The translations under genes were made by a program, and so were the position numbers. Shown one piece after another: positions 1-64,000 of a stretch of 64,000 nucleotides of DNA (within the stretch, counting starts at the first letter, position 1; every line of letters starts with the position of its first letter). This DNA is from a virus (Duplodnaviria; Caudoviricetes), in the IMG/VR virus record IMGVR_UViG_3300014205_000182, positions 32,001-96,000 of that record. One strand, written 5' to 3'. The notes beneath the pieces are model-generated. The model searched no databases. It had not been told where the DNA came from and saw only the letters and a program-made list of their open reading frames with translations.

Positions 1-1372
1 CACCGAAGCGAAGCTTAGCGACGGTGTCCGTGTCGAGCACGCCGTGCTTGATGTAGATTGCATCTACGCGTGCCTGCGCGAGACGAGCGTTCGCCTTCTG
101 CTCGTCGGTCAGCTGCCAGAGTGGATGCCACTTAACGCCCCACTTCTTCGGGATCTTGCGCTGGCGTAGGCCACGCATGATCATCTCAGCAAACAACCGA
201 ATGATAGGCCCGATTTCATCTCTCTGTAGAGACGACAACTTATCGTAGTAATAGCGAAGATCGTCTCCCATTTCGGAAGCATCGCTCTTGGCACCGCCGC
301 CCATCAACACACTTAGAGGAGTGTCAATAGTTGCAGCGAAGCGACGAGACAGTTGGTTTAGAAGGTCCGGAAGACCGGCAACGTTCACCGACTGACGTTC
401 AAACTTCTCGTTATTGTCAATCAGGATTGCGCGGGCGACAGACCGTCCGAGGTTCATCGCACGCATCTTCGCGTTGAGCTTGTCTTCCTCGCGCATCACG
501 AGGTGGTTCAGCCCCTCGATGGAGAAGACGGCCTGTGAGAAGTCAGTGACGATTAGACCGGCTGCCGACCACGCGATGTTGAAGTCACGAAGGATTTCAT
601 AGATCTGTGTGTAGATCGAGAGACCCCAGTACGCTCCACAGTCATTGTGGGTTTGTGAGTACTTAGAGATCGAACCGTCGTTGAAGATAACCAGACGCGA
701 TTCGTGGATTAGTACGTCTTTAGCTTGTGGCTTTGTGGCAGCAGTTTTTACCGAGTGGCCCTGTAGGAAACCGTTTGTGTAGCGCTGAAGCTGCCAGAGC
801 TTTACTTCACCAAACTTAGGCTCTAGCTCGTTCTCGTAGAACGTGTGCGGGGTTAGATCCATTGGCTCCAGGTTTGTGAGGAACTCAATGTTGCTGACCT
901 TACTACGGTCGAGCGGGCGATCCATTGTCTTGTTGTCTCGGACGCCAATTAGAATCGCGGCTCCTCCGAGTGCTCGCTTCTGAGCCATCGCCTTCTTGAT
1001 GACCTTGTCGACCTCTAACTCACGAAGACGGTTCTCAATCTCTTCCTTGAGATCCTCAAACTGCCCCTCGTCGGCGATGCTGATTTCGTACCCCTGACGG
1101 AAGGCGTCTTCAACCGGGCCACGGGCTGCTCGCTTGCCTAGATCATCACTTTCGTAAATCTCTGTACACTGCGTGTAACTTAGGTGAATAGGCGTGAAGT
1201 CGTGCGTGACACGCTTGTCGTGTAACGCCTGGCCGATTCCGGTGATTGCGGAACCCCAGCCGTCTAGCCTACTATCCTGCCGTGTGTTCGACTTAGGCCG
1301 ACCGCGCTTATTCCCGCTAACCCCCTTAGGAAAAGTACCCTTGGGTGTGCGAGGAGGTTCCTGATTGCTCAT
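1..1372 (-). CDS. Phage portal protein, DUF1073-like (3' end runs off the window)
   Basis: Missing from the ORF track. Manual translation from ATG 1372: MSNQEPPRTPKGTFPKGVSGNKRGRPK...DGWGSAITGIGQALHDKR...IYESDDLGKRAARGPVEDAFRQGY. The DGW..TG.G..DK start and later IHESRLVIF segment are typical of DUF1073 portals. Confidence 0.8.
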   Translation of the reverse strand, partial: MSNQEPPRTPKGTFPKGVSGNKRGRPKSNTRQDSRLDGWGSAITGIGQALHDKRVTHDFTPIHLSYTQCTEIYESDDLGKRAARGPVEDAFRQGYEISIADEGQFEDLKEEIENRLRELEVDKVIKKAMAQKRALGGAAILIGVRDNKTMDRPLDRSKVSNIEFLTNLEPMDLTPHTFYENELEPKFGEVKLWQLQRYTNGFLQGHSVKTAATKPQAKDVLIHESRLVIFNDGSISKYSQTHNDCGAYWGLSIYTQIYEILRDFNIAWSAAGLIVTDFSQAVFSIEGLNHLVMREEDKLNAKMRAMNLGRSVARAILIDNNEKFERQSVNVAGLPDLLNQLSRRFAATIDTPLSVLMGGGAKSDASEMGDDLRYYYDKLSSLQRDEIGPIIRLFAEMIMRGLRQRKIPKKWGVKWHPLWQLTDEQKANARLAQARVDAIYIKHGVLDTDTVAKLRFG

Positions 1373-1462
1373 GCACAGAGTGTGCCATGTAACCTGATCT
1401 TTGGCAGAACAGGGCCTGTTATCAGGGAGTCTCAGGGCGTCGGCCGTAGTTATCCAAGTACA

Positions 1463-1741
1463 ATGAGAGTACTAGGTAAAAACGTATTAATCCAACAGGA
1501 TGCAGCTATAAACATGTCAGCTGGAGGGCTGCATTTGATTCAAGGGAAAGAGGAATATCCAAACTTCGGGACGGTCCTTGAAATCGGTAAGGAAGTCAAG
1601 TGTGTGCAGGTAGGCGACCGCGTCGTCTTCCAGCGCAAGCCGGGTTCCGCCATCTCTCCGGAAGCACGCTCTGGTGATGAGTACTTCGGTCTTCTAGTGC
1701 TGCCCGACGAGCACATTCTGGCGGTGGTCGATGAAGGCTAA
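1463..1741 (+). CDS. groES: GroES/Cpn10 co-chaperonin
   Basis: MRVLGKNVLI..SAGGLHL..GTVLEIG..VQVGDRVVF..ILAVV matches the Cpn10 pattern. Start moved to ATG 1463. Confidence 0.85.
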   Translation: MRVLGKNVLIQQDAAINMSAGGLHLIQGKEEYPNFGTVLEIGKEVKCVQVGDRVVFQRKPGSAISPEARSGDEYFGLLVLPDEHILAVVDEG

Positions 1742-1961
1742 GGTATCGGAACTAATCCAAGAAGCGAAGAAGCGTTCGTATGAGCAGGCGATGATTCGCC
1801 ACGGACGTGAGCCCACTGTCCACGAGGTGGAGTCAGTGTTCTTCAACGCTCAACTAGCGATGATTGCTGCCCTACTATGTGAAGACGACGACATGCTAGG
1901 TGACTACTGGGCCGGGGTTATCACGGTGATTCGCGGCGGTGAGCAGTCGGAGGCGTCGTGA
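1731..1961 (+). CDS. Hypothetical protein
   Basis: Overlaps the groES stop; part of a tightly packed operon. Confidence 0.55.
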   Translation: MKAKVSELIQEAKKRSYEQAMIRHGREPTVHEVESVFFNAQLAMIAALLCEDDDMLGDYWAGVITVIRGGEQSEAS

Positions 1962-2151
1962 CGGGCGAAGAGCTTTATCGGCTAATCAAGCTGTCTTACG
2001 ACCACGTAGGCAAATACGGTCGGGAAGGCGCCCGCATTTATCGTGCGGTCGTCGAACTAGACGGACTTTTTCGCATGTGGAAGAAGCGTGCAGAGGATCT
2101 AGGTTACCGAGAGCCTGAAGACGAAAAGCCTGCTGTAGAGTAGACTTATGT

Positions 2152-2424
2152 GTGAAACCTGGTAACGGTCGCAAAGCTCAGGCTCCGTGTGGTCACCCCG
2201 GAGAAGTGGTTGTCGGTACGTTCGTAGCATGCCTCAGGGGCTGCGAGACTTCGGCTGAAGAGGCTCCATCAATCGAGCACTGCCCTTCTTGTTGGGACGA
2301 TGATGTTGATCAGGACTACGAGCTTGACCCGATCTACTTGATGTGGAACCCTGGTGCCACACGTTTCAATCGACGTTGCTGGGAGTGTGGGCATCTGTGG
2401 GTCTACTTAGGCCTTGGCCGGTAG
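2152..2424 (+). CDS. Cys-rich putative zinc-binding protein
   Basis: CGH, CxxC and CWECGH motifs. Confidence 0.5.
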   Translation: MKPGNGRKAQAPCGHPGEVVVGTFVACLRGCETSAEEAPSIEHCPSCWDDDVDQDYELDPIYLMWNPGATRFNRRCWECGHLWVYLGLGR

Positions 2425-3069
2425 GCGCGACACGACGGCCTTCGGGTCGACGGTGAACCACTTGGCTCTACGAGCCGTACCTCGGTTCAGCAGCTGCATA
2501 TCGGAGCGCTGAAGAGCAATCAGAGCGCCACTCACGCGACTCAGACGTGCTCCCGTAAAGTGCATCAACTCCTGAGTTGTCATCGGGCGCTCCGCGATTA
2601 GGCGCCTAATCTCGGCATTGAGGTCCTTGGTGCTCGCGTGATCCCCGATTCGGGCGGTCCACTGCGGGAAGTCTTCGGACCCGACATTGACAACACGCTG
2701 ATCAGAGCGCAGAGTGCGAATGGCTTCGGTGACCTTGTTCACCGATAGCCCGGTAGCTTTCGCAATGTGCATGATGTTCATCGACACCCCTTTCAGGGCT
2801 GCTTCCACTTGCTCCTTGGGCTGCCTGGGGGCGCGTGCCTGACGTGGCTGACGTGCCGTCTTGGCTTGCTCGGTGTGGTCTCCGGTACCACGAGCAATCT
2901 GAAGCTTCTCGATTAGCTCCAGGGCCTGTGCTTCAAGCTCCTTGGCCTGCTCCTGCACGATGTGAAGGTTCGCTTGAATCAACTCTACACTCTTCTCGGT
3001 CTGCATTTCCACGGTCGTCTCCTGGGTAAGGGTTGCGGTTTCAGTGATTTCATTGTCTGGATTCAGCAT
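2407..3069 (-). CDS. Coiled-coil plus tandem winged-helix DNA-binding protein
   Basis: Two HTH-like units (IAKATGLSVNKVTEAIRTL; ELMHFTGARLSRVSGALIAL), each followed by a W-containing wing. Confidence 0.6.
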   Translation of the reverse strand: MLNPDNEITETATLTQETTVEMQTEKSVELIQANLHIVQEQAKELEAQALELIEKLQIARGTGDHTEQAKTARQPRQARAPRQPKEQVEAALKGVSMNIMHIAKATGLSVNKVTEAIRTLRSDQRVVNVGSEDFPQWTARIGDHASTKDLNAEIRRLIAERPMTTQELMHFTGARLSRVSGALIALQRSDMQLLNRGTARRAKWFTVDPKAVVSRLPAKA

Positions 3070-3187
3070 GACTTCTCTCTGTGCAGATGCGGTGCCATGT
3101 TGCGTCTGTGTGGGTTCAGGGGGTTAGGCGCACCGGGGTGTGCGCCGTGTTCAAATCTTGTTGCGCAGTGCGTCTTGGGCGCACCTC

Positions 3188-3215
3188 TTGACGAGCAATC
3201 AAACGTGCTTATTGT
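3188..3215 (+). promoter_or_regulatory. Sigma-70-like promoter for a leaderless gene
   Basis: TTGACG-16 nt(...GTGCT)-TATTGT-6 nt-ATG(3222). Confidence 0.7.
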
Positions 3216-3221
3216 AGTTGC

Positions 3222-3557
3222 ATGGACGAATATGACTGGATCCTGATTGCAGAGCGAGAGATCGCTCGCCCCATTGCCTGTGAGATTCTCAACACATGCG
3301 CCTCGACACGATCAGACCGCCTGATTGCTGTAGCCGACGAGCTAGGACACGACGCCAATAGCGCCGCTGCCGTGCTGGCGGAAATGGCCTGGGGCGAAGC
3401 GGCTCTACATAGAGGGTGGGTGCAAGGCTCGAAAAACATGAAGCTGTACTATGAAATTTGTGCAGAAGCGGAGTCCTTGCTCAGGTGTGGCTGGTTTCCT
3501 GGAGAACCCGTGTTTCTCTATTATGGTGAAGGTGTGATGGTGACCACTCATGACTAA
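3222..3557 (+). CDS. Hypothetical protein
   Basis: ORF starts exactly 6 nt after a -10 box. Confidence 0.6.
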   Translation: MDEYDWILIAEREIARPIACEILNTCASTRSDRLIAVADELGHDANSAAAVLAEMAWGEAALHRGWVQGSKNMKLYYEICAEAESLLRCGWFPGEPVFLYYGEGVMVTTHD

Positions 3558-3923
3558 AGGTTGTCACGGCAAACTTCGTACCCCGCTGGGGAACCGACTA
3601 CTCGTTGCTCTTTCTACGAATCTTGAAGACCCGGAGCTTGTCGAGTGTATGGATAAGCTCAGAACGGTGCCTGCGATGGCAGGAAAGACGGAGGCTGAGA
3701 TGCGAGAGTTCCTGGAACAGTTGATTAGCAGGGTGCCAAACAAGTGCCCGGATTGTGGTGGAAAGAGTGACTAAGTACTTTATTCAGTTCAAGGGTACGT
3801 GCAAGAAGTGCAAACGTGAGGTTGACGTGGTCTCAACAAGCGCTGGCGAGGGGTTGTTCCTATCATACCACTTCAAGCCTGGCACGCTTTCTTTTTGTGA
3901 ATCTTCGCTAGAGGGGTTTAGCC

Positions 3924-4187
3924 GTGTTTGAATTTTTCTTGGTTTGGATATTGATTGCTGCTATAAGCGGCCCGCTGGTTGCTATGACGTTACATCAGGA
4001 TTACAAACGCCCAGTAAATGAGGCGGTAGCCGCAGGTCTACTAAGTGCTGCGTTTTCTCCGCTTATCTTAGTCGGCTTGTTTTGCTTTGGTTTGTACAAA
4101 GGTGTGCCTGAGATTGGGCGTGGCTTCATCGGCCTCTATAGACTGATTCCACGCAAGCCGAAGCTGCCGAAGGCGAGGGTTGTGTAA
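3924..4187 (+). CDS. Small membrane protein with C-terminal LPKARVV motif
   Basis: Two hydrophobic stretches; coupled to the next ORF. Confidence 0.6.
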   Translation: MFEFFLVWILIAAISGPLVAMTLHQDYKRPVNEAVAAGLLSAAFSPLILVGLFCFGLYKGVPEIGRGFIGLYRLIPRKPKLPKARVV

Positions 4188-4396
4188 TGTTTCCCGCACT
4201 TGTCGGTTTGTGGTTGGTTGCTGGGACCGTTGGCGTGATGTGTGTGATCTTGAGTGACGCAGGGATGCGTAGACCAGCTGAGGAGAATCTGGCACTTAGT
4301 TTGCTGATGTACCTTATCTGGCCTGTCTTCCTTGTGTGGAAGGGACTGCCCTTCCTTTGTCGTGGGTTCAAGGGGCTACTTAGGAGAGATTCATGA
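4187..4396 (+). CDS. Small membrane protein
   Basis: Two hydrophobic helices; TAATG coupling. Confidence 0.55.
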   Translation: MFPALVGLWLVAGTVGVMCVILSDAGMRRPAEENLALSLLMYLIWPVFLVWKGLPFLCRGFKGLLRRDS

Positions 4397-4631
4397 TTAC
4401 TCCAAGTGAATACAAGATAATGTGCCACAACGGTGATGCTGAGATCGAGCAAGCTATTGATGCTGCGATCCGTAACTCGTCCCGGCGAGGCATGGGCATT
4501 ACGATTCAAGTGCGTAGGCACTGGTCCCGTGAAGCCATCGACACGGTTCTACGTAGTTACCAGCTGTTAGGCTGGCGTGCGAATTATGTTGACGACTGGC
4601 GTGACGGTGATTACCTTGCACTGGAGGCACC

Positions 4632-4949
4632 GTGAAGCTAGAGCGAATCACACTGGGTACACAGCGAACGCGACGCGTTACCTTGAAGCCTGGTCAGTAC
4701 AGTGACGGGAATGAGATTGTTATTCTCAAGGAGCCGGTAGATATTGACCTGGTGGAACGTTTTCACTACCAGTGGGATGTCCTCAAAGAGGGCTCCCTTG
4801 ACTGGTACCCTTTGCGATATCTGTGGTCCACAGCTACTCCCGTCGGCCAGAAGTCTGCTCCAGAACGAACCGTAACGAAGCTAGAACTGCCTTGGTACAA
4901 GCGTTGGTTCGCTCCCAGGATTCCTCAAGCTAAGGTTGTGAAAGAGTGA
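4632..4949 (+). CDS. Hypothetical protein with C-terminal IPQAKVV motif
   Basis: GTGA overlap coupling at both ends. Confidence 0.55.
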   Translation: MKLERITLGTQRTRRVTLKPGQYSDGNEIVILKEPVDIDLVERFHYQWDVLKEGSLDWYPLRYLWSTATPVGQKSAPERTVTKLELPWYKRWFAPRIPQAKVVKE

Positions 4950-5148
4950 CCGCTATCACAATTATTCTGGTGATCTTCAGCCTGCTGTGCCTGTGTGCGT
5001 TGTTAGTCATGTGGGGCGTCATGATCGGTATGCGCATCATGTGTGAGATCTGGGCTCCGCAAGAGACCTACGAGAATCTGTACGGTCCAAAAGGTACGAT
5101 TCAGCCTGGCTGGCTTGAAACTAAAGTGTTCAAGATCCTGAGGCGCCC

Positions 5149-5535
5149 ATGAGTCGCGGTGATCTAACTCCGTACATGATTGAGGTGAATCGAGTCGCTC
5201 TGCTTCTCGAAGCGGAATGGCAACGTGTAGATCCTAAGTCCGGTGTTGCCAAGCATCCGGTTAGTTATCGTGCCAATTTCGCAGACATGGCTAAGGTCGT
5301 GGTGAACGACAATATGGCACGCGGGCTATTCCCACCAGACACTCGTGAAATCGGAGTGCGTATAGAAGAGATGTTGCGTGAGCGTCCGATGTATACGTCC
5401 GAAGTGATCACACGTTTAGGCGTCCAACATACTACGGTTATTCGCCAGAACGTTGAAGACATGATCTACGACTTTGTTCAGGCGGGCGCGATTAGTATCG
5501 ATCCTGAATCACGTTTACATTGGATTGGTGTATGA
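5149..5535 (+). CDS. Hypothetical protein, possible C-terminal winged helix
   Basis: ATGA coupling; helical C-terminal half. Confidence 0.5.
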   Translation: MSRGDLTPYMIEVNRVALLLEAEWQRVDPKSGVAKHPVSYRANFADMAKVVVNDNMARGLFPPDTREIGVRIEEMLRERPMYTSEVITRLGVQHTTVIRQNVEDMIYDFVQAGAISIDPESRLHWIGV

Positions 5536-5758
5536 AGGAATTCACACGCGATAGTATCGCTCGCCATCTCTTCGGTATCATGAACGGCGAGCGTTTCGAG
5601 AAACTGCGTTCCACGCCAGGGTATCATGCAGGCATGATGCGTCGCCCTCCTTCTACAGAAAGTGCGCTAAACGACATGTGGAAGTACTATGTCGAGCACG
5701 GGTGGGATGCTGGCTACCTGCGGTTAGCCGACGAAATAGTTTCGAAAGGATACAAGCC

Positions 5759-6022
5759 ATGAGTAAGCATGTTCAAAAAGCTACGCGTTCGGGCGCGCTG
5801 TGTAAGTGTGGGTGTGGTGGTGAAGTTCCACAGGCACCTGGTGCCGGTCGCCCCGGTGTTTGGATCCCGGGTCACAAGCCCGGTCGTGCGCTTGCACGCA
5901 ACTGTGGTTGTGGTTGTGGGTTGCCAGTAGTTCGTATGAGTGTGCGTGGACCACTGCCCAAGTTCTTCCCTGGACACTCTCCTTCTGCCAAGAAGTATCC
6001 AACCAGGAACAAGGTACCGTGA
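5759..6022 (+). CDS. Tandem CxCGCG...GH zinc-binding motif protein
   Basis: CKCGCGGEV..WIPGH and CGCGCGLPV..FFPGH. Start moved to the ATG overlapping the previous stop. Confidence 0.6.
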   Translation: MSKHVQKATRSGALCKCGCGGEVPQAPGAGRPGVWIPGHKPGRALARNCGCGCGLPVVRMSVRGPLPKFFPGHSPSAKKYPTRNKVP

Positions 6023-6555
6023 GCCAGTTAGATTTACCTGCTAACGCACTGTTACCTGGTGACGAAATCGTCGGCTGGCGTTCTCCAGGGACTACCGGCT
6101 GGAGCACTCCCAGTCAGGCTCCTGCGGGAAAGTGGACCATTGGTCACTCTAAGGATGGTGATTGGTACGACGCGCTGAGTGGCGGTTACATGTTTCCGGT
6201 GACTCACAATTACATCTTTAGAGTAAAGCGTGGTGATTCAACGGCTACTGGAGAGGTCATCATCACTGCCAACGAGATTAAGGTTGGTGATCACGTTATT
6301 GGTTATCAGAACCCGGGGGTTTCGGAGTGGCGCCTAGTCGATTGGGTTATTGCTGAGGTACCTAAACCGGGACGTAGTTATCACATTACGATTAAAGGTG
6401 AGTCCGTGATTGACACCAGTTATTCCGGGAAGATTAAGGTCATTCGCGGTACCACTAAGCCTAAGAGTCAGTGGAATGGGAAGTGTCTACTCTGCAACAA
6501 GAACACGCTGACGCTCTTCCAGTCTGTTGAGCATGAGGGTGGACAGTGTCTGTAA
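6019..6555 (+). CDS. Two-repeat beta-barrel-like protein with C-terminal Zn ribbon
   Basis: ANALLPGDEIVGWRSPG / ANEIKVGDHVIGYQNPG repeats; WNGKCLLC..VEH..C tail. Start moved to GTG 6019. Confidence 0.55.
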   Translation: MSQLDLPANALLPGDEIVGWRSPGTTGWSTPSQAPAGKWTIGHSKDGDWYDALSGGYMFPVTHNYIFRVKRGDSTATGEVIITANEIKVGDHVIGYQNPGVSEWRLVDWVIAEVPKPGRSYHITIKGESVIDTSYSGKIKVIRGTTKPKSQWNGKCLLCNKNTLTLFQSVEHEGGQCL

Positions 6556-7028
6556 CTATTATGATGGCAGACCTTGCGGACGCCGATGAACGTACTTATG
6601 GTGAGTGTGTGGAGGAGACAGTATGATTGCCCTCGTAGTCGGTTTTGTGTTGTCTTGTTGTGCTGGTTTAATCTGGCTTTTTGGTGAAGTTGAGCGAGCA
6701 GATGCTAGCCGAGATCCAGTTAAACTGGAAGTATTTGCTATCGGGCTCATGGGTGCAGCGGCTTTGATTGCGTTTGGCGTAGCTTTGCACCTGAGCTATG
6801 AGCAACCCGATCCTCCCAACTACGTTCCCATCCTAGTTCGTGTTCCACTTCAAGCGGAGATTCCGTGATCGAACTTCCTGATCCCGATCAGACCATGCTT
6901 CTTCGTAAGATAGCGCAACTAGATACGCTGCTTCGTGAGCTTCTAACAAGTTCAACCACCCCCGTCCAGTTTAATCTGGCAAGTCGGGCTATTGAACTCA
7001 ACCGTTCAATCTACACACAGGTAAATAA

Positions 7029-8147
7029 ATGATCCATCCAACTCTCTATAAGCTCAGCAGCAAAGGCGCACTACAGTCCTGGCAAATCCAGGTCGAAGGA
7101 ACTACCATTGTTACCACCCATGGTCAGGTTGGCGGGGCGCTGCAAGTTGCTCGTGACACCATCACGAAGGGTAAGAACGAAGGCAAGAAGAACGCTACTA
7201 CGCCAGAGCAGCAAGCCCTTGCGGAAGCAGAAGCAAAGTGGACCAAGCAACTCAAGAAGGGTTACGTCCAGTCCGAAGAAGCGGCTCGTGCCGGTGAAGT
7301 CGACGCGCTGATTACGGGTGGCATCTCGCCGATGCTGGCTCACAAGTTCTCGGAGCATGCAGACAAGATCACGTTCCCCTGCTACGTACAGCCCAAGTTG
7401 GATGGGCACAGGTGTATTGCTCAGGTCGATATGAAGGGTGACGTGAGTCTATGGACTCGTACGCGCAAGCCCATTCACTCGATGCCTCATATCGAGACGG
7501 CGATTGCGTCCTTAAACCTGCCGCGAGGTACAATTCTCGACGGTGAGCTTTACTCCCACACCCATAAGGACCAGTTTAGTAAGCTGACCTCGCTGATTCG
7601 TGGTTCGACTCCGAAGCCTGAAGGTGAGATTGTGGAGTATCATGTCTATGACCTGGCCTCTTCGGAGGATGACTTCTCCAACCGACACACCTCGCTCCAG
7701 TTCCTGCTCAACATGATTGGTACCGGTCCGCTGGTTCTGGTCCAGACCGAGTTTGCGAACGACGAGATCGACCTGGAAGCAGCATTTCGTGCGTACCTCG
7801 CGCAGGGTTACGAGGGTGCGATGGCCCGCAACGCCGACAGCAAGTACGAGAACAAGCGCTCGTTTGGCCTTCAGAAGGTCAAGGAGTTCATGGAGGGTGA
7901 CTTTACGGTCGTCGGCATTGAAGAGGGTCGTGGTAAGCTCGCCGGCCACGTCGGCGCGTTCGTCTTCGAGGCACCTAATGGCGAGAAGTTCCGAGCCAAG
8001 ATGAAGGGTGACACGGCTCTACTCAAGACCTATTTTGAGAACCCGGAGACGGTCATCGGTCGTCTGGCCGAGGTCCACTACTTCGAGCTTTCGGAGTATG
8101 GGATTCCCCGGTTCCCGGTTGCACACCGGTTTAAGGAGTTGCTGTGA
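7029..8147 (+). CDS. ATP-dependent DNA ligase with WGR-like N-terminal domain
   Basis: PMLA, motif I QPKLDGHR, LDGELY, YHVYD, GYEGAMAR, and a C-terminal OB fold ending in PRFP. Confidence 0.95.
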   Translation: MIHPTLYKLSSKGALQSWQIQVEGTTIVTTHGQVGGALQVARDTITKGKNEGKKNATTPEQQALAEAEAKWTKQLKKGYVQSEEAARAGEVDALITGGISPMLAHKFSEHADKITFPCYVQPKLDGHRCIAQVDMKGDVSLWTRTRKPIHSMPHIETAIASLNLPRGTILDGELYSHTHKDQFSKLTSLIRGSTPKPEGEIVEYHVYDLASSEDDFSNRHTSLQFLLNMIGTGPLVLVQTEFANDEIDLEAAFRAYLAQGYEGAMARNADSKYENKRSFGLQKVKEFMEGDFTVVGIEEGRGKLAGHVGAFVFEAPNGEKFRAKMKGDTALLKTYFENPETVIGRLAEVHYFELSEYGIPRFPVAHRFKELL

Positions 8148-8503
8148 GTAACATCAAGGTAGTTGTGCAGCGGTCAAAGTGGCTGCGTGGCGAGGGTACT
8201 TCGGCCAGTAAACTTCTTCGCCCTTCGGACGGTAAGATGTGCTGTCTTGGTTTCGCTTGCCTCGCTCTCGGTGCGACCGAAGCTCAGATTAAGGGTGCAG
8301 CCTCGCCGGCTGACGTTGTGGATGTATCCGAAAACTTGTTGCCAATTAGGCATCGAGTAAGGGAAAACGGTCGTTGGCACCCAGAAGCGATCAGTGACGC
8401 AATGGTCATCAATGATGCACAAGGTATTACCGATGCCCAGCGAGAACCCGAGTTGGTTGCGCTGCTGGCACGGGTCGGTATTGACCTGGAGTTCGTAGAC
8501 TGA
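8144..8503 (+). CDS. CCLG-family protein, copy 1
   Basis: RSKWLRGEG..LL..DGKMCCLGFAC..IND..RE..FVD; paralog of 21829-22224 and 40444-40854. Confidence 0.75.
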   Translation: MSNIKVVVQRSKWLRGEGTSASKLLRPSDGKMCCLGFACLALGATEAQIKGAASPADVVDVSENLLPIRHRVRENGRWHPEAISDAMVINDAQGITDAQREPELVALLARVGIDLEFVD

Positions 8504-8997
8504 TGTTTGGTATGTTCGACGTACTCGACGATGCGAAGAGGCTCTTTCACGACTTCCATGTGAAGGAGTGGAAGACCTTAGACATTAACTATGAGCAGCC
8601 TCGCGTGGAACGTCTGTGGGTGCAATTGGGTAGCTACCGCATCTACCTACACGTGATCCACAAGTGCAACGGTGGGGCGCTCTACCACCCTCACCCTTGG
8701 GAGTCGGCGGTCGAGATTCTCGCTGGCTCTTACCGAATGGGCCTAGGTCGTGAGATCTACGGCGAGCCTCCTGTTACTGCCACGCTGGTTCTCGGCGCCG
8801 GTTCTCAGTACGAGATGCGCGACCCTTCGGGTTGGCACTACGTCGAGCCTATCACGCCTGTGGTGCTTTCGATTATGGTTACCGGCGAGCGCTTTGCTAG
8901 GTCTATTCCTGCTTCCACGGTTCCTAAGACTTCACTCGGACCTCTGCCGGAAGGTCGTGCTGAGGAGATTTACTCGATGTTTAAGGGGTTACTATGA
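8503..8997 (+). CDS. Cupin-fold protein
   Basis: HPHPW..ILAGSY..WHYVEP cupin metal motif. Confidence 0.7.
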   Translation: MFGMFDVLDDAKRLFHDFHVKEWKTLDINYEQPRVERLWVQLGSYRIYLHVIHKCNGGALYHPHPWESAVEILAGSYRMGLGREIYGEPPVTATLVLGAGSQYEMRDPSGWHYVEPITPVVLSIMVTGERFARSIPASTVPKTSLGPLPEGRAEEIYSMFKGLL

Positions 8998-9316
8998 GCC
9001 TAGCTGAAGAACTACGCAAGATCTCCGACGCTGCTCCTGCCGAGCTACGTGCGCTCGCTAATGCAAAGGCTGCTACCGCAATCAAAGAGATTGTTGGTGC
9101 GTGTGAGCAAGCCGCACGAAAAGCGGCGGCGCTGGGCACGTACTATGCTGTTTATGCCTGCCCTCCTCCACGTATTGCTGGTGTGGAGTGGGACCCACTT
9201 GCCAAATCTATTATGGCTTATCTGATGGGACAAGGTTTTAGAGTCCATCTGGAGACTAAAGCTTCTCCGTATTCTGGTCGACAATATCTCTACATTAGAA
9301 TGGACTGGGACAAGTA

Positions 9317-9604
9317 ATGCCTAGTATTAACATCGAGCGATTTGCGAAACCGCTGCCTAACTCGGGAGATACTCGTAGAGTTTACGAGCGTGTGAAGAAG
9401 GGTTCAGTCATTTATCTTAAAGGTAAGGGCATATACGAGCTAACAACTACAGTCGAGATGGAGGTCACCAGAATATATAAGTACGGACGATGGGAGTTTG
9501 AGGATTACCATCCGGAGACTGCGCGCACTGTCACTAGTAACTGGCAACGCTTCAAACTCTGGCTGATGGGTCCTAAGCTTCCTAAGGCAAAGGCGCTGCG
9601 ATGA
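9317..9604 (+). CDS. Hypothetical protein with C-terminal LPKAKAL motif
   Basis: Operon coupling. Confidence 0.55.
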   Translation: MPSINIERFAKPLPNSGDTRRVYERVKKGSVIYLKGKGIYELTTTVEMEVTRIYKYGRWEFEDYHPETARTVTSNWQRFKLWLMGPKLPKAKALR

Positions 9605-10062
9605 AGACAATTGCTCTAGTGTTCGGCGAGATGGGTGCTGGTAAATCCTACCTAGCCCAGAAGTTCGCCAATGCCCACGATTTCACGTTCATCGAAGGTG
9701 ACGCTCTATTGCCTGTGGAGATGGCAGAGCGTGTTGCTCGATTCAAAGGTCCCGATGCTGAGATGTTGGAGGACCTGGTTTGGGCGCTGCGTATCAGCGG
9801 GGCTGCGCTAAGTCGTGCCTCTGCGCGTGGGATTGTAATCTCACAAGCACTCTATCGCGACTGTGATCGCAAGAAGATTATCGATTTCTGGAAGCGCTCC
9901 GGCTTCTTCGTCGACACGTATTGGGTACGCGCTCCGTTCTGGAAGAACCTTCGTCAGCTGTGGTCGCGTGAGCGAGGGCTGCGTTGGATCTGGTTCTGGT
10001 TAAAGAGTAAGCTTTTCTTTCAAAAGCCTACGCATTCACACGAGGTATGGGACAATGAGTAA
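9601..10062 (+). CDS. P-loop kinase (gluconate/shikimate kinase-like)
   Basis: Walker A GEMGAGKS followed by FIEGD. Confidence 0.75.
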   Translation: MKTIALVFGEMGAGKSYLAQKFANAHDFTFIEGDALLPVEMAERVARFKGPDAEMLEDLVWALRISGAALSRASARGIVISQALYRDCDRKKIIDFWKRSGFFVDTYWVRAPFWKNLRQLWSRERGLRWIWFWLKSKLFFQKPTHSHEVWDNE

Positions 10063-10408
10063 GCCACATCAAGATTCTATGGGTGTCGACATTCGCGTGG
10101 GTGACTTCCTGGTGTTTGCTGCACCGTCTGGTCGTTCGTCAGCAGAGCTACGTTTTGGGTTCGTCAAAGACCTTCGCTATGAGCGGAAGGACCCAAACGG
10201 TACGCCGAAGCTGGCTGCAATCGTCGCTGAGAAGGGGTATCTGCACGACCCAAAGGGCGGTTATGTGCGAGACCCTTCGGGCGGGCTAGTCCGTGACTGG
10301 GTGCTTTCTCGCACCGGCAGCCTGTGCTCGCTTTACACTCACTACACGCTGGTGGTTCCACCGGAGGTTGTTCCGGGTCGGATTCGTAAGATGATGGTGG
10401 AGGCATGA
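10055..10408 (+). CDS. Hypothetical SH3/KOW-like protein
   Basis: DSMGVDIRVGDFLVFA start common in phage beta-barrel proteins. Confidence 0.55.
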   Translation: MSKPHQDSMGVDIRVGDFLVFAAPSGRSSAELRFGFVKDLRYERKDPNGTPKLAAIVAEKGYLHDPKGGYVRDPSGGLVRDWVLSRTGSLCSLYTHYTLVVPPEVVPGRIRKMMVEA

Positions 10409-10740
10409 TGGGCCACTACGAATGTCGTAAGTGTGACCAGCGTTATGACAAGTGCAGTTGTACTAGGCCGGTTTATCGCCCAGCAGGTGAGGTCAGACTT
10501 TCGCCCGAGCAGATAGTCGATAAAATAATCGATATCCTAGAATCCGAGCCTGCTGAAGAAGCTGTCAAATTGATTAAAGCCAAGTTCAATTACGGTGAGT
10601 GGTACTAAGTAACTGAAATAACTTGTAAAAAATTTTTTGACTTCTACTATTTGAGGAAAATATTTTACATATATAGGGATTTTTATTGTCGTTGCGCCCA
10701 GCCGGGTGGGTCTTAACGTACCCAGGTGCCTTGAACGAGC

Positions 10741-10895
10741 TGGCACGCTTCTTGCACACGTGGCCTTGGCACGCTAGATGCTAGGGGTAAGGTGTTGGCA
10801 CGCAACATTTGAGCTCGCCATGTTGGCACACCCCTTGCCGCGCCCTACCCTTGGCACACTACATGCCCATGGTACTACTTGGCACGAGCATTGCC
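10741..10895 (+). promoter_or_regulatory. Tandem array of six sigma-54 (-24/-12) motifs
   Basis: TGGCAC-N5-(T/A)TGC starting at 10741, 10767, 10796 (degenerate -12), 10824, 10852 and 10880. Confidence 0.75.
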
Positions 10896-11189
10896 ATGGC
10901 CGACCATGGTGCCCGGACCACGAACGGGCGACGCATCGCGGATCGCTTTGTTCGTGTAGTACGCTTCACACAGGGGAACCCACTCCATACCATAGATGCG
11001 AGCGTACTCAGCACGGGCATTGTCATCGCACGCCATAGCAACATCAAGCATGACTGCCAGGGTAGACGGTGCGCTATCCGACTCCGGGCAGTCGCAGATC
11101 AGACCAAGGCAGGGACAGATAAAGAGCGATTCGTAAGCGCCTTCGGTGTTCATACGATGACTCTACAGGAAACAGGTTCCAGTGAAACG

Positions 11190-11216
11190 AAAAACGACCG
11201 AGAGATCTCGGTCGTT
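11190..11216 (-). terminator. Intrinsic terminator
   Basis: AACGACCGAG/CTCGGTCGTT hairpin plus T run, just after the stop of 11242-12603. Confidence 0.75.
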
Positions 11217-11241
11217 ACCCCGGACATAACCGATAGGCCGG

Positions 11242-12603
11242 TTAGGTAAGCTCCAGCATCATAGCGCGCTGAGAAGTGTTATCCAGAGCGGTCACCACGA
11301 GCGCATCGCACGCAGCGATCCGGGCGAGGAAGGCGGAAACGGTATCGGCACCGAGCAGGGTAGCCAGACCATTGCACTCCGACCGCATACGCTCGATACG
11401 CTCGATAAGAGACGCGCCAGCGATACGCTTGAGATCGCCAGACTTGGCTTCGCAATCCTTCTCAAGCCGCGCCAGATCGGCGGTAAACGATTCCGTGAGC
11501 GCGCTTCCGATCGACTCGGTATCCATGTGCGACCAAGCGTAGATCCCACGTCCCATGATCGGCCGGAGGGCAACCACGAGATCGAGCGCGCGAGCGGCAT
11601 TGAACGGCTGAACGTAGATCCCGAGATCCGTGTCACGAGCGCCGTAGTGGTTCACGAGACACGCCATCACACGAGTCTGGAGATCGTCGGATGCGATCAG
11701 GGTATCGCGCACCCGGCGGTTAAAGTCAGCGAGGACCATACGCGCACCCTCGTGATCCGGAGCGTCACACTCGATAACGCCATCGTGCGAGAGGGTGATC
11801 AACGCCTCTTTCGCTCCGAGCGAATCGCTCGCGAGATCGTTATCGAAAAACCCGATCTTCCACGCGCTAGCGTACTTGCCAGCGGTAGGAGCGTTGCGGG
11901 CGACAAAGCCGCCATGGTTGAGGATCTGCGTCGCCTTTCCGAGCAGGCCGACGAGACCGGGTGCGCGGCCAAAGGCCTTCTCAGGCAATCCCAGAGTAAC
12001 GCGCACACTCTCGACGGATGCCCATTCGATCAGTGACTGGCGAGACTTGCCGGAGATCGAGTCAATGACCGTGCGAACCTTGCCAAAGGCGACGATGGTT
12101 CCCACGCCGCTAGCCAGCGTCGGATCAACCACTCGACCATTGTAACCGGCCTGCGTTGCGCCAGCGATGCGAGCCATCGCGGTCGCGGTCGCGATAGCGT
12201 CGGCTGACTGGCTACGAGTCTGCGAACCACCGCGACGGGTGCGGGCGGCACGCGCCGCAACATTCGCGGCACCCTCGTTCGCAACGTTCGTGAGCGCACC
12301 CGTGAGGGTAGACGCGTCAACCGTGCGGGCGATCTGAACGGGTGCAACGGGTGCGACCGGTCCCGGGATCGAATTCATGGTGATCACCATGCGCCGCGTT
12401 TGGCCGGCCAGCTTGACCACGGCACGATCCGACGGAGCGAGAGCAGAGTACACGCTACCAATGGCGCGGAAATCGTTGGAAACGCGGTCACAATCGGCCA
12501 TGGTCTGACAAGCGTTGACGAGCGCCAGACACTCAGAGAGCAGCGACGGGCGAAAAAGGTTGCCGAGGTTAGCGAGGGACATTCCGAGGATCGTGAGGGA
12601 CAT
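11242..12603 (-). CDS. Hypothetical 453-aa protein (putative pre-early)
   Basis: Long ORF with AAAGGA RBS, an upstream TTGACG-17-TAGGAT promoter and a downstream terminator. Confidence 0.8.
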   Translation of the reverse strand: MSLTILGMSLANLGNLFRPSLLSECLALVNACQTMADCDRVSNDFRAIGSVYSALAPSDRAVVKLAGQTRRMVITMNSIPGPVAPVAPVQIARTVDASTLTGALTNVANEGAANVAARAARTRRGGSQTRSQSADAIATATAMARIAGATQAGYNGRVVDPTLASGVGTIVAFGKVRTVIDSISGKSRQSLIEWASVESVRVTLGLPEKAFGRAPGLVGLLGKATQILNHGGFVARNAPTAGKYASAWKIGFFDNDLASDSLGAKEALITLSHDGVIECDAPDHEGARMVLADFNRRVRDTLIASDDLQTRVMACLVNHYGARDTDLGIYVQPFNAARALDLVVALRPIMGRGIYAWSHMDTESIGSALTESFTADLARLEKDCEAKSGDLKRIAGASLIERIERMRSECNGLATLLGADTVSAFLARIAACDALVVTALDNTSQRAMMLELT

Positions 12604-13165
12604 TTTGATTTCCTTTGTTCCGGGTTTCGAGTGGCAAGACCATCCTAGGGATCCTTGTTTCCCACGTCAAGCGCCTAAGAAACTATTTCGTGAGGATCCC
12701 TAGTTCCCTTTTGAAAACCGTGCGGATCTCGTCGACAACATCACAGGCCGGATGATTCGTTTGGAGCCATGCCAGGAATGCGATCCCTAATGTCGCGAAA
12801 CACGCGACCACATACAACCACATGAGGCGAGGATCCGGGATTGTCGCAACCACGGTAGGGTTTTTCCCCGGGCGAACGATCGCGCCATGCCAGGGATCGA
12901 GCCATACGACCACGGCACCCGGACGAACGGTGATTCGGTATGGTGTGCGGGTTTTCAGGACATGTGCGATTTCGTCGCGAGTCAAGATCCTACAGGACAA
13001 ATGGCACTCCACATGCGAGGAGGAAATGGTTGCGTTCCTGGCTAGTACACAAGTCATCCGCTAGCGCATGTGCGACATGGTACACACCGAGCAGGTAGGT
13101 CGGATCCTGACTTGTGCGTCGCGCGCGGTCAATCGCTCGCGCGAGATCGATTTGCTTACGGTTGA

Positions 13166-13330
13166 TCACATGTCACCCGTGGCGTAGCGGATTGCGTGAT
13201 CGAGCCGCACATGTAGCATCGGCCGACTCTGGAATGGATCGCAGATCCGGATTGCCTCGTCGAGTGTGACATGTGCGCCAGCGTAGTTGTTGTTCGTGTA
13301 GACGATACAGAGGGGATTACGCTTTTTCAT
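13166..13330 (-). CDS. Small leaderless ORF (54 aa, MKKRNPLCIVY...)
   Basis: Below the ORF-track cutoff; ATG lies 6 nt after a TACACT -10 box. Confidence 0.5.
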   Translation of the reverse strand: MKKRNPLCIVYTNNNYAGAHVTLDEAIRICDPFQSRPMLHVRLDHAIRYATGDM

Positions 13331-13764
13331 GTCTCCAGTGTAGGCATGTTTTCACTTCACTGGAAACCCTTTTGGGTTATGTGTGGGGTAGCGAATGATT
13401 TCAACAGGTTACACTCGAGCTCGCGATTTCAGCGACTTAGCCTGGCGAGATTCTTGCATTGGTCCGACCGGCTATTTTCCTGCGAATTCGGCAGGATTCT
13501 ACAGTGCCAAACTGGCAAACCTGCGGATTTGGCAGTTCACACTTTACTGTGAACGCCCGTTCATAGTTCAGCGTTATTTGTGTATCGAACCATACCAAAC
13601 AGAGCAGTTTGGGTAGCGTCGGGAAAATATCAGGTACTTAGAGTGTAGGGAATCGCGATCGGACCTAGGGTGTCACCTAGTGACGGGATTATTTTCGTTC
13701 AATGGTGGGCATTCTGTAGCGTCTGAACGAAGGTCCGTTTTTTAGTAAGATGGCACACTAGGAA

Positions 13765-14155
13765 TTCCCTACAGGACACAAATGTCGTGTCGCAGGGTAT
13801 CGGAGCACCCGGGGGTGGGTCCAAACGGACACGGGTCTACCTGGACCCGGATCACCGTGTCATATGATCCGTATGCCATGGGTTCTTTACCCGGGTATAA
13901 AACTACCCACCCGGGTGACACGATACCCTGGTATTTCGATCATATGACATTTCGATCCGGGTCTAAATGGACTCGGGTCCACCGAGACCCGGGTCTAAAT
14001 GGACCCGGACATTCTTGTCCTAGGATCGTAATGCCAGAGTAGATCTTTACCCGGGTGTCTGGTTACCCTGGCATTTGTGTCATAGGATCTAAATGTCATG
14101 TAGGCAAACCGGCGACCTGTACGTGTAGCAGCTTCCGTGCCAAACCGGGTCTACA
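13765..14155. repeat. Non-coding field of dispersed ACCCGGGT / CGGGTCTA / TGTCATA(T/G)GATC motifs
   Basis: Multiple copies on both strands; CCGGGTCTAAATGGAC is duplicated near 13957 and 13989. Confidence 0.6.
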
Positions 14156-14195
14156 TTCAAGTATTGTGCCAAATTCGCGAGCTCAAAATCGGATA

Positions 14196-14340
14196 CTGAA
14201 CACTTGTTCAGTGTGACATCAGGATCATACTGAACGGATGTTCAGGTACTGAACGGATGTTTAGGTACTGAACGGATGTTCAGGTACTGAACGGATGTTC
14301 AGGTACTGAACGGATGTTCAGGTACTGAACGGATGTTCAG
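14196..14340. promoter_or_regulatory. Array of seven LexA-box-like palindromes (CTGAAC-N4-GTTCAG)
   Basis: One copy at 14196 and six in 19-bp tandem at 14230, 14249, 14268, 14287, 14306 and 14325; fits the Myxococcus SOS box consensus. Confidence 0.75.
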
Positions 14341-14346
14341 TGGACA

Positions 14347-14362
14347 TGCAAGCTGCGTGCCA
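14347..14362 (-). promoter_or_regulatory. Consensus sigma-54 site pointing into the LexA-box array
   Basis: TGGCACGCAGCTTGCA on the minus strand. Confidence 0.65.
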
Positions 14363-14574
14363 GCGAGCGAGGGCGCGACGGGGCCGAGCGCGGATTTTCG
14401 CCCGGGAATCGCACGAAATTACCCACTACGCACTGCGTCACGCCTAGTAATTCCAAGGGTTTGAGCTCGCTAATTTCGAGCATTAGCGCACGAATTTCCG
14501 CCTATGGCACTCCGGGCGCCCGACGGTGCGAAACGCTCGCAAATCGAAGCCTATCGCGTCTGAGAGCAAATGAG

Positions 14575-14604
14575 AAAACCCGCCGGGATTTCTCCGGGCG
14601 GGTT
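14575..14604 (-). terminator. Intrinsic terminator
   Basis: AACCCGCC/GGCGGGTT stem with TTTT, downstream of 14626-14865. Confidence 0.65.
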
Positions 14605-15106
14605 AGGTCGCGCTAAGTAGCTGATTTAGTACCAGTAGACTCGCACCGAGTCATCCTCGAAAACCTCGTCGGAGATCGGTTCAGCGACGGAGATGTAACG
14701 AGTGTAACAACGCTTTCCATCGCGCACATGAGCCCAGATCTCCTCACACATGGCCATGTGTCCCGAGGTGGGAGCATTCTCGCGAATCCACACGAGACCG
14801 GCAGCGCACACGAGGGATAGCAGAGTGATTTCGAGGTTGTTGGTTTCCATTCCTCTTTGTCGCACGGAATACCCTACGGGGTCAATACCTTTTGTGCGCG
14901 ATCGTATGCCTCTGAATTGCTCTGCTCAAACTCGGCTTTGGTCGCGCCCATATTCCAGGGCAGTGCCCAACGGTTACGTGCGTTGAGTACCGGCGTACCG
15001 TCTTCGTCGCCACAAACCGCAACGATCGTTGCGACCGTAACCCAAGCGGTTGGAGTAGGGCAGGAATGCGATAGGAGCAGACTGATCGCCCACTGGCCTA
15101 GGATGT

Positions 15107-15352
15107 TCACGCTAGACTCTCGTACAGATCAAAGAGTTGGTCGAGTGACATCCGCTTGAGACGCTTACGCGAAACCTTCGAGGTTTCCCCTGTGAGGTAT
15201 GCGAAAGCATCCTGATCGCTCGTCTCGACGAGGATCGAGTCGATCAGCGCACGCTTGCGCGCCATGCGATCAGACTTGTCAACGGGCAGAACCATCGGGG
15301 AAAACTGCGTAGCCTCGTAAGACTCGCAACGGTTACCGGTACACTTGCTCAT
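15107..15352 (-). CDS. Hypothetical protein
   Basis: AGGAG RBS; coupled to 14874-15110. Confidence 0.55.
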   Translation of the reverse strand: MSKCTGNRCESYEATQFSPMVLPVDKSDRMARKRALIDSILVETSDQDAFAYLTGETSKVSRKRLKRMSLDQLFDLYESLA

Positions 15353-15519
15353 ATGCTCCTATGACGCGTTGAGGGTTTGGGTTCTGACAGGTCCAGGTTA
15401 CGAATAATCGGCGTTACATCCGGGCGCCCACGAGTTGTCGCACGTCCGGACTCTGGCGTCTACAAAAATCGCAGAAAGATCGCCAGAAACGAGCTCGCCA
15501 GCCTAACCCCTCGAGATTA

Positions 15520-16338
15520 CTAGGGAATTACTGCCAGAGCCGCAACGCGCTTTGCTTTGCTCTGGGATCGCATTCCATGCTCTACGAGGTAGACGCTTGC
15601 ACGACTGCTCTTACCCTGCACTCCGTTACAGATTCCGCAACGGTCGCACGTAAGCGGGTTCTGCTCTCTGGTAGCAGGACACTGGACCATGCCAGCGGGG
15701 ATCTCAGTACCCTCGGGCACTGCCAGGAATTTACGCCAGCCGAGCATGTCGGCGGTAGCAACATCCCGAGTGGAATCACAGCTTGCCATGATGTTATCGC
15801 GAAACCAGAATGCCGATTCCATGTGGCGTGCGCTCATACCGTCGACGAGATCGGTAATCGGTCCGCACGGAATCGAGCGCCACTGGTGCGTGTACCCGAC
15901 GACACTACGAGGCATGAGAGCAGAGATCAGATCCTGCCAAACCTCGAAGGGAACCGCCATCGGATCCCCGTAGCTACCGAGCCGCAGGCCATGGTCGCGC
16001 GCGTCCTGCGTCATACGGAGGATTTGCGTAGGGTCCGCCCAATTACTGCCAGGGAATCCCGATCGCTCCCACGCAAGCCAAACGCTACGTGGTGCGTGTA
16101 CGATTTGCACGTAGCAATCCCCTCCCAAGGCATGGCGACGAGGACACAGGCCGCACACCGATTCATCGGCTTTCGTAGCTGAAGCTTCAGAGGGATGCAT
16201 ATCGGCACGCATGATCCAAGTCTGAACCATGCTACCCGTCTTGACGTTCGAAGATCCGACGCTTGCCAGGCAAACGATCGGCGAACCATCGATCATGCTC
16301 GGGCCATGGTAGATCACGATGGGAGTGGTCACAAACAT
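15520..16338 (-). CDS. Cys-rich conserved phage protein, radical-SAM-like
   Basis: NVKTGSMVQ, VCGLCP..CYV, LRLGSYGDP, GYTHQW, CPA..TCDRCGIC. Start moved to ATG 16338 after AGGAG. Confidence 0.7.
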   Translation of the reverse strand: MFVTTPIVIYHGPSMIDGSPIVCLASVGSSNVKTGSMVQTWIMRADMHPSEASATKADESVCGLCPRRHALGGDCYVQIVHAPRSVWLAWERSGFPGSNWADPTQILRMTQDARDHGLRLGSYGDPMAVPFEVWQDLISALMPRSVVGYTHQWRSIPCGPITDLVDGMSARHMESAFWFRDNIMASCDSTRDVATADMLGWRKFLAVPEGTEIPAGMVQCPATREQNPLTCDRCGICNGVQGKSSRASVYLVEHGMRSQSKAKRVAALAVIP

Positions 16339-16699
16339 GCTCCTAGGCAAGAATCTCCGACGATCATTGCGAGAAAAACCGCGACCGACGCGATGGCACG
16401 CGTCCATTTCTGATCCACTAGTTCACTCCAAGATCTTCGACAGGAGGAACCCAGGAATCCGCGTAACCCTCGCGCGTTTCCGGTCCGTTGATCGGTGCAG
16501 CTTGCACGTAGGGGACCGGCTGATCATTCTCGTCGAGAACGGTAACACGAGCAGCAATCGAATTGCTCGCGTTAACCATACCAGCGTCGAGAAGATCCAA
16601 CGCGAATTGCATGAGGATCAGACACCGAGGACAATCACAGTATTTGAGGGACATGGGATCACCTTAGAGACGTGGTGAGATGTTGTCAATGGGCGAAAT

Positions 16700-17169
16700 T
16701 CAGCGAGGAGCGATCACTCGGTGGTTCCACCATGGCGGAAGCTGACGATCTGCCAAACGCAGATGCATCGCGTTGCAAGCGGCAAGCGGTACACCATGCG
16801 TGTTTCGCTTCGCACCGATCGCTGGGTCACAATCTAGCGTCACGATCTCCAATTCGTGACCGTACGCCAAAGCCAGAGCGGCATACGGCGCGATTTCTGC
16901 CACGGTCGTGTTCGTGTTATCGACCACAACATCCGGAATCCAGGTACCGGATTTCCAGTCTGCCGTGATATGTCCCACGAAATCCCGGAGGCATTTTGCG
17001 TGCGCCTTTGACAGTAACATCGCGTTGAAAATTGGCGTAGCTTGCATCTTATCATCGGTGTACAAACCGGGATACTTATCGGCCGAACAAACCAGAGCAT
17101 CCGGTGGTTCTTGCGCGTGTATGTCGACTTACCAGATCCGGGAATGCCGCAAAGAATTGTGATCTTCAT
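16700..17169 (-). pseudogene. AAA_33/polynucleotide-kinase-like gene split by a frameshift near 17103
   Basis: Walker A GIPGSGKST is in one frame; VCSAD..VVVDNTN..RNTHGVP is in another. One C appears to be missing in CACC(C)GGAT. Confidence 0.75.
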
Positions 17170-17611
17170 GTGCAGACCACACTACGCATTGCGGGGATCG
17201 CTGTCAAACGAAAAATCGCCTCCATGGCGAGCTCGAGCGCAACCTGCTGTAATCACTAGCGAATTACGATTGTGTCTTGACAGATCCCTGCGTCGTTTCC
17301 AGAGTGGATCGCACAATGGAAACGCAAAAAATGCTCGTCGAGATCACGATTCCGGCCGACATGTCAGACGGTGAATTGCTGGAGAAAATCCAGGAGCTTG
17401 CGCAGGAATGTGCAGAGGCTTTTTGGGAGGGAGACGAGGATTTCCCATCGACACTGGCAAGTGAAATTTCCGACTCGTGTACGGTAGTTTCTGAGGACAA
17501 CTGGGAGATCGTCTCGCGCGAGTAACTGATCCTTCGTTCAGTGGCTACTCGACCTTCCAGTGACGTGACAAGTAGTCACATACCCTGCCAGTGAAAACCA
17601 AAAGTTAGCTC

Positions 17612-18041
17612 TGGCATAACGACTGCACAAAGAATCCTCATGACCAATCCCGCCGATAAGAAGCGCGACCACGAAAACACTGCCCTCGCCTGGCTCGCTG
17701 TTTGGCGTACGTGCGACGAAAGCACGATCGGTGCCAAGCAACTTGCTCTGGCTCTGGCAGATCTTCACATGGACGCTGCCGACGAGTGTGCTATTGACGC
17801 ATACTGTCAGGAAGTCAGCGCACGCTAGAAAAACTCGAAATCCTCCGCGCCCGTGCCAAGCGTGCGCAACGTAGCATGGATCGTGCCACGCTCGCCCTGC
17901 AGCGGCACTACGTGAAGTCTGGCATGGATATTGCCAGAGCGGGCGGCGCTCGACGACTTGGCCTAGCAAGCCCCGTGCCAACCGGAAATAAGGAGGTCCT
18001 TATTCAAAATCCGGGCCAAAAGTTGTGGCACGATTTTTGCA
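17612..18041. promoter_or_regulatory. Second cluster of sigma-54 motifs, mixed orientation
   Basis: 17612(+), 17873-17888(-), 17920(+, also readable on -), 17965-17980(-) and 18026(+ TGGCACGATTTTTGCA). Confidence 0.7.
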
Positions 18042-18324
18042 CCGGCGTGCGGGTCGCGCGGGCGCCCGGCCGGCGCGGCGGTCGACCAAAGCCCGGCACC
18101 TGTTATTTAGGGAGGTCACGTCTGTATATATAGCGCTAGCGCTTATTTACTATATAGGGGCGCCAATTTCCTTATATATAGCGCTGGGTTGTCAATAAAT
18201 GCGCAAGTTGTGCATTAATAGGGTTTGTGTCAGGTTTAGTGTTAGATTTGAGACCCCACCAGGGGGTTTTAGGTGTGGTTTGGATTTCGCCTCAAAATCA
18301 ACACAAATTCCTCCTCTGCCCAGA

Positions 18325-18740
18325 GTGACCTCGGTTAGAAAAGTGACCTTGGTTGGAAAAGTGACCTTGGTTGGAAAAGTGACTCGCGCTAGAAATCTAA
18401 CAGTGACTCACGTTAGAAATCCAGCAGTGACTCGTGTTAGAAATCTCCCATGATTGCTCGCAATCGCGCAAGTGATTCATCGCAGCGTTTCTGCCAGGCG
18501 GTGAACCAGGTTAGAAAATCTTGGTCGGTCTGGATTCTGGTGATGGAAACCACTTCAATAGTTGTTGTAGTTCGCATGAGTGACTTTCGTTAGAAGTTTC
18601 AGGTGCTTTCAAACTTCATTGAAACTTTTAAAAGGTTTGAATGCTATGTAACAAAACGTTACTATTGCTGGGAAAATTGGATCAAATCAAGTACTTAGAC
18701 CTGCTCCAAAATGGAGCAGTTCGTGACCTCGGTTAGAAAT
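18325..18740 (+). repeat. Iteron-like direct repeats GTGAC-N4-GTTAGAAA
   Basis: Copies at 18325, 18343, 18361, 18379, 18403 and 18427, with outliers at 18501, 18580 and 18723 around an AT-rich tract. Confidence 0.8.
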
Positions 18741-19576
18741 TAGTCATCAGCGCTCGTATATCGTTTGGGCTCCCACTTCCTGCTAGAAGAGTTGTACTCC
18801 CAACCAAGATAGGTCATGTCGTTACGTAACACCTGCTGGATTTTCGTAGAACTGATGAACTTACCGTGATACGCAACTACTACATCCTGAAACTTCACCT
18901 GATAAATACCTGCTTTGATGTAGTCGGATAGAACTTTCGCAGTACGTTCTCGACGTAACTTAATCAAGTGAGGGGTGATGGATTTTATTGGAGTATTTCG
19001 TTCTGATGGTGTTTGGTAGTGCTTGTACGGTCTGCCTGTTAAGGTGTGTTTCTTCAACGGGTTCCAGCGCCAGACAGAGTGAATTGTCTTAGATTTTCCT
19101 GAGTCAGACTTCCTGTATTCCAGCATGGGGTACCAGTGAAGGCTATTTAGTAAAATCTCAGGTTCCATGTCCATGTACTGCTTTGGCCATGTACCTGCCC
19201 AGGCTTTCATCGTGAAGGCCGGATTAGCTTGTAGCCACGCTCTACGGTCGTGACCAGGGTTAGGGTCATGGTCGATTAGCACTGGAGTACCCTCCCAGTC
19301 GCTCCTAGTGACCGTGGTTCGATTTTTAGGGTCTGCCGCGTCGTAGTCCGCCACCCACTTCCAAATCTGCTCAGGCGTCAGCTTATCGACGCCCCAGGTC
19401 CACGCGTGCTCCGAAAGCTTGGCCAGGTCGTTGACCATCTCAGCCGTAGGATTATTAGACGACATTGCCAATTCTAAGGTACCTGTCGAGACACCTAGCG
19501 CTCTGGCTATGACAGGCACTGTCAGTTTGCCTTGACAGAAATGTTTGAGTAAGTGGAGTCCGAATGATTCAGTCAT
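18740..19576 (-). CDS. HTH-containing DNA-binding protein, candidate origin or repeat binder
   Basis: N-terminal XRE-like LTVPVIARALGVSTGTL; wing-like C-terminus; ends directly at the repeat array. Confidence 0.6.
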   Translation of the reverse strand: MTESFGLHLLKHFCQGKLTVPVIARALGVSTGTLELAMSSNNPTAEMVNDLAKLSEHAWTWGVDKLTPEQIWKWVADYDAADPKNRTTVTRSDWEGTPVLIDHDPNPGHDRRAWLQANPAFTMKAWAGTWPKQYMDMEPEILLNSLHWYPMLEYRKSDSGKSKTIHSVWRWNPLKKHTLTGRPYKHYQTPSERNTPIKSITPHLIKLRRERTAKVLSDYIKAGIYQVKFQDVVVAYHGKFISSTKIQQVLRNDMTYLGWEYNSSSRKWEPKRYTSADD

Positions 19577-20909
19577 ACCTGTGTAACTGCCGAAGGTGAG
19601 CTATGACTCCCACGAAGGTATGACACGCGAAACTCCAGGATCGGAGGTTCTACAAATCCTAGCCATAACAGATTGCAGAGATCGTTGTAAGCCAGCTTAC
19701 TACACAACATGCAATCTATTCTCCATACACTTTGTACGAATGATAGGTAAGTAGTTCTTTGGGTCATAGCTTCGTCGATTAATTATTGCACAGTTTGCGC
19801 AAGAATCTCTAGAATTCGAGAATCAATCAGCTTTCTCAGACGGCGTAATTTCACCCTCGTTGGAGAATTTCTCCATTTGATTTATCTTCGCCCTATCTAT
19901 TTTTATTCTCTCCATCAAAGAATTAAATGTCGCCTCGGAAATAATATCTTGCTGGTACATTTCCCTGGCGAGATTAATCATTTCCTCAATCGGGTCATCC
20001 AATTCCATCGAAAATACCTTTCTTAGGCGGTCGCCGATAATCCCTCAATGCTCGAAATGCCCTGACTTGCACACCATGTGCATTAATTGCTGCGTCAGTC
20101 AAAGGCTTGACCTTGCACTCACAGGAGTTCTTCACAGCATCCTGTCGCTTACTCGCGGCTTCGAAAGCTGCCTGCCGAGCGTCAAGATACGCGTCTACCA
20201 GAATTTCGAGCTTACTCTTACCCATATCCAATTACACCCTTCGGAAACGTGAACCCAGCCTCGATTAGCAATTTCTCCAGCTTCTCCAGCCTGGCAAGAC
20301 GCAGGTCATTCCAGCGGTTATGATCCTGCACCCTCGTATTCTCGTGGTCAAGGTCTCGCAGAAAATCAAGCAAACGCTCGACGTGATCCACGTAATTACG
20401 AGCCCTATCGAGACTGTTCCCTAGCTGAACAGCCCGAATCTCGTCCTGAAGTTTACGAACCGCTTCCCAGGTTTCGTCAGTCATGTGTCCTCCTTCGGAG
20501 CAGGTCAGCAACAACCTGTGCATCCGTCTTTCCAAACAAATCTGCGACCAGTGATGCAGTAACCGATAGTGATGCATCCGACCCATCATCCAGCCAGTCG
20601 CAGTCGTCGTTATCCAGCAACCACTGAATGGCCTCGCGATAGCCGGGTCTCTTCACACCGCCACCAGGTTCATCTGCAACTGCGCCCGACGATTCCACTC
20701 GCGGTCACACTTACCGCAGTAAAAATGAACATCAACAACCATCAGTGGTGCCAAGCGAGGGTAAGACAGATAACTCTCGTCCGAGTAATCAGTCTCAACA
20801 ACCTCCCCACACTTGCAAGTGTCCGTACACTTGAATGGCAGATGCTGGCGCTTGTCACCCTCGACCGCGTCCGTACTTTCGATCTTCATGTAATGAAGGT
20901 AATCACGTC

Positions 20910-21539
20910 TTAAGGTGCGTCAAGAGGTAAAACCAGAGAGTACAGAGCATCCCTAAAAGCCACAGGTGTCAGCAATTTCTCAGAGCGCAAGAGTCGAGCA
21001 ACCGGCTTCTTACCAGCGTCCCTAGCAGCCCTACGTTCCTCTGCCGTGTGGAACCCCTCGTCCAAGCGTACGCCAGAGCTAGGACCCCAGATCAAATCAG
21101 CGGGCTTAGGGCCAACGTAATAAAGCCACGTGGCCTTACGAGCACGGTGACCGTAGTGCCCTTGCTCGACGCAACACACCCACCCCTCGGGCGCAGGAAT
21201 CCACCCACCCGTCTTAGGTGGTGCCGGTAATCCAAAGGCAGCAAAAGCATGACTAGCCTCAGGATGTTCCAGAACACCACCGTAACGTCGCACACTAGCG
21301 AGAGCGGATGCGAAACACCCACCATCATCGCCTAACACTCTCCGAACTTTAACCGAAGGACCACCGAACCAGTAACGCCCCCACCGCTCACACGGAGGAT
21401 GCGCTATCACTGGCCCAGGACCGGCGTACAACCGAGCATCACGAGAAATGTCCCACAAGTCTACCGGTAACGCCGAGTAGGGTCCACGTTTCTCAACAAA
21501 CAGGGCAGCAATCACCCTCCATTGTAGCAGCCCTGACAT
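20910..21539 (-). CDS. DNA cytosine methyltransferase-like protein
   Basis: IAHPPC catalytic-like motif, VLEHP (ENP variant) and YGHRARKATWL. Confidence 0.6.
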   Translation of the reverse strand: MSGLLQWRVIAALFVEKRGPYSALPVDLWDISRDARLYAGPGPVIAHPPCERWGRYWFGGPSVKVRRVLGDDGGCFASALASVRRYGGVLEHPEASHAFAAFGLPAPPKTGGWIPAPEGWVCCVEQGHYGHRARKATWLYYVGPKPADLIWGPSSGVRLDEGFHTAEERRAARDAGKKPVARLLRSEKLLTPVAFRDALYSLVLPLDAP

Positions 21540-21803
21540 AGGTTACCGATAAATAGCGGTAACCGACCGACCTAGAGCAGCCACCGACTCAGCGTAAACA
21601 ACGAGAGCGTCGTGGTAAGAATTGCTAGCCATTAGGACAGCATTCGCACGCTTCTCGATGACAGCCTCGTCGCCAGAGTAAGCCTTCGCGGACGCAAAAT
21701 CCAGCTTAGCCTTGTTGAAGGCGACGCGAGCCACCTCCACAGAATTTTCAGTAAGGGTCAATTCTTCGTATGCTTGAGCGGCTGACATCTTGTGCATACA
21801 AGC

Positions 21804-21832
21804 AACCTAAGCACGCTAGAGCCCACTGTCAA
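21804..21832 (-). promoter_or_regulatory. Sigma-70-like leaderless promoter (type example)
   Basis: TTGACA-17 nt(...GTGCT)-TAGGTT-6 nt-ATG(21797). Confidence 0.8.
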
Positions 21833-22224
21833 TTGACGAAAGTGACTTCGAACCCGATCTTAGCCAGCAACTCCACGATACGCTTCTCGCGAGCAGCCTC
21901 AAACTCTTCCTCAGTCAGAGTCATATCGGAATCTGCATAGCGCTGGTCGTTGGCCTGAAAAGCCTCGTACACATCCCAGTTCTCGTACTTAGACGGTTCG
22001 TCCAAGTGCCTAGGGATAAACAGCGGCTCAATATTCGGCTTTCTACCGAACATATCAGTAACCTGCTTAACCGTGCTCTTGTTCTCGATGTTCACCGGAG
22101 CATACCCGGCAGCCAGGCAAGCAAAGCCCAGGCAGCACATCTTCCCGTCCGACGGACGCAAAAGACGCGACGCATCAGAACCCTCACCGCGAAGCCACTT
22201 TGTGCGATCAATTTCAAGTTTCAT
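21829..22224 (-). CDS. CCLG-family protein, copy 2
   Basis: RTKWLRGEGS..LLRPSDGKMCCLGFAC..AND..RE..FVN; has its own leaderless promoter. Confidence 0.8.
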   Translation of the reverse strand: MKLEIDRTKWLRGEGSDASRLLRPSDGKMCCLGFACLAAGYAPVNIENKSTVKQVTDMFGRKPNIEPLFIPRHLDEPSKYENWDVYEAFQANDQRYADSDMTLTEEEFEAAREKRIVELLAKIGFEVTFVN

Positions 22225-22254
22225 AGCATGAACCTAAGCACGAAAGAGCAGCTG

Positions 22255-22867
22255 TCAACCGTCAACATACTCCGGTCGACAAGAAGCCTTGCAGAAGCAG
22301 CGCGAACCTAGATAAGCAGGCCCACCACATCCGTAGCACTTATGTGGCCACTTATTCTCCGTCTTAGCAACCGTTTTTTCGACCGGAGCAACAGAATCCC
22401 ACCTCGGGATAAACGTCACCGGAGTAGTGCTTTTTGTTGCCCAGTGATCTCCTTGGAACCAACCCGTCCTACCGTCGTTACTAGGAAAACCAGCCGGTAG
22501 AGTATCTATACAATAGTAGAACTTGCTTGGCTTTTCCGGGTAGAAGTAACACTCACCGAGCTTGACATCGCTTCGTGTAGAAGTGCCCGAAGTACGAAGG
22601 CTCACCGGTGGTGCAGAAGTAATGCTCACCGCAGGTGCGGCAGAGTAATGTGGAATCAACTCCACCAGCGCAGAGCCGTCATACCCAGCATCGTACTGAA
22701 GCTTACCAGGACCGTGTGAGTTACTCCAGTACCCCATTAGGCAACGCAGGCACACCCTTACCGGCGATAAGCATCTCAATGCAAACACCCTGCTGGGTAC
22801 CGCCCATGTGCTTGTAACACTCACCAGGCAGAACTTCATCACGACGCACGACACCAATTCTACTCAC
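22255..22867 (-). CDS. Two-module paralog of the 751-aa repeat protein plus Zn ribbon; frameshift near 22733
   Basis: GTG 22867 gives MSRIGVVRRDEVLPGECY.., which joins ..YWSN..VELIPHY..LRTSG..DVKLGECY..FIPRWD..CYGCGG if one G of GGGG is removed. Confidence 0.65.
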
Positions 22868-23214
22868 GGCAACTCCTTCACAAACACGAGCACTGCATCC
22901 GCGTGATTACGCAGACGATCAGCATACAACCCGGCAGCAATGCGCAGATTCTCCTTCGCCTGCGACTGAATCAGCGGCGAGAGCCCCCAATTCTTGGCAT
23001 TCGAATACGCACACTGTGCGGAATGAAACCCAGCCTTAGCAAAGCCGAGGATCTCGATCGACTCGAAGTAGTTATCCATCGTCATACACCCACCTTAAGC
23101 ATCGCCTTAGCGAGCGCAAGCCTAAATCCGGTTAAATGTGACTCCTCAGACAGAGTCATCACCCACGGCACAGACGAAGCCAGCAATCCAAAGACGACAT
23201 CGGCATCCCAGGTT

Positions 23215-23925
23215 TTACGCAGCACGACGCCGATCCCCTACGCGTGACTTCTCAGCCCAACGCTCACGAACCAGTACCGCAAGGTCAGCAACCGGCGTAC
23301 TATCAACAGGCCAACCAAAGAACTCATCTTCACCGGGCCAATTGTCACACCCGTCATAGTAAACACCAGAGCACTCGTCGCACGTACAACCAACGTGATC
23401 ACTGGTAGCGTAATAGTGCTCCACAGATAGCATCGACATACGATGCTCGTACTCTTGTTCCTCAACAGACACAGGAGCGTCAACACGACCCTCCAACCAG
23501 AGAGGCACCCATTCAGGATCCCTGGGCTCTACACGGTCACGCCAATGATCGTAGTCGTCATCGTAAGGACTATAGTCGTAATCCCAACACCGGTCACAAT
23601 CGCAACCATCATAACAACCACAATACTTACAAGAGTCAGAACCATAACGCAGGTACGACTGATAACCCTCGTCAGCGTAGCGCTGATATTGCTGCTCAAG
23701 CGCCAGAGCAGCGACCTTACCGTAACGTGTGAAGACATCAGCCCAGCAATCGGCACCTTCTGGCAGAGCCATGTCCACTAGCTCTGATTGAACGTCGACC
23801 GAACGACGAACATCGCGAGGAGCATCAGAGAAAGGCAGGACGTTCCTACGCATCCACCGACGTCCAGCAAGCTTTGGAGTACCCTCACCGCGAATGTGAA
23901 CATCAGGGTGCTTGGTGCGACTCAT
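23215..23925 (-). CDS. Hypothetical protein, basic N-terminus and acidic Cys/Tyr-rich C-terminus
   Basis: Leaderless promoter; CKYCGCYDGCDCDRC and HVGCTCDEC motifs. Confidence 0.65.
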   Translation of the reverse strand: MSRTKHPDVHIRGEGTPKLAGRRWMRRNVLPFSDAPRDVRRSVDVQSELVDMALPEGADCWADVFTRYGKVAALALEQQYQRYADEGYQSYLRYGSDSCKYCGCYDGCDCDRCWDYDYSPYDDDYDHWRDRVEPRDPEWVPLWLEGRVDAPVSVEEQEYEHRMSMLSVEHYYATSDHVGCTCDECSGVYYDGCDNWPGEDEFFGWPVDSTPVADLAVLVRERWAEKSRVGDRRRAA

Positions 23926-24788
23926 ATGATCAACCTAAGCACTCAGAGGAGTGCGTGCAAGAGCCATCGGCGCCAATTAACGAAATTACTCCAACCCGCG
24001 CCAGCACCGCCGTAAATACTTACGCAGCCGACGCAGACGCAGAGTTTCCTCAGCAGCAGCACGCCGAGCCCGAGTAACTTCAGTAGGGATGCCCGTGTTA
24101 TACGGAGCCCAAGGATCCATTCCCCAGTCTGCCACAGGTGTTAGCCACGCAGCATCAATCAGAACCACACGTGGCTTACGTACCCAGTTAAACCGACGGT
24201 CGCGAAGCACACGAACCTTACACAGGTCGCTGGTACCCTTGCGACGCTCCCGAGAAACGACAATACCATAACCCTTGAGACATCGCAGGCGTACAAATTC
24301 CATCTTAGTGCGCCCCGCTCGTGCAAGTGCCTCGGACTTAACCCAGTGACCAAGACGATGCCAGAACCAAATGAAGTACTGCCACTGCTGACACTCTTCT
24401 GCGTATAGGCCACCAATGCGTGCCCACATGATACGCGTGTCCCACCAGTAAGTAAACTCCGGTGAGCCTCTGAGGGGAGCAGGACCTATCCAGAACGGAA
24501 TCATACACCTACATTAAGCACTGGTTAGCGTTTGTCAACGCACCAACGAACCAACCAGTACAAACGAACCGCGCATAAGTTCACGGTGCTGGTAGGTAAG
24601 TGTAGGACGAACAGTAGTACGCCAACCTTCACGTGACCAGGTGGCCGTCGGTAGAGGCGTCATGAGCATCACAGAGACGTGGTCAAACCCCTCGATAGAA
24701 TCAGCGAAAGTCATCGCCGATTCAAAATCGGAACCGGCCCAAGCAATGTCATCGCCTTCGTAAACATAACCCGTATAGACCACGTAAA

Positions 24789-25079
24789 TCATTGCCACAC
24801 CATAAGAAGCATAAGAGCCTTAGCCCGCTTCGAAGGCTCAGCAGTGAGAAATCCCCTGCCTCTGCCCTTGGAGTAATCAGGCACCGTAGTAAACTGCGAA
24901 GCAGTAGGGTCAACAATCACCGACGTTTCAATCCCGAGCCCGTCAGTCTTGGTAGTAAGCACCAGATACCAGTGAACATCACCCTCATGCCTGACAGTAT
25001 GTGGAACATACCCAGCCTTCTTACCACCGAGCAAGTGATAAAGAGCCTCGCAGGTTACGTAGCAATTACCGCGCGGCAT
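24789..25079 (-). CDS. Papain/transglutaminase-like small protein
   Basis: GNCYVTCEALYHLLG..HWYL..VDPTASQF Cys-His-Asp pattern. Start moved to ATG 25079. Confidence 0.55.
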   Translation of the reverse strand: MPRGNCYVTCEALYHLLGGKKAGYVPHTVRHEGDVHWYLVLTTKTDGLGIETSVIVDPTASQFTTVPDYSKGRGRGFLTAEPSKRAKALMLLMVWQ

Positions 25080-26025
25080 CACACCCTCGGTAGGCTGCGA
25101 ATGAACTTTGCGATCTTGTAGTCCATATAACGTGCGCCAAGAAAAAACCCTAGCGCGAAGGAAACAACGACCAGCATCACCGCTGACCACGAGGAACAAA
25201 CGTGCCCAGCCGAACACACTCGGCGCGGTGAACGTCGCAGAGATCCTTGCTGACACGCAGCCCCGGCATCTGACCGTCAACGAGAACGCGACCACGGTAC
25301 GACTTGATAGCCGGGATCATCATGTCGAACTGCACCATACGCTTCTCGTCATCGCTGAGCGCAGGCCACTTAGGCTCAGGAGGGTTACGACGAAGAAGCT
25401 CTGCCGCCACTTCGTCGCGAAGCAATTCGAGGGTCCAATCGGGGAGGTTCTTGATGTCCAGAGTCGTTGTGATCAGCATACATTTACCTTAATCATCGCT
25501 GGTAGAGGTGTCAAGGTACCAGGCCAGTGCAGCCTCGTAATCCTCAACCGACTTCTTATCGTCGTAGCTAGTGACATAAAACGAGCCAGGCATCGAAGGC
25601 TTTACCTTCTCACGAGCCAACCGCAACCGTTCCTCTAACACACCCAATTGCTTGGCAGCAGCCAGCGGAACAACTACCTGGAGAATCCGGACCAGCTGCC
25701 CAGTCCAATACATCTTCTCGTACGGGCTAGCCGGGTAGTCTGCGAAACCAAAGCGGTTGACGGTCATACATACCTCCGCATAGGAATCTGACCACAGCAC
25801 TCACACCTATCAGGCTCCTCGTTAACCTGAACGTCATGCCGCCCATTAATGAACACACACCACACCGGCTCGTCCGATTCGTCCGATGGTTCGAATCGAA
25901 TCTCGATGTCGTTACGCACGAAATCATCGTCCCAATCACAATAAAGGAACATGTCCCTTGCGATAATTAGAGCAACGTCCAAGCTAGGAATGCCCATCCC
26001 AGCAGGACCGCCCATCGTATCGATG

Positions 26026-26526
26026 CTATAGGTCTTCATCACAACTCCCACAACCCAGTAAACACGCAGCAGCCTTGACGTCAAGCTCAGTTATCACATC
26101 TGAAGTGGGTTCCGGTGTCATAATCGACGCCCCGTGGATGCTGTCGGAGTGTCCCAGACCGATAGCATGACCAAACTCGTGTAAAAGAATGGCCGGGTGG
26201 TCCAGCAAACGGTGATTGATGATGAAGAATGGGACACGCACCTTGATCCCGTCCGAAGTAGTAACGCCTCTAATATTGCTATTAGCAGGCCAATTACTGT
26301 ACCTCACCAGCGTCACAGGGTTCCCGTTAGCCCCCATGACAAAAGGCGCAGTACACCCCACGTTGACCATGACCGTGTTCCAGGAATCCATGTCCTTAGT
26401 TACTTGCTCAGACCACCCTGTGGTGTGTTCAGGGTATTCTGAGTGGGCAGTAACGATGGCAGTAGGGACATCATCCCACGCATAATCTGTGGTGCAAGAC
26501 GCTAACAAAAGAAGTAGAACTCTCAT
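26026..26526 (-). CDS. Lipoprotein metzincin (matrixin-like) metalloprotease
   Basis: Lipobox LLLASC; HEFGHAIGLGH; Met-turn SIMTP. Confidence 0.85.
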   Translation of the reverse strand: MRVLLLLLASCTTDYAWDDVPTAIVTAHSEYPEHTTGWSEQVTKDMDSWNTVMVNVGCTAPFVMGANGNPVTLVRYSNWPANSNIRGVTTSDGIKVRVPFFIINHRLLDHPAILLHEFGHAIGLGHSDSIHGASIMTPEPTSDVITELDVKAAACLLGCGSCDEDL

Positions 26527-26790
26527 TGGTTTGCCTTGAACCACCACGACCACGCAGAGCGTCGCAGAGGTTCGTAAATGGTGACCTGCTTCAAAGCGTA
26601 CGCAGCTTCGGCCTGCTCAAACCGGGTATCAGGGGGCGACATCTCAGGATCGAACCTGATCTCTCCACAAACTGCACACTCTTGCGCAGCAGAACCACGG
26701 TAGATGGGATCGTTGTGTCCGCAGGGCCAGGGCTGTTCGAACCATTCACTCATGCAATGAACGTAATCACCCTACAGCCCGACGCAAGAG

Positions 26791-29046
26791 CTAAACAGCA
26801 ACCTTCAAAGTTGAGGAGATAGAAACCTCAGACGAGTAGGTCTCATAGTTCATGGTAAGAGAAAGCTTCGAGCCTTCCTTGACTAGACTAATGGCTTCCA
26901 CCGTCCGCTTGTACAGAGAAACCAGACGCTTCTGATCCAGACCGGCGTACCGAGCCGCAGCCCTCGTGTAGCCGTAAATCATCCACGGTACACCCGCAGA
27001 AAGCGAGTCGAGCATCGAGTTAAGATTGGTACCATTGTAGGTTTCCCGTAGATACTTCTCCGCTCCACCAACTAGAGCATAAAAAACCAGGGCAGTGTCA
27101 CGCTTCATGTGAGTCAGAGCATCAGGCGTGAACCCCGCAACATCAAAAACCTTAGTCGGAGTCTTTCCGTCAGCAAGATGATAATACAGCATACCAAACG
27201 CAGGCTTCACGACAGCGTTAGCAACGCCAACCCCGGTAACGGAGCCAGGAGAGCCAAAGAAACCGCCCTCATAGCGCAGCCAGAGCATCGCACCCTGCGC
27301 CATGTACTCGTTATGTGGAGCGTATTCATCACCAGGAAAGTGCTCCATGAGATCGTGGACTGCCATGATCGGAGCAACCGGATCAAATCCCTTATCCTGA
27401 CCATTGCCAGATAGATCAAGCGGTCGCCAGCCAAGCTCGCTCGTGTAACTGTTCTTACCGACGTCGAACGTATACGTGCGACCACTGTTGCCGTACTTGT
27501 GGGTAGTCTTCTCACCAGAAGTGCGCAGGACCGTACGATATCCGGGGATAAGTGTAACGACCCTGTCTGGACGAGTCGCGCTCTTACTGGTACCGGCAAA
27601 ATCATACCCCCAACCAGAGGGCAGGTCACTAGGGCTTCGAGTTTCCGCATCCATCATCTGAAAGATCCTGCGAAAAACCCCATCCTCTTCGTAGGTGAAG
27701 GATTCACCGTCCCGAACGTCCTTGCGAAGAACCTTACCAGAAGTACGGATCTCCGTAGACTCCTGATTCCACAGAGGGACAAACCGAACCTTATTACCAG
27801 CAGTCTCAATACCTAGAGTGCCAGTCTGAACCAACGACCACGACCTCGGCATCCCATCCGGCCTCTTAGTTGCATGCAGGTAAGGGCTATCAGCCGATCC
27901 CGTCTCAACGTAGTAGAAAGCTTCACCAGGCTTGACGTCGCCACGAATGGACTCACCAGAAGTGCGCAGAGCAGTAGTAGTATCCCACTTAGGGATAAAC
28001 TTAATCCTTACCGAAGCGCCAGCACCGTCACCTGTGGAAAGGTTCCAGCCAGCAGGTACACGTTCTGAACCTACAGCTTTGTAGTACTTGTCGTCGCTCT
28101 TAAACGTACCTTCAGTGTACTGAAAAGCTTCACCAGGCTTCACGTCGCCGCGAATAGACTCACCAGAAGTGCGCAGGGCCGGGCTCACCTCAGCATCCCA
28201 CCGAGGAATCCTAGTAATCTTCTCGGTCATCGAGCCCGAACCCTGAGTGGAGTAATCCCAGATACCATCCCTAGGCATATCAGCCGGCATGGTGTCGGAC
28301 ACAATAAACTTCGCGGTCGGAGTCTGATTGTAGTAGAACGTATCCCCCTGCTTGAGATCCTTGCGCAGCAAGGGCTCAGCACGATAACTCGGGATTAGCA
28401 CAACCGGTTCTAGGGGGTTACCGCCATAGTTAGAGTTAGAGTACTTCCATCCAGTAGGGAGGTCCGAAGGCTTGACGTCGGCCACAATGATCTTCTCGTG
28501 AGGGTAATCAACGTAGTGAAACGTATCCCCAGTCTTGAGATCCTTGCGCAGGAGTGTAGGGCTCGCATCCCACCGAGGGATCAGAACGACCCTTCGGTTC
28601 TCGTCATTAGGCGCGGCAGGGATGTCACCAAGATACCAATCCGCTGGCATACCTTGCAGACGCTCACGGGAAAGAAAGTGAGCCGGCCCAGGGTTACCGT
28701 TACTGGTAACATACTTGTACGATTCACCCGGACGAACGTCCTTACGCAACATTTCACCAGAAGTACGAATAGTGTTCTCAGGCATAGAAACTCCGTCAGG
28801 CGCGACTAGAAAAATGTGCTTCTCAGAACCCAGATGTGGGATGTACGTTTTCTCACTGGCCTTACTCCACATCACCAGCAGATTGGCAGGAGGATTGTTA
28901 TGCGTGAAGTACCAGCACTTAGCTTCTGGCTTCAAGCCGTCAAGCGAAGCGCGTGCCTCGACAACAGAACCGTCAGGCAGCTTGTACTGCTGACCAACGG
29001 TAAAGTCGGAGTAAAAGTAGGGGCGGCGTTCGAGTTGCGTAATCAT
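26791..29046 (-). CDS. 751-aa modular repeat protein with C-terminal HDxxEH domain
   Basis: Six approximately 65-75-aa modules (LRTSGE..RxDVKPGE.F.Y...IPRWD); leaderless promoter. Confidence 0.85.
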   Translation of the reverse strand: MITQLERRPYFYSDFTVGQQYKLPDGSVVEARASLDGLKPEAKCWYFTHNNPPANLLVMWSKASEKTYIPHLGSEKHIFLVAPDGVSMPENTIRTSGEMLRKDVRPGESYKYVTSNGNPGPAHFLSRERLQGMPADWYLGDIPAAPNDENRRVVLIPRWDASPTLLRKDLKTGDTFHYVDYPHEKIIVADVKPSDLPTGWKYSNSNYGGNPLEPVVLIPSYRAEPLLRKDLKQGDTFYYNQTPTAKFIVSDTMPADMPRDGIWDYSTQGSGSMTEKITRIPRWDAEVSPALRTSGESIRGDVKPGEAFQYTEGTFKSDDKYYKAVGSERVPAGWNLSTGDGAGASVRIKFIPKWDTTTALRTSGESIRGDVKPGEAFYYVETGSADSPYLHATKRPDGMPRSWSLVQTGTLGIETAGNKVRFVPLWNQESTEIRTSGKVLRKDVRDGESFTYEEDGVFRRIFQMMDAETRSPSDLPSGWGYDFAGTSKSATRPDRVVTLIPGYRTVLRTSGEKTTHKYGNSGRTYTFDVGKNSYTSELGWRPLDLSGNGQDKGFDPVAPIMAVHDLMEHFPGDEYAPHNEYMAQGAMLWLRYEGGFFGSPGSVTGVGVANAVVKPAFGMLYYHLADGKTPTKVFDVAGFTPDALTHMKRDTALVFYALVGGAEKYLRETYNGTNLNSMLDSLSAGVPWMIYGYTRAAARYAGLDQKRLVSLYKRTVEAISLVKEGSKLSLTMNYETYSSEVSISSTLKVAV

Positions 29047-29602
29047 GAAATCACCTTAAGCATCGAGGGTGAGCAGGTCAAGGGCTAAGTGTGATCCCTG
29101 TGAATTCGCTTAGTCTTGTCACCCTGCATCATCATCCGCTTAGTCTCGGAGTAGAAAGCATCGGCACCGTTTTCGACAGCAGCCAGATACGCTTGCTCTG
29201 CTTCCTCTTCATCACGGAAGAATTCAACAGTGGTCTCAACGCCCCAGAAGGCAACCATGACCCACTTGCGCCCTTTGCTAGTATCCCATGTAGACATAAA
29301 CAACTCCTTCATACCAGTTCTCTTTTCACACAATCAGCGTGGTCACAAAAATCACCGGCATCAGCATCGAACTCAGCAATGTACTCTGCCTCAGGAACGT
29401 TCTCGAAAAGCACGCGATGCTCGTCACACGCGTAGACAATCGAGTAGGTCTCACCGTCGGCATGATCACCGGCGTCATCGTGAACGTGTATGATGTGTAG
29501 CTTCTTCATATAGACAACCTAAGCACTCCGAGACCCCTCGCAAGGGGTAATTTCAGTCAATATCAATTTGCAAAAATCATACCACCGTGCTAACCATAAG
29601 AA

Positions 29603-30139
29603 ATGGCAGGACCTAAAGATCGCAAAAACTCACACGGCCACGACAAATCCACGCGAGAGAGCCGGGTAAGTCTTGCAGCCTATCTAAGGCAACGGTTTCC
29701 TATGGTTGTCATCGCAGACATGTACGAGATCTTACTCATGCGAAAGATGCCCAAGGTCGTAAAGGTCCCAGAGGATGAAGAGTGTCATGAGGGCTGTGAA
29801 TGCGGCCTAGCAGTCGTAGCAGAGGACACCTACGCCGGTCAAGGCCCAACGATCGACCACATGATGCTCACCATCGCACGCATCATGGAACGCAGCTACG
29901 GACAGCCTGCACAGCACATGCACATCGAGGCAGAGGTGCGAGCAGAAGTGCAGGCCATCAGCGCTGGTGTCGATCCCAGGTACCTAGGCAAGCTAAGCCC
30001 ACAGGCACTGCTAGCAATCCGTAACGCTGTAAAGGGACTCAGTCCAGCAGAACTCCCAGCCGGCGAACCGGACCTAGAGATTATCGACGCAACCTCTAGG
30101 GATGTAACCAAGAACGGAAAGCCTAGCGACGACGCTTAG
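29603..30139 (+). CDS. Probable terminase small subunit
   Basis: Lies immediately upstream of TerL; MERSYGQPAQ resembles the 'DR..GKP.Q' motif of TerS proteins. Confidence 0.55.
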   Translation: MAGPKDRKNSHGHDKSTRESRVSLAAYLRQRFPMVVIADMYEILLMRKMPKVVKVPEDEECHEGCECGLAVVAEDTYAGQGPTIDHMMLTIARIMERSYGQPAQHMHIEAEVRAEVQAISAGVDPRYLGKLSPQALLAIRNAVKGLSPAELPAGEPDLEIIDATSRDVTKNGKPSDDA

Positions 30140-30198
30140 GAAGTGGATCGTTACTTGATCTTCATAACCTCAACCTAACCACCTCTTAAGGACTGTCA

Positions 30199-32049
30199 AT
30201 GCCTAAACCACTCAACTGTAAACACATGCTCTACCCTAAGTGTGGCTGTGTAGAACCTCCTGCACTTGCTACGAATCTCATTGTAGAGCGTGACAAGAAG
30301 AAAGCCCAGGAGAAGGCAGCAGAAATGCGGAAGCCGAAGAAGGCAGGCCGACCGAAGACGCCGTGGGCAGTAGTCGACCACAGAGACCCAGCAGATTTCT
30401 TCATGGAGAAGCTACCCGCTGTGGTTGAAGATCCATATGCCAGAGCAAATCTTCTACGCCTGGTAGATGCTCAGTTAGCTAGAGTAGACTTCGCCGAATT
30501 CTGCCGTCAGGCATGGCACGTCGTAGAACCTACGACCGTTCTCGAATGGAACTGGCACCACGAACTAATCTGCAAAGTCGTGCAGGGCCTGTTCGAAGAA
30601 TGGGAAATGGCGCAGGACGATGAAAACTTCAAGCAACGCATAACGCAGTGCGTGATGAACGTCCCTCCTGGCTCACTTAAGTCCAGAATCATGGCCGTGT
30701 TCTTCCCGGTGTGGGCATGGATTCGTCGTCCAGGCTGGCGCTGTATCTGCCTCTCGGTCAACGAGGAAGCGGCCATGCGTGACGCACGCGACTCTCGAAA
30801 TCTAATCAGAAGTGACTGGTTTCAGCAGGCGTTCACTCCAGAGTGGAACATCAAGATGGACCAAGACGCCATCAGTAACTACGGTAACACGAAGGGTGGC
30901 GTTAGACTCTCGCGTGCCAGCGGTTCCGAGATCGTCGGTCTGCGAGGCGATGCGCTGATCATCGACGACGCAAACAACCCAAAGGAAGCAGAATCTAAGC
31001 TCGTTCGTGAGGATGTCAATAACCTCTACACGACGAACATCCACAACCGTGTCAATCACCCAGAGAAGTCTCTACGAATCGGTATTCAGCAGCGTACCCA
31101 CGCAGAAGACTGGACCGGGTACATCATCAAGCACTATGGCCAGTGGACCGAGCAGGATCCAAATCCCCACAAGTGGCTCTACGTTGTAATCCCAGCAGAA
31201 TTCGAGCCAGAGCGTAAGTGTGTGACGCCGTGGGGAGAAGACCCCCGCAAGGAAAAGGGTCAGAGTCTACACCCGAAGCGTATGAGCCCCGAGCTTATCG
31301 CCGCGACGCGTATGCAATTCGGAACCCAGAAGTACGCTGGCCAGTACCAGCAGCGTCCGACCCTAGCAGAGGGTGGCGCTGTGAAGATGAAGTGGTGGCG
31401 TTACTTCCACTTTACTGGAGAGACTCCGGTTGCGAAGAAAGACCGTGTAGGTGGAGAGGAAATCGACCACACGTTTGACAGCCAAGAGGTTAAGAAAACC
31501 CACGGGTACGCCAGCCGCTGGGATTTTGATTGGGTAGTAATCTCAGTCGACGCTGCGGCAAAGAAGACCGAGCGTGGTTCTCAGCACGGTATCATTGTAA
31601 TGGCAGGCAAGGGGCCAAAGCGTTACATCCTCGACGATAAGACGATGCGAGGGGATATCCTCGACGTTCTAGCTGTCATAGAGCGGTTGTGTCGTAAGTA
31701 CGACCCAGACAGAATTCTAATCGAAGCCAAGGCAGCAGGGCCGGCACTAATGACGCTGTTTGAGGATCGATTCCAGCGAGGTAAGATCCTCGGCTCTAAC
31801 GGACGCCCGCTATCAGTCGTAGTAGATCCCATTGAACCACAGGGAGATAAGTTTGCCCGACTCGACGCCTGCATTCCTACGATTGAAGCCGGGTTAGTCT
31901 ATCTGCACGACGGGGCAGAATGGCTAGAGCCTTTCATTGGGGAAGTCTGTGGATTCCCAACCGCTACGTACGATGACAGACCCGACTGTCTATCGCAGGC
32001 TTTGAATCACATGCAGAGCTTTAGCTCTTACTCTCTGCCAGACTGGTGA
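30199..32049 (+). CDS. terL: Terminase large subunit
   Basis: NVPPGSLKS Walker A, LIIDD Walker B, IQQR, YAGQYQQRP, and nuclease residues SVD, IEAKAAG, DDRPD. Confidence 0.95.
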   Translation: MPKPLNCKHMLYPKCGCVEPPALATNLIVERDKKKAQEKAAEMRKPKKAGRPKTPWAVVDHRDPADFFMEKLPAVVEDPYARANLLRLVDAQLARVDFAEFCRQAWHVVEPTTVLEWNWHHELICKVVQGLFEEWEMAQDDENFKQRITQCVMNVPPGSLKSRIMAVFFPVWAWIRRPGWRCICLSVNEEAAMRDARDSRNLIRSDWFQQAFTPEWNIKMDQDAISNYGNTKGGVRLSRASGSEIVGLRGDALIIDDANNPKEAESKLVREDVNNLYTTNIHNRVNHPEKSLRIGIQQRTHAEDWTGYIIKHYGQWTEQDPNPHKWLYVVIPAEFEPERKCVTPWGEDPRKEKGQSLHPKRMSPELIAATRMQFGTQKYAGQYQQRPTLAEGGAVKMKWWRYFHFTGETPVAKKDRVGGEEIDHTFDSQEVKKTHGYASRWDFDWVVISVDAAAKKTERGSQHGIIVMAGKGPKRYILDDKTMRGDILDVLAVIERLCRKYDPDRILIEAKAAGPALMTLFEDRFQRGKILGSNGRPLSVVVDPIEPQGDKFARLDACIPTIEAGLVYLHDGAEWLEPFIGEVCGFPTATYDDRPDCLSQALNHMQSFSSYSLPDW

Positions 32050-32056
32050 TAATTGC

Positions 32057-32686
32057 TTAGGGTCGATAGTTCATAAACGCAGTACGCGGAGGCTTGATAG
32101 GTCCGGTCGGAAGAACTCCAAACGGGCTAGGCGTATATCCCTCGTGCCACGGTGCCGTAGAAGGCATCGAGACGCGACAGAACTGGCGGAAGGTATCCTC
32201 AGGCATCTCCAGCGCCTCGTGAACGCACGTAGGCGAACACCACCACAGCTGGTTGCTCTTGATCAGCTTGGCCTCACCACACTCGTGGGCAATGTTGGAG
32301 CAGTCACCATTCGGCAGAGGAGTGCCAGCGAAATCCTGATTCCACACGCGACAGCCGGTGTGACTGGAAATCATGTACATGCCGTTCTTGGCATAACCAC
32401 CACCACCGCCGTAGGGAGCATCTCCACCGTCTTCACCGATCCCGTCCACGTGGATACCGGGGCGACGGTGGGTCGTACCAGCCTTGACGAGCGCCTCGTC
32501 AATCGTGAGATACCCGACGCCCTTAGCGCCGGCGATATCGGAAATCTTGGAAACCACAGAACGCCAACCACCAAGCTCCGGCAGTGTGCCGGCAGCGTCA
32601 TGCAGATGAAACGGCATCATCATGACACGGACGCCCGAGAAGGCAGGGAGGTTCATTTGCGCAATCAGCTTTGCTTCACTCTTCAT
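32057..32686 (-). CDS. 2OG-Fe(II) oxygenase/cupin-like protein
   Basis: HRRPGIHVDG (HxD), distal HE and RQFCR. Confidence 0.6.
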   Translation of the reverse strand: MKSEAKLIAQMNLPAFSGVRVMMMPFHLHDAAGTLPELGGWRSVVSKISDIAGAKGVGYLTIDEALVKAGTTHRRPGIHVDGIGEDGGDAPYGGGGGYAKNGMYMISSHTGCRVWNQDFAGTPLPNGDCSNIAHECGEAKLIKSNQLWWCSPTCVHEALEMPEDTFRQFCRVSMPSTAPWHEGYTPSPFGVLPTGPIKPPRTAFMNYRP

Positions 32687-32778
32687 GTCAACACCTTAAG
32701 CATCGGCTGGCTAGGCGTCAAGGGGTGCTAAGCTTCTGAATGACCAAAAACACCAAGATGTCTCTATTCGGCCTAGGC

Positions 32779-33699
32779 CTAGTTGTTGCTATTGCCGGCA
32801 TTCTCGCCGCCCTCGGATTGAACGGGGTACTTGGCTAAGGCTTCCTCATAGGCAGCGTTAAACTCCTCAACAGGGTCAATGTTCCCGAGCCAGTTAGCCT
32901 GGCCTCTAAAATGATCTACGTGGTTACCAATTAGTTTCTTAACGCACTCGTAGATATCTTCCAAGGGGTTAAAGCTTGCGGCATAGCCTCCCAGAATAGA
33001 CATGTCCTTACCGTGCTGGTTCGCACGCGGCGAAGCGCCGTGAGGGTCTACCACACGCCACTTACCGTCGTACTTGTCCATGGAATCGTTGACGCGAGTC
33101 ACTAACTCCAACGTCTCGTGCTGCAAATACAGTGTCCAAGCGTACGTCATGTAAAGCTCGGCCATCTCTCTACCTGGCCACGCCCCACACTGGAAGATCA
33201 TTTCGAAGTTATTGTAGCGCCGGTCTGAAGTTGTATCCTTCATGTTGAGGATAGAAAACTTCCCGTAACACGGCATCTGATGTTGTGAATAAATGGTAGG
33301 GGTTCCAGAGAAGTGTGGTTGTACAGAAACTAGTGGGTCAGGGTGACGAAACACCAACTTCGCAGCAACACCAGACCACAGTTTACGCATAGCCTCACGC
33401 TTGGCAGACCACCTACTTTCGGCAGAGTACAGCGCTCTCGGGCGATCGAACCGAGGCATGTCAATTGCCCTCGGGTAAGCGTAGATTGCTTCACCGTTCC
33501 AGTTAATCTGGGTGTCGCCACCGAAAAACATGTCGCCACCGAAAAACACGAACTTCACATTGTGAAGTGTGCGATCCTTCTTAACCGGCTCGACAGTCGC
33601 ACGTGCAAATCCGCCCAGCTTCCTAGGCGGACGGTGGCCCACCTTCTTAGCAAGCTTAGGATCTGCCAGGTGCCCTAGTGCTTTCTGGTAAGCGTTCAC
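32779..33699 (-). CDS. Hypothetical 306-aa protein
   Basis: Long ORF in the minus-strand operon; LQHETLE and DPH motifs. Confidence 0.7.
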   Translation of the reverse strand: MNAYQKALGHLADPKLAKKVGHRPPRKLGGFARATVEPVKKDRTLHNVKFVFFGGDMFFGGDTQINWNGEAIYAYPRAIDMPRFDRPRALYSAESRWSAKREAMRKLWSGVAAKLVFRHPDPLVSVQPHFSGTPTIYSQHQMPCYGKFSILNMKDTTSDRRYNNFEMIFQCGAWPGREMAELYMTYAWTLYLQHETLELVTRVNDSMDKYDGKWRVVDPHGASPRANQHGKDMSILGGYAASFNPLEDIYECVKKLIGNHVDHFRGQANWLGNIDPVEEFNAAYEEALAKYPVQSEGGENAGNSNN

Positions 33700-33949
33700 T
33701 TCTCAGCCTCATCAGCCGCTCTTAGCAGCATTCGTGCCATGTGACGTGCGTCTGTTGGCGAGACCTCAGAAACGAGCCAGTCAGCCTGAATCCAAGGCCC
33801 ATCTTCGTCACCCTTAATCACCTGAACAAGGTCAAAACCACAAGGATCAGCCTCAGCTAGGAGATCAATGATCCCCATACCTAGCTCGACCATCTCTTCG
33901 CTCTGAGACTTTACGAGATTGTTAGCGATGGCTATAAGATCAGCAACAG

Positions 33950-34246
33950 TCACAGGGAGATCCTAAAGTTAAGATAGACAGTGTAATCGGCAGCTTTGAC
34001 CCAGCGTGAGTAAAACTCGGGCTTCAAGTCGTAAAGCTCCTTAACGCTAGCAGGAGCACTGGCGATCTTGAAAGGCTCAATCCCTAGCTCGACAGCCGCT
34101 TCTACGTGAGCAGCCACGATTCTAGACATCTCCTCGACGAGATCGAATAGTGACTGAGCTTGCGAAGCCAGGTCAATTTCTACACACTGCCCGACGTACC
34201 AGAGGCCGTCACGAGTAAGTAGGACGCTGAGATGTTTGACGATCAA
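33950..34246 (-). CDS. Orphan HicB-like protein
   Basis: LSVLLTRDGLWYVGQCVEIDLASQAQSLFDLVEEM..GIEPF follows the HicB N-domain pattern. Confidence 0.55.
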   Translation of the reverse strand: MIVKHLSVLLTRDGLWYVGQCVEIDLASQAQSLFDLVEEMSRIVAAHVEAAVELGIEPFKIASAPASVKELYDLKPEFYSRWVKAADYTVYLNFRISL

Positions 34247-34700
34247 ATCTGTTCTCCACAGTGATCACAGTAAACACGCATATCACCAGAGTCAACCCCT
34301 GGTGCGCTACAAGCTTCGTGCTGACACTCACCCCAGAACCGTGAGGTGCTCGGGTCCAGATCTTCTGGATCGATAACCTCTTCCAGGTCGTCCTCTAAGT
34401 CATCCAGGTGGCATGCTTGAACGTTCTTCGCACCACCCCTCGGCTGCAAACGATGCTTCATGACAGCAGGAGGGCGATGCTGGGCTGCGACTGCTTCTCC
34501 GCTTCGCTTCTTCATAAGAGCAACCTAAGCACTGCTAGGGTGTTGTCAATAGAACCACCTAGAAGGGAGTACGGTAGACCAGAAAGCTGGAACCTTACGA
34601 TCATAAAGCTCCTTGACTCGCTCACGAGCGTAGTATTCACTGGGAACGGTTCGCTCGTAAACTACGTCGCCGTTGCGAACGCTGAATACGTAGTAGTGAG

Positions 34701-35228
34701 TCAGACGCTCTCACTTTCTTCCTTAGTAGCCTCAGTAACCAGCCGGAACCCAAGGATCTTGGGACGGCTATCCCACGAGTTGATCTTGGGAGCAGCTGCG
34801 AATGCTAGAGCTTGCTTCTTCATGAAGTCAATCTCCTTGAGAGTCGGCTTACGAGACAGAAAAAACTGAACACTCTGGTACGCAGGCCAGGGAGTGTTCT
34901 GCCAAAGCTTGGCTTTCTTGCGATTAGCTGGCGTATCCTTGTAGTGATTACCTTTGCCGTCGTTGAAGAAACCAGGCGTAGGGGCGATCGTCACACAGGT
35001 ATCTTCCGGGATGTCATCAGACTGATGCAGACGGTACTCCAGTAGTTCTTCAAAATCCACCCCAGCTTCGATCGCTGCAATCACGGCAGGCTTCGAATAA
35101 TCTTCGTAGTTCATGCCGGTTGCCCCATCCGGACAATTCTGCTGTCCGGTAACGAAATAGAGCATTTCGCGCTCGAAGTTACCGGAGTATCTGTCGGTGT
35201 CGATCAAGAAGGAGTAAGACTTTCTCAC
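34701..35228 (-). CDS. Conserved hypothetical phage protein
   Basis: FLIDTDRYSGNFEREM..TG and PTPG..NDG.G motifs. Confidence 0.65.
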   Translation of the reverse strand: MRKSYSFLIDTDRYSGNFEREMLYFVTGQQNCPDGATGMNYEDYSKPAVIAAIEAGVDFEELLEYRLHQSDDIPEDTCVTIAPTPGFFNDGKGNHYKDTPANRKKAKLWQNTPWPAYQSVQFFLSRKPTLKEIDFMKKQALAFAAAPKINSWDSRPKILGFRLVTEATKEESESV

Positions 35229-35481
35229 GAAATCACCTCAATGCGAATTGACTTAGGACCACCAAGATAAAGTCTTGGCACAACTTCCTCAGTCAACCAC
35301 TTCTGGCAAGCTTCAGAGTAGAGATCTGCCAGCGAAATGTGAAGCTCCATGCGCCAGATTCGCTTGCCTGCAAAGCTGGTACCGATTGCAGGATGGTCTT
35401 GCGTGCCATCCCTGTAGACGACGTTTAGCCAGAACTTACCCATGTCACCACACTCCGAAGGATGCCCACCTGGACGGTAGG

Positions 35482-36099
35482 TCACTTGTACCGGTGACGG
35501 CCCTTGGCCGGGTCAAACTTGCCACCGTTGCTGATGATGTTCTGCATGATCATCGTCAGGCAGTCGTTCTGGTTGCCTTCAGTAAAGATGGGGGAAGTGT
35601 TGATTACATGATCTTCGATGGTAATTCGATAATCGTGGCGCTTATACTCGTCCCACTTCTCGAAGAAACATTCGACGAGATTCAGCTGGTTTACTGAGAA
35701 CCATTTCTTGAGGTAGTTGACCTCAAACTGCCGCAAAGGCATATCACGGTCAAAGAAGTCAGCCACCGGCAGGTGGTCAGCATTAAGCACTGCACTGGCG
35801 AACAGTCCTCCGATACCACAGACCTGACAGGACGTCTGAGCGATACACTCCGACATATCCATGTTAGCCTCGACGGCAGCAGAGGTGCCCAAAACGTACT
35901 CACTAGGGCCACCGAAGTCAAAGTAAATGCTGGTTGCAGAGAACTTACCTGCCTTCAGCTGAGCGATGACGTCTCGCGCGATAGCGATACGTTGCTTTGG
36001 CTTCGTCAGAGCCTTAAAACGCTTGTTCTTGGCCTTGAGTCGACGTTGAATGGTGGAGCGCAGGGCTCCTTCGGTCTGGATGGTCTTTGTTTGTATCAT
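35482..36099 (-). CDS. CQVCGIG-family protein, copy 1
   Basis: QRIAIARDVIAQ..SCQVCGIG.LFA..NIISN.G.F; paralog of 37970-38581 and 40854-41456. Confidence 0.8.
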   Translation of the reverse strand: MIQTKTIQTEGALRSTIQRRLKAKNKRFKALTKPKQRIAIARDVIAQLKAGKFSATSIYFDFGGPSEYVLGTSAAVEANMDMSECIAQTSCQVCGIGGLFASAVLNADHLPVADFFDRDMPLRQFEVNYLKKWFSVNQLNLVECFFEKWDEYKRHDYRITIEDHVINTSPIFTEGNQNDCLTMIMQNIISNGGKFDPAKGRHRYK

Positions 36100-36740
36100 A
36101 TTACCTCTGTAAGCACTAAGGGTGGGCTTGTCAACGCTTCTTCAACAGATCGCCAAATGAGAAACACAGTCGCTTGTTAGGGGAGTAGTCTTCACGCTTG
36201 CGAGGGACCCCGTTAGGCCCTTCCCAAATGTACGGGTGCAATGAGCACTTACGCGGGTCGTCTTTACAGGTGCAGGTCATATCAATCCTCTGCAAGCTCG
36301 TCGAGTATCTCTTGAACGTAACTCTTGACCTCGACGAGGAAATTCCACTTCTCGTCAGCAGTCATGCTCTCCATGAGTACACTGAGGGTCTCACGAGTGA
36401 TGACCATGTGCTCGGTTTCTTTAGGCATTAGTCCACCACCCAACCATCAGCCAGCATTTCCTCAAAAGAGGCATACTGCTTTGCCGGGATTCCCGCCAGC
36501 TGAGGTTCCAGCTTGCCAGTCTCCAGACGCATCACGTTGCCGAGGTAGACCCACGTCCTACCCTGGACAACAAACCCGATCTCGGGCATCCCAGAGCCCT
36601 TCGGGCGCTTCATGGGCATTACTGGACCCAGAGGCCAGGTCTCTGGCCTGCCAAGAATATCTAGGTCATGCGGGCGCTTAGGTGTCAGCATCATGCATCC
36701 TATCGTAATCACGTGCTACGCTTTGTCAAGTGGAGTGAAT

Positions 36741-37214
36741 GTGAAAGAAATCAAATACGGGGCAATCCCCACAATATACCGAGGCATCCAGTTTCGCAGT
36801 AGACTCGAAGCAAAAATCGCTTGCTTCTTAGATTCGTACGACCTGATCTGGGATTTCGAACCACTTGATCTCAAGCGGTACATCCCAGACTTTATCGTCG
36901 AGTTCCCTTGGGGAGCGACGCTAGTAGAAGCCAAGCCTGCCGTCAGGCCAGCAGAATTCAAACCAGCCTGCCGTAAGATCACACGCAGTGGTTGGACCGG
37001 ACCGGCGCTAGTGATAGGCTCTCAGCTAGCTCTAGGTCCAGATGACCGAGCAGACCTCACGATGTTTGGCTCTACGCAAGCGGAGGATGGTTGCTGGAGC
37101 AGAGTAGGCAGAGAGAGGTGGCCAGCGGACTGGGGATCTGAGTACGTGTTCCCAGACTGCTTCACTAAGTGGGTAGAAGCTGGGAATGTTACGCGCTGGG
37201 ATCCGGGTCAGTGA
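36741..37214 (+). CDS. PD-(D/E)XK endonuclease
   Basis: YRGIQFRSRLEA..YIPDF..VEAKP. Start moved to GTG 36741. Confidence 0.75.
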   Translation: MKEIKYGAIPTIYRGIQFRSRLEAKIACFLDSYDLIWDFEPLDLKRYIPDFIVEFPWGATLVEAKPAVRPAEFKPACRKITRSGWTGPALVIGSQLALGPDDRADLTMFGSTQAEDGCWSRVGRERWPADWGSEYVFPDCFTKWVEAGNVTRWDPGQ

Positions 37215-37397
37215 ACACGAATTTCGGTACCGCCGTGTACCTGCCTTCGATCGGAGGCTCTAGCTCGCGCCAGATTACTTTCATCGCTGTAGAGTAGTAG
37301 TGTTCTTCTGCTCCCTCGGGATCCTTAATCCAAACACCGTTCGACCAGAACACGTTGTCTTGTCCGTTACGAACCCATACAATAACGTACTGATAGG

Positions 37398-37970
37398 TCA
37401 TTCGCACTCGCCCCTAATCTTCTGCAACTTGCTGAAGATCTCGGGCATCTGAGAACCGTCGTACCGAATAACATTCGGCCCAAGCTTCTCGATGTTCTTG
37501 TTCCAGGGCTGCGCGACTGAGATTACCAGACCACGGGGACGCCACTTGATCCAGCGCTCGACATACGCAGGCCAGTCATCCACCAGAACCTTGCCGTAAA
37601 CAAGCCCCTTGTCCTCCGAGAGTGTGATCGGCATGTGAGGCACGTGCTCCTCACACCACTCGACCTTCTCCTGCCAAGCCGCCGTCGACTTGCGGGGACC
37701 CTTGCTGAGGATGTTGCAGCGAAACTTCAAGGCCATCAGAGTATTGACGATGTCAAAGCCTGCCTGGAGCCTGGGGAGGTTGCGCCAGAATCCCGGCAGC
37801 TTCTTGATCAACCTATGACGCTGCTTCACGTAGGTCTGATCTTCGCCCGAGTAGTCATCCGGCTTTGTCTCCTCAGGTGAGCGAATCAGGCTGAGGTAGT
37901 GACGCATCGACTGATCGAAATCGGCGATCGTACCGTCCATGTCGATCAATGCGACAGGTTCAGCCAACAT
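37398..37970 (-). CDS. HAD 5'(3')-deoxyribonucleotidase (NT5C-like)
   Basis: IDMDGTIADF, EKVEWC, DK..LVDD and PWN. Confidence 0.85.
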   Translation of the reverse strand: MLAEPVALIDMDGTIADFDQSMRHYLSLIRSPEETKPDDYSGEDQTYVKQRHRLIKKLPGFWRNLPRLQAGFDIVNTLMALKFRCNILSKGPRKSTAAWQEKVEWCEEHVPHMPITLSEDKGLVYGKVLVDDWPAYVERWIKWRPRGLVISVAQPWNKNIEKLGPNVIRYDGSQMPEIFSKLQKIRGECE

Positions 37971-38581
37971 TACCGGGTCCGATGCTTACCAGCAAACGGG
38001 TTGAAGAACCCACGATTGCTGATGATGTTCTCCATAATCATCACGAGACGCTTCTTAGGGGAACGCTCCAAATAAATCGGAGAAGAGCGCAGAGTCTTCA
38101 GCGTAATCTTGACCGACTCAGGCCAGAGGTACTCGGTACCAGGACGCCACTTCTCGAAGAAGACCTCCACGAGATCCAGCTGATCCTCGGAGAACCACTG
38201 CTGGAGATACTCGGTCTGCTTGCTGCGTTGTTCGGCCATCGTCGGCCAGGTACAACCTGCGGGACGTAGGTCAAAGACCTTCAGCTTGTCGGCGTTCAGG
38301 ACAGCACCAGCAAAGAGGCTGCCGATACCACAAACCTGGCACGAAGAAGCTTGGGCCACCACATCAGCAACCTCAAGCTCGTCCCTGGCGCCGCTGAAAT
38401 CGCTGATGTCAAAATAACCGCTGAACGCCTTGAACTTGCCGGCGTAGATCTGAGCGATCACATCCTTCGCGATGTGGATGCGCTGCTCATGCTGAGGAAG
38501 CTTGGCAAACGCCTTATTCTTCTGCTGAACGAGCTTACGTGCGGCTTCAAACTTCGGTCCCTGATTGCTGATCACTTGCAT
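37970..38581 (-). CDS. CQVCGIG-family protein, copy 2
   Basis: Same motifs as copy 1; has its own leaderless promoter. Confidence 0.8.
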   Translation of the reverse strand: MQVISNQGPKFEAARKLVQQKNKAFAKLPQHEQRIHIAKDVIAQIYAGKFKAFSGYFDISDFSGARDELEVADVVAQASSCQVCGIGSLFAGAVLNADKLKVFDLRPAGCTWPTMAEQRSKQTEYLQQWFSEDQLDLVEVFFEKWRPGTEYLWPESVKITLKTLRSSPIYLERSPKKRLVMIMENIISNRGFFNPFAGKHRTR

Positions 38582-38616
38582 ATATCACCTGTAGTCATCT
38601 GTTTAGCTTCTGTCAA

Positions 38617-38862
38617 TGGCACACACTCAGGTCTCGCACCTGTCTCATCACCTTCAATTTTACGTTGCTTCAGTTTTGAGCGCCCTGATCCTTTACCGTG
38701 CCCGATAAAGCCAGCTATGTGTCGTCGTCTTTCCGACTGTCATACCGGCACCACGCGTAGCCCGGTCGCGTATTGTCAACGGGGTACGTTCACTCTACCC
38801 GTTGTCCCTCTCTCCCTGAACGCTATGACGAGAACTTAATCTCGACTACCTAGAGAGGTGTG
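38617..38862 (-). ncRNA. Putative structured RNA ending in a tRNA-like T-arm and CCA
   Basis: Intergenic with several hairpins; 3' end is CAGG-TGCGAGA-CCTG-A-GTGTGT-G-CCA. Confidence 0.5.
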
Positions 38863-38869
38863 GGAGCAC

Positions 38870-40447
38870 TCACTTCGCCAGACGACGGCGAACCTTCATG
38901 ATCTTCGCCACCAGCGTGGACTTGCCACCCGGAATCTTCGAAGCTCCGTGGATCTTCAGTCGACCCGAGGCGTACTTGCGCAGATTCTCGATAGGCTGCT
39001 CCATAAGCTCGCGAGTGTTCATGCGATCCAGAGGGTAGTCGACCTTTTCGAACATGCTCGTCTGTGCAGCAGTGACCGGTGGGAATTCCTCCTGGGTCGA
39101 CAGCGGCTCGGGCGGCGTCTCCTTCGACTTCGCCATGTCAACGAGGACCTCGGCGACGAGCTTAGTGATGCCGTTCAGTGCTTCGCCCGGCGTGCCGGCG
39201 AACCAGCTCAGTGACGGGAACTCCGCCACGAGTCCGACGTGCTCCTGATCCTCCTCGGACCACCGCACGCGGTAGGTGTACTTCTCAGTCTCAGACTCTT
39301 CATCAATATCATCCACATCGACCTCGTACTCCTCGTCAGGAAGATCCGAGTCATCCGCAACAGCGGTCATATCCTGACCAGACCAGTCGCCAATAACCTC
39401 GTACTCACAGACGCGCATCTTCTGCGCATTGTGGTCCTCAGGGACACACACGACGTTCTCAGGGTCGACACGAACGACCACAGTCGTACCGTAGCCAAAA
39501 CCGTGAGCGTACGAGCGGGCACCGACATGCAGACCGACGTGGCAAGTCTGGCTCGGGTTGTCAGAGATCTGGTTGCGAGGCATCTTGACCACCGCGCCCG
39601 GCTTGTTCGAAATCGTGCCAGAGTACACGTCGAGATAGTCGTCTCGAAGGCCCTTGTATGCCAGGAACGTACCATCCGGCTCGATGGCGATGTTGAGGTG
39701 CTGAAGGAACCCGAAGACCTGCTCACGAGAGCGATAGCTCGGATTCTTGTCCAGGCGCTCGTAGAAGCGCAGCAGCGGAGACGGATCCTGACCAGCGCTG
39801 GCCATCGCGTTGATGCGGTCCGAGAGCGCAGGAGGCAGTGCAGTACCGTTGTACTTCACGACACCGTTGTCCAGAGCGAAGGCAGTACCCAGATACTTCT
39901 GGAGAGCACCACCCGGGGCCAGAAGAGCCGGGATACCTGCCCAGTCCTTTTCCAGAATTGCCTTCTGGATCTGGTTGTACTGGACGGTACCAGCGTGATG
40001 GGTGTGAGGGGTACCGTCAACAAAGACGGTAACAGAATCGCCGGTCATGGAGAATGGAAGTGCGTTTGTCATAGAGGTAATATGCTCACTGTAGATGCGC
40101 CCGTCAAGGGTCGTCAGGCGGTAAACGTTACGATCGATCTCGACCAGGTGAGGGGTGGCAAGCATTGCAAAAAGCGCGCCCGTCATGTGCTCGACAATCT
40201 GCCCGGTAGTGCCCTTTGTACACCCTACAGATTCTGCGAGTTTAGAGATGTCGATCTGAAGCATCTCTGTCTGGGAAACCGACTTCAATTCTTCAATACG
40301 CCATAGGAGATTGACTGCAATCTCGTTGAGAGTACTTCGCCAAAGATGAGGGACTTTGTCCGCATTCAAAGGACGTTCAAGGAATGGGAAAATAGTGGAG
40401 TAGGTTTGCGTACCGAGATCGAGAATAAATTTGTCGGTGTTACTCAC
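38870..40447 (-). CDS. rIIB: rIIB-like protein with an inserted HicB-like domain
   Basis: NPS..FL..DGTFLAYK..MPR..TCHVGLHVG..YA..VDPENVVCVP.D..KMRVCEY core, then YTYRVRWSEEDQEHVGLVAEFPSLSW. Confidence 0.85.
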   Translation of the reverse strand: MSNTDKFILDLGTQTYSTIFPFLERPLNADKVPHLWRSTLNEIAVNLLWRIEELKSVSQTEMLQIDISKLAESVGCTKGTTGQIVEHMTGALFAMLATPHLVEIDRNVYRLTTLDGRIYSEHITSMTNALPFSMTGDSVTVFVDGTPHTHHAGTVQYNQIQKAILEKDWAGIPALLAPGGALQKYLGTAFALDNGVVKYNGTALPPALSDRINAMASAGQDPSPLLRFYERLDKNPSYRSREQVFGFLQHLNIAIEPDGTFLAYKGLRDDYLDVYSGTISNKPGAVVKMPRNQISDNPSQTCHVGLHVGARSYAHGFGYGTTVVVRVDPENVVCVPEDHNAQKMRVCEYEVIGDWSGQDMTAVADDSDLPDEEYEVDVDDIDEESETEKYTYRVRWSEEDQEHVGLVAEFPSLSWFAGTPGEALNGITKLVAEVLVDMAKSKETPPEPLSTQEEFPPVTAAQTSMFEKVDYPLDRMNTRELMEQPIENLRKYASGRLKIHGASKIPGGKSTLVAKIMKVRRRLAK

Positions 40448-40854
40448 GAGGCCCCCACAAACTTCACTGCAAATCCAAGCTTCTTGAGGATCGGAATCAG
40501 CTTCTTCTCGCGTTCCTCTTCCGAAATCAGGGTATCGTCGTTGATCTCCATCGCCGCATCAGTTGCAGCGCGATTCGTCATCTTACGCTGTCCGGTGCTA
40601 CGCGTGACACGCACCAATGGCGAGAGCTTGTCGAGTAGGTAATTGAATCGCGTGTCGCTAATAGCGTCATCGCTAGCGATGTCGTCGGGTGCCGGCCGAT
40701 CGTCGATCGCTTCACGAGTCAGCCCGAGCTTTCGGCAGGCGAACCCAAGGCAACACATGTTGTCTTGTTCGTTGAGAAGGCTCGACATGCCGCCCTTGTT
40801 GCCACGGACCCAGCGAGAACGGTTAATTGTGAGTGGAATCAGTTTCTTCGCCAT
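40444..40854 (-). CDS. CCLG-family protein, copy 3
   Basis: RSRWVRG..SSLL..MCCLGFAC..IND..RE..FV. Confidence 0.75.
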   Translation of the reverse strand: MAKKLIPLTINRSRWVRGNKGGMSSLLNEQDNMCCLGFACRKLGLTREAIDDRPAPDDIASDDAISDTRFNYLLDKLSPLVRVTRSTGQRKMTNRAATDAAMEINDDTLISEEEREKKLIPILKKLGFAVKFVGAS

Positions 40855-41456
40855 CAGATCTTGTGCCTTCCCTTGAACAGGTCAAAAGTACCCTTGTTGC
40901 TGATAATATTCTCCATGATCATCAGCAGCCGCTTCTTCTTCGAAGAAGTACGAAAAATCGGAGAGTGCTTGAGCACGATGTCAGGCATCGCCACTTGCTG
41001 TGAATGGTGTTCACCCTGAGTATCTTCATACCAGCGCTCAAAAACCGTCTCGATCAGGTCCAGCTGCTTGGACGTAAACCAGCGCTTGAGGTAAGCGACC
41101 TGGTTGTCACGTTCAGCACCAAAATTGAAATCCTTCAGCTTGAGCTTGTCTGCGTTGATCACAGCACCAGCAAACAAGCTACCGATACCACAAACCTGGC
41201 AAGAAGCCTGCGCTATGCAGTTACTCATATCCAGATTTTGGACACTATCGTCATACTCGTTATCAACCGAACGATTGAATTCAAAATAGGTACTGGTCGG
41301 AACAAAGCGCCCAACCTTCACCTGAGCAATGACGTCCTTTGCAATCGCGATGCGTTGCTGAGCACGTGTGAGCTTGCGGAACTTGGCGTTACGCCGCTTG
41401 AGAGCGGTTTGAATTGCTTCGAACCGTGGACCTGAGGTAACAATGTTTCTAGTCAT
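40854..41456 (-). CDS. CQVCGIG-family protein, copy 3
   Basis: Same motifs as copy 1; has its own leaderless promoter. Confidence 0.8.
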   Translation of the reverse strand: MTRNIVTSGPRFEAIQTALKRRNAKFRKLTRAQQRIAIAKDVIAQVKVGRFVPTSTYFEFNRSVDNEYDDSVQNLDMSNCIAQASCQVCGIGSLFAGAVINADKLKLKDFNFGAERDNQVAYLKRWFTSKQLDLIETVFERWYEDTQGEHHSQQVAMPDIVLKHSPIFRTSSKKKRLLMIMENIISNKGTFDLFKGRHKI

Positions 41457-41474
41457 ACATCCTTTGTAGTCACT

Positions 41475-43517
41475 CTAGGGAACGAGCGCAAGGGCCGGCT
41501 TGCGATTAGCGTTGCGTTCGTCAACAATCTGAACATACTCAATCCAGTGAGCCGGCTCATTATGCCAGGTCTTCCAGAGATTCACGATGTTACCACCGCG
41601 AAGAAGAGGGTAGCTGTCCGTGATCAGTTTGTAGGCCATACCTGCCTCAGAATCCTTGTAGTAAACCTTGGCGCGGTCTGCCAGAAGCTCCGTCAGACCG
41701 TTAGTCTTGGCAGCGTTCTCACGGGTGATCATCTGGCAAATCGGGTGAGTGTCACCCAGAGCAGCAGCCAGAGCCTTCGCACCGTCACTCTCGTCGGCAT
41801 CAGGCCAGCTAAACCAGTCGCTATCCCCCTGGGGCTTGTGCCAGAAGTGATCCTGAATCTTCGCCAGGTTGTCTGGAGTAAGCAGCGAGGTGATAAACGT
41901 GTCACGCCAAGTGTAATACTCGACACCCTTCATTCCGGTAGCAGGCTTCTTCTCAGAAGTCTTGTACCCGTAAATCACGGGCATCGTCGTGCCAAACTCC
42001 TTGGCAAGCTTGCGATCTTCCAGGTACTCCTTGAAGAAAGAGTCACGCTCATGCGACGTGAACCCAGAGATCAGCAGATAAACGTCGGTGTCCTCGGGAA
42101 TCCGGTCAACCGTCGTCCAGTGATCCGACAGAGGCGAGGGAAAACTGTTCTTGGTTGCATCCAGAGTGAACATCCGAGCCTTGTGCTTCGGGTTCACGAC
42201 CTTCTTCTGCTTGACCGGACCAGCATTCCACGACAGGGTGCTCAGAAGGATAATCGTGGCACCCGTGAGCCCGGAATCCGTCAGAGCCTGCTCCAGCAGA
42301 GCCTGCGTGTCAGCAGGCGTCCTATTCTCACCACGAACAACGTAGTCATCCGGCGTGAGATAGTAGCCATCCAGCTTCTTGCCGGTGTCATCAATAATCA
42401 GACGGGTCTTCGACGTCACGGTAATGCGCGTCGTGACCGTGGAATTGTGGAGCAGAACGAACGTACCAGGAGCGTAGGTGACCTTGGCAGTCTGGAACGC
42501 AAGATCCTTGTACTCCTCAGGAAGTGGCAGGCCCATCGTAGCGAGAACCTGAACCTTGAGGCGCTTATCCCACTCCGAGACGCCAGGCTTTTCCAGGTCA
42601 ACCAGAGCCTTCATCACGTACTCATCGACGAGATCGTTGAACTTCTGAACCAGTGCAGCCTTCGTGGCCGACGAGTACTTAAGCTCCTCGCGAGAGGTGG
42701 AGATCTGAACGTCACCAATGTTGAAGAACAGCGAGCCAGAAAGCGTGCTCAGGCAGCGAGCAACCAGCGACTGATCCAGCTGTGCCAGGTTGACACGGTA
42801 CGGGACGCAGCCCATGATCGCGATCCACTCGGAGTTATCGTACTGACCCTTCTTGACAATTGCACCGTGGGTCAACACAGTCTGCTCTGCTGGTTCCGAC
42901 GGAAGCGAAATGTTGATCTCGGGGCGAGGTGAGAAGTGGCGGTAGAGATCGCGAGCCTTCCGCTCGAAATCATAGAGATCTTCCGAGCGAACCGCGATGA
43001 TAATCTCGACGCCAGTCTCGCTAGGATCGCAAGGAGTCTCAGCGAGCAGGGCAAACTGACCCTTCTCAGACTCGTCCATGAAAGCGTTATAGGTACGCTT
43101 CCACCCGCCGTGCCAAGAAATCACAGTGAACGTGTCGGAGTAGGCAAAGCCAGACTTCGAACCGATCCCGAGCATGCCAACCGCATCGTTGGTATCACGC
43201 TTCGTAGAATTGCCGTAGGCACAGAAGATATTGAACGCATCCTCATGCGAGAGGCCGGGACCGTAGTCCCGAATGCGCAGCGTCGAGTCGTACCGCGTTG
43301 GGATCGTCACCTTGATCGGAACGTCGCCCTTGCCAACCATCTTGTGGGCGTCCCACGCGTTGGCAGAGTACTCACGGAGGACGGCAAGCACCTTATCGGT
43401 GTAGATACCGTCGCGAAGCATACCCATGATGGCAGCTTCATTGGCCTTGGAGATGTGGAAAGAGGTGGAGTCGAGGTTGCTGCTCAGCGTCGAGCGCGTT
43501 TCAATGGTCGGCTTCAT
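41475..43517 (-). CDS. rIIA: rIIA-like protein (GHKL ATPase N-terminus)
   Basis: IYTDKVLAVLREYSANAWDAH, IRDYGPGLS, GMLGIGSKS and SREELKY; lies upstream of rIIB. Confidence 0.88.
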   Translation of the reverse strand: MKPTIETRSTLSSNLDSTSFHISKANEAAIMGMLRDGIYTDKVLAVLREYSANAWDAHKMVGKGDVPIKVTIPTRYDSTLRIRDYGPGLSHEDAFNIFCAYGNSTKRDTNDAVGMLGIGSKSGFAYSDTFTVISWHGGWKRTYNAFMDESEKGQFALLAETPCDPSETGVEIIIAVRSEDLYDFERKARDLYRHFSPRPEINISLPSEPAEQTVLTHGAIVKKGQYDNSEWIAIMGCVPYRVNLAQLDQSLVARCLSTLSGSLFFNIGDVQISTSREELKYSSATKAALVQKFNDLVDEYVMKALVDLEKPGVSEWDKRLKVQVLATMGLPLPEEYKDLAFQTAKVTYAPGTFVLLHNSTVTTRITVTSKTRLIIDDTGKKLDGYYLTPDDYVVRGENRTPADTQALLEQALTDSGLTGATIILLSTLSWNAGPVKQKKVVNPKHKARMFTLDATKNSFPSPLSDHWTTVDRIPEDTDVYLLISGFTSHERDSFFKEYLEDRKLAKEFGTTMPVIYGYKTSEKKPATGMKGVEYYTWRDTFITSLLTPDNLAKIQDHFWHKPQGDSDWFSWPDADESDGAKALAAALGDTHPICQMITRENAAKTNGLTELLADRAKVYYKDSEAGMAYKLITDSYPLLRGGNIVNLWKTWHNEPAHWIEYVQIVDERNANRKPALALVP

Positions 43518-43918
43518 GACATCACCATAAGCATGTAGGGGAAGGTCGTCAAGGGCTAGCGAGGGCCGAGGTAGTCAATGTGTCCGTTGAATCGATTCAC
43601 ACGGGCGATACCCCCACGAGGATTGACGATCGTGAAGAACTTGCCACCCTCGCGAAGTTTCACTAACATCTGGTACTTCCATTCAGCTTTGTCACGAATG
43701 CGCTGGTCTTGAGACCGCCATTTACCACGATGGTGTGTGCGCTTAGCATCTACGTATGCAAGAACCAGAGCATTCGGCCCGTCTTGTGCTTCGAAGATCC
43801 CAGCCAGAAGGTCTAGTTTTCCATGCTCTGCTTTCTTTTGCCAAACAGTAAGCCCGCAACGAAACCTAGATCGACTTGGGCGATTATCGTCGTTATGATG
43901 TCTAGTACGACTCATCGC

Positions 43919-44000
43919 GCTCGGGGAAGGGCTCGCACCTTCCAGTATGTCTCACCGTTACCGGACATGAGACGGCCGGGCGTTACTCCCCGGACCAAGC
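43919..44000 (-). ncRNA. Putative 82-nt tRNA-like cloverleaf RNA
   Basis: GCTTGG/CCGAGC closing stem, CCGGG/CCCGG arm, GTCTCA/TGAGAC arm and GGAAGG-TGCGAGC-CCTTCC T-like arm. Confidence 0.5.
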
Positions 44001-46494
44001 AAGAATTAGTACATGAACTTTTTGAGTTCTTCGCAGAGCTTGTAGCCAATGAGTTGCGGTAGTGTAGCAACACCAACTTTCTCGTCGTAGGAACGGTGAG
44101 GATGATCGATTTCCTCCATCAGATCACCATTATCGGCCACCCACTGGTCGTGCCCCAGACCGGCCTTGGCACGGATAATGTCAATAGCGGCTTTGATGAT
44201 ATCAGAGTCACGAACCTCGATGTTCACGATCTGTGACTGTGTACCGTTGATCTTCATTTCTTCTCCGCTCGATACTTCTCGACATCAGAATACCCCTGCG
44301 CCTTAGCCACTTCTTCATCCTTCGGAGCCGTGAGTACCTTGGCCCTGAATTCAGAACCATAAGCGTAAGGCAGAAGATTGCCCAGACGGTCATGAACATT
44401 CTCAGGCGTGATATCAAAACCGTCCTCGACCCAGGTCTCGGCGACTTCGATTTGAATGGTCCACTTGTAGAACTTCATTCGTCCACCGTCATAGCCATGC
44501 GATAGGCGTGCCCGACATCTTCCATGTCGGTACCACCACTATAGATTACCCACGGCTCTTCCGGGAAATCGTTACCACGAGCCATACGGACGCTGTGGTA
44601 CACGTCTTTGTGTGTGTCTGTCTCCAACCATGCCGCCCCCATGGCGCAACACGAGTCGGCGCCATCAGGACCGGTGTCTATCCCGCCACATGGCTCACCC
44701 TTCTTAAGGTAGGCTGCTCTCTCGGCGAACTTCATGTTGTAGGCGTGAGCATTCTGGATTAGCTTAGCCAAAAGAAGCTCCTTGGCGTCTGTGCTCTTGG
44801 CGGGGCCGAATGTCTTTTGCTTCATTTGTTCCTCAGAGAGTAAATCAGTTGCTGAATTCGTCGTTTAGTTACGTGATGACCGATTCGCTTGCACTCTGGT
44901 CCAACGTAGATAGCTCCGTCAAGTAGCTTGCAGCGGCAAGGGTCACCGTGCTGTATCACCACCTTGCGTCCGTCTGGATCCATACTAACCATCGAGAGGG
45001 AAGGCGTCAAGTCCACAGGCCAGAAGAAACGACGCCCTTTCGCCTGGCACAATCACTTCATCAGCAATTGCTAGAGCAGTAGCGCGAATTCCTGCCTGGT
45101 ACTCAAGCTCGAAATTACACTGCCGTGCGCGGTTTACTGCATTAGAAATCACGAGGTGCTTGCGAGAGAGAGGGGTGCGAGGGGGCCTCACTTCTTTCTC
45201 CCCTTACGTTCCGATTCTCGCCGCTCTGTCTGAATAACTTCGCCCATTGCCATCAGGAGTTGGCCAAAGTAAAGCACCATTTGCTGCTGCTGATCGCGAC
45301 TAATCAGGTAGTTGTCATTGACGTCACGGACGAGTGCTGTTAGCTCTCGCTGGAGATGGTCCGCGTAGCGTTTCACGTCGTCCTGACGGATTTCTCGCTC
45401 CGTCCATGCACGCGGTTTATCAGCCACGGTAGCCCTCCCAGAGCACCTTGCCGCAGCGCTCGCAGATTCCACAGGTCATTTTTTGACGTTCTTTGTGACC
45501 AAACAGCTTGCAAATGAGGTCATAGATCTTCATCGTACCACCCGAGCTTTCGGAAAAACGTAGCGAAGCTTAGCCCACTCTTCGCGGAAGTGTTTACACC
45601 ACTGAGCCCACGAAGCGTACTTCAGACCGTTCAGGTCCAGGTACACGATAAAAGCGATACATGAAGGTACCAGGAAGAAATAGACTACACTGAACCAGAA
45701 AGCGTAAGTCATGCAAACCTCACATCCCTTGAAACCTGGTCCACGTTAGCAGGCCTAGTGTGATCGTGAACAAAGTAAAAGTAGTAATGCCCCAGTGGAG
45801 ACTTCTTCATCGTTGAGGTGTAAGACAACCTTGGCCAACCGCCCCTGTAAAAGTGCTTAGCGTACGGGTCTTCGGGCCACTTACTCACGCTCGTACTCCT
45901 GCGAATCGTCCCAAGCATCAGCAGCCTTGTCAGCCGCCATTTCTGCTGCGTACTCCTCGACATCCTTGGGACAGTCACCAGTGCCGAACCAGTAGCCCTC
46001 AGGGATCCCACAGCCGGGATCCTTACCCTCATACTCGCAGGAGACTACAGAGTCAACCGGAATACCACCGTCACGGAAGTGCCAGGTAACGACGTACTCG
46101 TCGTCACCAAGGTCGATGCACTCGTCGATTTCGATGTTCTTGCTTCGCATAGAGCTAATGTAAGCACGAGGAGAACCGTTTGTCAGGTATCGGTGGGGTA
46201 GCCAAACCCCCAAATCATTCTTGCAGCCACATCGCGCAAGAACTGGTCATCTTCACAACGAAGTTCCCAATCGGAACCTGGGCCGGTACTAGTGCCTGGC
46301 AAATCCTGAGCCAGCAACGGCAGATCTTCCTTGATCGAAGCTAGTGACGCGTGAACGTCAATTTGGATCATACCCTGACTATTGCGAATCTCGTACCAGT
46401 AGTTCTGTTTACGTCGGTTGAAATCCCAGTCTACTTCGTAACCGAGGCTACGGAAGTAGTCGACGACTTCACTTTTTGCAGGAATCATGAGAGC

Positions 46495-46556
46495 AATGTA
46501 AGCATCGCGAAGGCTGGCGTCAACCCCTTGACATACGAGCCGATGGTGTTTAGGCT
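46495..46556. promoter_or_regulatory. Back-to-back divergent leaderless sigma-70-like promoters
   Basis: Minus: TTGACG-17-TACATT-6-ATG(46488). Plus: TTGACA-17-TAGGCT-6-GTG(46563). Confidence 0.75.
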
Positions 46557-48041
46557 GGTAGGGTGAAGAACGATCTCGCTAGTATGTTCAGCAGTCTCAG
46601 AAACAGACTTTCCGAGGAGTTGAGCACCGCTCACGACTTGTGGACCTGGCTCCCATCCTACAAGGTGGCGCAGAAGAATCACGGTGACTACGCTAGTGAG
46701 TATTGTCCGTGTGTCAAGGACGTGATGGTGGAGGCTGCGATGTTCATCGCTGTGTTGAAAGCAGAACCTCTGCGGGACTACACCCTTGATGAAAAAGACT
46801 GGTTCAACCGTTGCCCTTGTGGCGAGGAGCATGTTGATGAGTAACTGGCTTGAAACTGAAGCCGAATCCGAGATCAAGCACGGAGACGATGACTCCCAGG
46901 AGATCACCTATCAGGGGATGCTCCTGAAGGCTGGCGCAATCGAGTACGGAGACACTGTGCAGGGGCAGGAAGAACTCGCTGCCAAGCTGGCGATTCTCAA
47001 GATCCAGGAAGAGGAGAACGCCAAAAAGGCAGCCCTCAAGGCCCAAGAAGAGGAACGCCTGAAGACTCAGATGGTTCCTATCATCTGTTCCTGTGGCTCC
47101 ATGAAGTGCTACGCAATTCGCTGGTACGGACTCCCTAAGCCTGTGTATCAGGAGCACATCAAGCCTCTACCTATGATGCTGAAGGATCCGACGGCTGCTC
47201 GGATGAAGGCGAGTTATGGATAATGTCTATCATCACGGCACGTTTCGACTCAATTTGTTCGATTTGTAGAAAGCTTATCTCCAAAGGAGATCAGGTAGAG
47301 TGGTCTCCAGGTTCGTATGCCAAGCATGTGGCCTGTGTGGCACAGGTTGTGAAGACCGGTCCGCCGCTTACACCACCACAGGCAGTGAATATCGACGATC
47401 TTTTCTCAACCCCTATGACTGAATTTAGGGTAGGCAGCTTAAAGCTAGACGAGTGGCCAACAAATGGCGCACCAGATACCCGCACCGACTACTCTATCGA
47501 AGGCGTTGCTAAGGCGCAAGTCAGGCGAGCGCAAGAAGCGTTCATGACAGCGATGTACCTACGATTTATTGAGCTAACCAAAAAGATCGTACTCCTATGG
47601 GCAGAGAATTTGTCGGACACAGAACTTCGCGTCGTAATGCTAGAGTTGCGCGAGGTCCCATTACCCGTAATCCGAAGCTAGCTACAGCTTGTAGCCGACG
47701 ATTTGCTTGATACGCAAACGTGTATCGCACGCGGCCAAGTCCGTACAGCGGCCACGATTACCAATCTTGGTGGGTTTTACACCAGAACCCCAATTGCCGC
47801 ACATCCAGCACTCAAGTGTCTTGGGTACCCACTCGCGGGGTTTATCGCCCATGAGCAGCATTCCAGGCGTTCATGTGAGATTGCCAGATCCGCCCAGCCG
47901 CGCCTGTTAGAGACTTCTCAGGCCATGGTAGATCTTCTAGCGAGTAGTCGAGCGCTTTTTGAGTGCGCAGGATGCGATCCTCCGCTTCAAAAAGCAGTAT
48001 TTCCGCTTCGGCTAGTGGGAACCGCTTTGCTTGTTCGCCGG

Positions 48042-48689
48042 TCATGCCGCCTCATCGGGGATGTAGAGGTTTGTGGCGTTGTCCTTGTGGAGACTTACGT
48101 CTGGTGGGAAGGTGTAGCGATCCTCCAAATAATCCCCCGTCATGGGGTCTTTGTCGCGCCACTTGTCCAAGCTAAAGGTGTAGGTGATATAGTGTAGGCC
48201 CTTCTTACTAGGAACGGTAGCAACGAGGTGTGGCTGCTTGCTACGAGCGTCTGGCGTGGCCAGCCACTTTCCAAACGCCTCCGATTCACTTGAAATTCTA
48301 TCGACGTCAAACATCCAAAGCTTCTTGTTGGGCGTGACGATGCCGCAGGCTCGGGTATAAAGTGACTTCATGCCGGCAAAATTCCCAGTCAACGAAGCGT
48401 CCACCACCAGGCGCGTGAACTCGGCGCCCACCTTCTTGAAGCTACGCGTCGAAAGTCGAGTGTATGCTCGGACCTTCAGTGCATCACAAAGCGCCACCAT
48501 TTGCGGCATGTGGCGGTCAAAGTCTGCAAGTGACCGGTGATAGAAAGTCTTCACAATCCGCACTCCGTTGTTCCCGACGCGCTTTGTGCGGTCAAGAAGC
48601 TCGGTGTACAGAAAGTGATCTCCGTTAGAATCCAGGCCTAGCTCCTCGCCAGGAAGAAAGCGTTTTACGAGGTCGTAGTTGTTAATCAC
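48042..48689 (-). CDS. AEP/primase-like fold protein
   Basis: WMFDVD (DxD) and TVPSKKGLHY (SxxGxH) motifs. Confidence 0.55.
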   Translation of the reverse strand: MINNYDLVKRFLPGEELGLDSNGDHFLYTELLDRTKRVGNNGVRIVKTFYHRSLADFDRHMPQMVALCDALKVRAYTRLSTRSFKKVGAEFTRLVVDASLTGNFAGMKSLYTRACGIVTPNKKLWMFDVDRISSESEAFGKWLATPDARSKQPHLVATVPSKKGLHYITYTFSLDKWRDKDPMTGDYLEDRYTFPPDVSLHKDNATNLYIPDEAA

Positions 48690-49143
48690 CCTCTCAAGCT
48701 AAGCACCGGGCAGCGAAAGTCAAGTGTAACCTCGCGCAGCGAGAAGGCTTGACACGGGCACTGGGAGTGATTACTGTTGGAAACATGGACTACTCAAAAA
48801 CTATAAAGCATATGGAAGACGAGATGTCGAAGGGTATCTTCGAAACACTCACCAGCCAGTCAAAGATTCCGTATCCAGGGAAACTGTCACCCCACCAAAA
48901 GGAATGCCCTGTTGGTCGAGTAGGAGACGGCTCTGCCACCAAAGCAATTCTGGCTAAGTATCTAGACAACATGCGCGAAGCTGTGAACCCGGACGGAAGT
49001 CCTCGCCGTTGGAAACTTACCGGCCAGGAGAAGCTGATTGCTCGCGACGCTTGGGCCAGGCAGCTTGCTGCTCTTCAGACCGAGCAAAAGGCTAAGGATG
49101 CCAGTCGTGAAGTGACCGTGGTTACACAGAGTGAGGATGACTG

Positions 49144-49695
49144 ATGACGGTATTTTTCACCTCAGATACTCACTACGGCCACGCTAACATCATCAAGTTT
49201 AGCGAACGTCCCTTCTCTTCTGTTGAAGAGATGGACGAGGCAATGATCACAAACTGGAATGCTGTTGTCAAGCCCGGGGATCTCGTCTACCACCTCGGCG
49301 ACTTCTCGTTCGCTAACCGAGACCGAACCATCAAGATCGCTAAGCGTCTTGCAGGACAGAAGTTTCTGGTCTACGGTAATCACGACAAGGCAATGCGTCG
49401 TGACCGTGAGTTCAACGAGCAGTGGCAGTGGACCCGAGATCTCACGCAGATCGAGGTCGAGGGCCAGAAGATCACGCTCTGCCACTTCGCTATGTTGACT
49501 TGGAATCAAAGCCATCGCGGAGCGTGGAATCTCCACGGGCACTCCCACGGCAATCTCACGGACGACCCTAACGCGCTACGAATTGACGTAGGGGTCGACT
49601 GCTTCAACTACGCACCAGTTTCGTTCGAAGAAGTTCAAGCCATTATGGCCAAGAAGACGTTCAAACCAATCGACCACCACGGAGACAGGAGCTAG
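49144..49695 (+). CDS. Calcineurin-like metallophosphoesterase
   Basis: SDTH, HLGDF, GNHD, LCH and HGHSH. Confidence 0.92.
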   Translation: MTVFFTSDTHYGHANIIKFSERPFSSVEEMDEAMITNWNAVVKPGDLVYHLGDFSFANRDRTIKIAKRLAGQKFLVYGNHDKAMRRDREFNEQWQWTRDLTQIEVEGQKITLCHFAMLTWNQSHRGAWNLHGHSHGNLTDDPNALRIDVGVDCFNYAPVSFEEVQAIMAKKTFKPIDHHGDRS

Positions 49696-50186
49696 TATGC
49701 AGGTTATTTTCGATATTCAGCGCACAGGCCGTCGTTATATGTCCGATGCAGACCTTCAGCAGGAGTGTCTGTTTCTCGGACTTGAACCTACCGCTACCAC
49801 AGCAGAGATCGCCGCCGAGCTTCACCGACGCGGGCTGGATGATTTCTCGGCAGGTAGAGCGATGAAGATGGGGCCGAAGGCGTGACTAAGCCGATCACCC
49901 CAGCCGAAGTTGTTACTGCCAAAGCAGCAGCACTCCCAGACGGGGTGCTAGAGACTTTCAACGACTTAATCGCCAAGAAGTGGAACGGGTACTCAGCCAC
50001 TTTGAAGATTGGTGAAGTCTGTAAAGCTTTGCGATTGAAGATGAATCTAACCGAAGGTGTTGACGCGTTGCCTGGAGAGTGGCTAGACATCGAACCCGTC
50101 TACCGAAAAGCTGGCTGGTACTGTGAATTCGATAAGCCCGGGTATAACGAAACCTACGAAGGTTATTACACCTTCAAGAAGAAGCC

Positions 50187-51026
50187 ATGAAGCCACCAGA
50201 CGAACGTTTCCTAAACACTTTCGCCGTTTGTGTCCCCTGCCATAACCATCACAACCTGTGGGTAAAGTGGCACGACGAGTACGGTGTGCCGTGGGAACAG
50301 GACTCACTCGGTATGTGGCAGGAGATCGGCAAGGTTGACAACCGTCCTGTTGTTGTCTCCGTTAACTGGGCTGATATCGCGGGACGACGAGTAGCGTTTG
50401 TCGAGCCAACTAGCCAGCTGGTTGACTACGTGATGGTCGATAAGTGGGCCAAAGAAGTGTTCCCGAACGCTATCGAGTTCGTGGACGATAACAACTTCCA
50501 CAACATCATCCATCCGATTGCTGCGGCGATTGGTGTCAAGTCGATCATGGCACGGAAGCCAGAGATGAATCTTTACGCAAAGTACGCTCCTAAGGACCCC
50601 GATTTCATGAAGAATCTGGTAGGTGCGAACACGAGAACCCCGGCCTCGCGTGTCGGTCAACTGTTCAAGCGAATCACGTATCGTGACCTGCCGAAGCAAA
50701 ACCACGGGTGGAACAAGAAGCTAAGCAGCATGGACTGGTCTGAGGTATGCCTCGACGGCTACCCCGGCTGGCAAATCGAGATGGCTGATGGTCAGAAGGC
50801 GCCCGCCTTTGTGAAGCTGACACACGTCCGAGGCAAAGGTACCGTGGAGTCTAACGATCTCGCTACTAAGTGGGACGATATCGCCAGCGAGACGTTCTAC
50901 CAGCGCGACTGGACCGACGATGGTATCCCGTTCGTTCATGAGCACGAGGTTTACTGGTCGGGCTGGTGGTTCAAGACGATTGCTGAGCGAGATCGCTTTG
51001 TGGCTTGGCAAGCCGAGCAGAAGTGA
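50187..51026 (+). CDS. Hypothetical 279-aa protein
   Basis: ATGA-coupled ORF within the operon. Confidence 0.65.
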   Translation: MKPPDERFLNTFAVCVPCHNHHNLWVKWHDEYGVPWEQDSLGMWQEIGKVDNRPVVVSVNWADIAGRRVAFVEPTSQLVDYVMVDKWAKEVFPNAIEFVDDNNFHNIIHPIAAAIGVKSIMARKPEMNLYAKYAPKDPDFMKNLVGANTRTPASRVGQLFKRITYRDLPKQNHGWNKKLSSMDWSEVCLDGYPGWQIEMADGQKAPAFVKLTHVRGKGTVESNDLATKWDDIASETFYQRDWTDDGIPFVHEHEVYWSGWWFKTIAERDRFVAWQAEQK

Positions 51027-51039
51027 TTACCTTTGAGCT

Positions 51040-51819
51040 ATGGCTCATTGGATCCTTCAGAACAATCTCTACGAGGAAGAGGGCTTCGCCGCCCTCACGG
51101 GCGCTCTAGACCGTCTAGAAGTACCGTACTCGATTCACAAGTGCGTGCCCTTCGTCGGCACACTAGAGCCCGAGGCCACCCCGCCTGCCGGGCCTGTTAT
51201 TGTGATGGGTTCCTACACCCTCGCCCGGCACGCCAAGCAGAGGGGCTGGACGCCGGGCGCTTGGCTGGACAATCTCGACTTCGAGGTCCAGCGTAACCAC
51301 TGGGGCAACCACATGCTGAACGCTGACGCACACGTCTGCAAATTCGGTGAGATCCCGTTCCAGCGTGAGCCTTTCTTTTTGCGCCCTACCGAGGACTCCA
51401 AGGCCTTCACCGGTTTCGTGTGCGACTGGCCTTACTACGAGGGCTGGCGAGCCGGCATCGAGCGCATGGGACCTGAGCCTGATTTCAATCTTGACACCTG
51501 GGTGATGGTGTGTTCCAAGAAGGAGATCTACACGGAGACCAGATGCTGGGTCGTACACAAGCGTGTTGTCACAGCTTCTCAGTACAAGCTAGGAACCCTC
51601 AAACGGTATGAGGAGCTTCGCAGGTCGCGTTTTGATAGTGACCTAATCGCGTTTGCGGAGGATCGCGCACTGGACTGGTCACCTAACGAGGCTTACGTGA
51701 TGGATATCGCGGAGACACCCGAGGGCTTGAAGATTATCGAAGTGAATAATCTCAATAGTGCAGGCTTCTACAAGGCTGATATGAATAAGCTCGTCATGGC
51801 GCTGGAGATGATCGCGTGA
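51040..51819 (+). CDS. ATP-grasp domain protein (DUF4343/R2K-like)
   Basis: LN, FLRPTEDSKAFTG, ETRCWVV, YVMDIA and KIIEVN..SAGFY. Confidence 0.8.
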   Translation: MAHWILQNNLYEEEGFAALTGALDRLEVPYSIHKCVPFVGTLEPEATPPAGPVIVMGSYTLARHAKQRGWTPGAWLDNLDFEVQRNHWGNHMLNADAHVCKFGEIPFQREPFFLRPTEDSKAFTGFVCDWPYYEGWRAGIERMGPEPDFNLDTWVMVCSKKEIYTETRCWVVHKRVVTASQYKLGTLKRYEELRRSRFDSDLIAFAEDRALDWSPNEAYVMDIAETPEGLKIIEVNNLNSAGFYKADMNKLVMALEMIA

Positions 51820-52199
51820 AGGTTGCTAAACAAGTCATCGTAATGCGCAAGGATCTCAACATGCGCAAGGGTAAGATGGTTGCACAGGGAGCCCACGCTT
51901 CTCTGGGCGCTGTTCTGGTGATCCGTAAGGAGCTAGACGGTGAGCCAGGCCATGCCTGGGGTGAGGCCTTTAGGCAGTGGATGACAGGCACCTTCACCAA
52001 AATCTGCGTGTCTGTAAGTTCTGAGAGCGAGCTTATGGATATCTTCCACGCCGCTAATGACGCTGGTCTGCCGGTCAAGCTAATCACCGACGCCGGGCAC
52101 ACCGAATTCCACGGCGTACCAACACGTACGTGTTTGGCTATTGGTCCCGCATGGTCCGACGACATCGACACTGTCACAGGAAAGCTAGCACTACTATGA
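51816..52199 (+). CDS. pth2: Peptidyl-tRNA hydrolase type 2
   Basis: KQVIVMRKDLNMRKGKMVAQGAHAS..KI..ITDAGHTEF..TCLAIGP..IDTVTG.L.LL. Confidence 0.93.
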   Translation: MKVAKQVIVMRKDLNMRKGKMVAQGAHASLGAVLVIRKELDGEPGHAWGEAFRQWMTGTFTKICVSVSSESELMDIFHAANDAGLPVKLITDAGHTEFHGVPTRTCLAIGPAWSDDIDTVTGKLALL

Positions 52200-52419
52200 G
52201 CGAGCAAATCCTACGTCAAGTCAAACTCACGCGACCAATGCATAACGGCCACGCCGAGGAGATTGCCTGGATCGACAACGAGAAAGCCAAGCTCAACAAG
52301 TTCGTCGAGGACGAAGATGGGGTCGTTTGGCTAGTAGCGGAGCTTTACGGCGCTAAGCCGTTCTCAGCTGTCGATCGAACGGCGAGGGTGGCTAGAGAAG
52401 TCGCTGACGTCCTCAAAGA

Positions 52420-53022
52420 TCACTGAGGCATTAGCGTACGCATCAGCTGACCACGTCCGAACACATCGTAAAGCCCGTGCTTCACAATGTAGTCAGCTAC
52501 ATCCTGGTGAACTAGCTGACGGAAGTCTTCGCCGTCGACAATCCTCTTCTTGACCATCGTTGAAGAGATGTCTGGAACGACCGCGTGAGCAGCAAGCGCC
52601 GGTAAGTCGTACCCGTCACGGCGCACGACAATCGGAGGCGCAATCTCCACAATCTCAGCCCAGCCTTCCCAGGTCGTGAATGAGTCGACTAGGTCAGAGC
52701 CAAGGATCAAGCGAAATCGGTCATTTGGCCACTCCTCCTGCACATACTTGACGAGGTCAATAGTGCGGCTACCGACGAAGCCAGGCTGCTTGGCCAGACG
52801 CTGCTCAGCACGACACACCGACGTACGTGGGAGGTCGCGAGCCATCAGCCGACACATCTCCAGGCGATGCTCGAAGTCGAGCAACTCCTTGCCAAGCATG
52901 TGCTTGTATGTCGGAACGAACCAAAGTTCATCCACCGGTTGTGTGGCTAAAACGAGTGCAGCCACCAAGTGGTGGCCGACGTGAGCAGGGTTGAAACTAC
53001 CGCCGTAGAGTGCGATGTCCAT
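52420..53022 (-). CDS. nadD: Nicotinate/nicotinamide nucleotide adenylyltransferase
   Basis: ALYGGSFNPAHVGH, RLEMC, LILGSD..W..W and ISST. Start moved to ATG 53022. Confidence 0.88.
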   Translation of the reverse strand: MDIALYGGSFNPAHVGHHLVAALVLATQPVDELWFVPTYKHMLGKELLDFEHRLEMCRLMARDLPRTSVCRAEQRLAKQPGFVGSRTIDLVKYVQEEWPNDRFRLILGSDLVDSFTTWEGWAEIVEIAPPIVVRRDGYDLPALAAHAVVPDISSTMVKKRIVDGEDFRQLVHQDVADYIVKHGLYDVFGRGQLMRTLMPQ

Positions 53023-53977
53023 AGCGCTCCTGCATCTCCTGAAGGACGTCATGTCGACCTTCATAGTAGGCAATTATTGCGGTACCAATACCAAGCACAC
53101 CTACAAAACAAAGAGCAAAAAAGACCACACCCACCACCATAGCCCACTGATCCCAAGGCTTGCCGATTTTGGTAGAAGGGACTTCCGATGGAATCTCTTC
53201 TGGGTGCAAACACTCTCGTTTGATGTTAGTCATTCTCGGACTCCTTGAAGATACCCCACAGGAAAGCCCCAGGCGCTCCCCAAGCAATCGTGCTGCTGGC
53301 CAACCCAAGGTTATTTGTGGCTGCAAAGACCACAGAAGTGACTGCCGTTAGAAACACAATGCCTAGTAGGCCGATTAGGTAGAATGTGCGAGTACTCATT
53401 TCTTCACCTTCTTCAAGTCAAGCGTCGGTCGCTCAGAAGTGGCTACTGCTGCAAATTCTTCCTGCCACTCTTTGGCAAGCTCCAGCAAAGTCTTGGGCTC
53501 TGCTGGCTGGGTAATTTCTTCATCCGGATCCAGCATCTAACCCTTCCAGTCTCGCATACGCTCTGCTTCGCCCAGGAACCAGGAGAACCCGGCAACCAGG
53601 AGCATTGGCAGAACCATCAGCACAGCGAACAGCTTACGCATTGGGCCACACAAGCCCCTCACGCTCGCCCAGCTGCTTCAGGCGGCGCTCCATCATCGCC
53701 GGGCTACGTGAGTCGTCATGACACCACTGAAGCTGCGTGGCGAAAGTGACCCCGGTTAGATCAAGGGAGGCAGCCAGACCGACACCGTCGGCCATCAAGC
53801 CGTTGATGTAGTACCTGGCGTACTCTGGCTTTGCCGAAGCTTCCGGATCAACCCAGCCCCAAGCACAGTGGCGACCCTGGTCGTCACCGTAGACAGACTC
53901 GTCGTTGACCTGGCAACGCGTAAAGCCCTGCGAGCGCAGACCGATGACTGCGCGGTTGAACATCTCTTGCTTTGTAA

Positions 53978-54334
53978 TCACTTGACCTCTGGAATTGCTT
54001 CAATCACAACTTTGCCAGTGAACCTGTGGTCAGGCCAGCAAGGCGAAACACGATGCACGTCGTAGGATACACGAACGATTGCGCCCGATTCGGCAGCCTC
54101 GGTCAGCTGTTCGATAGCCTCACGTTCCGAGTTGTCGACGGCAATGAACACGTCTTCACGCGACATCGAGCCGACACCGTTGCGCATCGTGCCGAGGCTG
54201 ATGTCGACCAGGGTGTAGTCAGAGCAGAAGATGGGCGTCTTCTTGACGATCTTCTTGACCTGGCCAATGGCCTCGTTGTCAGCCGAGGAGTTGCCACAAG
54301 AGGCGAGAACAGCTAGCAGTAGAATCTTCTTCAT
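53978..54334 (-). CDS. Putative lipoprotein
   Basis: MKKILLLAVLASC lipobox. Confidence 0.7.
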   Translation of the reverse strand: MKKILLLAVLASCGNSSADNEAIGQVKKIVKKTPIFCSDYTLVDISLGTMRNGVGSMSREDVFIAVDNSEREAIEQLTEAAESGAIVRVSYDVHRVSPCWPDHRFTGKVVIEAIPEVK

Positions 54335-54944
54335 TAGACCTTCTCCGTAAAATACAGAAACTGGATGTGGCTACCGAAGTAACCGTGATCAATGTTCAAC
54401 GTCTTGGCATGCGCTTCCGCAGCAGCCTGATCTGGGAAGATCCCCTTGACCTCGACGTACTCTGCCGAGCCAAACGTGCAGCCGTCAGAGTAGTGTTCGA
54501 CGAGAACACAGGCCGTCTTGGCATCTGGAAGCTCGTAGCCGAAGTCCTTGGTGGTGTGCGTCAGTGAGACTGAGATATCAGTCAGACCACGCTCGCCAAT
54601 GTCCCATTCGTCGTCTGGGTTAACTTCGCGAGAGTAGTACTCGTCGTAACTTAGTGAGGCGTGTAACTTCATGTTTTCTCCATAGGAATTCGACGGTCGA
54701 TCTCATCACCAACGGCGACCACTGCTGCCGCAATCAGCAATTTAACTTCCTCATCACTGAGGAAGCTATCATCAACTAGATTGAGCAAAGCCTCAGGGCT
54801 CGTATAGTACGCGATCAAGTTGCTGGTGCGTTCAGTACGTAGTGTTGCGCGGAACGCATCGAGTTTTGGCGATGTTTGATTTGCCAGATACTCGCGAGCC
54901 TCGGATTCGTTCATAGCTTCTATTTAACCACTTTCTCTGGCTTG

Positions 54945-55145
54945 TCAAGGCTTCTCTGGACAAGCGGCAACACACTGAATAGAGTCGTCACCACTTCGCC
55001 GTAGGCAAACCCAACGTTGGCCTTGGTTGATACAATCACACTTACGTCCGTCACAAACACACACCGCCTTAGGTCCCAGATGTTTCTCAACCGTAGATCC
55101 AGACGGTAGGCAGCCAGCCAGTAGTACGAGCAAAGCGAACTTCAC
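54945..55145 (-). CDS. Small Cys-rich putative lipoprotein
   Basis: MKFALLVLLAGC lipobox and multiple Cys. Confidence 0.6.
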   Translation of the reverse strand: MKFALLVLLAGCLPSGSTVEKHLGPKAVCVCDGRKCDCINQGQRWVCLRRSGDDSIQCVAACPEKP

Positions 55146-55390
55146 GACACTTCGTCCGCGTAGTGCTTGGCGAAGCCGGCACGTAGCGCTTCTGAGTGTG
55201 CGCTGATCTTCAGGAAAAGCTCTTCCCCGCAGGCCTGACGCAGCTGCTTAACCAGAATCTTGGCATTCGGTTCGGCGAGCATAACCAGCAGAATTGGTTC
55301 TGCTTCGTCCGGAACCGTTTCGATCATGTGAACAAAAATTGCTGTGTACATGCAACCAGAGTAATCACGCACGGCAAGCCTGTCAACAGG

Positions 55391-57970
55391 CTAGTTGCTA
55401 TCGCGCAAGCCTGAGGTTGAACTTTCTGCAATCTCTGGTGAAGTGCCTTCCGGAAGACGCCACATCGGCTGCCCCTCGTCACCGAGTGTTGGCAGCAGGC
55501 CCGCCTCTTTGATAGCAGCAGAGATGCCCTTCTGGCGACCAGGAAGCTTCTCAATCTCGATGTCTAGCGCGGACTTAGCAATCTCGGCCAGCGTCCACTG
55601 ACGGCGCACGTTGACACCCACAGAATTACGACGCGACCACTCGCGAATGAGCCCAGCCCAGGTGTTCTCTGGACGACGCTTCTCGACGACAAGCGCTGCC
55701 ATATCCTGCTCGGTCTCCGTCTCAAACCACCAGCGTTCACCAGGGCACTCAGGGTGCGCCAGAGAAGGGTTCAAGTCAGCGTGAAGATAACGGTAAGCGG
55801 CCTCTGCCCACAGCTGATCGCGGTCAGCACGAAGTCGAATCGTGTCACATTCGCCCACAGCTACTGGCCAGTAACGACGGTTACCGGTTTCGTCTGGCAA
55901 GTACTCACCCTGGTTGGTCGAACCGATAAACACTGCGTATCGCTTGAATTCCTCTGGAGCCTTGCCGTAGGGCGGGCGGTAGTTGTCGACGCGGGCCGAG
56001 ATGAACGCCTTCTGGCTTTCCGTCTCAGAAGCACGTAGCGAAGCAAGCTCAGCAAGCTCGATGATCCAGCGGTAGCTGGCCATCTGCATGGAGTCCTTGT
56101 TACCAATTACGAGAGGAGAGTCAGAGAACCAAGAGCCGGCAAGTACGCTGGCAGCTTTGGACTTTCCAACACCCTGGCGACCTTCTAGAATCAGAACAGT
56201 GTCGACCTTGCTTCCGGGTACGAGTCCACGAGCACACGCCGAGATCATCCACATCGCCCCGACGCGACGGTTGAAATCTGTGTCTTCGGCGCCACAGTAA
56301 TCGATGAGCCAGGTGTCAATGCGTGGCTTACGATCCCACTTAACCGCACGCAAGTACTCAGCAACGGGGTTGTACTCGTTGCGTCGAGCGATCAGTAGAA
56401 GCTGATCTTCGATTTGCGTCCTGTTGGCAGTCACCTGCCACTTGCGGTCCATCCAGTTCATGACGTCGGTTGCCAGGACGTTGCTCGAAACGTCCTTGAA
56501 AAGCTCTGCTGTAATCTCTACTTGCTTCGTTAGCCCGTTGAATCGAATGCTGTTTCCCACTACGGAATCTCCGTTCAGAATCTGGTAAAGGTTGTTGGGG
56601 CAATTCTTGACCCCTTCACCTTCACTGTCAAGCTTTAACGTAGCCATGAGGTCGTAATCAGCCTCGGGTAGATCGGCAGGACCGCCACCAGGTGCGCTTG
56701 CAGGAGCAGGTGTAACAGGAAGGGAGTCGGCCAGGCTAGCAAACTGAGAAGCTCCGGCAATACTCTTGGGCCGAGCTTGGCGAAGCAATTCACGTGCCCG
56801 GTCTTCGGGCATGTTGGTGCCCATCAGAAGGGTGGCAAACTGATCGTCGGTCGTACCGGTAGGACAGTTACGAATCAGTGCTTGTGTAGCTAGTAGTTCG
56901 TTATCACCTAGATATTTCTTATCCAGAATCTGCGAGATTAGTTCTTTGTCGACTCCCTTGGCAGGATCCGACGTTCGCTTTGCTTTGATAGCCTTCAGGG
57001 TTTCTGTAACGAGAATGTCTGGTGGCTTCGTGTACGCCGGTAGAACAGGAGCGTCACTAAGCCCAAGAGCATCTAGACGCTGTTCCTCGCCTCGATACGC
57101 GGCACCCCAAACCGGCATGTTGGCACGCTGGTACGCCGACCAGACATGACGACCCATACGTGCGCCCCACGGAGGGACGCACTTCTTATCAAACTCCATT
57201 GCAGCTTCAAGCGCAGCTTCCGAGTCACGCACACCATAAGAACGAATGGCCGAACGCACAATGTTGAACGTCGTACCTGCCGTCGATGTACCCTTGACTT
57301 CACCAGGCTCACGAGCAAAGTGTGCCTTCATGTCTGCGATGCGTTGCTCGTTTGGAATCTTGGCGAGCCACTCCGGTTCCTCCTTCGGAATACCGACGTC
57401 ACCGACTTCGCTGGTCTTTCGCAGCGCTTCTTTCCAGGAATCTGGAAGCTCCGCAACAGCGATCTCCGTCGGACCAAGACCCTCCTGCCATGCGTAGTTA
57501 CCACCACTTGCATGGTTTGACGGCGCAACAATAATGTACGCCTTCGAACGGATAACAATTCCGCCGAGAACACCACGCACCGGGCCTCCGGGAGACTGCA
57601 CGATCGCGTGGAAGCCTTCACCAGAGCCAGAGCGCTGTGTAACCGTCGAAGGAAGCGGCCCGAGTGTTTGCTCAAGTGCTGCTAACTTAGCTAGATCTTT
57701 GTTGTACTCGTCAAGGTCAAACCCCAGGAGCCCGGAAGGCTCCATGACGACGGCGATCGATGCATCTGGCATCGCAGTCCACCAGGCACGAATTTGCGCT
57801 TCGTCTGTGGTAGCATCCGTCAGCCCGTTATTGGAACACGGGTGCTTACCAGGAGATACACATTGTGGTCTACCGCACGCACAGATCCCATCACGCATCG
57901 GGTAGCACGGGATCACGTACCAACCGATTTTACTGTAGGCTAAGGCAAAATCTAGCATCGTCGCCGACAT
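55391..57970 (-). CDS. Prim-Pol primase/polymerase fused to VapE/VirE-like helicase
   Basis: GWYVIPC..CACG..C..PGKHP..ATTD..WW, FDLD; C-terminal LEGRQGVGKS, ELAEL, YRPPYG, GSTN, DETGNRRYW. Confidence 0.92.
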   Translation of the reverse strand: MSATMLDFALAYSKIGWYVIPCYPMRDGICACGRPQCVSPGKHPCSNNGLTDATTDEAQIRAWWTAMPDASIAVVMEPSGLLGFDLDEYNKDLAKLAALEQTLGPLPSTVTQRSGSGEGFHAIVQSPGGPVRGVLGGIVIRSKAYIIVAPSNHASGGNYAWQEGLGPTEIAVAELPDSWKEALRKTSEVGDVGIPKEEPEWLAKIPNEQRIADMKAHFAREPGEVKGTSTAGTTFNIVRSAIRSYGVRDSEAALEAAMEFDKKCVPPWGARMGRHVWSAYQRANMPVWGAAYRGEEQRLDALGLSDAPVLPAYTKPPDILVTETLKAIKAKRTSDPAKGVDKELISQILDKKYLGDNELLATQALIRNCPTGTTDDQFATLLMGTNMPEDRARELLRQARPKSIAGASQFASLADSLPVTPAPASAPGGGPADLPEADYDLMATLKLDSEGEGVKNCPNNLYQILNGDSVVGNSIRFNGLTKQVEITAELFKDVSSNVLATDVMNWMDRKWQVTANRTQIEDQLLLIARRNEYNPVAEYLRAVKWDRKPRIDTWLIDYCGAEDTDFNRRVGAMWMISACARGLVPGSKVDTVLILEGRQGVGKSKAASVLAGSWFSDSPLVIGNKDSMQMASYRWIIELAELASLRASETESQKAFISARVDNYRPPYGKAPEEFKRYAVFIGSTNQGEYLPDETGNRRYWPVAVGECDTIRLRADRDQLWAEAAYRYLHADLNPSLAHPECPGERWWFETETEQDMAALVVEKRRPENTWAGLIREWSRRNSVGVNVRRQWTLAEIAKSALDIEIEKLPGRQKGISAAIKEAGLLPTLGDEGQPMWRLPEGTSPEIAESSTSGLRDSN

Positions 57971-58051
57971 AATAGCTTACCTGCCCGCAGTCTGCGGGAT
58001 AACGACCGTCATCCCAAGTAAACTACGCGAGGTACTCGCGAAACTCCGGCG

Positions 58052-58654
58052 TTACTTGGTACGAGCCATCAGAACAGCACGTCGAACCCACTCGATTGGA
58101 GCAACGAACGTCAGGTTGTCCATGTCACCGAAACGCTTGATAAGTACGCCAACAGACTCACCACGGGTGTTCATGATCGGAGAACCACTTGCGCCGAAGC
58201 CGACAACAGAAGAACAGATGCCTTCGTTATCTTCATCTCGACCTGCCCAGTAACCATCAGAGATCAGGAACTTGCCACGAGGATACCCGGCTGTCCAGAT
58301 ACGCTCACCGATTTTTGGATCATAAAGTGCAATCTTGATAGCGTTACCACGAAGCTCGCCACGAAGCACGCACACATCATGAATGTCGTCATCCACAAGA
58401 ACGGTAAAGGTTGCGCCGGCAACAGCATGCGGTCCCGATGCTGAATAGATCTCATTCATTTCGCAGCAGTGGCCAGCAGTTACTGCCAACCCGTCCGTTG
58501 TCTTCCAGACAGTGCAAGACCCGGCATCTTCTGCCAGAGCTTGTAGCTTAGCAACCGCAGGGTCAGACATAGTCGGTGCTTGACCAGGGTGCTGAGCACT
58601 GCCACAAGCAGAGCAGGCAGTGAGAAGGGCGATGACAACGGCGAGAAAATGCAT
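58052..58654 (-). CDS. Trypsin-like serine protease, probably exported or lipid-anchored
   Basis: TAGHC, D (HDVCVL), GYP and GASGSP triad motifs; N-terminal signal LLTAC. Confidence 0.85.
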   Translation of the reverse strand: MHFLAVVIALLTACSACGSAQHPGQAPTMSDPAVAKLQALAEDAGSCTVWKTTDGLAVTAGHCCEMNEIYSASGPHAVAGATFTVLVDDDIHDVCVLRGELRGNAIKIALYDPKIGERIWTAGYPRGKFLISDGYWAGRDEDNEGICSSVVGFGASGSPIMNTRGESVGVLIKRFGDMDNLTFVAPIEWVRRAVLMARTK

Positions 58655-59015
58655 GGGAAGCTCCTATTGAGGTAACTTCATAAGCTTAGCTTATGACTCC
58701 CATTTAGTCTTCGGAGTTTCTGGAGGACTTTGGGTGGTTTACTTCGTATGGATAACCCTGAAACCTTCGTAGCCACCCAAGATCACCCGGTTTACTGGTG
58801 TACCCGAGACGAGGTTGCTGGGGTATTGTCGGATATTGTTGATATTTGGACAAGTCCACCAGAAAGAGTGCCCAGAGCAGATGGCGGCTGTGACTGGCTC
58901 GGCGAAGGTGTCGCACGCCTGACCTCGCGTTATGCTCAGTGGTCGCTTGCATTGTGCTTGAAGAACTGCGGAACCACACCCGACGACTCCAGGCAGTGCA
59001 TCAAGGTCGGCTAAC

Positions 59016-60923
59016 ATGGCGAATGCAGGCTGGAAACACGGATCGGCATTATCTGCCGATAAGAAGACGTGGCGTTATTTTTCACCATCGACCCTGATGT
59101 CTGGTGACTTAGGCACCACCGAAGGCTGCCTTCGTAAGGTGTATTACGAAAAGGTACTGGAACTAAAGGGACCGGAGCAGAAATGGCTTACGACGGGCAA
59201 GGATCTTCACGCCGAGAACGAAAAGTATCTGCTAACCGGTGATCGTTCGCACATGACTTCCCTGGCACTGTCGGGAATTCACATGCTACCGAAGCCACAG
59301 ACTATCGATCCACGTATCAAGATCGAATGGGAAATCGCTGGCAACCTCGCCACAGCACCACTGCAAGCAGCAGGCGTGCCAATTGCCGGGTTCATCGATT
59401 GCATTCACTGGCAAGGTACGAACGCCGGGACGTCTGACATAACCGACACTATTGATCCTGAAGGCACAGTAGAAGTTATCGACTGGAAGACGACCTCCGA
59501 CGCTAAGTACATCAAGTCTCCTCAGGAAGTAGCGCGCACTCTTCAGATGACGACGTACGGCAAGTGGGCTCTCGTCACACACCAGGCCGAGTGGGTACGG
59601 CTAAGTCACGGGTACTACGTGACCAAGGGTCGTCACACGACTCGTAAAGTTTCACTGCGTGTCCATAAGGATCAGATTGACGAACGTTGGGAGTACGTCG
59701 AAGCCTTGGCTGGTTCTCTGAAGGAGGCCATCAAAGAAGACAACGTAGACAAGGTCCCGGCAAACACCCGGGCTTGCGATGCCTACCGAGGATGTCCTCA
59801 CCGTTCATACTGCTCTGCTGCCGCGCACAATAGCTTATCTTCCCTTTTCTCCTCGGATTTTGCATCAGCCCTACTAGGCTTGGACAAACCAGAAGTACTT
59901 ACCGTAGAAAATACAGGACCAGAAAAAATGTCACTACTAGCCAAACTACAAGCTGCCACCACACCTGCACCGGGACCAAAGCCCGAGGTTGCTCTAGAAA
60001 TGAAGCGACTTGCGCTCGAAGAGATCACTGTGAAGTACCCTGGCATCGGGGACACTATCACGAAGCTTGAGACTTTAGGGCTCGGTCTACCGGTCCTTCT
60101 AGGAGAGGCTGCACGTGTTTACGCTGTCATCAAGGGTAACGCTCCTTACGCAAACGGGGAGCTAGCTGGCTTCGAGTTCGACGACCCGGCACAGCTACCA
60201 GTCGTTCTCGCAGAAGCCGAGGCGATTGTTGCGGAGCGTGTCAAGAACGGTGTACCTGCTCCGGTGGTCGCTACGCCTGTAGCCGTAACCAGCCCGTTCC
60301 CAGAAGATGCTCCTCCTGCACAAGCTTCTCCACCTGTTGAGGAACTTCCGGCACCTCCGATCAACTCTGCTGCTGAGGCGATTGCCGCAGCGGCAAGTGA
60401 TGCTCCGAAGAAGAGAGCAGGCAGGCCGAAGAAGGTTGTTGCTGCCCCTGAGGAAACGACAGCAAACGTAACCGTTGTGGTTAACGGTACTGTTACCCCG
60501 CAGGAAGTCAACAAGGCTATAGAGACTGGGCAGTCAGTAGCCAAGACCATTCTTATTGACTCGGCTGAGCACGTCACTAACGTGGCAGCTGAAAGCTCAG
60601 CAGGAATCAACCTCTTCGTCGACTGCGTTCCCAGCTGCAAGTACGAATCGTTCTGGCCATATGTCGACCGTATCACCAAGGCCATGGCCAAGGAGTATGG
60701 TGGCGTTGACTACCGTGCAGCGGATAACGACAAGCCAACAGCCTTCGGTAAGTACAAAGGGTTTTTGGCACACGGACTTCGTACCCTTGCTCAGGCTGGT
60801 GAGATCCCAGCCGGTAATTACGTACTGGACGGGGCCCGAACAGAGACTGGTGGTGTAGTTGTGGAGGCTATGAGAGATATTGTTGCACAGTCGGGTGGAC
60901 TCTTGGTTCGTGGCATCATGTGA
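59016..60923 (+). CDS. PD-(D/E)XK (Cas4/RecB-like) exonuclease with a long Pro/Ala-rich extension
   Basis: SPS..C, G..LH, GFID, IDWKT, Q..Y, C...CP..C; AT-hook-like KKRAGRPKK. Confidence 0.85.
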   Translation: MANAGWKHGSALSADKKTWRYFSPSTLMSGDLGTTEGCLRKVYYEKVLELKGPEQKWLTTGKDLHAENEKYLLTGDRSHMTSLALSGIHMLPKPQTIDPRIKIEWEIAGNLATAPLQAAGVPIAGFIDCIHWQGTNAGTSDITDTIDPEGTVEVIDWKTTSDAKYIKSPQEVARTLQMTTYGKWALVTHQAEWVRLSHGYYVTKGRHTTRKVSLRVHKDQIDERWEYVEALAGSLKEAIKEDNVDKVPANTRACDAYRGCPHRSYCSAAAHNSLSSLFSSDFASALLGLDKPEVLTVENTGPEKMSLLAKLQAATTPAPGPKPEVALEMKRLALEEITVKYPGIGDTITKLETLGLGLPVLLGEAARVYAVIKGNAPYANGELAGFEFDDPAQLPVVLAEAEAIVAERVKNGVPAPVVATPVAVTSPFPEDAPPAQASPPVEELPAPPINSAAEAIAAAASDAPKKRAGRPKKVVAAPEETTANVTVVVNGTVTPQEVNKAIETGQSVAKTILIDSAEHVTNVAAESSAGINLFVDCVPSCKYESFWPYVDRITKAMAKEYGGVDYRAADNDKPTAFGKYKGFLAHGLRTLAQAGEIPAGNYVLDGARTETGGVVVEAMRDIVAQSGGLLVRGIM

Positions 60924-61438
60924 AGCACGGGACAGGAGGTTATCGTAAAGGGTGTCGTTGTACTTTGTGTAGAGAATCACATTCAACCTACATGAAAAAC
61001 TACAATGACACTAATAAGAAACGAGATAGTAATCGTACATGGATGGCAACAAATAGAGCTGCCTATCCAGAAAAATCCAGACTGTATCAGGCTCAGATGA
61101 ACTCAAAATACGTGGCAAACGGGCAGAAGCGACGTAACCGCTTGTTGACTGATTATGGTTTGACTCAATCTCAAGTTGACCAGATGCTTGCAGCTTGCAA
61201 CTATACTTGTGTGATCTGCAAAGAGCCGTTTAAAGCACTCACTGGTAAATCAGGCCCACACATCGATCACATCCACGGTACCAAAATTGTTAGAGGTTTG
61301 TTACACGGTCGCTGCAATACAGCACTCGGCTCTCTAAGAGACGATCCGGTGGTAATGAGGCGTGCAATCCGATACATCGAAACACAAGGTAAAGAAACAG
61401 AAGATGCAGAACTCGAATTATATGAAGGGACTATATAA
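60920..61438 (+). CDS. Endonuclease VII family protein
   Basis: YGLT..CVIC..HIDHIHGT..VRGLL..CNTALG..DD; N-terminal HGT..GCRC..C. Confidence 0.88.
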   Translation: MKHGTGGYRKGCRCTLCRESHSTYMKNYNDTNKKRDSNRTWMATNRAAYPEKSRLYQAQMNSKYVANGQKRRNRLLTDYGLTQSQVDQMLAACNYTCVICKEPFKALTGKSGPHIDHIHGTKIVRGLLHGRCNTALGSLRDDPVVMRRAIRYIETQGKETEDAELELYEGTI

Positions 61439-61652
61439 TGCTGTACCGTGAATTACGTGCTTCGCGCATGATTGCACTTCTTGCTCAGATGGGCATCAAG
61501 TCCGCCGTCGATATGTCCCTTGAGGACGCTTGTCGCTCGTACTCTCGCCTTCGAAGAGGCGTCGAGAATATTGGTGTCCCGATGTCGCCAGCCGTTCTGG
61601 CTCATAAGAGCCGTCAGCGTCGCAGGGCTCGACAGACTCATAGGGGTAAGCG

Positions 61653-62063
61653 GTGAAGTCCCGAGGCATCGACACTCTAGACGCTGTGCGTGAGTTCCAC
61701 GAGAAATGCGACCAGCCCATTCATCACCTTCCTTATCTGGACGACGAAGAGGTTAACGAACTTCGACTGGACTTACTTTACGAGGAATTGAACGAGCTAA
61801 AGACTGCTCTAAAGGACGGAAATGAAGCGGCTGTTCTCGATGCTCTCACGGATATTCAGTACGTCCTCGACGGTACTTATCTCTCCCTCGGGTTTCATGG
61901 GATGAAGGAAGCTGCTTTCAGAGAAATCCATCGATCAAATCTGAGCAAACTCGAAAACGGCAAAGTGCTCAAGAGAGCCGACGGGAAGGTCCTAAAAGGC
62001 AAATCCTATCGTCCACCGAACCTAGCCCCAATTCTGGAAGCAGCGTATGCAGACGATCGATGA
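61653..62063 (+). CDS. MazG-like nucleotide pyrophosphohydrolase
   Basis: EELNE..DALTDI.YV..IHRSNLSK..DGKVLKG..Y..PNL. Confidence 0.88.
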   Translation: MKSRGIDTLDAVREFHEKCDQPIHHLPYLDDEEVNELRLDLLYEELNELKTALKDGNEAAVLDALTDIQYVLDGTYLSLGFHGMKEAAFREIHRSNLSKLENGKVLKRADGKVLKGKSYRPPNLAPILEAAYADDR

Positions 62064-62750
62064 AACTCTGGACCTCGCAATCACTCTTCTGGAGCGTGGT
62101 GCGACTGGGGATACTGAGCAGCTGGCTAGTTGGGTTGTCGATAACCTTGTACATGTTCTGGACGAGCTTCGTTCAGGTTCACTCTCTGTTTGTGAAGTAG
62201 CTAACTACAAGGTTTGTAGGGTAGGCGAGCAGATTGGCATTGTAGTGAGGGAGAAGCCAGATTTAATGCGATCAGAGCAAGCCAGAATGCTAGCCGCCGC
62301 TCTTCTTAGAGCAGCCGAGATGGCAGATTTAGAGGCAGCAGGTGAAAGCAAGATGGGAGGATCAGATGTTTAAGAAGGGTCAGAAGGTAGTCAAAGTAAT
62401 CAACGTGAAGGGTAATAAGTCGGCGACTGAAGCAATCGTGGAGAGTGTCCGTAAGGGAATTGTACGTTTAGCTGATTCTGGACTAGAGTATACGGAGTCT
62501 GGCGCTGAGATCGATCCTCCGATGATCACGATGGGCATTTACTCCGAGATCATTAGATACGACGGAGAGTGATGCAAGCTAGGTGTCCGACCTGCGATAC
62601 TCTACAACAGGTTACGCAAACCGGCGTAGCTGTAAAGTATCGAACAGATTCTGATTTCTCGCGTATTCCAGACGGACGTACGTGTTATTGGCGTATCTGT
62701 AATCATAAAGATGAGAACGGTGAGTCATGTGAGGGCTCTGGAAAGCGTGT

Positions 62751-64000
62751 ATGACGTTAGCTGAAATCCTAGCCAACCTGTCGAAGGAAGTAGAGAGCCC
62801 GAAGCCTGCACCCCAGCCTTCGGGTTTTAAGCTTTCAGACGCTGTTGCTGATCCGATGTGTGCGCCATTCGGCTGGCAAACCGAGGCGCCCGATGACCTG
62901 TTTCGTCGTGGCGACCCTGTTGGGGATTCGGCTGACCTCCAGCGCATTCTTGCGTTGCCTCGTCGTCCGCAGCTTGACCTGACCTCTGCAACCGCCGAGG
63001 CGATGGTCGAGCTTGAGATGCAGAAGTACGCTCGGACCGATAACATCGGGCAGTGTCGCTGCAAGAGTATCGACCCTCGCAAGGGCTGTATCACGCGATT
63101 ACTGCCGGCTCAAGCGTGGATTCTGCGTGAAGTCTCGATGAACCAAGGATTACTGGCACATGCATCCGTCGGACTTGGCAAGACCCTCCTCAACATCCTA
63201 GCCGGCCTAGCACTCACGAACGTCAACACGATCCTTCTTCTAGTTCCAGCTAGCTTACGCGATCAGATCCAGCACGACTATCAGCTGATTGCCCAACACT
63301 TTATCGTGCCCGGGTTTGTCATGCATATCGGCGTCGAGAAGCCGTTGTACCCGACCGGAAAGATCCCCGGTCGTCCCACGCTCCACGTACTCCCATACTC
63401 ACGTCTGTCGATGCCTGAGGAGAGCGACTTTCTTCAGCGTCTTCAGCCAGATGCCATCATCTCGGACGAGTGCGACAGTATTCGTGCGATGACCTCTTCC
63501 AGAGGTATCCGCATCGCGAAGTGGTTCGCGGGCGGAACGACGCCAGAGGAACGTGCCAAGCGAATGGCAACGAAGTTTCTCGGCTGGACCGGTTCGCTAA
63601 CCGACTCCTCAATCACCGAGTTCAACTACCTGGCTCTGTTTGCTCTCCGTGACAAATCGCCGCTACCCCTCGACCCCAACACAGTCATCGAGTGGTCGCG
63701 CTGTCTCGACGCTACCGGCAACGCCAGCCCACCCGGCGAGCTAAAGCGCTTCTGTTCGCCTGGCGAGAACGTGCGCCATGCGGTTCGTCGTCGGCTTGCT
63801 GAGACTCCGGGGTTTATTATCGCCAACCAGACCGAGATCGAAGTAACGGGCGGTGAGGGCTTTGTGCAGAACTCGATCTCCGAGAAAGAGGCGCCGCCGT
63901 TGCCCGAGATTATCGAGGAAGCACTGGCGATGATCCGAAACGACGGCGTTCGTCCCGACTCACTAATCAGCCGAGTCAGGCCAGATATCGCCGAGATGAT
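62751..64000 (+). CDS. SF2 (SNF2-like) helicase, truncated by the window edge
   Basis: Manual translation from ATG 62751: Q motif LLPAQ, VGLGKT, LLLVPASL, ISDECD, GWTGS. Confidence 0.85.
   Translation, partial: MTLAEILANLSKEVESPKPAPQPSGFKLSDAVADPMCAPFGWQTEAPDDLFRRGDPVGDSADLQRILALPRRPQLDLTSATAEAMVELEMQKYARTDNIGQCRCKSIDPRKGCITRLLPAQAWILREVSMNQGLLAHASVGLGKTLLNILAGLALTNVNTILLLVPASLRDQIQHDYQLIAQHFIVPGFVMHIGVEKPLYPTGKIPGRPTLHVLPYSRLSMPEESDFLQRLQPDAIISDECDSIRAMTSSRGIRIAKWFAGGTTPEERAKRMATKFLGWTGSLTDSSITEFNYLALFALRDKSPLPLDPNTVIEWSRCLDATGNASPPGELKRFCSPGENVRHAVRRRLAETPGFIIANQTEIEVTGGEGFVQNSISEKEAPPLPEIIEEALAMIRNDGVRPDSLISRVRPDIAEM

What the first reader, a model, noticed from the sequence alone, without database searches (positions are those of the whole stretch)
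10620..18200. Candidate new system: a bounded phage segment loaded with arrays of host-regulator binding sites
Seen: about 7.5 kb with sparse genes, its own terminators, about 15 sigma-54 motifs in three clusters (both ends and the middle), seven LexA-type boxes and further unassigned repeated motifs. I noticed almost none of these motifs in the other 56 kb. The ends are roughly mirror-organised: AT-rich TATATAGGG tract (10670 and 18151), then a GC-rich tract, then a sigma-54 cluster. Known: T5 and SPO1 keep host-takeover genes in long terminal repeats, and T5's first-injected DNA has a repeat-rich stop region. Inference: this is a first-entering or terminally repeated region in which the DNA itself acts as a multi-factor sponge, sensor or protein-coated handle for host regulators.
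Basis: partly seen in the sequence, partly recalled or inferred. Interest (0 to 1): 0.9.

Follow-up and report, generated by a model that had tools for sequence, protein, structure and literature searches.

The report
Sigma-54 and SOS-box arrays in phage
A 7.5-kb stretch of a large uncultivated phage really is packed with docking sites for the host's sigma-54 RNA polymerase, plus a row of seven SOS-repressor (LexA-type) boxes; it looks like the phage's host-dependent control region beside a probable replication origin, not a terminal repeat.

Summary
In window 10620-18200 I count 10 sigma-54 -24/-12 sites of at least 15 bits, against 0.05 expected. Seven Myxococcus-type LexA boxes lie at 14196-14340 and nowhere else. 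All six genomic copies of GAGCTCGC fall in this stretch.

Two corrections. The genome holds 15 further strong sigma-54 sites. The segment is about 67% coding.

Relatives (L186-L191) keep the gene order across both borders, so it is not a chimera. Six of seven keep strong sigma-54 sites convergent on the 3' end of the p453 operon (one to eight sites).

The strongest central sigma-54 promoter (14362, minus strand) has its predicted start inside LexA box 1. The right border holds conserved iterons, an AT-rich tract and a gene for a weakly HTH-like protein, probably an origin.

Tandem sigma-54 arrays recur in viral contigs: 49 carry three perfect sites in a row, against 10 stretches in 596 Gb of prokaryotic genomes. 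This scan noted such arrays before on other phage DNA.

Best reading: a host-factor-dependent, cis-acting control hub. A sponge role is not excluded. Terminal-repeat status found no support and could not be tested with reads.

The parts
10637..10700 (+). AT-rich element at the left border, with sigma-70-like hexamers (TTGACT-16/18-TATTTT) and TATATAGGG at 10670. The core AAAATATTTTAC...ATTTATT is conserved in relative L186.
10741..10895 (+). Sigma-54 bank A. Five strong -24/-12 elements at 10741, 10767, 10824, 10852 and 10880, plus a degenerate one near 10797. They are head to tail at a 26-30 bp period and the linkers differ. The bank points into the 3' ends of the minus-strand genes p92 and p453 (convergent).
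   Evidence: convergent counterparts in L186-L190
10875..11153 (-). p92, a small Cys-rich ORF. It has a homolog after the p453 homolog in L187.
11193..11216 (-). Intrinsic terminator after p453: a 10-bp stem followed by a T run.
11242..12603 (-). p453, a conserved protein with no Pfam or PHROG family and no informative fold match. It anchors the synteny with the relatives.
12642..12703 (-). Sigma-70-like promoter TTGACG-17-TAGGAT for p453, bracketed by the inverted repeat CTAGGGATCC / GGATCCCTAG.
12683..13330 (-). Small ORFs p124, p59 and p54. p124 and p59 are conserved in L186 and L187, and p59 also in L188.
13780..14110 (.). Complex of direct and inverted repeats (CCGGGTCTAAATGGAC, TTTACCCGGGT, TGTCATATGATC). 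The binding factor is unknown.
14127..14171 (-). Sigma-54 sites P3 (14142, 16.2 bits) and P2 (14171, 12.4 bits), 29 bp apart. P3 has an ortholog at L186:130.
14196..14340 (.). Seven LexA-type palindromes CTGAAC-N4-GTTCAG. Six lie at a 19-bp period and match the M. xanthus SOS box at 16 of 17 positions on the minus strand.
14347..14362 (-). Sigma-54 promoter P1, a consensus site of 18.9 bits. Its predicted +1, near 14336, falls inside LexA box 1.
   Evidence: start site inferred from the usual -12 to +1 distance
14575..14605 (-). Terminator-like hairpin after the three small ORFs, read by eye. The scan tool did not list it.
14626..17169 (-). Leftward small-gene operons: p79, p78, p81, p295 (PHROG 2554, unknown function), p78b and a P-loop protein. 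They have a sigma-70-like promoter (TTGACA at about 17207) just upstream.
17216..17230 (-). Terminator-like hairpin. It would end leftward transcripts from the cluster C sites before they reach the operon.
17612..18041 (.). Sigma-54 cluster C: 17612+, 17736-, 17888-, 17920+, 17980-, 18026+. It contains two back-to-back divergent pairs.
18110..18320 (.). AT-rich tract with ATATATAGCGCT palindromes and TATATAGGG at 18151.
18324..18745 (.). Iteron array of about nine copies of AGTGACCTCGGTTAGAAA at 18- and 24-bp periods. The motif TTTCYAACC-N4-TCACT recurs next to the p278 homolog in L187.
18740..19576 (-). p278, with weak helix-turn-helix signals. It is a candidate iteron-binding or initiator protein and is conserved in L187.
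10811..17236 (.). Six copies of GAGCTCGC at 10811+, 13417+, 14179-, 14463+, 15491+ and 17229-. These are the only GAGCTC sites in a genome that otherwise avoids this palindrome. Two of them lie 4 nt upstream of a TTGGCAC element.

Best explanation
The segment is the host-factor-dependent control hub of a large lytic phage. The host is probably a member of Myxococcota, judged from the LexA box type.

Contents:
- small-gene operons of early-gene style, reading leftward;
- promoters and operators that unmodified host proteins can read;
- a probable replication origin on the right (iterons, an AT-rich tract and a weakly HTH-like gene).

Proposed mechanism (inferred):
- The sigma-54 elements act in cis as docking sites for host sigma-54 RNA polymerase.
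- Single and paired sites act as enhancer-dependent promoters.
- The 26-30 bp tandem bank at the left border faces the 3' end of the p453 operon. It acts either as a bank of antisense promoters or as a stack of stable closed complexes that insulates two converging transcription units.
- The strongest central sigma-54 promoter (14362, minus strand) is overlaid by seven SOS operators. Its output is then gated by cleavage of host LexA, for example once infection creates RecA-activating DNA.

Shown here: the sites, their excess over chance, their geometry and their conservation.
Inferred: binding by sigma-54 and LexA, the start sites, the timing, and the identity of the activator.
For: 1. The motif matches the extended sigma-54 consensus TGGCACG-N4-TTGC(A/T), with invariant GG and GC. 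It is far above chance in the genome (25 sites against 0.95) and in the segment (10 against 0.05).
2. The phage has no sigma-54, activator (EBP) or LexA gene. It does have two sigma-70-family sigma genes. Host-type sites are therefore what one expects where host machinery must act unaided.
3. Six of seven related contigs carry sigma-54 sites of at least 14 bits on the opposite strand, 320-670 bp beyond the p453 stop. A seventh has only a weak site (12.4 bits). Copy number runs from one to eight and the sequences have diverged. Position and direction are thus kept while the sequence turns over.
4. L187 has a sigma-54 site about 95 nt upstream of its p453 homolog and a tandem pair upstream of the next operon. 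Some G000 sites sit 25-150 nt upstream of co-oriented genes.
5. The predicted start of the 14362 promoter lies inside LexA box 1, the classic repressing position. The boxes match the M. xanthus SOS box at 16 of 17 positions.
6. In other viral contigs, arrays are mostly followed by co-oriented ORFs (24 against 9, binomial p = 0.014). They are usually the only sigma-54 sites in the genome.
7. Precedent: development of Pseudomonas phage YuA depends on host sigma-54, and a sigma-54-like start site was mapped (PMC5053324; bioRxiv 10.1101/2023.10.13.562163).
8. Iterons and an AT-rich tract lie next to p278 in both G000 and L187.
Against: - There are no transcript or binding data of any kind.
- No activator gene and no recognisable enhancer sites were found.
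- In this genome, sigma-54 sites of at least 14 bits are as often antisense as sense to the next gene (16 against 11).
- Bank A and half of cluster C have no co-oriented gene to drive.
- One conserved site overlaps the start codon of the ORF at window 2-1372 (minus strand). Its counterpart in L186 sits at the start of the portal gene. Such a site cannot be that gene's promoter.
- The host is unknown.
- The closest relative, L186, has boxes with a divergent half-site (CTGAACATCCGAGCAG). That weakens the LexA assignment.
- The box array also lies 45-220 bp upstream of P2 and P3, where enhancer sites would sit.
Confidence: 0.5

Rival explanations
1. Trans-acting decoy. The banks of sigma-54 sites and the LexA box array work mainly by titrating scarce host sigma-54 holoenzyme and LexA as the phage DNA replicates. 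This would shut down sigma-54-dependent host programmes and derepress SOS genes.
For: - The sites are near-consensus, multiple and tightly packed at about 2.5 helical turns, with a period mode of 26 bp.
- G000 shows no sense bias.
- Bank A has no gene to drive.
- The phage has no activator gene.
- Arrays are far commoner in viral contigs than in cellular genomes (49 against 10 with three perfect sites).
- Sigma-54 holoenzyme is known to sit on promoters in a silent closed complex (PMC4591121, abstract).
Against: - Position and direction of the bank relative to p453 are kept in six of seven relatives, while copy number ranges from one to eight. A decoy needs dose, not place.
- The LexA array is placed exactly on a promoter start.
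- Arrays in other phages show promoter-like orientation.
Confidence: 0.2
2. The segment is a collapsed long terminal repeat or the first-injected DNA, as in T5 or SPO1, and the repeat arrays mark an injection-stop or end region.
For: - It holds small ORFs of unknown function and repeat-rich borders, with a roughly mirrored layout and inward-facing sigma-54 sites.
- The contig of relative L186 starts inside the box array.
I did not verify it.
Against: - The 143.7-kb contig holds no second copy and has no terminal repeat.
- L187 spans both borders without a break.
- A contig end inside a tandem repeat is the usual assembly artefact.
- No T5-like pre-early genes were recognised among the segment's ORFs.
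- A probable origin lies at the right border.
- Vibrio T5-like phage pVp-1 has only three dispersed sites.
Confidence: 0.07
3. The TGGCAC-N5-TTGC elements, the palindromes, or both are read by phage-encoded proteins rather than by host sigma-54 and LexA. Candidates are one of the two phage sigma factors, p278, or an unknown repressor or enhancer-binding protein. The resemblance to host motifs would then be coincidental.
For: - The phage encodes two sigma-70-family sigma factors and many unknown small proteins.
- The segment also carries private motifs with no known reader: GAGCTCGC, the iterons and the 13780-14110 complex.
- The L186 boxes deviate from the palindrome.
- Some tandem TGGCAC arrays occur in Actinobacteria, which by my own knowledge lack rpoN.
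Against: - The same extended sigma-54 consensus with fixed spacing recurs in unrelated viral contigs of 34-65% GC. That fits a universal host factor, not a private protein.
- Promoters of sigma-70-family factors have a 16-18 nt spacer, not 4-5 nt (established knowledge).
- A 16 of 17 match to a consensus of about 25 bits is unlikely by chance.
Confidence: 0.1

Closest known systems
Host sigma-54-dependent promoters of Pseudomonas aeruginosa phage YuA (Ceyssens et al. 2008, as cited in PMC5053324 and bioRxiv 10.1101/2023.10.13.562163)
   Same: A virulent phage without its own RNA polymerase uses the host's sigma-54 promoter type. Dependence on host sigma-54 is reported, and a sigma-54-like start site was mapped.
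   Different: The papers I could read describe single sigma-54 promoters, not 26-30 bp tandem banks. There are no convergent banks and no LexA overlay. The original YuA paper was not available to me.
Bacterial sigma-54 (-24/-12) promoters such as glnAp2, pspA and nifH (from my own knowledge)
   Same: Same TGGCAC-N5-TTGC core with invariant GG and GC and the same spacing. Closed complexes wait for an AAA+ activator.
   Different: Cellular promoters are single sites with upstream enhancer sites. Here there are up to 6-8 head-to-tail copies, no recognisable enhancer, and many sites antisense to genes.
Intragenic and antisense sigma-54 binding sites of E. coli (Bonocora et al. 2015, PMC4591121)
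   Same: Sigma-54 holoenzyme sits on DNA in a silent state at places that do not look like mRNA promoters.
   Different: Those are isolated chromosomal sites, not arrays, and are not concentrated in one control region.
LexA-controlled phage promoters such as CTXphi rstA, coliphage 186 tum and GIL01 (from my own knowledge)
   Same: A host SOS box is placed over a phage promoter, so that DNA damage signalling controls phage genes.
   Different: Those have one or two boxes on sigma-70 promoters of temperate phages. Here seven boxes in tandem lie over and downstream of a sigma-54 promoter in a large phage in which I saw no lysogeny genes (not searched for systematically).
Long terminal repeat and first-step-transfer DNA of T5, with its repeat-rich injection-stop region
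   Same: A block of small genes of host-takeover style with repeat-rich, protein-binding-site-rich borders.
   Different: No terminal duplication was detected. The phage is not T5-like in the genes examined, and an origin-like module lies at the border.
Iteron-type replication origins, as in lambda ori or plasmid and P1 origins (from general knowledge)
   Same: Direct repeats of 18-24 bp lie next to an AT-rich tract and a gene for a DNA-binding protein. The arrangement is conserved in a relative.
   Different: The adjacent protein has no recognised initiator family, and no replication data exist.

Membership tests
Sigma-54 (-24/-12) promoter | GG and GC dinucleotides exactly 10 bp apart, within TGGCAC-N5-TTGC | tested here: met
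   All 25 genomic sites of at least 15 bits have GG and GC. The consensus is TGGCACG-N4-TTGC(A/T).
Sigma-54 (-24/-12) promoter | More sites than chance would give | tested here: met
   25 against 0.95 in the genome and 10 against 0.05 in the segment, from 100 Markov simulations.
Sigma-54 (-24/-12) promoter | Placed upstream of, and co-oriented with, the gene it drives | tested here: inconclusive
   11 sense against 16 antisense in G000. Bank A is convergent. Arrays in other phages are mostly co-oriented (24 against 9).
Sigma-54 (-24/-12) promoter | Dependence on an AAA+ enhancer-binding protein with upstream binding sites | not testable with these tools
   The phage has no PF00158 gene. Host activators and their sites are unknown.
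Sigma-54 (-24/-12) promoter | Transcription start about 12 nt downstream of the GC element | not testable with these tools
LexA (SOS) operator, Myxococcus type | Match to CTRHAMRYBYGTTCAGS | tested here: met
   Seven boxes with at most one mismatch, at 14196-14340 only. The consensus comes from PMC9705874.
LexA (SOS) operator, Myxococcus type | Overlaps a promoter or start site, so that binding represses | tested here: met
   Box 1 spans about -4 to +12 of the predicted start of the 14362 minus-strand promoter. The start position is inferred.
LexA (SOS) operator, Myxococcus type | Bound by host LexA, with the host being a myxobacterium | not testable with these tools
   The host is unknown. 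The L186 variant boxes (CTGCTCGGATGTTCAG on the other strand) resemble the weakly bound or unbound pafBC and recN boxes.
Long terminal repeat or first-entering DNA (T5/SPO1 type) | The same sequence present at both genome ends | tested here: not met
   The contig has no end repeat. No second copy of bank A or of the LexA-type box array turned up in genome-wide motif scans. A collapsed repeat cannot be excluded without reads.
Long terminal repeat or first-entering DNA (T5/SPO1 type) | Doubled read coverage and fixed read starts at the borders | not testable with these tools
   Sequencing runs could not be reached.
Iteron-type replication origin | At least four direct repeats beside an AT-rich tract | tested here: met
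   About nine iterons at 18324-18745 and an AT-rich tract at 18110-18320.
Iteron-type replication origin | Adjacent gene for the iteron-binding initiator | tested here: inconclusive
   p278 gives only weak helix-turn-helix signals. The pairing of gene and iterons is conserved in L187.

The most novel reading that the evidence does not exclude
Phage DNA acts as a dosage-driven decoy. As the genome replicates, the sigma-54 banks and the seven-box LexA array soak up the host's scarce sigma-54 holoenzyme and LexA. This would silence sigma-54-dependent host programmes and switch on SOS without DNA damage. The same trick would be used by the many uncultivated phages that carry tandem sigma-54 arrays.
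Probability: 0.15. Interest if true: 0.9.

Novelty: new variant of a known kind. Interest (0 to 1): 0.62.

Why it matters
Phage use of the host's enhancer-dependent sigma-54 polymerase is documented for very few phages. I found no paper describing tandem banks of sigma-54 sites.

Such banks are conserved in this lineage and recur in dozens of unrelated viral contigs, while being rare in cellular genomes. That points to a widespread and unstudied way for phages to engage host transcription.

Two features are new and testable:
- a sigma-54 promoter overlaid with seven SOS boxes;
- a bank that faces the end of an operon.

They could show how a lytic phage senses host state, how antisense or roadblock control works with closed complexes, or whether DNA decoys for sigma factors exist in nature. 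The segment also gives a candidate origin and a private cis-element (GAGCTCGC) for a poorly known group of large phages, probably myxobacterial.

Tried and rejected
- Rfam at gathering thresholds and a tRNA scan of the window found nothing.
- Megablast of 10000-19000 against GenBank phages gave no match.
- Myxococcus phage Mx1 (OR576727) is similar in size and GC, but it has no perfect sigma-54 site and no TGAAC-N4-GTTCA palindrome, and the two segment proteins searched (p453, p295) did not list it.
- The IMG/VR contig G001 was found through the ligase. It shares only 12 proteins with this genome, but it has its own cluster of 10 sigma-54 sites at 56.5-59.1 kb.
- p453 and its alignment found no relative in IMG/VR.
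- The p453 structure model (pLDDT 71.6) gave no informative match in Foldseek PDB or VIA-align wide. Only generic helical bundles matched.
- The p278 atlas search gave only weak HTH leads.
- RNA folds of the putative transcripts 18050-18275 and 10905-11240 gave z-scores of -2.2 and -3.3. That is not enough to claim structured RNAs.
- The sigma-70 and terminator consensus scan was near background.
- A k-mer search for a phage-specific promoter found a TGCTTAGGT-type motif upstream of about 12 genes, none in the segment. I did not develop it further.
- The genes downstream of arrays in other contigs do not form one family.
- Vibrio T5-like phage pVp-1 has three dispersed sites and no banks.
- The YuA paper PMC2238194 is not held.
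- Literature searches for tandem sigma-54 arrays in phages found nothing.

Full report
**Setting.** The window is bases 32001-96000 of a single 143,724-bp IMG/VR viral contig. The contig is linear with no end repeat, is rated 90% complete by CheckV, and has 54.5% GC. The phage encodes rIIA/rIIB-like proteins, a large terminase, a primase-helicase and an ATP-dependent ligase. It has two sigma-70-family sigma factors. It has no sigma-54, no sigma-54 activator and no LexA. It is not Myxococcus phage Mx1.

**Check of the observation: sigma-54 sites.** A sigma-54 weight matrix finds 25 sites of at least 15 bits in the genome, against 0.95 in simulated sequence. It finds 10 in 10620-18200, against 0.05. 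The matrix frequencies come from memory, so it is heuristic. An exact pattern search agrees with it.

The segment's density is about 12 times that of the rest of the genome, which is itself about 16 times chance. The sites form three clusters:
- Bank A: 10741-10895, five strong sites and one degenerate, all plus strand, 26-30 bp period, linkers different.
- Cluster B: 14142, 14171 and 14362, all minus strand.
- Cluster C: 17612+, 17736-, 17888-, 17920+, 17980-, 18026+.

**Check of the observation: LexA-type boxes and other repeats.** Seven CTGAAC-N4-GTTCAG palindromes lie at 14196-14340, six of them at a 19-bp period. They match the published M. xanthus SOS box CTRHAMRYBYGTTCAGS at 16 of 17 positions. 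The rest of the genome is at chance level for this motif.

Further repeats are real: a palindromic complex at 13780-14110 and about nine iterons at 18324-18745.

A new point concerns GAGCTC. This palindrome is purged from the genome (6 seen, 41 expected). All six copies lie in the segment's non-coding stretches, each as GAGCTCGC. Two of them sit exactly 4 nt upstream of a TTGGCAC element.

Sigma-54 sites are not confined to the segment. The segment is about two thirds coding. TATATAGGG occurs only at the two borders, but two copies prove little.

**Relatives.** The largest gene of the segment, p453 (11242-12603, minus strand), has nine homologs at 47-59% identity. Their contigs L186, L187 and L188, plus the short contigs L189-L191, are syntenic. 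The shared order is:
- p278;
- iterons and an AT-rich tract;
- sigma-54 sites;
- small genes;
- p295, p59, p124, p453 and p92;
- sigma-54 sites;
- an AT-rich element;
- the ligase block.

L187 spans both borders of the finding in 7.6 kb, so the segment is not an assembly chimera.

In six of seven relatives, sigma-54 sites of at least 14 bits lie on the opposite strand, 320-670 bp beyond the p453 stop. The counts are eight sites at 26-29 bp in L187, two to four in L186, two or three in L188, three or more in L189 and one in L190. L191 has only a weak site (12.4 bits). The chance of one such site in such an interval is roughly 0.002. The convergent placement is therefore conserved while copy number and sequence turn over.

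L187 also has a sigma-54 site about 95 nt upstream of its p453 homolog, and a tandem pair upstream of the next operon.

The iteron motif TTTCYAACC-N4-TCACT and an AT-rich run follow the p278 homolog in L187. This supports a conserved origin-like module at the right border.

The L186 contig begins inside an array of related boxes (CTGAACATCCGAGCAG, twice), just upstream of the ortholog of the 14142 site. This is most simply an assembly break in a repeat.

**Geometry in the centre.** Read on the minus strand, the consensus promoter at 14362 has its GC element 11-12 nt before the first box. The predicted start therefore falls inside box 1 (about -4 to +12). Five more boxes follow at 19-bp steps and a seventh lies at about +128. 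Two further sigma-54 sites (14171, 14142) come after them.

The array could therefore repress P1 in an SOS-sensitive way. Seen from P2 and P3, however, it lies where enhancer sites would be, so a host activator is an alternative reader.

Leftward transcripts from the cluster C sites would meet a terminator-like hairpin at 17216-17230. That hairpin lies before the next operon, which has its own sigma-70-like promoter. Several sigma-54 sites in this segment thus face genes on the other strand rather than driving genes.

Genome-wide, sites of at least 14 bits are 11 sense and 16 antisense to the next gene.

**The wider picture.**
- Pairs of perfect sigma-54 elements 8-20 bp apart occur in at least 120 IMG/VR contigs. 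I estimate a chance expectation of about 6, assuming roughly 60 Gb for IMG/VR, whose size the tools do not give.
- Three perfect sites in a row occur in 49 viral contigs, against 10 stretches in 596 Gb of prokaryotic genomes. Some of those 10 are in phyla that, by my own knowledge, lack rpoN, and are plain repeats.
- Arrays of 5-11 sites have a period mode of 26 bp, about 2.5 helical turns. In many of them only the motif positions are conserved, at GC contents of 34-65%.
- They are usually the only sigma-54 sites in their genome.
- They are more often followed by co-oriented ORFs than by opposed ones (24 against 9, p = 0.014). The downstream genes belong to no single family.
- A distinct 182-kb phage, G001, also has ten sites in a gene-poor 2.5 kb.
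- Earlier notes of this scan report the same kind of array in other phage windows and point to phage YuA as the nearest published case. I confirmed from two papers that YuA depends on host sigma-54. I found no paper on tandem arrays.

**Interpretation.** The most economical reading is a host-factor-dependent control hub. The phage brings its own sigma factors for later genes. Sites for host sigma-54, host sigma-70 and a host repressor are therefore expected where host machinery must act unaided. The small unknown ORFs fit an early or host-takeover class, and the iteron module fits an origin.

Within this hub:
- the single and paired sigma-54 sites are probably enhancer-dependent promoters;
- the convergent bank is either an antisense promoter battery or a stack of closed complexes insulating two converging units;
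- the box array makes one promoter sensitive to LexA.

I give this reading 0.5.

**Rivals.**
- A trans-acting decoy (0.2) is not excluded, and it is favoured by the lack of sense bias and of any activator gene. The conserved placement at variable dose argues against it as the main role.
- A terminal repeat or first-injected DNA (0.07) has no support here and could not be tested with reads.
- Phage-encoded readers of the motifs (0.1) are unlikely for the sigma-54 elements, because the same consensus recurs across unrelated phages. They remain possible for the palindromes and are likely for GAGCTCGC and the iterons.

**Verdict.** Novelty: a new variant of a known kind (host sigma-54-dependent phage transcription and LexA-controlled phage promoters), already noted by this scan on other DNA. 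This window adds three things: the conserved convergent bank, the LexA overlay and the segment-private motif.

Noticed in passing
window 10811, 13417, 14179, 14463, 15491, 17229: GAGCTC is strongly avoided in the genome (6 seen, 41 expected). All six copies lie in the segment's control regions as GAGCTCGC, and two of them sit 4 nt upstream of a TTGGCAC element. Other 6-bp palindromes are also purged (CCGCGG 0, GTGCAC 0, CTGCAG 1, GGGCCC 2, CTCGAG 3), which suggests restriction avoidance.
   Followed up: partly
window 18324-18745 and L187:630-1100: A conserved iteron array (TTTCYAACC-N4-TCACT on one strand) and an AT-rich tract lie just beyond the 3' end of the p278 gene in both phages. This is a likely replication origin.
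   Followed up: partly
genome 15746-16141 and 118856-119371 (outside or at the edge of the window): Two sigma-70-family (ECF-like) sigma factor genes, with open frames of 161 and 240 aa.
   Followed up: no
window 1372-1387 (minus strand) and L186:12024-12039: A sigma-54-type site overlaps the start codon of the ORF at window 2-1372 (minus strand). Its counterpart in L186 sits at the start of the portal gene. A site in that position cannot be a promoter for the gene.
   Followed up: no
genome 139078-139111 (window 107078-107111): Two 17.7-bit sigma-54 sites lie face to face, 33 bp apart. Each one's predicted start falls inside the other site.
   Followed up: no
G001 (IMGVR_UViG_3300047160_018755) 56557-59055: An unrelated 182-kb phage of 63% GC has ten sigma-54 sites in a gene-poor 2.5 kb, together with many copies of TGACGCA / TGCGTCA that could be activator sites.
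   Followed up: partly
L143:12400-12640 and L144:5680-5900: Two IMG/VR contigs of 62% GC carry arrays of CCCTGAAC-N4-GTTCAG boxes at a period of about 22 bp, with no sigma-54 sites nearby.
   Followed up: no
L186:620-800 and L186:3440-3610: The closest relative has other tandem arrays in the equivalent control regions. One is a 36-bp unit, five copies, containing GGATCC palindromes. The other is a CCTAGGC / CCTCAGGC microsatellite beside the convergent sigma-54 pair.
   Followed up: no
upstream of genes starting near window 22737, 23085, 23925, 24429, 29509, 32686, 34515, 43517, 48689: A shared TGCTTAGGT-type motif lies upstream of about 12 genes, none in the segment. It may mark another promoter class.
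   Followed up: no
L187:6541-6730: The eight-site bank in this relative is made of nearly identical 27-bp units. This points to recent expansion by slippage, unlike the diverged linkers in G000.
   Followed up: partly

Follow-up and report, generated by a model that had tools for sequence, protein, structure and literature searches.

The array and its neighbours

The window, the whole 64,000-nt stretch of DNA analysed here, covers bases 32001-96000 of a 143.7-kb IMG/VR virus record that is estimated to be 90% complete and that encodes a large terminase, portal, tail sheath, rIIA/rIIB, ligase and primase-helicase. A search of a phage collection returned no close relative, either by DNA or by the 453-aa protein described below, and a search of viral contigs for similar loci was equally unproductive. 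The nearest named terminase matches were at most 33% identical and came from mixed hosts, and do not establish a Myxococcus host. The one sequencing run listed as containing the sequence is a landfill metagenome DNA run, its probable source; no RNA run is listed. A long plus-strand operon of small genes, the ligase included, ends at 10608, and an array of six short sites resembling sigma-54 promoters starts about 130 bp later, running up to and into a converging minus-strand ORF. The features of this junction are as follows.

10609..10698, plus strand: AT-rich spacer after the plus-strand operon, containing a conserved AAAATATTTTAC block (10657-10668)
10699..10727, plus strand: GC-rich dyad of the GGGT-N8-ACCC type, upstream of the array
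10729..10740, plus strand: box CCTTGAACGAGC, abutting unit 1 on its upstream side and kept in related contigs L193, L194, L196 and L197
10741..10756, plus strand: array unit 1, TGGCACGCTTCTTGCA, a flawless sigma-54 -24/-12 core with a predicted start at about 10767
10767..10782, plus strand: array unit 2, TGGCACGCTAGATGCT
10796..10811, plus strand: array unit 3, TGGCACGCAACATTTG, with a complete -24 half and no -12 GC
10824..10839, plus strand: array unit 4, TGGCACACCCCTTGCC
10852..10867, plus strand: array unit 5, TGGCACACTACATGCC, with a predicted start at about 10878, at the stop codon of the converging ORF
10880..10895, plus strand: array unit 6, TGGCACGAGCATTGCC, with a predicted start at about 10906, 31 nt within the 92-aa ORF
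10875..11153, minus strand: Cys-rich ORF of 92 aa, the immediate antisense target of the array
11193..11216, minus strand: intrinsic terminator after the 453-aa gene, a 10-bp stem plus a T run
11242..12603, minus strand: gene for a 453-aa protein, conserved in relatives and used as the query to find them
12642..12670, minus strand: sigma-70-like promoter TTGACG-17-TAGGAT before the 453-aa gene, a consensus match only
14347..14362, minus strand: consensus sigma-54 site, followed by seven CTGAAC-N4-GTTCAG palindromes

The array had been described as six head-to-tail units at 10741-10895 on the plus strand, spaced 26, 29, 28, 28 and 28 bp, and this arrangement stands except that unit 3 is without the -12 GC. 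When the six units were aligned, every one of them had TGGCAC and a T at position 13, five had the T before it, five had the GC of positions 14-15, and the remaining columns, spacer and linker alike, looked random, in agreement with the earlier remark that conservation is limited to the -24/-12 positions. TGGCAC-N6-TGC is present in five of six units, at the GG/GC spacing of the sigma-54 consensus. The units retain 51 of 54 core bases (TGGCAC plus TGC, six units) despite linkers that have diverged to random, which argues that each unit in the window is under selection. Since TGGCAC occurs only about once per 2.1 kb per strand in this genome, six copies on the same strand at a regular period within 155 bp lie far beyond chance. 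Tandem Repeats Finder did not call the array region, a result that fits the diverged linkers. Because the period of the units equals the length from -26 to about +1, each predicted start meets the -24 box of the next unit. Unit 1 is near-identical to the minus-strand site at 14347-14362, and unit 6 overlaps the final codons of the 92-aa ORF on the minus strand; the first of the predicted starts lies 108 nt short of that ORF and the last 31 nt within it.

Upstream of the array, the CCTTGAACGAGC box is the single mismatch-free occurrence in the window, and the AT-rich spacer contains sigma-70-like hexamers at 10637-10666. Dyads similar to the GC-rich dyad at 10699-10727 stand at the equivalent place in L193 and L194, and a regulator may act at this dyad. 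Dyads of the CCCGGGT type are clustered at 13793-14060, and one of them (13889-13917) is 72% complementary to the dyad upstream of the array, and the two may represent a shared regulator site. Another short sequence, TTGAGCTCGC, occurs without mismatch at 10809, 14177 (minus) and 14461 (plus), with variants at 13415 and 17227. Two of its copies touch sigma-54-type sites, one at the 3' part of unit 3 and one at the weak site 14156-14171; its count across the window is not above chance, and it is notable by placement only.

We then considered what the array could transcribe. The 92-aa ORF has a codon score of 0.21 per codon, on par with true genes, and has homologues in L194, L196, L199 and L200 on the same strand as the homologue of the 453-aa protein; both results argue that it is a genuine gene, and its product gave no Pfam or PHROG match. 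All ORFs downstream of the array on the plus strand scored negative by codon use, bearing out the preliminary remark that there is no clear gene to drive. With the 92-aa minus-strand ORF real and the plus-strand frames non-coding, the array therefore occupies a convergent gap without a co-oriented gene, and neither the co-oriented downstream gene nor the RNA product that would mark a sigma-54 promoter was found there. A protein gene antisense to the operon and driven by the array was considered and rejected: the long plus-strand frames opposite the 453-aa gene show a similarity that only shadows the sense coding, and stop codons interrupt these frames in L194, L197 and L200. RNA folding of the array was unusual on neither strand (z of -1.75 and -0.96), so we dropped a reading as a structured or sponge RNA, and an Rfam scan of 10000-19000 returned no family and one sub-threshold chance match. 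The 453-aa protein likewise had no Pfam or PHROG match; a Foldseek search with its AlphaFold model (of moderate confidence, pLDDT 71.7) found nothing at E <= 0.001, and VIA-align gave just a generic C-terminal helical bundle.

Sigma-54-type sites across the phage

TGGCAC-N6-TGC occurs 23 times in the whole phage versus once in a reversed-sequence control. About ten of these sites lie 13-90 nt before called genes, including those for the portal and tail sheath, and a related contig also has a site directly before its portal gene. On the strength of this enrichment and placement, the phage appears to use sigma-54-type promoters. Conservation within the motif is asymmetric, covering seven to eight bases in the left element and three in the right one, which points to the sigma-54 pattern rather than to a dimeric operator. 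The 23-fold enrichment, the asymmetry and the retention of sites while the flanks diverge among relatives all uphold the proposal that the boxes are sigma-54 sites under selection. The sigma-54 consensus, attributed to Barrios et al. in 1999, is reportedly TGGCACG-N4-TTGCW; unit 1 matches it perfectly and units 2 and 6 are one position off. The array thus resembles bacterial RpoN -24/-12 promoters such as glnAp2 and pspA in having the same bipartite core at the exact spacing. Unlike these, it consists of six head-to-tail copies at a promoter-length period, is carried on a phage, and stands without a co-oriented gene, a recognisable activator gene or an upstream activator site.

We looked among the phage's own proteins for a reader of these sites and found none that matched the DNA-binding or the activator-interacting domain of sigma-54, or the enhancer-binding-protein ATPase families PF00158 and PF14532. 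The phage does encode two sigma-70-family (Sigma70_r2) factors, at G000:C1:118856-119053 and 15746-15910, outside the window. Its single classic AAA (PF00004) protein, of 397 aa (G000:C1:112985-114178, also outside the window), has an N-terminal half of unknown nature and no GAFTGA motif, and by Pfam is not of the enhancer-binding-protein type; it is the sole AAA+ candidate that could act on polymerase. No upstream activator motif or k-mer was common to the sigma-54 sites of the phage. Because the phage has no recognisable sigma-54 or enhancer-binding protein of its own, host sigma-54 holoenzyme is the likely reader of the motif, and we infer from the motif that this holoenzyme likely binds the array.

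The units could instead be operators or iterons of a phage DNA-binding protein, forming an origin, a partition site or a repressor array that is sigma-54-like by resemblance. The AT-rich block adjoins the direct repeats, units 4-6 form GGCA-N8-TGCC dyads, the same segment also holds palindromes (14196-14340) and iterons (18325-18738), and the two sigma-70-family factors offer possible readers. However, the asymmetric conservation is unlike that of a symmetric dimer, units 1-3 are not dyads, the motif stands before the genes for the portal and sheath too, the array has no replication or partition gene next to it, and a gap of 5 nt between the two elements is at odds with the -35/-10 spacing that sigma-70-family factors require. 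We regard binding by such a protein as highly unlikely. The iteron-like repeats comprise nine direct copies of GTGACYNNNGTTRGAA at 18325-18738, beside AT-rich palindromic DNA at 18100-18200, and this sequence occurs 15 times in the window versus 0.26 expected. The region is likely an origin or partition site of the iteron type, and as an origin it is a stronger candidate than the array of sigma-54-type sites.

The strict sites are unevenly distributed, with 12 of the 23 falling within 10741-18041, a gene-poor segment of 7.3 kb. The 29-bp minus-strand pair that the preliminary description placed at 14127-14171 is real, with the reservation that its second member is weak at -12 (TTGAA for TTGC). 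Directly downstream of the consensus site at 14347-14362 are the seven CTGAAC-N4-GTTCAG palindromes (14196-14340), six of them with a 19-bp period, an arrangement suggestive of operators covering the point where a sigma-54 transcript starts. A second sigma-54-type cluster on both strands at 17612-18041 (17612 plus, 17736 minus, 17888 minus, a 17920 plus/17936 minus palindrome, 17980 minus and 18026 plus) faces the array from the opposite end of the gene-poor segment. Outside the window, at G000:C1:139078-139111, two consensus sites, TGGCACACATTTTGCA on the plus strand and TGGCACATATCTTGCA on the minus strand, oppose each other, their -12 ends overlapping, immediately ahead of the tail-sheath gene.

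The junction in related contigs and arrays in other phages

Relatives of the locus were short metagenome contigs bearing homologues of the 453-aa protein (43-59% identity). Their sigma-54-type sites lie just past the 3' end of the operon of this homologue, on the opposite strand and aimed back into the operon, in the following numbers.

L193: two tandem sites plus one in the gap, spacing 27 bp
L194: eight tandem sites in the gap, six of them near-identical, spacing 26-29 bp
L195: three sites in the gap, spacing 67 and 171 bp
L196: three sites in the gap, spacing 46 and 27 bp
L197: four sites in the gap, spacing 49, 81 and 327 bp
L199: no sites in the gap

Contig L200 ends too early to show gap sites. 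L193 is syntenic over more than 10 kb, and its ligase operon converges as in the window. An alignment of six junctions revealed a common order of AT-rich block, GC-rich dyad, CCTTGAxCxAGC box and sites, in which the TGGCA...TGC columns were invariant versus a mean column identity of 43%. Unit 1 is homologous to the first site of L193, L194, L196 and L197, and unit 2 has an aligned counterpart, the second site, in all six junctions. In the window and in L194, L195, L196 and L197, the predicted start of the last tandem site falls 12-43 nt inside the converging ORF. The gap sites of the related contigs indicate that the element is conserved in place and direction with a fluid copy number, from 0 to 8, and the conserved orientation may come in part from common descent of the first sites. 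A metagenome scan for the junction box plus first site gave 47 matches, all of them chance matches in GC-rich coding DNA and none a relative.

The contigs also suggest how the array may have arisen. Six units of the L194 array are near-identical in core and linker, TGGCACGACAC[T/G]TGCAcactag, which has the appearance of recent slippage; by the same comparison, the array in the window appears to be an older one in which only functional positions survived. In L193 a (GGGCCTRA)n simple repeat of about 130 bp (3470-3600, minus strand) comes after the two tandem sites and is unrelated to them, and its place beside the sites suggests a spot prone to slippage. The third site of L193, at 3356, is followed after 45 nt by a co-oriented ORF of 70 aa, for which the window has no equivalent. 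In L194 (1115-1157) and L196 (90-132), sense-strand sigma-54 pairs with a 27-bp tandem spacing lie upstream of the operon of the 453-aa homologue, so that this operon may be bracketed by converging sigma-54 promoters.

One account of these variations is that only one or two sites work as a promoter and that the rest are slippage by-products, with copy number nearly neutral and multiplicity without function. It would explain the six near-identical units among the eight of L194, the range of copy number among relatives and the simple repeat right behind the two sites of L193. The window, however, keeps its core bases while its linkers are randomised, and diverged-linker arrays recur in about 30 unrelated viral contigs and never with a control pattern. 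A functionless multiplicity consequently seems distinctly improbable to us.

The recurrence of such arrays was established by scanning IMG/VR for three TGGCAC-N6-TGC units 24-30 bp apart, which yielded 67 loci, about half of them perfect coding-type repeats. The non-redundant viral arrays with diverged linkers, about 30 in all, have periods of 24-29 bp and a near-perfect consensus; almost all are intergenic, most before co-oriented genes and about five directed against their neighbours. A complement control pattern gave 5 loci, all perfect 24- or 27-bp repeats, and no diverged-linker arrays. In 596 Gb of bacterial and archaeal genomes there were 42 loci, just 2 with diverged linkers, and one of those 2 bacterial arrays shares an array family with three viral loci. 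The array in the window belongs to this class, having at least three head-to-tail sites with a 24-30 bp period and diverged linkers in intergenic phage DNA. Pfam analysis of the first genes downstream of ten arrays in other phages found no family in common. A full-text literature search recovered single phage promoters and enterobacterial intragenic or antisense sites but no account of such arrays; tandem sigma-54 arrays are frequent in uncultured phages, nearly absent from bacteria and apparently unpublished.

We weighed two readings in which the array binds holoenzyme for purposes other than transcription. In the first, it is a landing pad or sink that holds scarce sigma-54 holoenzymes as closed complexes, as a decoy against the host or as a local store for the phage, with transcription secondary. 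Packing at 26-29 bp, roughly one full promoter length, with no gene to express, would suit such a role, as would the concentration of strict sites in the gene-poor segment, the lack of an activator encoded by the phage and the near-confinement of such arrays to viral contigs. Sigma-54 holoenzyme is bound at promoters in an inactive state, and decoy roles of non-canonical sites have been discussed (PMC4591121). However, draining sigma-54 would harm a phage whose own portal and sheath genes seem to rely on this motif; several relatives manage with 0-3 sites, often 46-81 bp apart; the conserved orientation and abutment to the ORF end are needless for a sink; and arrays of other phages mostly head co-oriented genes. 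The decoy function put forward in the preliminary description is thus not supported by the structural-gene sites, the conserved placement or the variable copy number, and we consider a sink of either kind unlikely.

In the second, closed sigma-54 complexes act as a roadblock or insulator against read-through from the ligase operon on the plus strand and the 92-aa gene on the minus strand. The array does extend from about 130 bp past the plus-strand operon to the stop codon of the minus-strand ORF, and we found no intrinsic terminator at 10608-10875 on either strand, nor one for a plus-strand RNA; the terminator at 11193-11216 has no T run when read on the plus strand. Roadblock repression was tested in E. 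coli, where intragenic bound sigma-54 holoenzyme, at single sites, left the overlapping genes unaffected, and the authors considered this mode effectively ruled out at such sites (PMC4591121). In other phages, moreover, the gaps that hold arrays are mostly divergent or co-directional, and a roadblock would have little purpose there. These results speak against the roadblock that had been offered as an alternative to the decoy, and we assign it very little probability.

Proposed antisense promoters at the junction and their implications

The explanation that we tentatively favour, from the placement and conservation of the sites, is a cluster of sigma-54 promoters, expanded by slippage, whose products are antisense or convergent to the 92-aa/453-aa operon. 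The array would have grown by local duplication from a conserved one- or two-site promoter, of the same class as those the phage appears to use for its structural genes, and each copy would then have been held by selection on its -24/-12 positions. Placed at the junction of converging units, the cluster would direct transcription into the operon from its 3' end once the bound sigma-54 holoenzyme has been remodelled by an activator, either of the host or an unrecognised one of the phage. Transcripts begun at the predicted positions, about 10767-10906, would be antisense to the 92-aa gene, probably to the 453-aa gene too, and would lower operon expression via base pairing or head-on transcriptional interference. 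Multiple sites would improve the odds that a scarce sigma-54 holoenzyme is poised at the array. The placement of most arrays in other phages ahead of co-oriented genes, as expected of promoters, is consistent with antisense promoters here. Holoenzyme binding, firing and an effect on the operon are each inferred from these patterns, and finding no activator gene, shared upstream activator motif or plus-strand terminator counts against the antisense promoters. A polymerase started at an upstream unit must pass the complexes bound ahead of it, so that the output of the six sites need not be additive. The region of the 453-aa operon also has sigma-54-type sites on its own strand (14142, 14171 and 14362; 17736-17980), so a simple scheme in which late transcription shuts off early transcription is not established.

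The antisense promoters that we favour have partial counterparts elsewhere. In phage lambda, the pO promoter and its OOP RNA are antisense to the 3' end of cII, with one sigma-70 promoter and a defined terminator. The array, like those of L194-L197, resembles pO/OOP by geometry only, as a convergent promoter beyond the 3' end of a gene whose predicted RNA overlaps the end of the ORF. Unlike OOP, it has six sigma-54-type promoters and no plus-strand terminator that we could find, and its transcript is a prediction. Sigma-54 sites that are intragenic or antisense occur in E. coli and Salmonella (Bonocora et al. 2015, PMC4591121; Samuels et al. 2013, PMC3844500), where antisense RNA, transcriptional interference and decoys were among the proposed roles and active antisense promoters in E. 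coli were left open as regulators (PMC4591121). The array is similar to those sites in lying far from the start of a co-oriented gene, and some of them are antisense to genes; they are single and scattered over the chromosome, whereas the array has six units, stands at the 3' end of an operon and is kept in related phages. Pseudomonas phage YuA uses a host sigma-54-type promoter (Ceyssens et al. 2008, via bioRxiv 10.1101/2023.10.13.562163); a single sigma-54-like promoter region is described for it, with no tandem array or antisense placement reported, in contrast to the six-unit array of the window.

A more far-reaching view, which we hold to be doubtful, is that close-packed sites at a promoter-length period are a dedicated phage device for capturing the scarce sigma-54 polymerase of the host on phage DNA without a classical activator, deployed here against an operon as a switchable antisense silencer. 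If true, it would imply an as yet unknown phage route to activate or exploit sigma-54 closed complexes. Sigma-54 transcription is generally regarded as requiring an AAA+ activator in every case, and few studies have addressed it in phages. Many uncultured phages, the present one included, seem to put sigma-54 sites before structural genes and to pile them up in arrays of a kind that bacteria hardly ever have, yet encode no recognisable activator. Were the arrays to bind holoenzyme without firing, they would constitute a natural sigma-factor sink. If they bind holoenzyme and fire, they would show how phages recruit a minor form of the host polymerase, and the array described here would represent conserved antisense control of a phage operon by sigma-54 polymerase.

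Follow-up and report, generated by a model that had tools for sequence, protein, structure and literature searches.

A head-to-tail array of seven near-ideal palindromes lies in a non-coding gap of a large uncultured phage genome and begins at the predicted start of a consensus sigma-54 promoter. Judged by sequence, the identity of its boxes as LexA operators of the Myxococcota type is well supported. The phage probably senses or soaks up the LexA repressor of its host, and we give an even chance to the more specific proposal that host LexA of this type, bound to the array, would gate the leftward operon read from that promoter. The window that we analysed is a stretch of 64,000 nucleotides, bases 32001-96000 of the linear 143,724-base IMG/VR virus record IMGVR_UViG_3300014205_000182, which comes from a landfill metagenome and has a G+C content of 54.5% and an estimated completeness of 90%.

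Two leftward gene blocks flank the array, and the non-coding gap that separates them (13331-14612) is 1.3 kb long. Read along the minus strand, the order is a promoter (P1), six units, a seventh box, two further promoter-like sites (P2 and P3), a repeat-rich leader and the ORFs of 54, 124 and 453 aa. The observed and predicted features of the region, in window coordinates, are:

14626-14865, minus strand: last gene of the upstream leftward operon (ORF list)
14572..14602, minus strand: terminator-like G+C hairpin with a T run, at the end of the upstream leftward operon (read by eye)
14347..14362, minus strand: P1, consensus sigma-54 -24/-12 promoter TGGCACG-CAGC-TTGCA (exact consensus match)
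14323..14342, minus strand: candidate Operator 1, 20 bp, CA-CTGAAC-ATCC-GTTCAG-TA, over the predicted P1 start (flank score 10.7 bits)
14228..14323, minus strand: candidate Operators 2-6, five 20-bp units AC-CTGAAC-ATCC-GTTCAG-TA with 1-bp overlaps (14.8 bits each)
14247-14266, minus strand: unit 5, the variant with CTAAAC (12.8 bits)
14194..14213, minus strand: candidate Operator 7, CA-CTGAAC-AAGT-GTTCAG-TA, 14 bp from the array (8.5 bits)
14157..14171, minus strand: P2, sigma-54-like TGGCAC-N5-TTGA, then ATGT (pattern match; -12 region as in the relative L107)
14128..14142, minus strand: P3, sigma-54-like TGGCAC-N5-CTGC (pattern match)
13550..13571, plus strand: additional weak sites within the leader, TGAAC-GCCC-GTTCA followed by GTTCAG (read from the sequence)
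11242..13330, minus strand: leftward operon downstream of the array, three ORFs
13166-13330, minus strand: 54-aa ORF of the downstream operon
12683-13057, minus strand: 124-aa ORF of the downstream operon
11242-12603, minus strand: 453-aa ORF of the downstream operon, conserved in relatives

A pattern search confirmed what the first-pass annotation had described, namely seven CTGAAC-N4-GTTCAG palindromes at 14194-14342, six of them with a 19-bp period. Perfect boxes start at 14196, 14230, 14268, 14287, 14306 and 14325, and a box with one mismatch (GTTTAG, which is CTAAAC on the minus strand) starts at 14249. Tandem Repeats Finder delimits the repeat to 14228-14340, with a period of 19, 5.9 copies and 97% matches. 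The TA that ends one unit and the AC that begins the next have their A in common, and the period is thus 19 bp because 20-bp operators overlap by one base. The lone core that had been annotated near 13551 is also present, as TGAAC-N4-GTTCA at 13550-13563. With up to one mismatch allowed, the window holds eight matches (the eighth at 17526) against 0.17 expected, a number reached by none of 100 shuffles. Across the whole 143,724-base record the perfect boxes are confined to the array, and 14 of the 102 copies of CTGAAC fall within a single 2-kb bin, at the array.

The repeat is present in the reads themselves, since contigs assembled independently from the source run end inside the array and repeat words stand at 4 to 6 times the flank depth. 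Indeed, two such words are found at 4.0x and 6.3x the flank depth in the source run, for 2.25x and 3.6x from the copies in the assembly. The proposed check of copy number in the reads gave a repeat-word depth (14273-14340) about 1.8 times that expected from the assembled copies; this hints, weakly, that more than six units are present or that their number varies in the population.

What would read these boxes? The M. xanthus LexA consensus to which they had been likened, CTRHAMRYBYGTTCAGS, is given as quoted in PMC9705874, which cites the original definition and reports gel-shift assays in which LexA of this species bound the lexA and recA2 boxes, with a weak shift for pafBC. The minus-strand unit fits this consensus at 16 of 17 positions, and the CTAAAC variant is consistent with it as well. 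The M. xanthus box has the same architecture: two halves 4 bp apart, of which GTTCAG is the strong one and CT..AC the weaker. However, GTTCAG is followed by G in M. xanthus and by TA in the phage and in most of the phylum, and natural Myxococcota boxes are imperfect and come one or two per promoter, whereas the phage carries seven near-ideal palindromes head to tail.

We built an operator model from the 160 nt upstream of lexA in the best 30 of the 196 lexA-bearing genomes among 201 Myxococcota genomes. GTTCAG occurs there in 25 of the 30, mostly as a pair of boxes that face the same way, at about -20 and -52. From 36 GTTCAG sites in these promoters we derived the consensus AC-CTGAAC-GCCC-GTTCAG-TA, with which the phage minus-strand unit agrees at 18 of 20 positions, the two that differ being in the spacer. 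Outside the palindrome arms, the model favors C before GTTCAG (frequency 0.67) and T (0.83) and A (0.70) after it, and the phage unit agrees at these three positions beyond the palindrome. We scored sites in bits over the 14 positions outside GTTCAG against this Myxococcota lexA-operator model; on this scale the array units reach 14.8 bits versus a mean of 7.3 (sd 4.8) for the real lexA operators, and the other 89 copies of GTTCAG in the phage average -7.5 bits with a maximum of 5.0.

The motif also marks recA, upstream of which GTTCAG is found in 13 of the 30 Myxococcota genomes versus about 4 expected, with a perfect CTGAAC-N4-GTTCAG in two. In the one control phylum tested, that of the proteobacterial MAG described below, GTTCAG is found in none of 21 lexA promoters, which carry CTGT-N8-ACAG or GTTC-N7-GTTC instead. 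Judged by these promoters, a GTTCAG-type motif behaves as a mark of the Myxococcota SOS regulon; counts of the perfect palindrome in five bacterial genomes were too low to inform. The identity proposed in the first-pass annotation, a Myxococcus-type LexA box, thus holds at the motif level through the 20-bp operator model, the recA promoters and the control phylum.

Three further sites were observed in the course of these scans. At 17524-17543 on the plus strand, in a 37-bp gap between two leftward ORFs and near a cluster of sigma-54 sites at 17.7-18.0 kb, AA-CTGATC-CTTC-GTTCAG-TG scores 5.0 bits, more than any other GTTCAG copy beyond the array; the upstream operon may thus have a LexA operator of its own, the eighth and natural-looking. 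In a Myxococcota MAG (L018:1597-1634), two boxes lie just upstream of a gene for an HTH-WYL-WCX (PafBC-like) regulator, in agreement with the weak LexA box at M. xanthus pafBC (PMC9705874). In another uncultured phage (L010:1219-1268, IMGVR_UViG_3300025141_000137), two AC-CTGAAC-GCCT-GTTCAG boxes stand 28 bp apart, and the second, which scores 13.8 bits on the Myxococcota lexA-operator model, runs into TATAAAT; this looks like a LexA-controlled sigma-70 promoter before a 205-aa ORF without a family.

The promoter next to the array was also as annotated, an exact match to the sigma-54 consensus at 14347-14362 on the minus strand. From its -12 GC at 14349-14348 the start is predicted at about 14337, within Operator 1 (14323-14342). 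P2, which begins 24 bp beyond the seventh box on the minus strand, and P3 are weaker than P1, with GA at -12 and CTGC, respectively. Sigma-54 sites with one mismatch are abundant in the window (23 versus 4.6 expected). A search of the whole phage record revealed neither a Sigma54_activat nor a Sigma54_DBD domain, so that both sigma-54 and the enhancer-binding AAA+ activator would have to come from the host. Upstream, the hairpin at 14572-14602 escaped the terminator scan because its stem is bulged. Downstream, the 453-aa protein has no match in Pfam, PHROG, NCBIfam, PDB sequences or Foldseek, and the proteins flanking the array have no family match. A protein atlas gave one weak lead for the 453-aa protein, the phage family DUF6744 (score 0.88; TM 0.50/0.65).

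It had been noted that no repressor or integrase was visible in this stretch; domain searches of the complete record extend this to integrase, Peptidase_S24 and LexA DNA-binding domains, and likewise detect no ParB, tyrosine integrase or serine recombinase, although an XRE-type HTH gene does lie outside the window. We counted the lack of a LexA domain, an S24 peptidase, a ParB, an integrase and a sigma-54 activator in favor of a reading in which the LexA is that of the host.

The binding of LexA and the direction of control are what we infer from this arrangement. Seven putative high-affinity LexA operators, starting at the P1 start, fill about 150 bp of the initial transcribed region. In an undamaged cell, LexA dimers would coat the array and block open-complex formation or escape at P1, and the coated array would insulate P2 and P3. 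The operon would be released by RecA-stimulated cleavage of LexA, or when replicating phage DNA outnumbers LexA, and its release would also need a host enhancer-binding protein; the leftward operon so released would end in the conserved 453-aa phage protein. Operator 1 lies over the predicted P1 +1, the usual position of a repressor, which supports gating. Against it, seven consensus sites exceed the need of simple repression, and sigma-54 promoters require an activator ATPase that the phage does not encode. Given the number and quality of the sites, LexA sequestration is a possible and serious second role. We hold more tentatively, with a clearly minor share of our confidence, that the array serves a virulent phage as timer and decoy: LexA would silence the incoming DNA at the sigma-54 promoter, and the replicating array would titrate LexA, firing both the operon and, without any DNA damage, the host SOS response.

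Two known systems give partial precedents. In group A colicin promoters, two overlapping LexA boxes lie downstream of the -10 box (PMC4675545), a precedent that supports gating: overlapping LexA operators are likewise placed at or just after the promoter, with tight repression. However, the colicin boxes are two, of the E. coli type, at sigma-70 promoters of plasmid toxin genes, whereas those of the phage are six plus one at a sigma-54 promoter. In the Bacillus thuringiensis phage GIL01, host LexA acts as the repressor on SOS boxes in a promoter also called P1, helped by gp7 (PMC4551915). GIL01 resembles our phage in lacking a cleavable repressor of its own and in having several host LexA boxes on a key promoter, but it is a small linear plasmid-phage of temperate lifestyle that carries a few boxes and has a co-repressor, whereas here the genome is 144 kb, no lysogeny genes were found, the boxes form a 19-bp tandem array and the promoters are of the sigma-54 type. 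Host LexA is known to act on the promoters of a few temperate phages, where the boxes number from one to a few, and our literature search turned up neither such arrays in phages nor LexA acting on sigma-54 phage promoters. If the gating proposal is true, seven near-ideal head-to-tail operators on a sigma-54 promoter, in a large phage without lysogeny genes, would represent a different use of the SOS repressor, possibly as a tight cooperative lock, as a replication-coupled timer or as a decoy that manipulates the DNA-damage response of the host.

Is the arrangement conserved? The 453-aa protein has about 10 homologues at 43-59% identity. A metagenome scan yielded six short contigs, of which only one, L107 (2,775 bp, 48.6% G+C), extends to the control region. 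It is syntenic with the phage region: on it lie homologues of the 78-aa gene and, at 35% identity, of the 453-aa gene, as well as the C-terminus of a phrog_2554-like gene (75% identity). The control regions of the phage and L107 were compared by eye, since the repeats scrambled the MAFFT alignment. In L107, the stretch from a terminator to the homologue of the 453-aa gene contains CTGAAC four times as direct repeats, spaced by 18, 13 and 18 bp, which abut a sigma-54-like promoter, TGGCAC-GGAGT-TTGAATGT. The -12 region TTGAATGT is common to L107 and P2, P1 differing by one base, and the seventh box of the phage (CTGAACAAGTG) corresponds to the promoter-proximal repeat CTGAACAAATG of L107. From this one partial relative, CTGAAC repeats beside a sigma-54-type promoter appear to be a conserved module of this phage group. 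The first box of L107, CTGCTC-GGAT-GTTCAG-TA, scores 5.4 bits on the lexA-operator model, and the other three retain only the strong half-site, at -6 to -8 bits. These three weak boxes weaken the LexA reading, though natural Myxococcota operators are asymmetric too. Moreover, the boxes of L107 lie upstream of the promoter, reaching -26, whereas at P1 they are downstream.

Scans of IMG/VR with the 453-aa protein, its alignment, the neighboring 295-aa protein and the terminase returned only distant or unrelated loci, and scans for the DNA pattern only unrelated elements or chance coding matches. Among cultured phages we found neither DNA matching the region nor a homologue of the 453-aa protein. 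Phages of many hosts carry the 295-aa protein (phrog_2554), which is therefore uninformative on the host.

The same palindrome occurs elsewhere. Two boxes within 30 bp were found at 88 loci in 185,579 species genomes, mostly of Actinomycetota. In six sampled loci (five Actinomycetota, one Spirochaetales), double boxes precede TetR genes encoding TetR_N plus TetR_C_25, and in Geomobilimonas a double box precedes an HlyD pump gene. The box pairs before the TetR_N plus TetR_C_25 genes (L014, L027, L032, L034, L037 and L060) are 20-24 bp apart. Box pair and TetR gene seem, across several orders of Actinomycetota, to form a conserved operator-regulator pair, the reader of which would be TetR or LexA. 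The TetR-linked boxes score from 0 to 11.5 bits on the Myxococcota lexA-operator model, which therefore favors LexA but is still compatible with other binders. The 16-bp palindrome of the Actinomycetota TetR operators is identical to that of the phage; it comes in pairs, at a distance of 20 to 24 bp, often with TA before CTGAAC. However, these operators are two boxes before the gene of the regulator itself, whereas the phage has no clear TetR and is full of sigma-54 sites.

Two phage contigs have iteron-like sets of five CTGAAC-N4-GTTCAG boxes (L009:12405-12626; L011:5675-5896), contained in an ORF for a 333-aa winged-helix protein that immediately precedes a DnaB helicase gene. This looks like a lambda-like origin, with iterons inside the initiator gene. 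Because operators of TetR genes and phage iterons use the same word, the palindrome alone has no specificity for LexA. In a proteobacterial MAG, near-identical double boxes (L054:564-609 and L091:4278-4323) precede the gene of a 206-aa Peptidase_S24 repressor, in which Pfam shows no LexA DNA-binding domain. The same MAG has a canonical lexA (L190) with an E. coli-type CTGT-N8-ACAG box; the 206-aa protein would thus be a second LexA-like repressor with another operator, perhaps on a mobile element.

These loci bear on who else might bind the array. The reader could be a phage-encoded regulator or a protein of the host, either a TetR-family repressor or an enhancer-binding protein for which the array would be the upstream activating sequence of P2 and P3; the resemblance to LexA boxes would then be convergent. 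We consider this unlikely, though some points are in its favor: double boxes stand before the six TetR genes and the Geomobilimonas pump gene, a 278-aa ORF 5 kb off (18740-19576, minus strand) has a weak N-terminal HTH (TetR_N E 0.04, 11.6 bits; HTH_23 E 0.01), and some 140 bp separate the array center from the P2 start downstream of it, a distance common for enhancers. The repeats of L107 are direct and upstream of the promoter, and two of its four keep the spacer ATCC although the proteins are only 35% identical; however, ATCC also fits the RYBY of the published LexA consensus, and boxes reaching -26 are too near the promoter for a looping enhancer. The phage has neither a sigma-54 activator nor a clear TetR. 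In favor of LexA, the unit also agrees with the lexA model outside the palindrome (C10, T17, A18), an agreement for which another binder would have no need. The array could also act chiefly at a distance: in replicating phage DNA, seven better-than-natural operators per genome would pull LexA off the host chromosome and turn on host SOS genes (RecA, repair, mutagenic polymerases) without damage, local control being secondary. The quality of the units (14.8 against a mean of 7.3 bits for real lexA operators) and their number, seven, whereas one or two repress a promoter, fit such a role, as do the near-identity of the units, which suggests recent amplification, the 1.8-fold excess of repeat words, which would make the array longer still, and the lack of lysogeny genes in the record. 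A pure sponge, however, would gain nothing from a position exactly at a promoter start, three of the only four sites in L107 are weak, and we found no precedent in the literature; as the main function of the array we consider it rather improbable.

Two other readings fare worse. Tandem 19-bp dyads in a repeat-rich, non-coding 1.3 kb resemble lambda-type iterons (dyad repeats of about 19 to 25 bp), and the boxes directly before the DnaB gene in L009 and L011 have the identical palindrome; the array could accordingly be imagined to serve replication (as an origin), partition (as a centromere) or packaging, with a phage initiator, a ParB-like protein or the small terminase as its binder. However, the iterons of lambda and L009 are in the initiator gene beside the helicase gene, whereas the array is intergenic, has no AT-rich flank and is far from replication genes. 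Indeed, no AT-rich element for unwinding is seen (A+T is 65% at most in any 40-bp window, and 52% and 41% in the flanks), the cumulative GC skew has its minimum at about 59 kb and its maximum at about 18 kb, neither at the array, and a PrimPol-helicase gene is found beside that minimum, at 55.4-58.0 kb. No ParB is encoded, and the terminase gene is 16 kb away, which makes a packaging site unlikely; we regard this whole group of functions as very improbable. A role in RNA seems to us barely credible, whether as six or seven hairpins in the P1 leader or as plus-strand GGA loops forming a CsrB/RsmZ-type sponge for CsrA. Folding is strong for either strand (-74.5 and -54.7 kcal/mol; z -9.1 and -7.7), the plus-strand loop GGAU resembles the CsrA motif, and the single variant retains a G-U pair only in the plus-strand RNA. 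But palindromes fold strongly by construction, the L107 repeats are unfolded (z +1.9 and +0.5), the loop of the seventh box differs, Rfam has no match on the array, and no plus-strand promoter or terminator brackets it.

If the array is indeed read by LexA, the host of this uncultured phage would be predicted among Myxococcota of moderate G+C. Myxococcota lexA loci span 47-72% G+C, and the 54.5% of the phage is within this range. The abundant sigma-54 sites would fit a host rich in sigma-54 without identifying one; Actinomycetota are not known to have sigma-54. Protein searches did not point to the phylum: the 453-aa family gave one marginal match only among 401 Myxococcota genomes, and terminase identity within a set of 201 such genomes did not exceed 37%, no closer than in phages of other hosts. 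The myxophages Mx4 and Mx8 have no such array. For the Myxococcota in general, the operator model AC-CTGAAC-N4-GTTCAG-TA can be reused.

The gap contains other repeated elements. A second motif, GAGCTCGC-(G/T)A-ATTT, is present in three copies (13417-13441, 14463-14487 and 14162-14187), one about 100 bp upstream of P1, one inverted over P2 and one in the leader; this motif could be the site of another factor, for example an enhancer-binding protein. Downstream of P2 and P3, the segment 13790-14100 holds many ACCCGGGT palindromes and long inverted repeats with arms of 33-55 nt; in L107 a CCCGGG pair instead makes the terminator hairpin of the upstream operon. On the plus strand, a short hairpin at 13725-13746 is followed by a run of six T, which suggests possible rightward transcription in the gap, ending before the array. 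Finally, two 151-nt contigs from a groundwater metagenome run of another study are identical in sequence to 12885-13161, in the operon downstream of the array, so that the same phage or a very near relative occurs outside the landfill sample.
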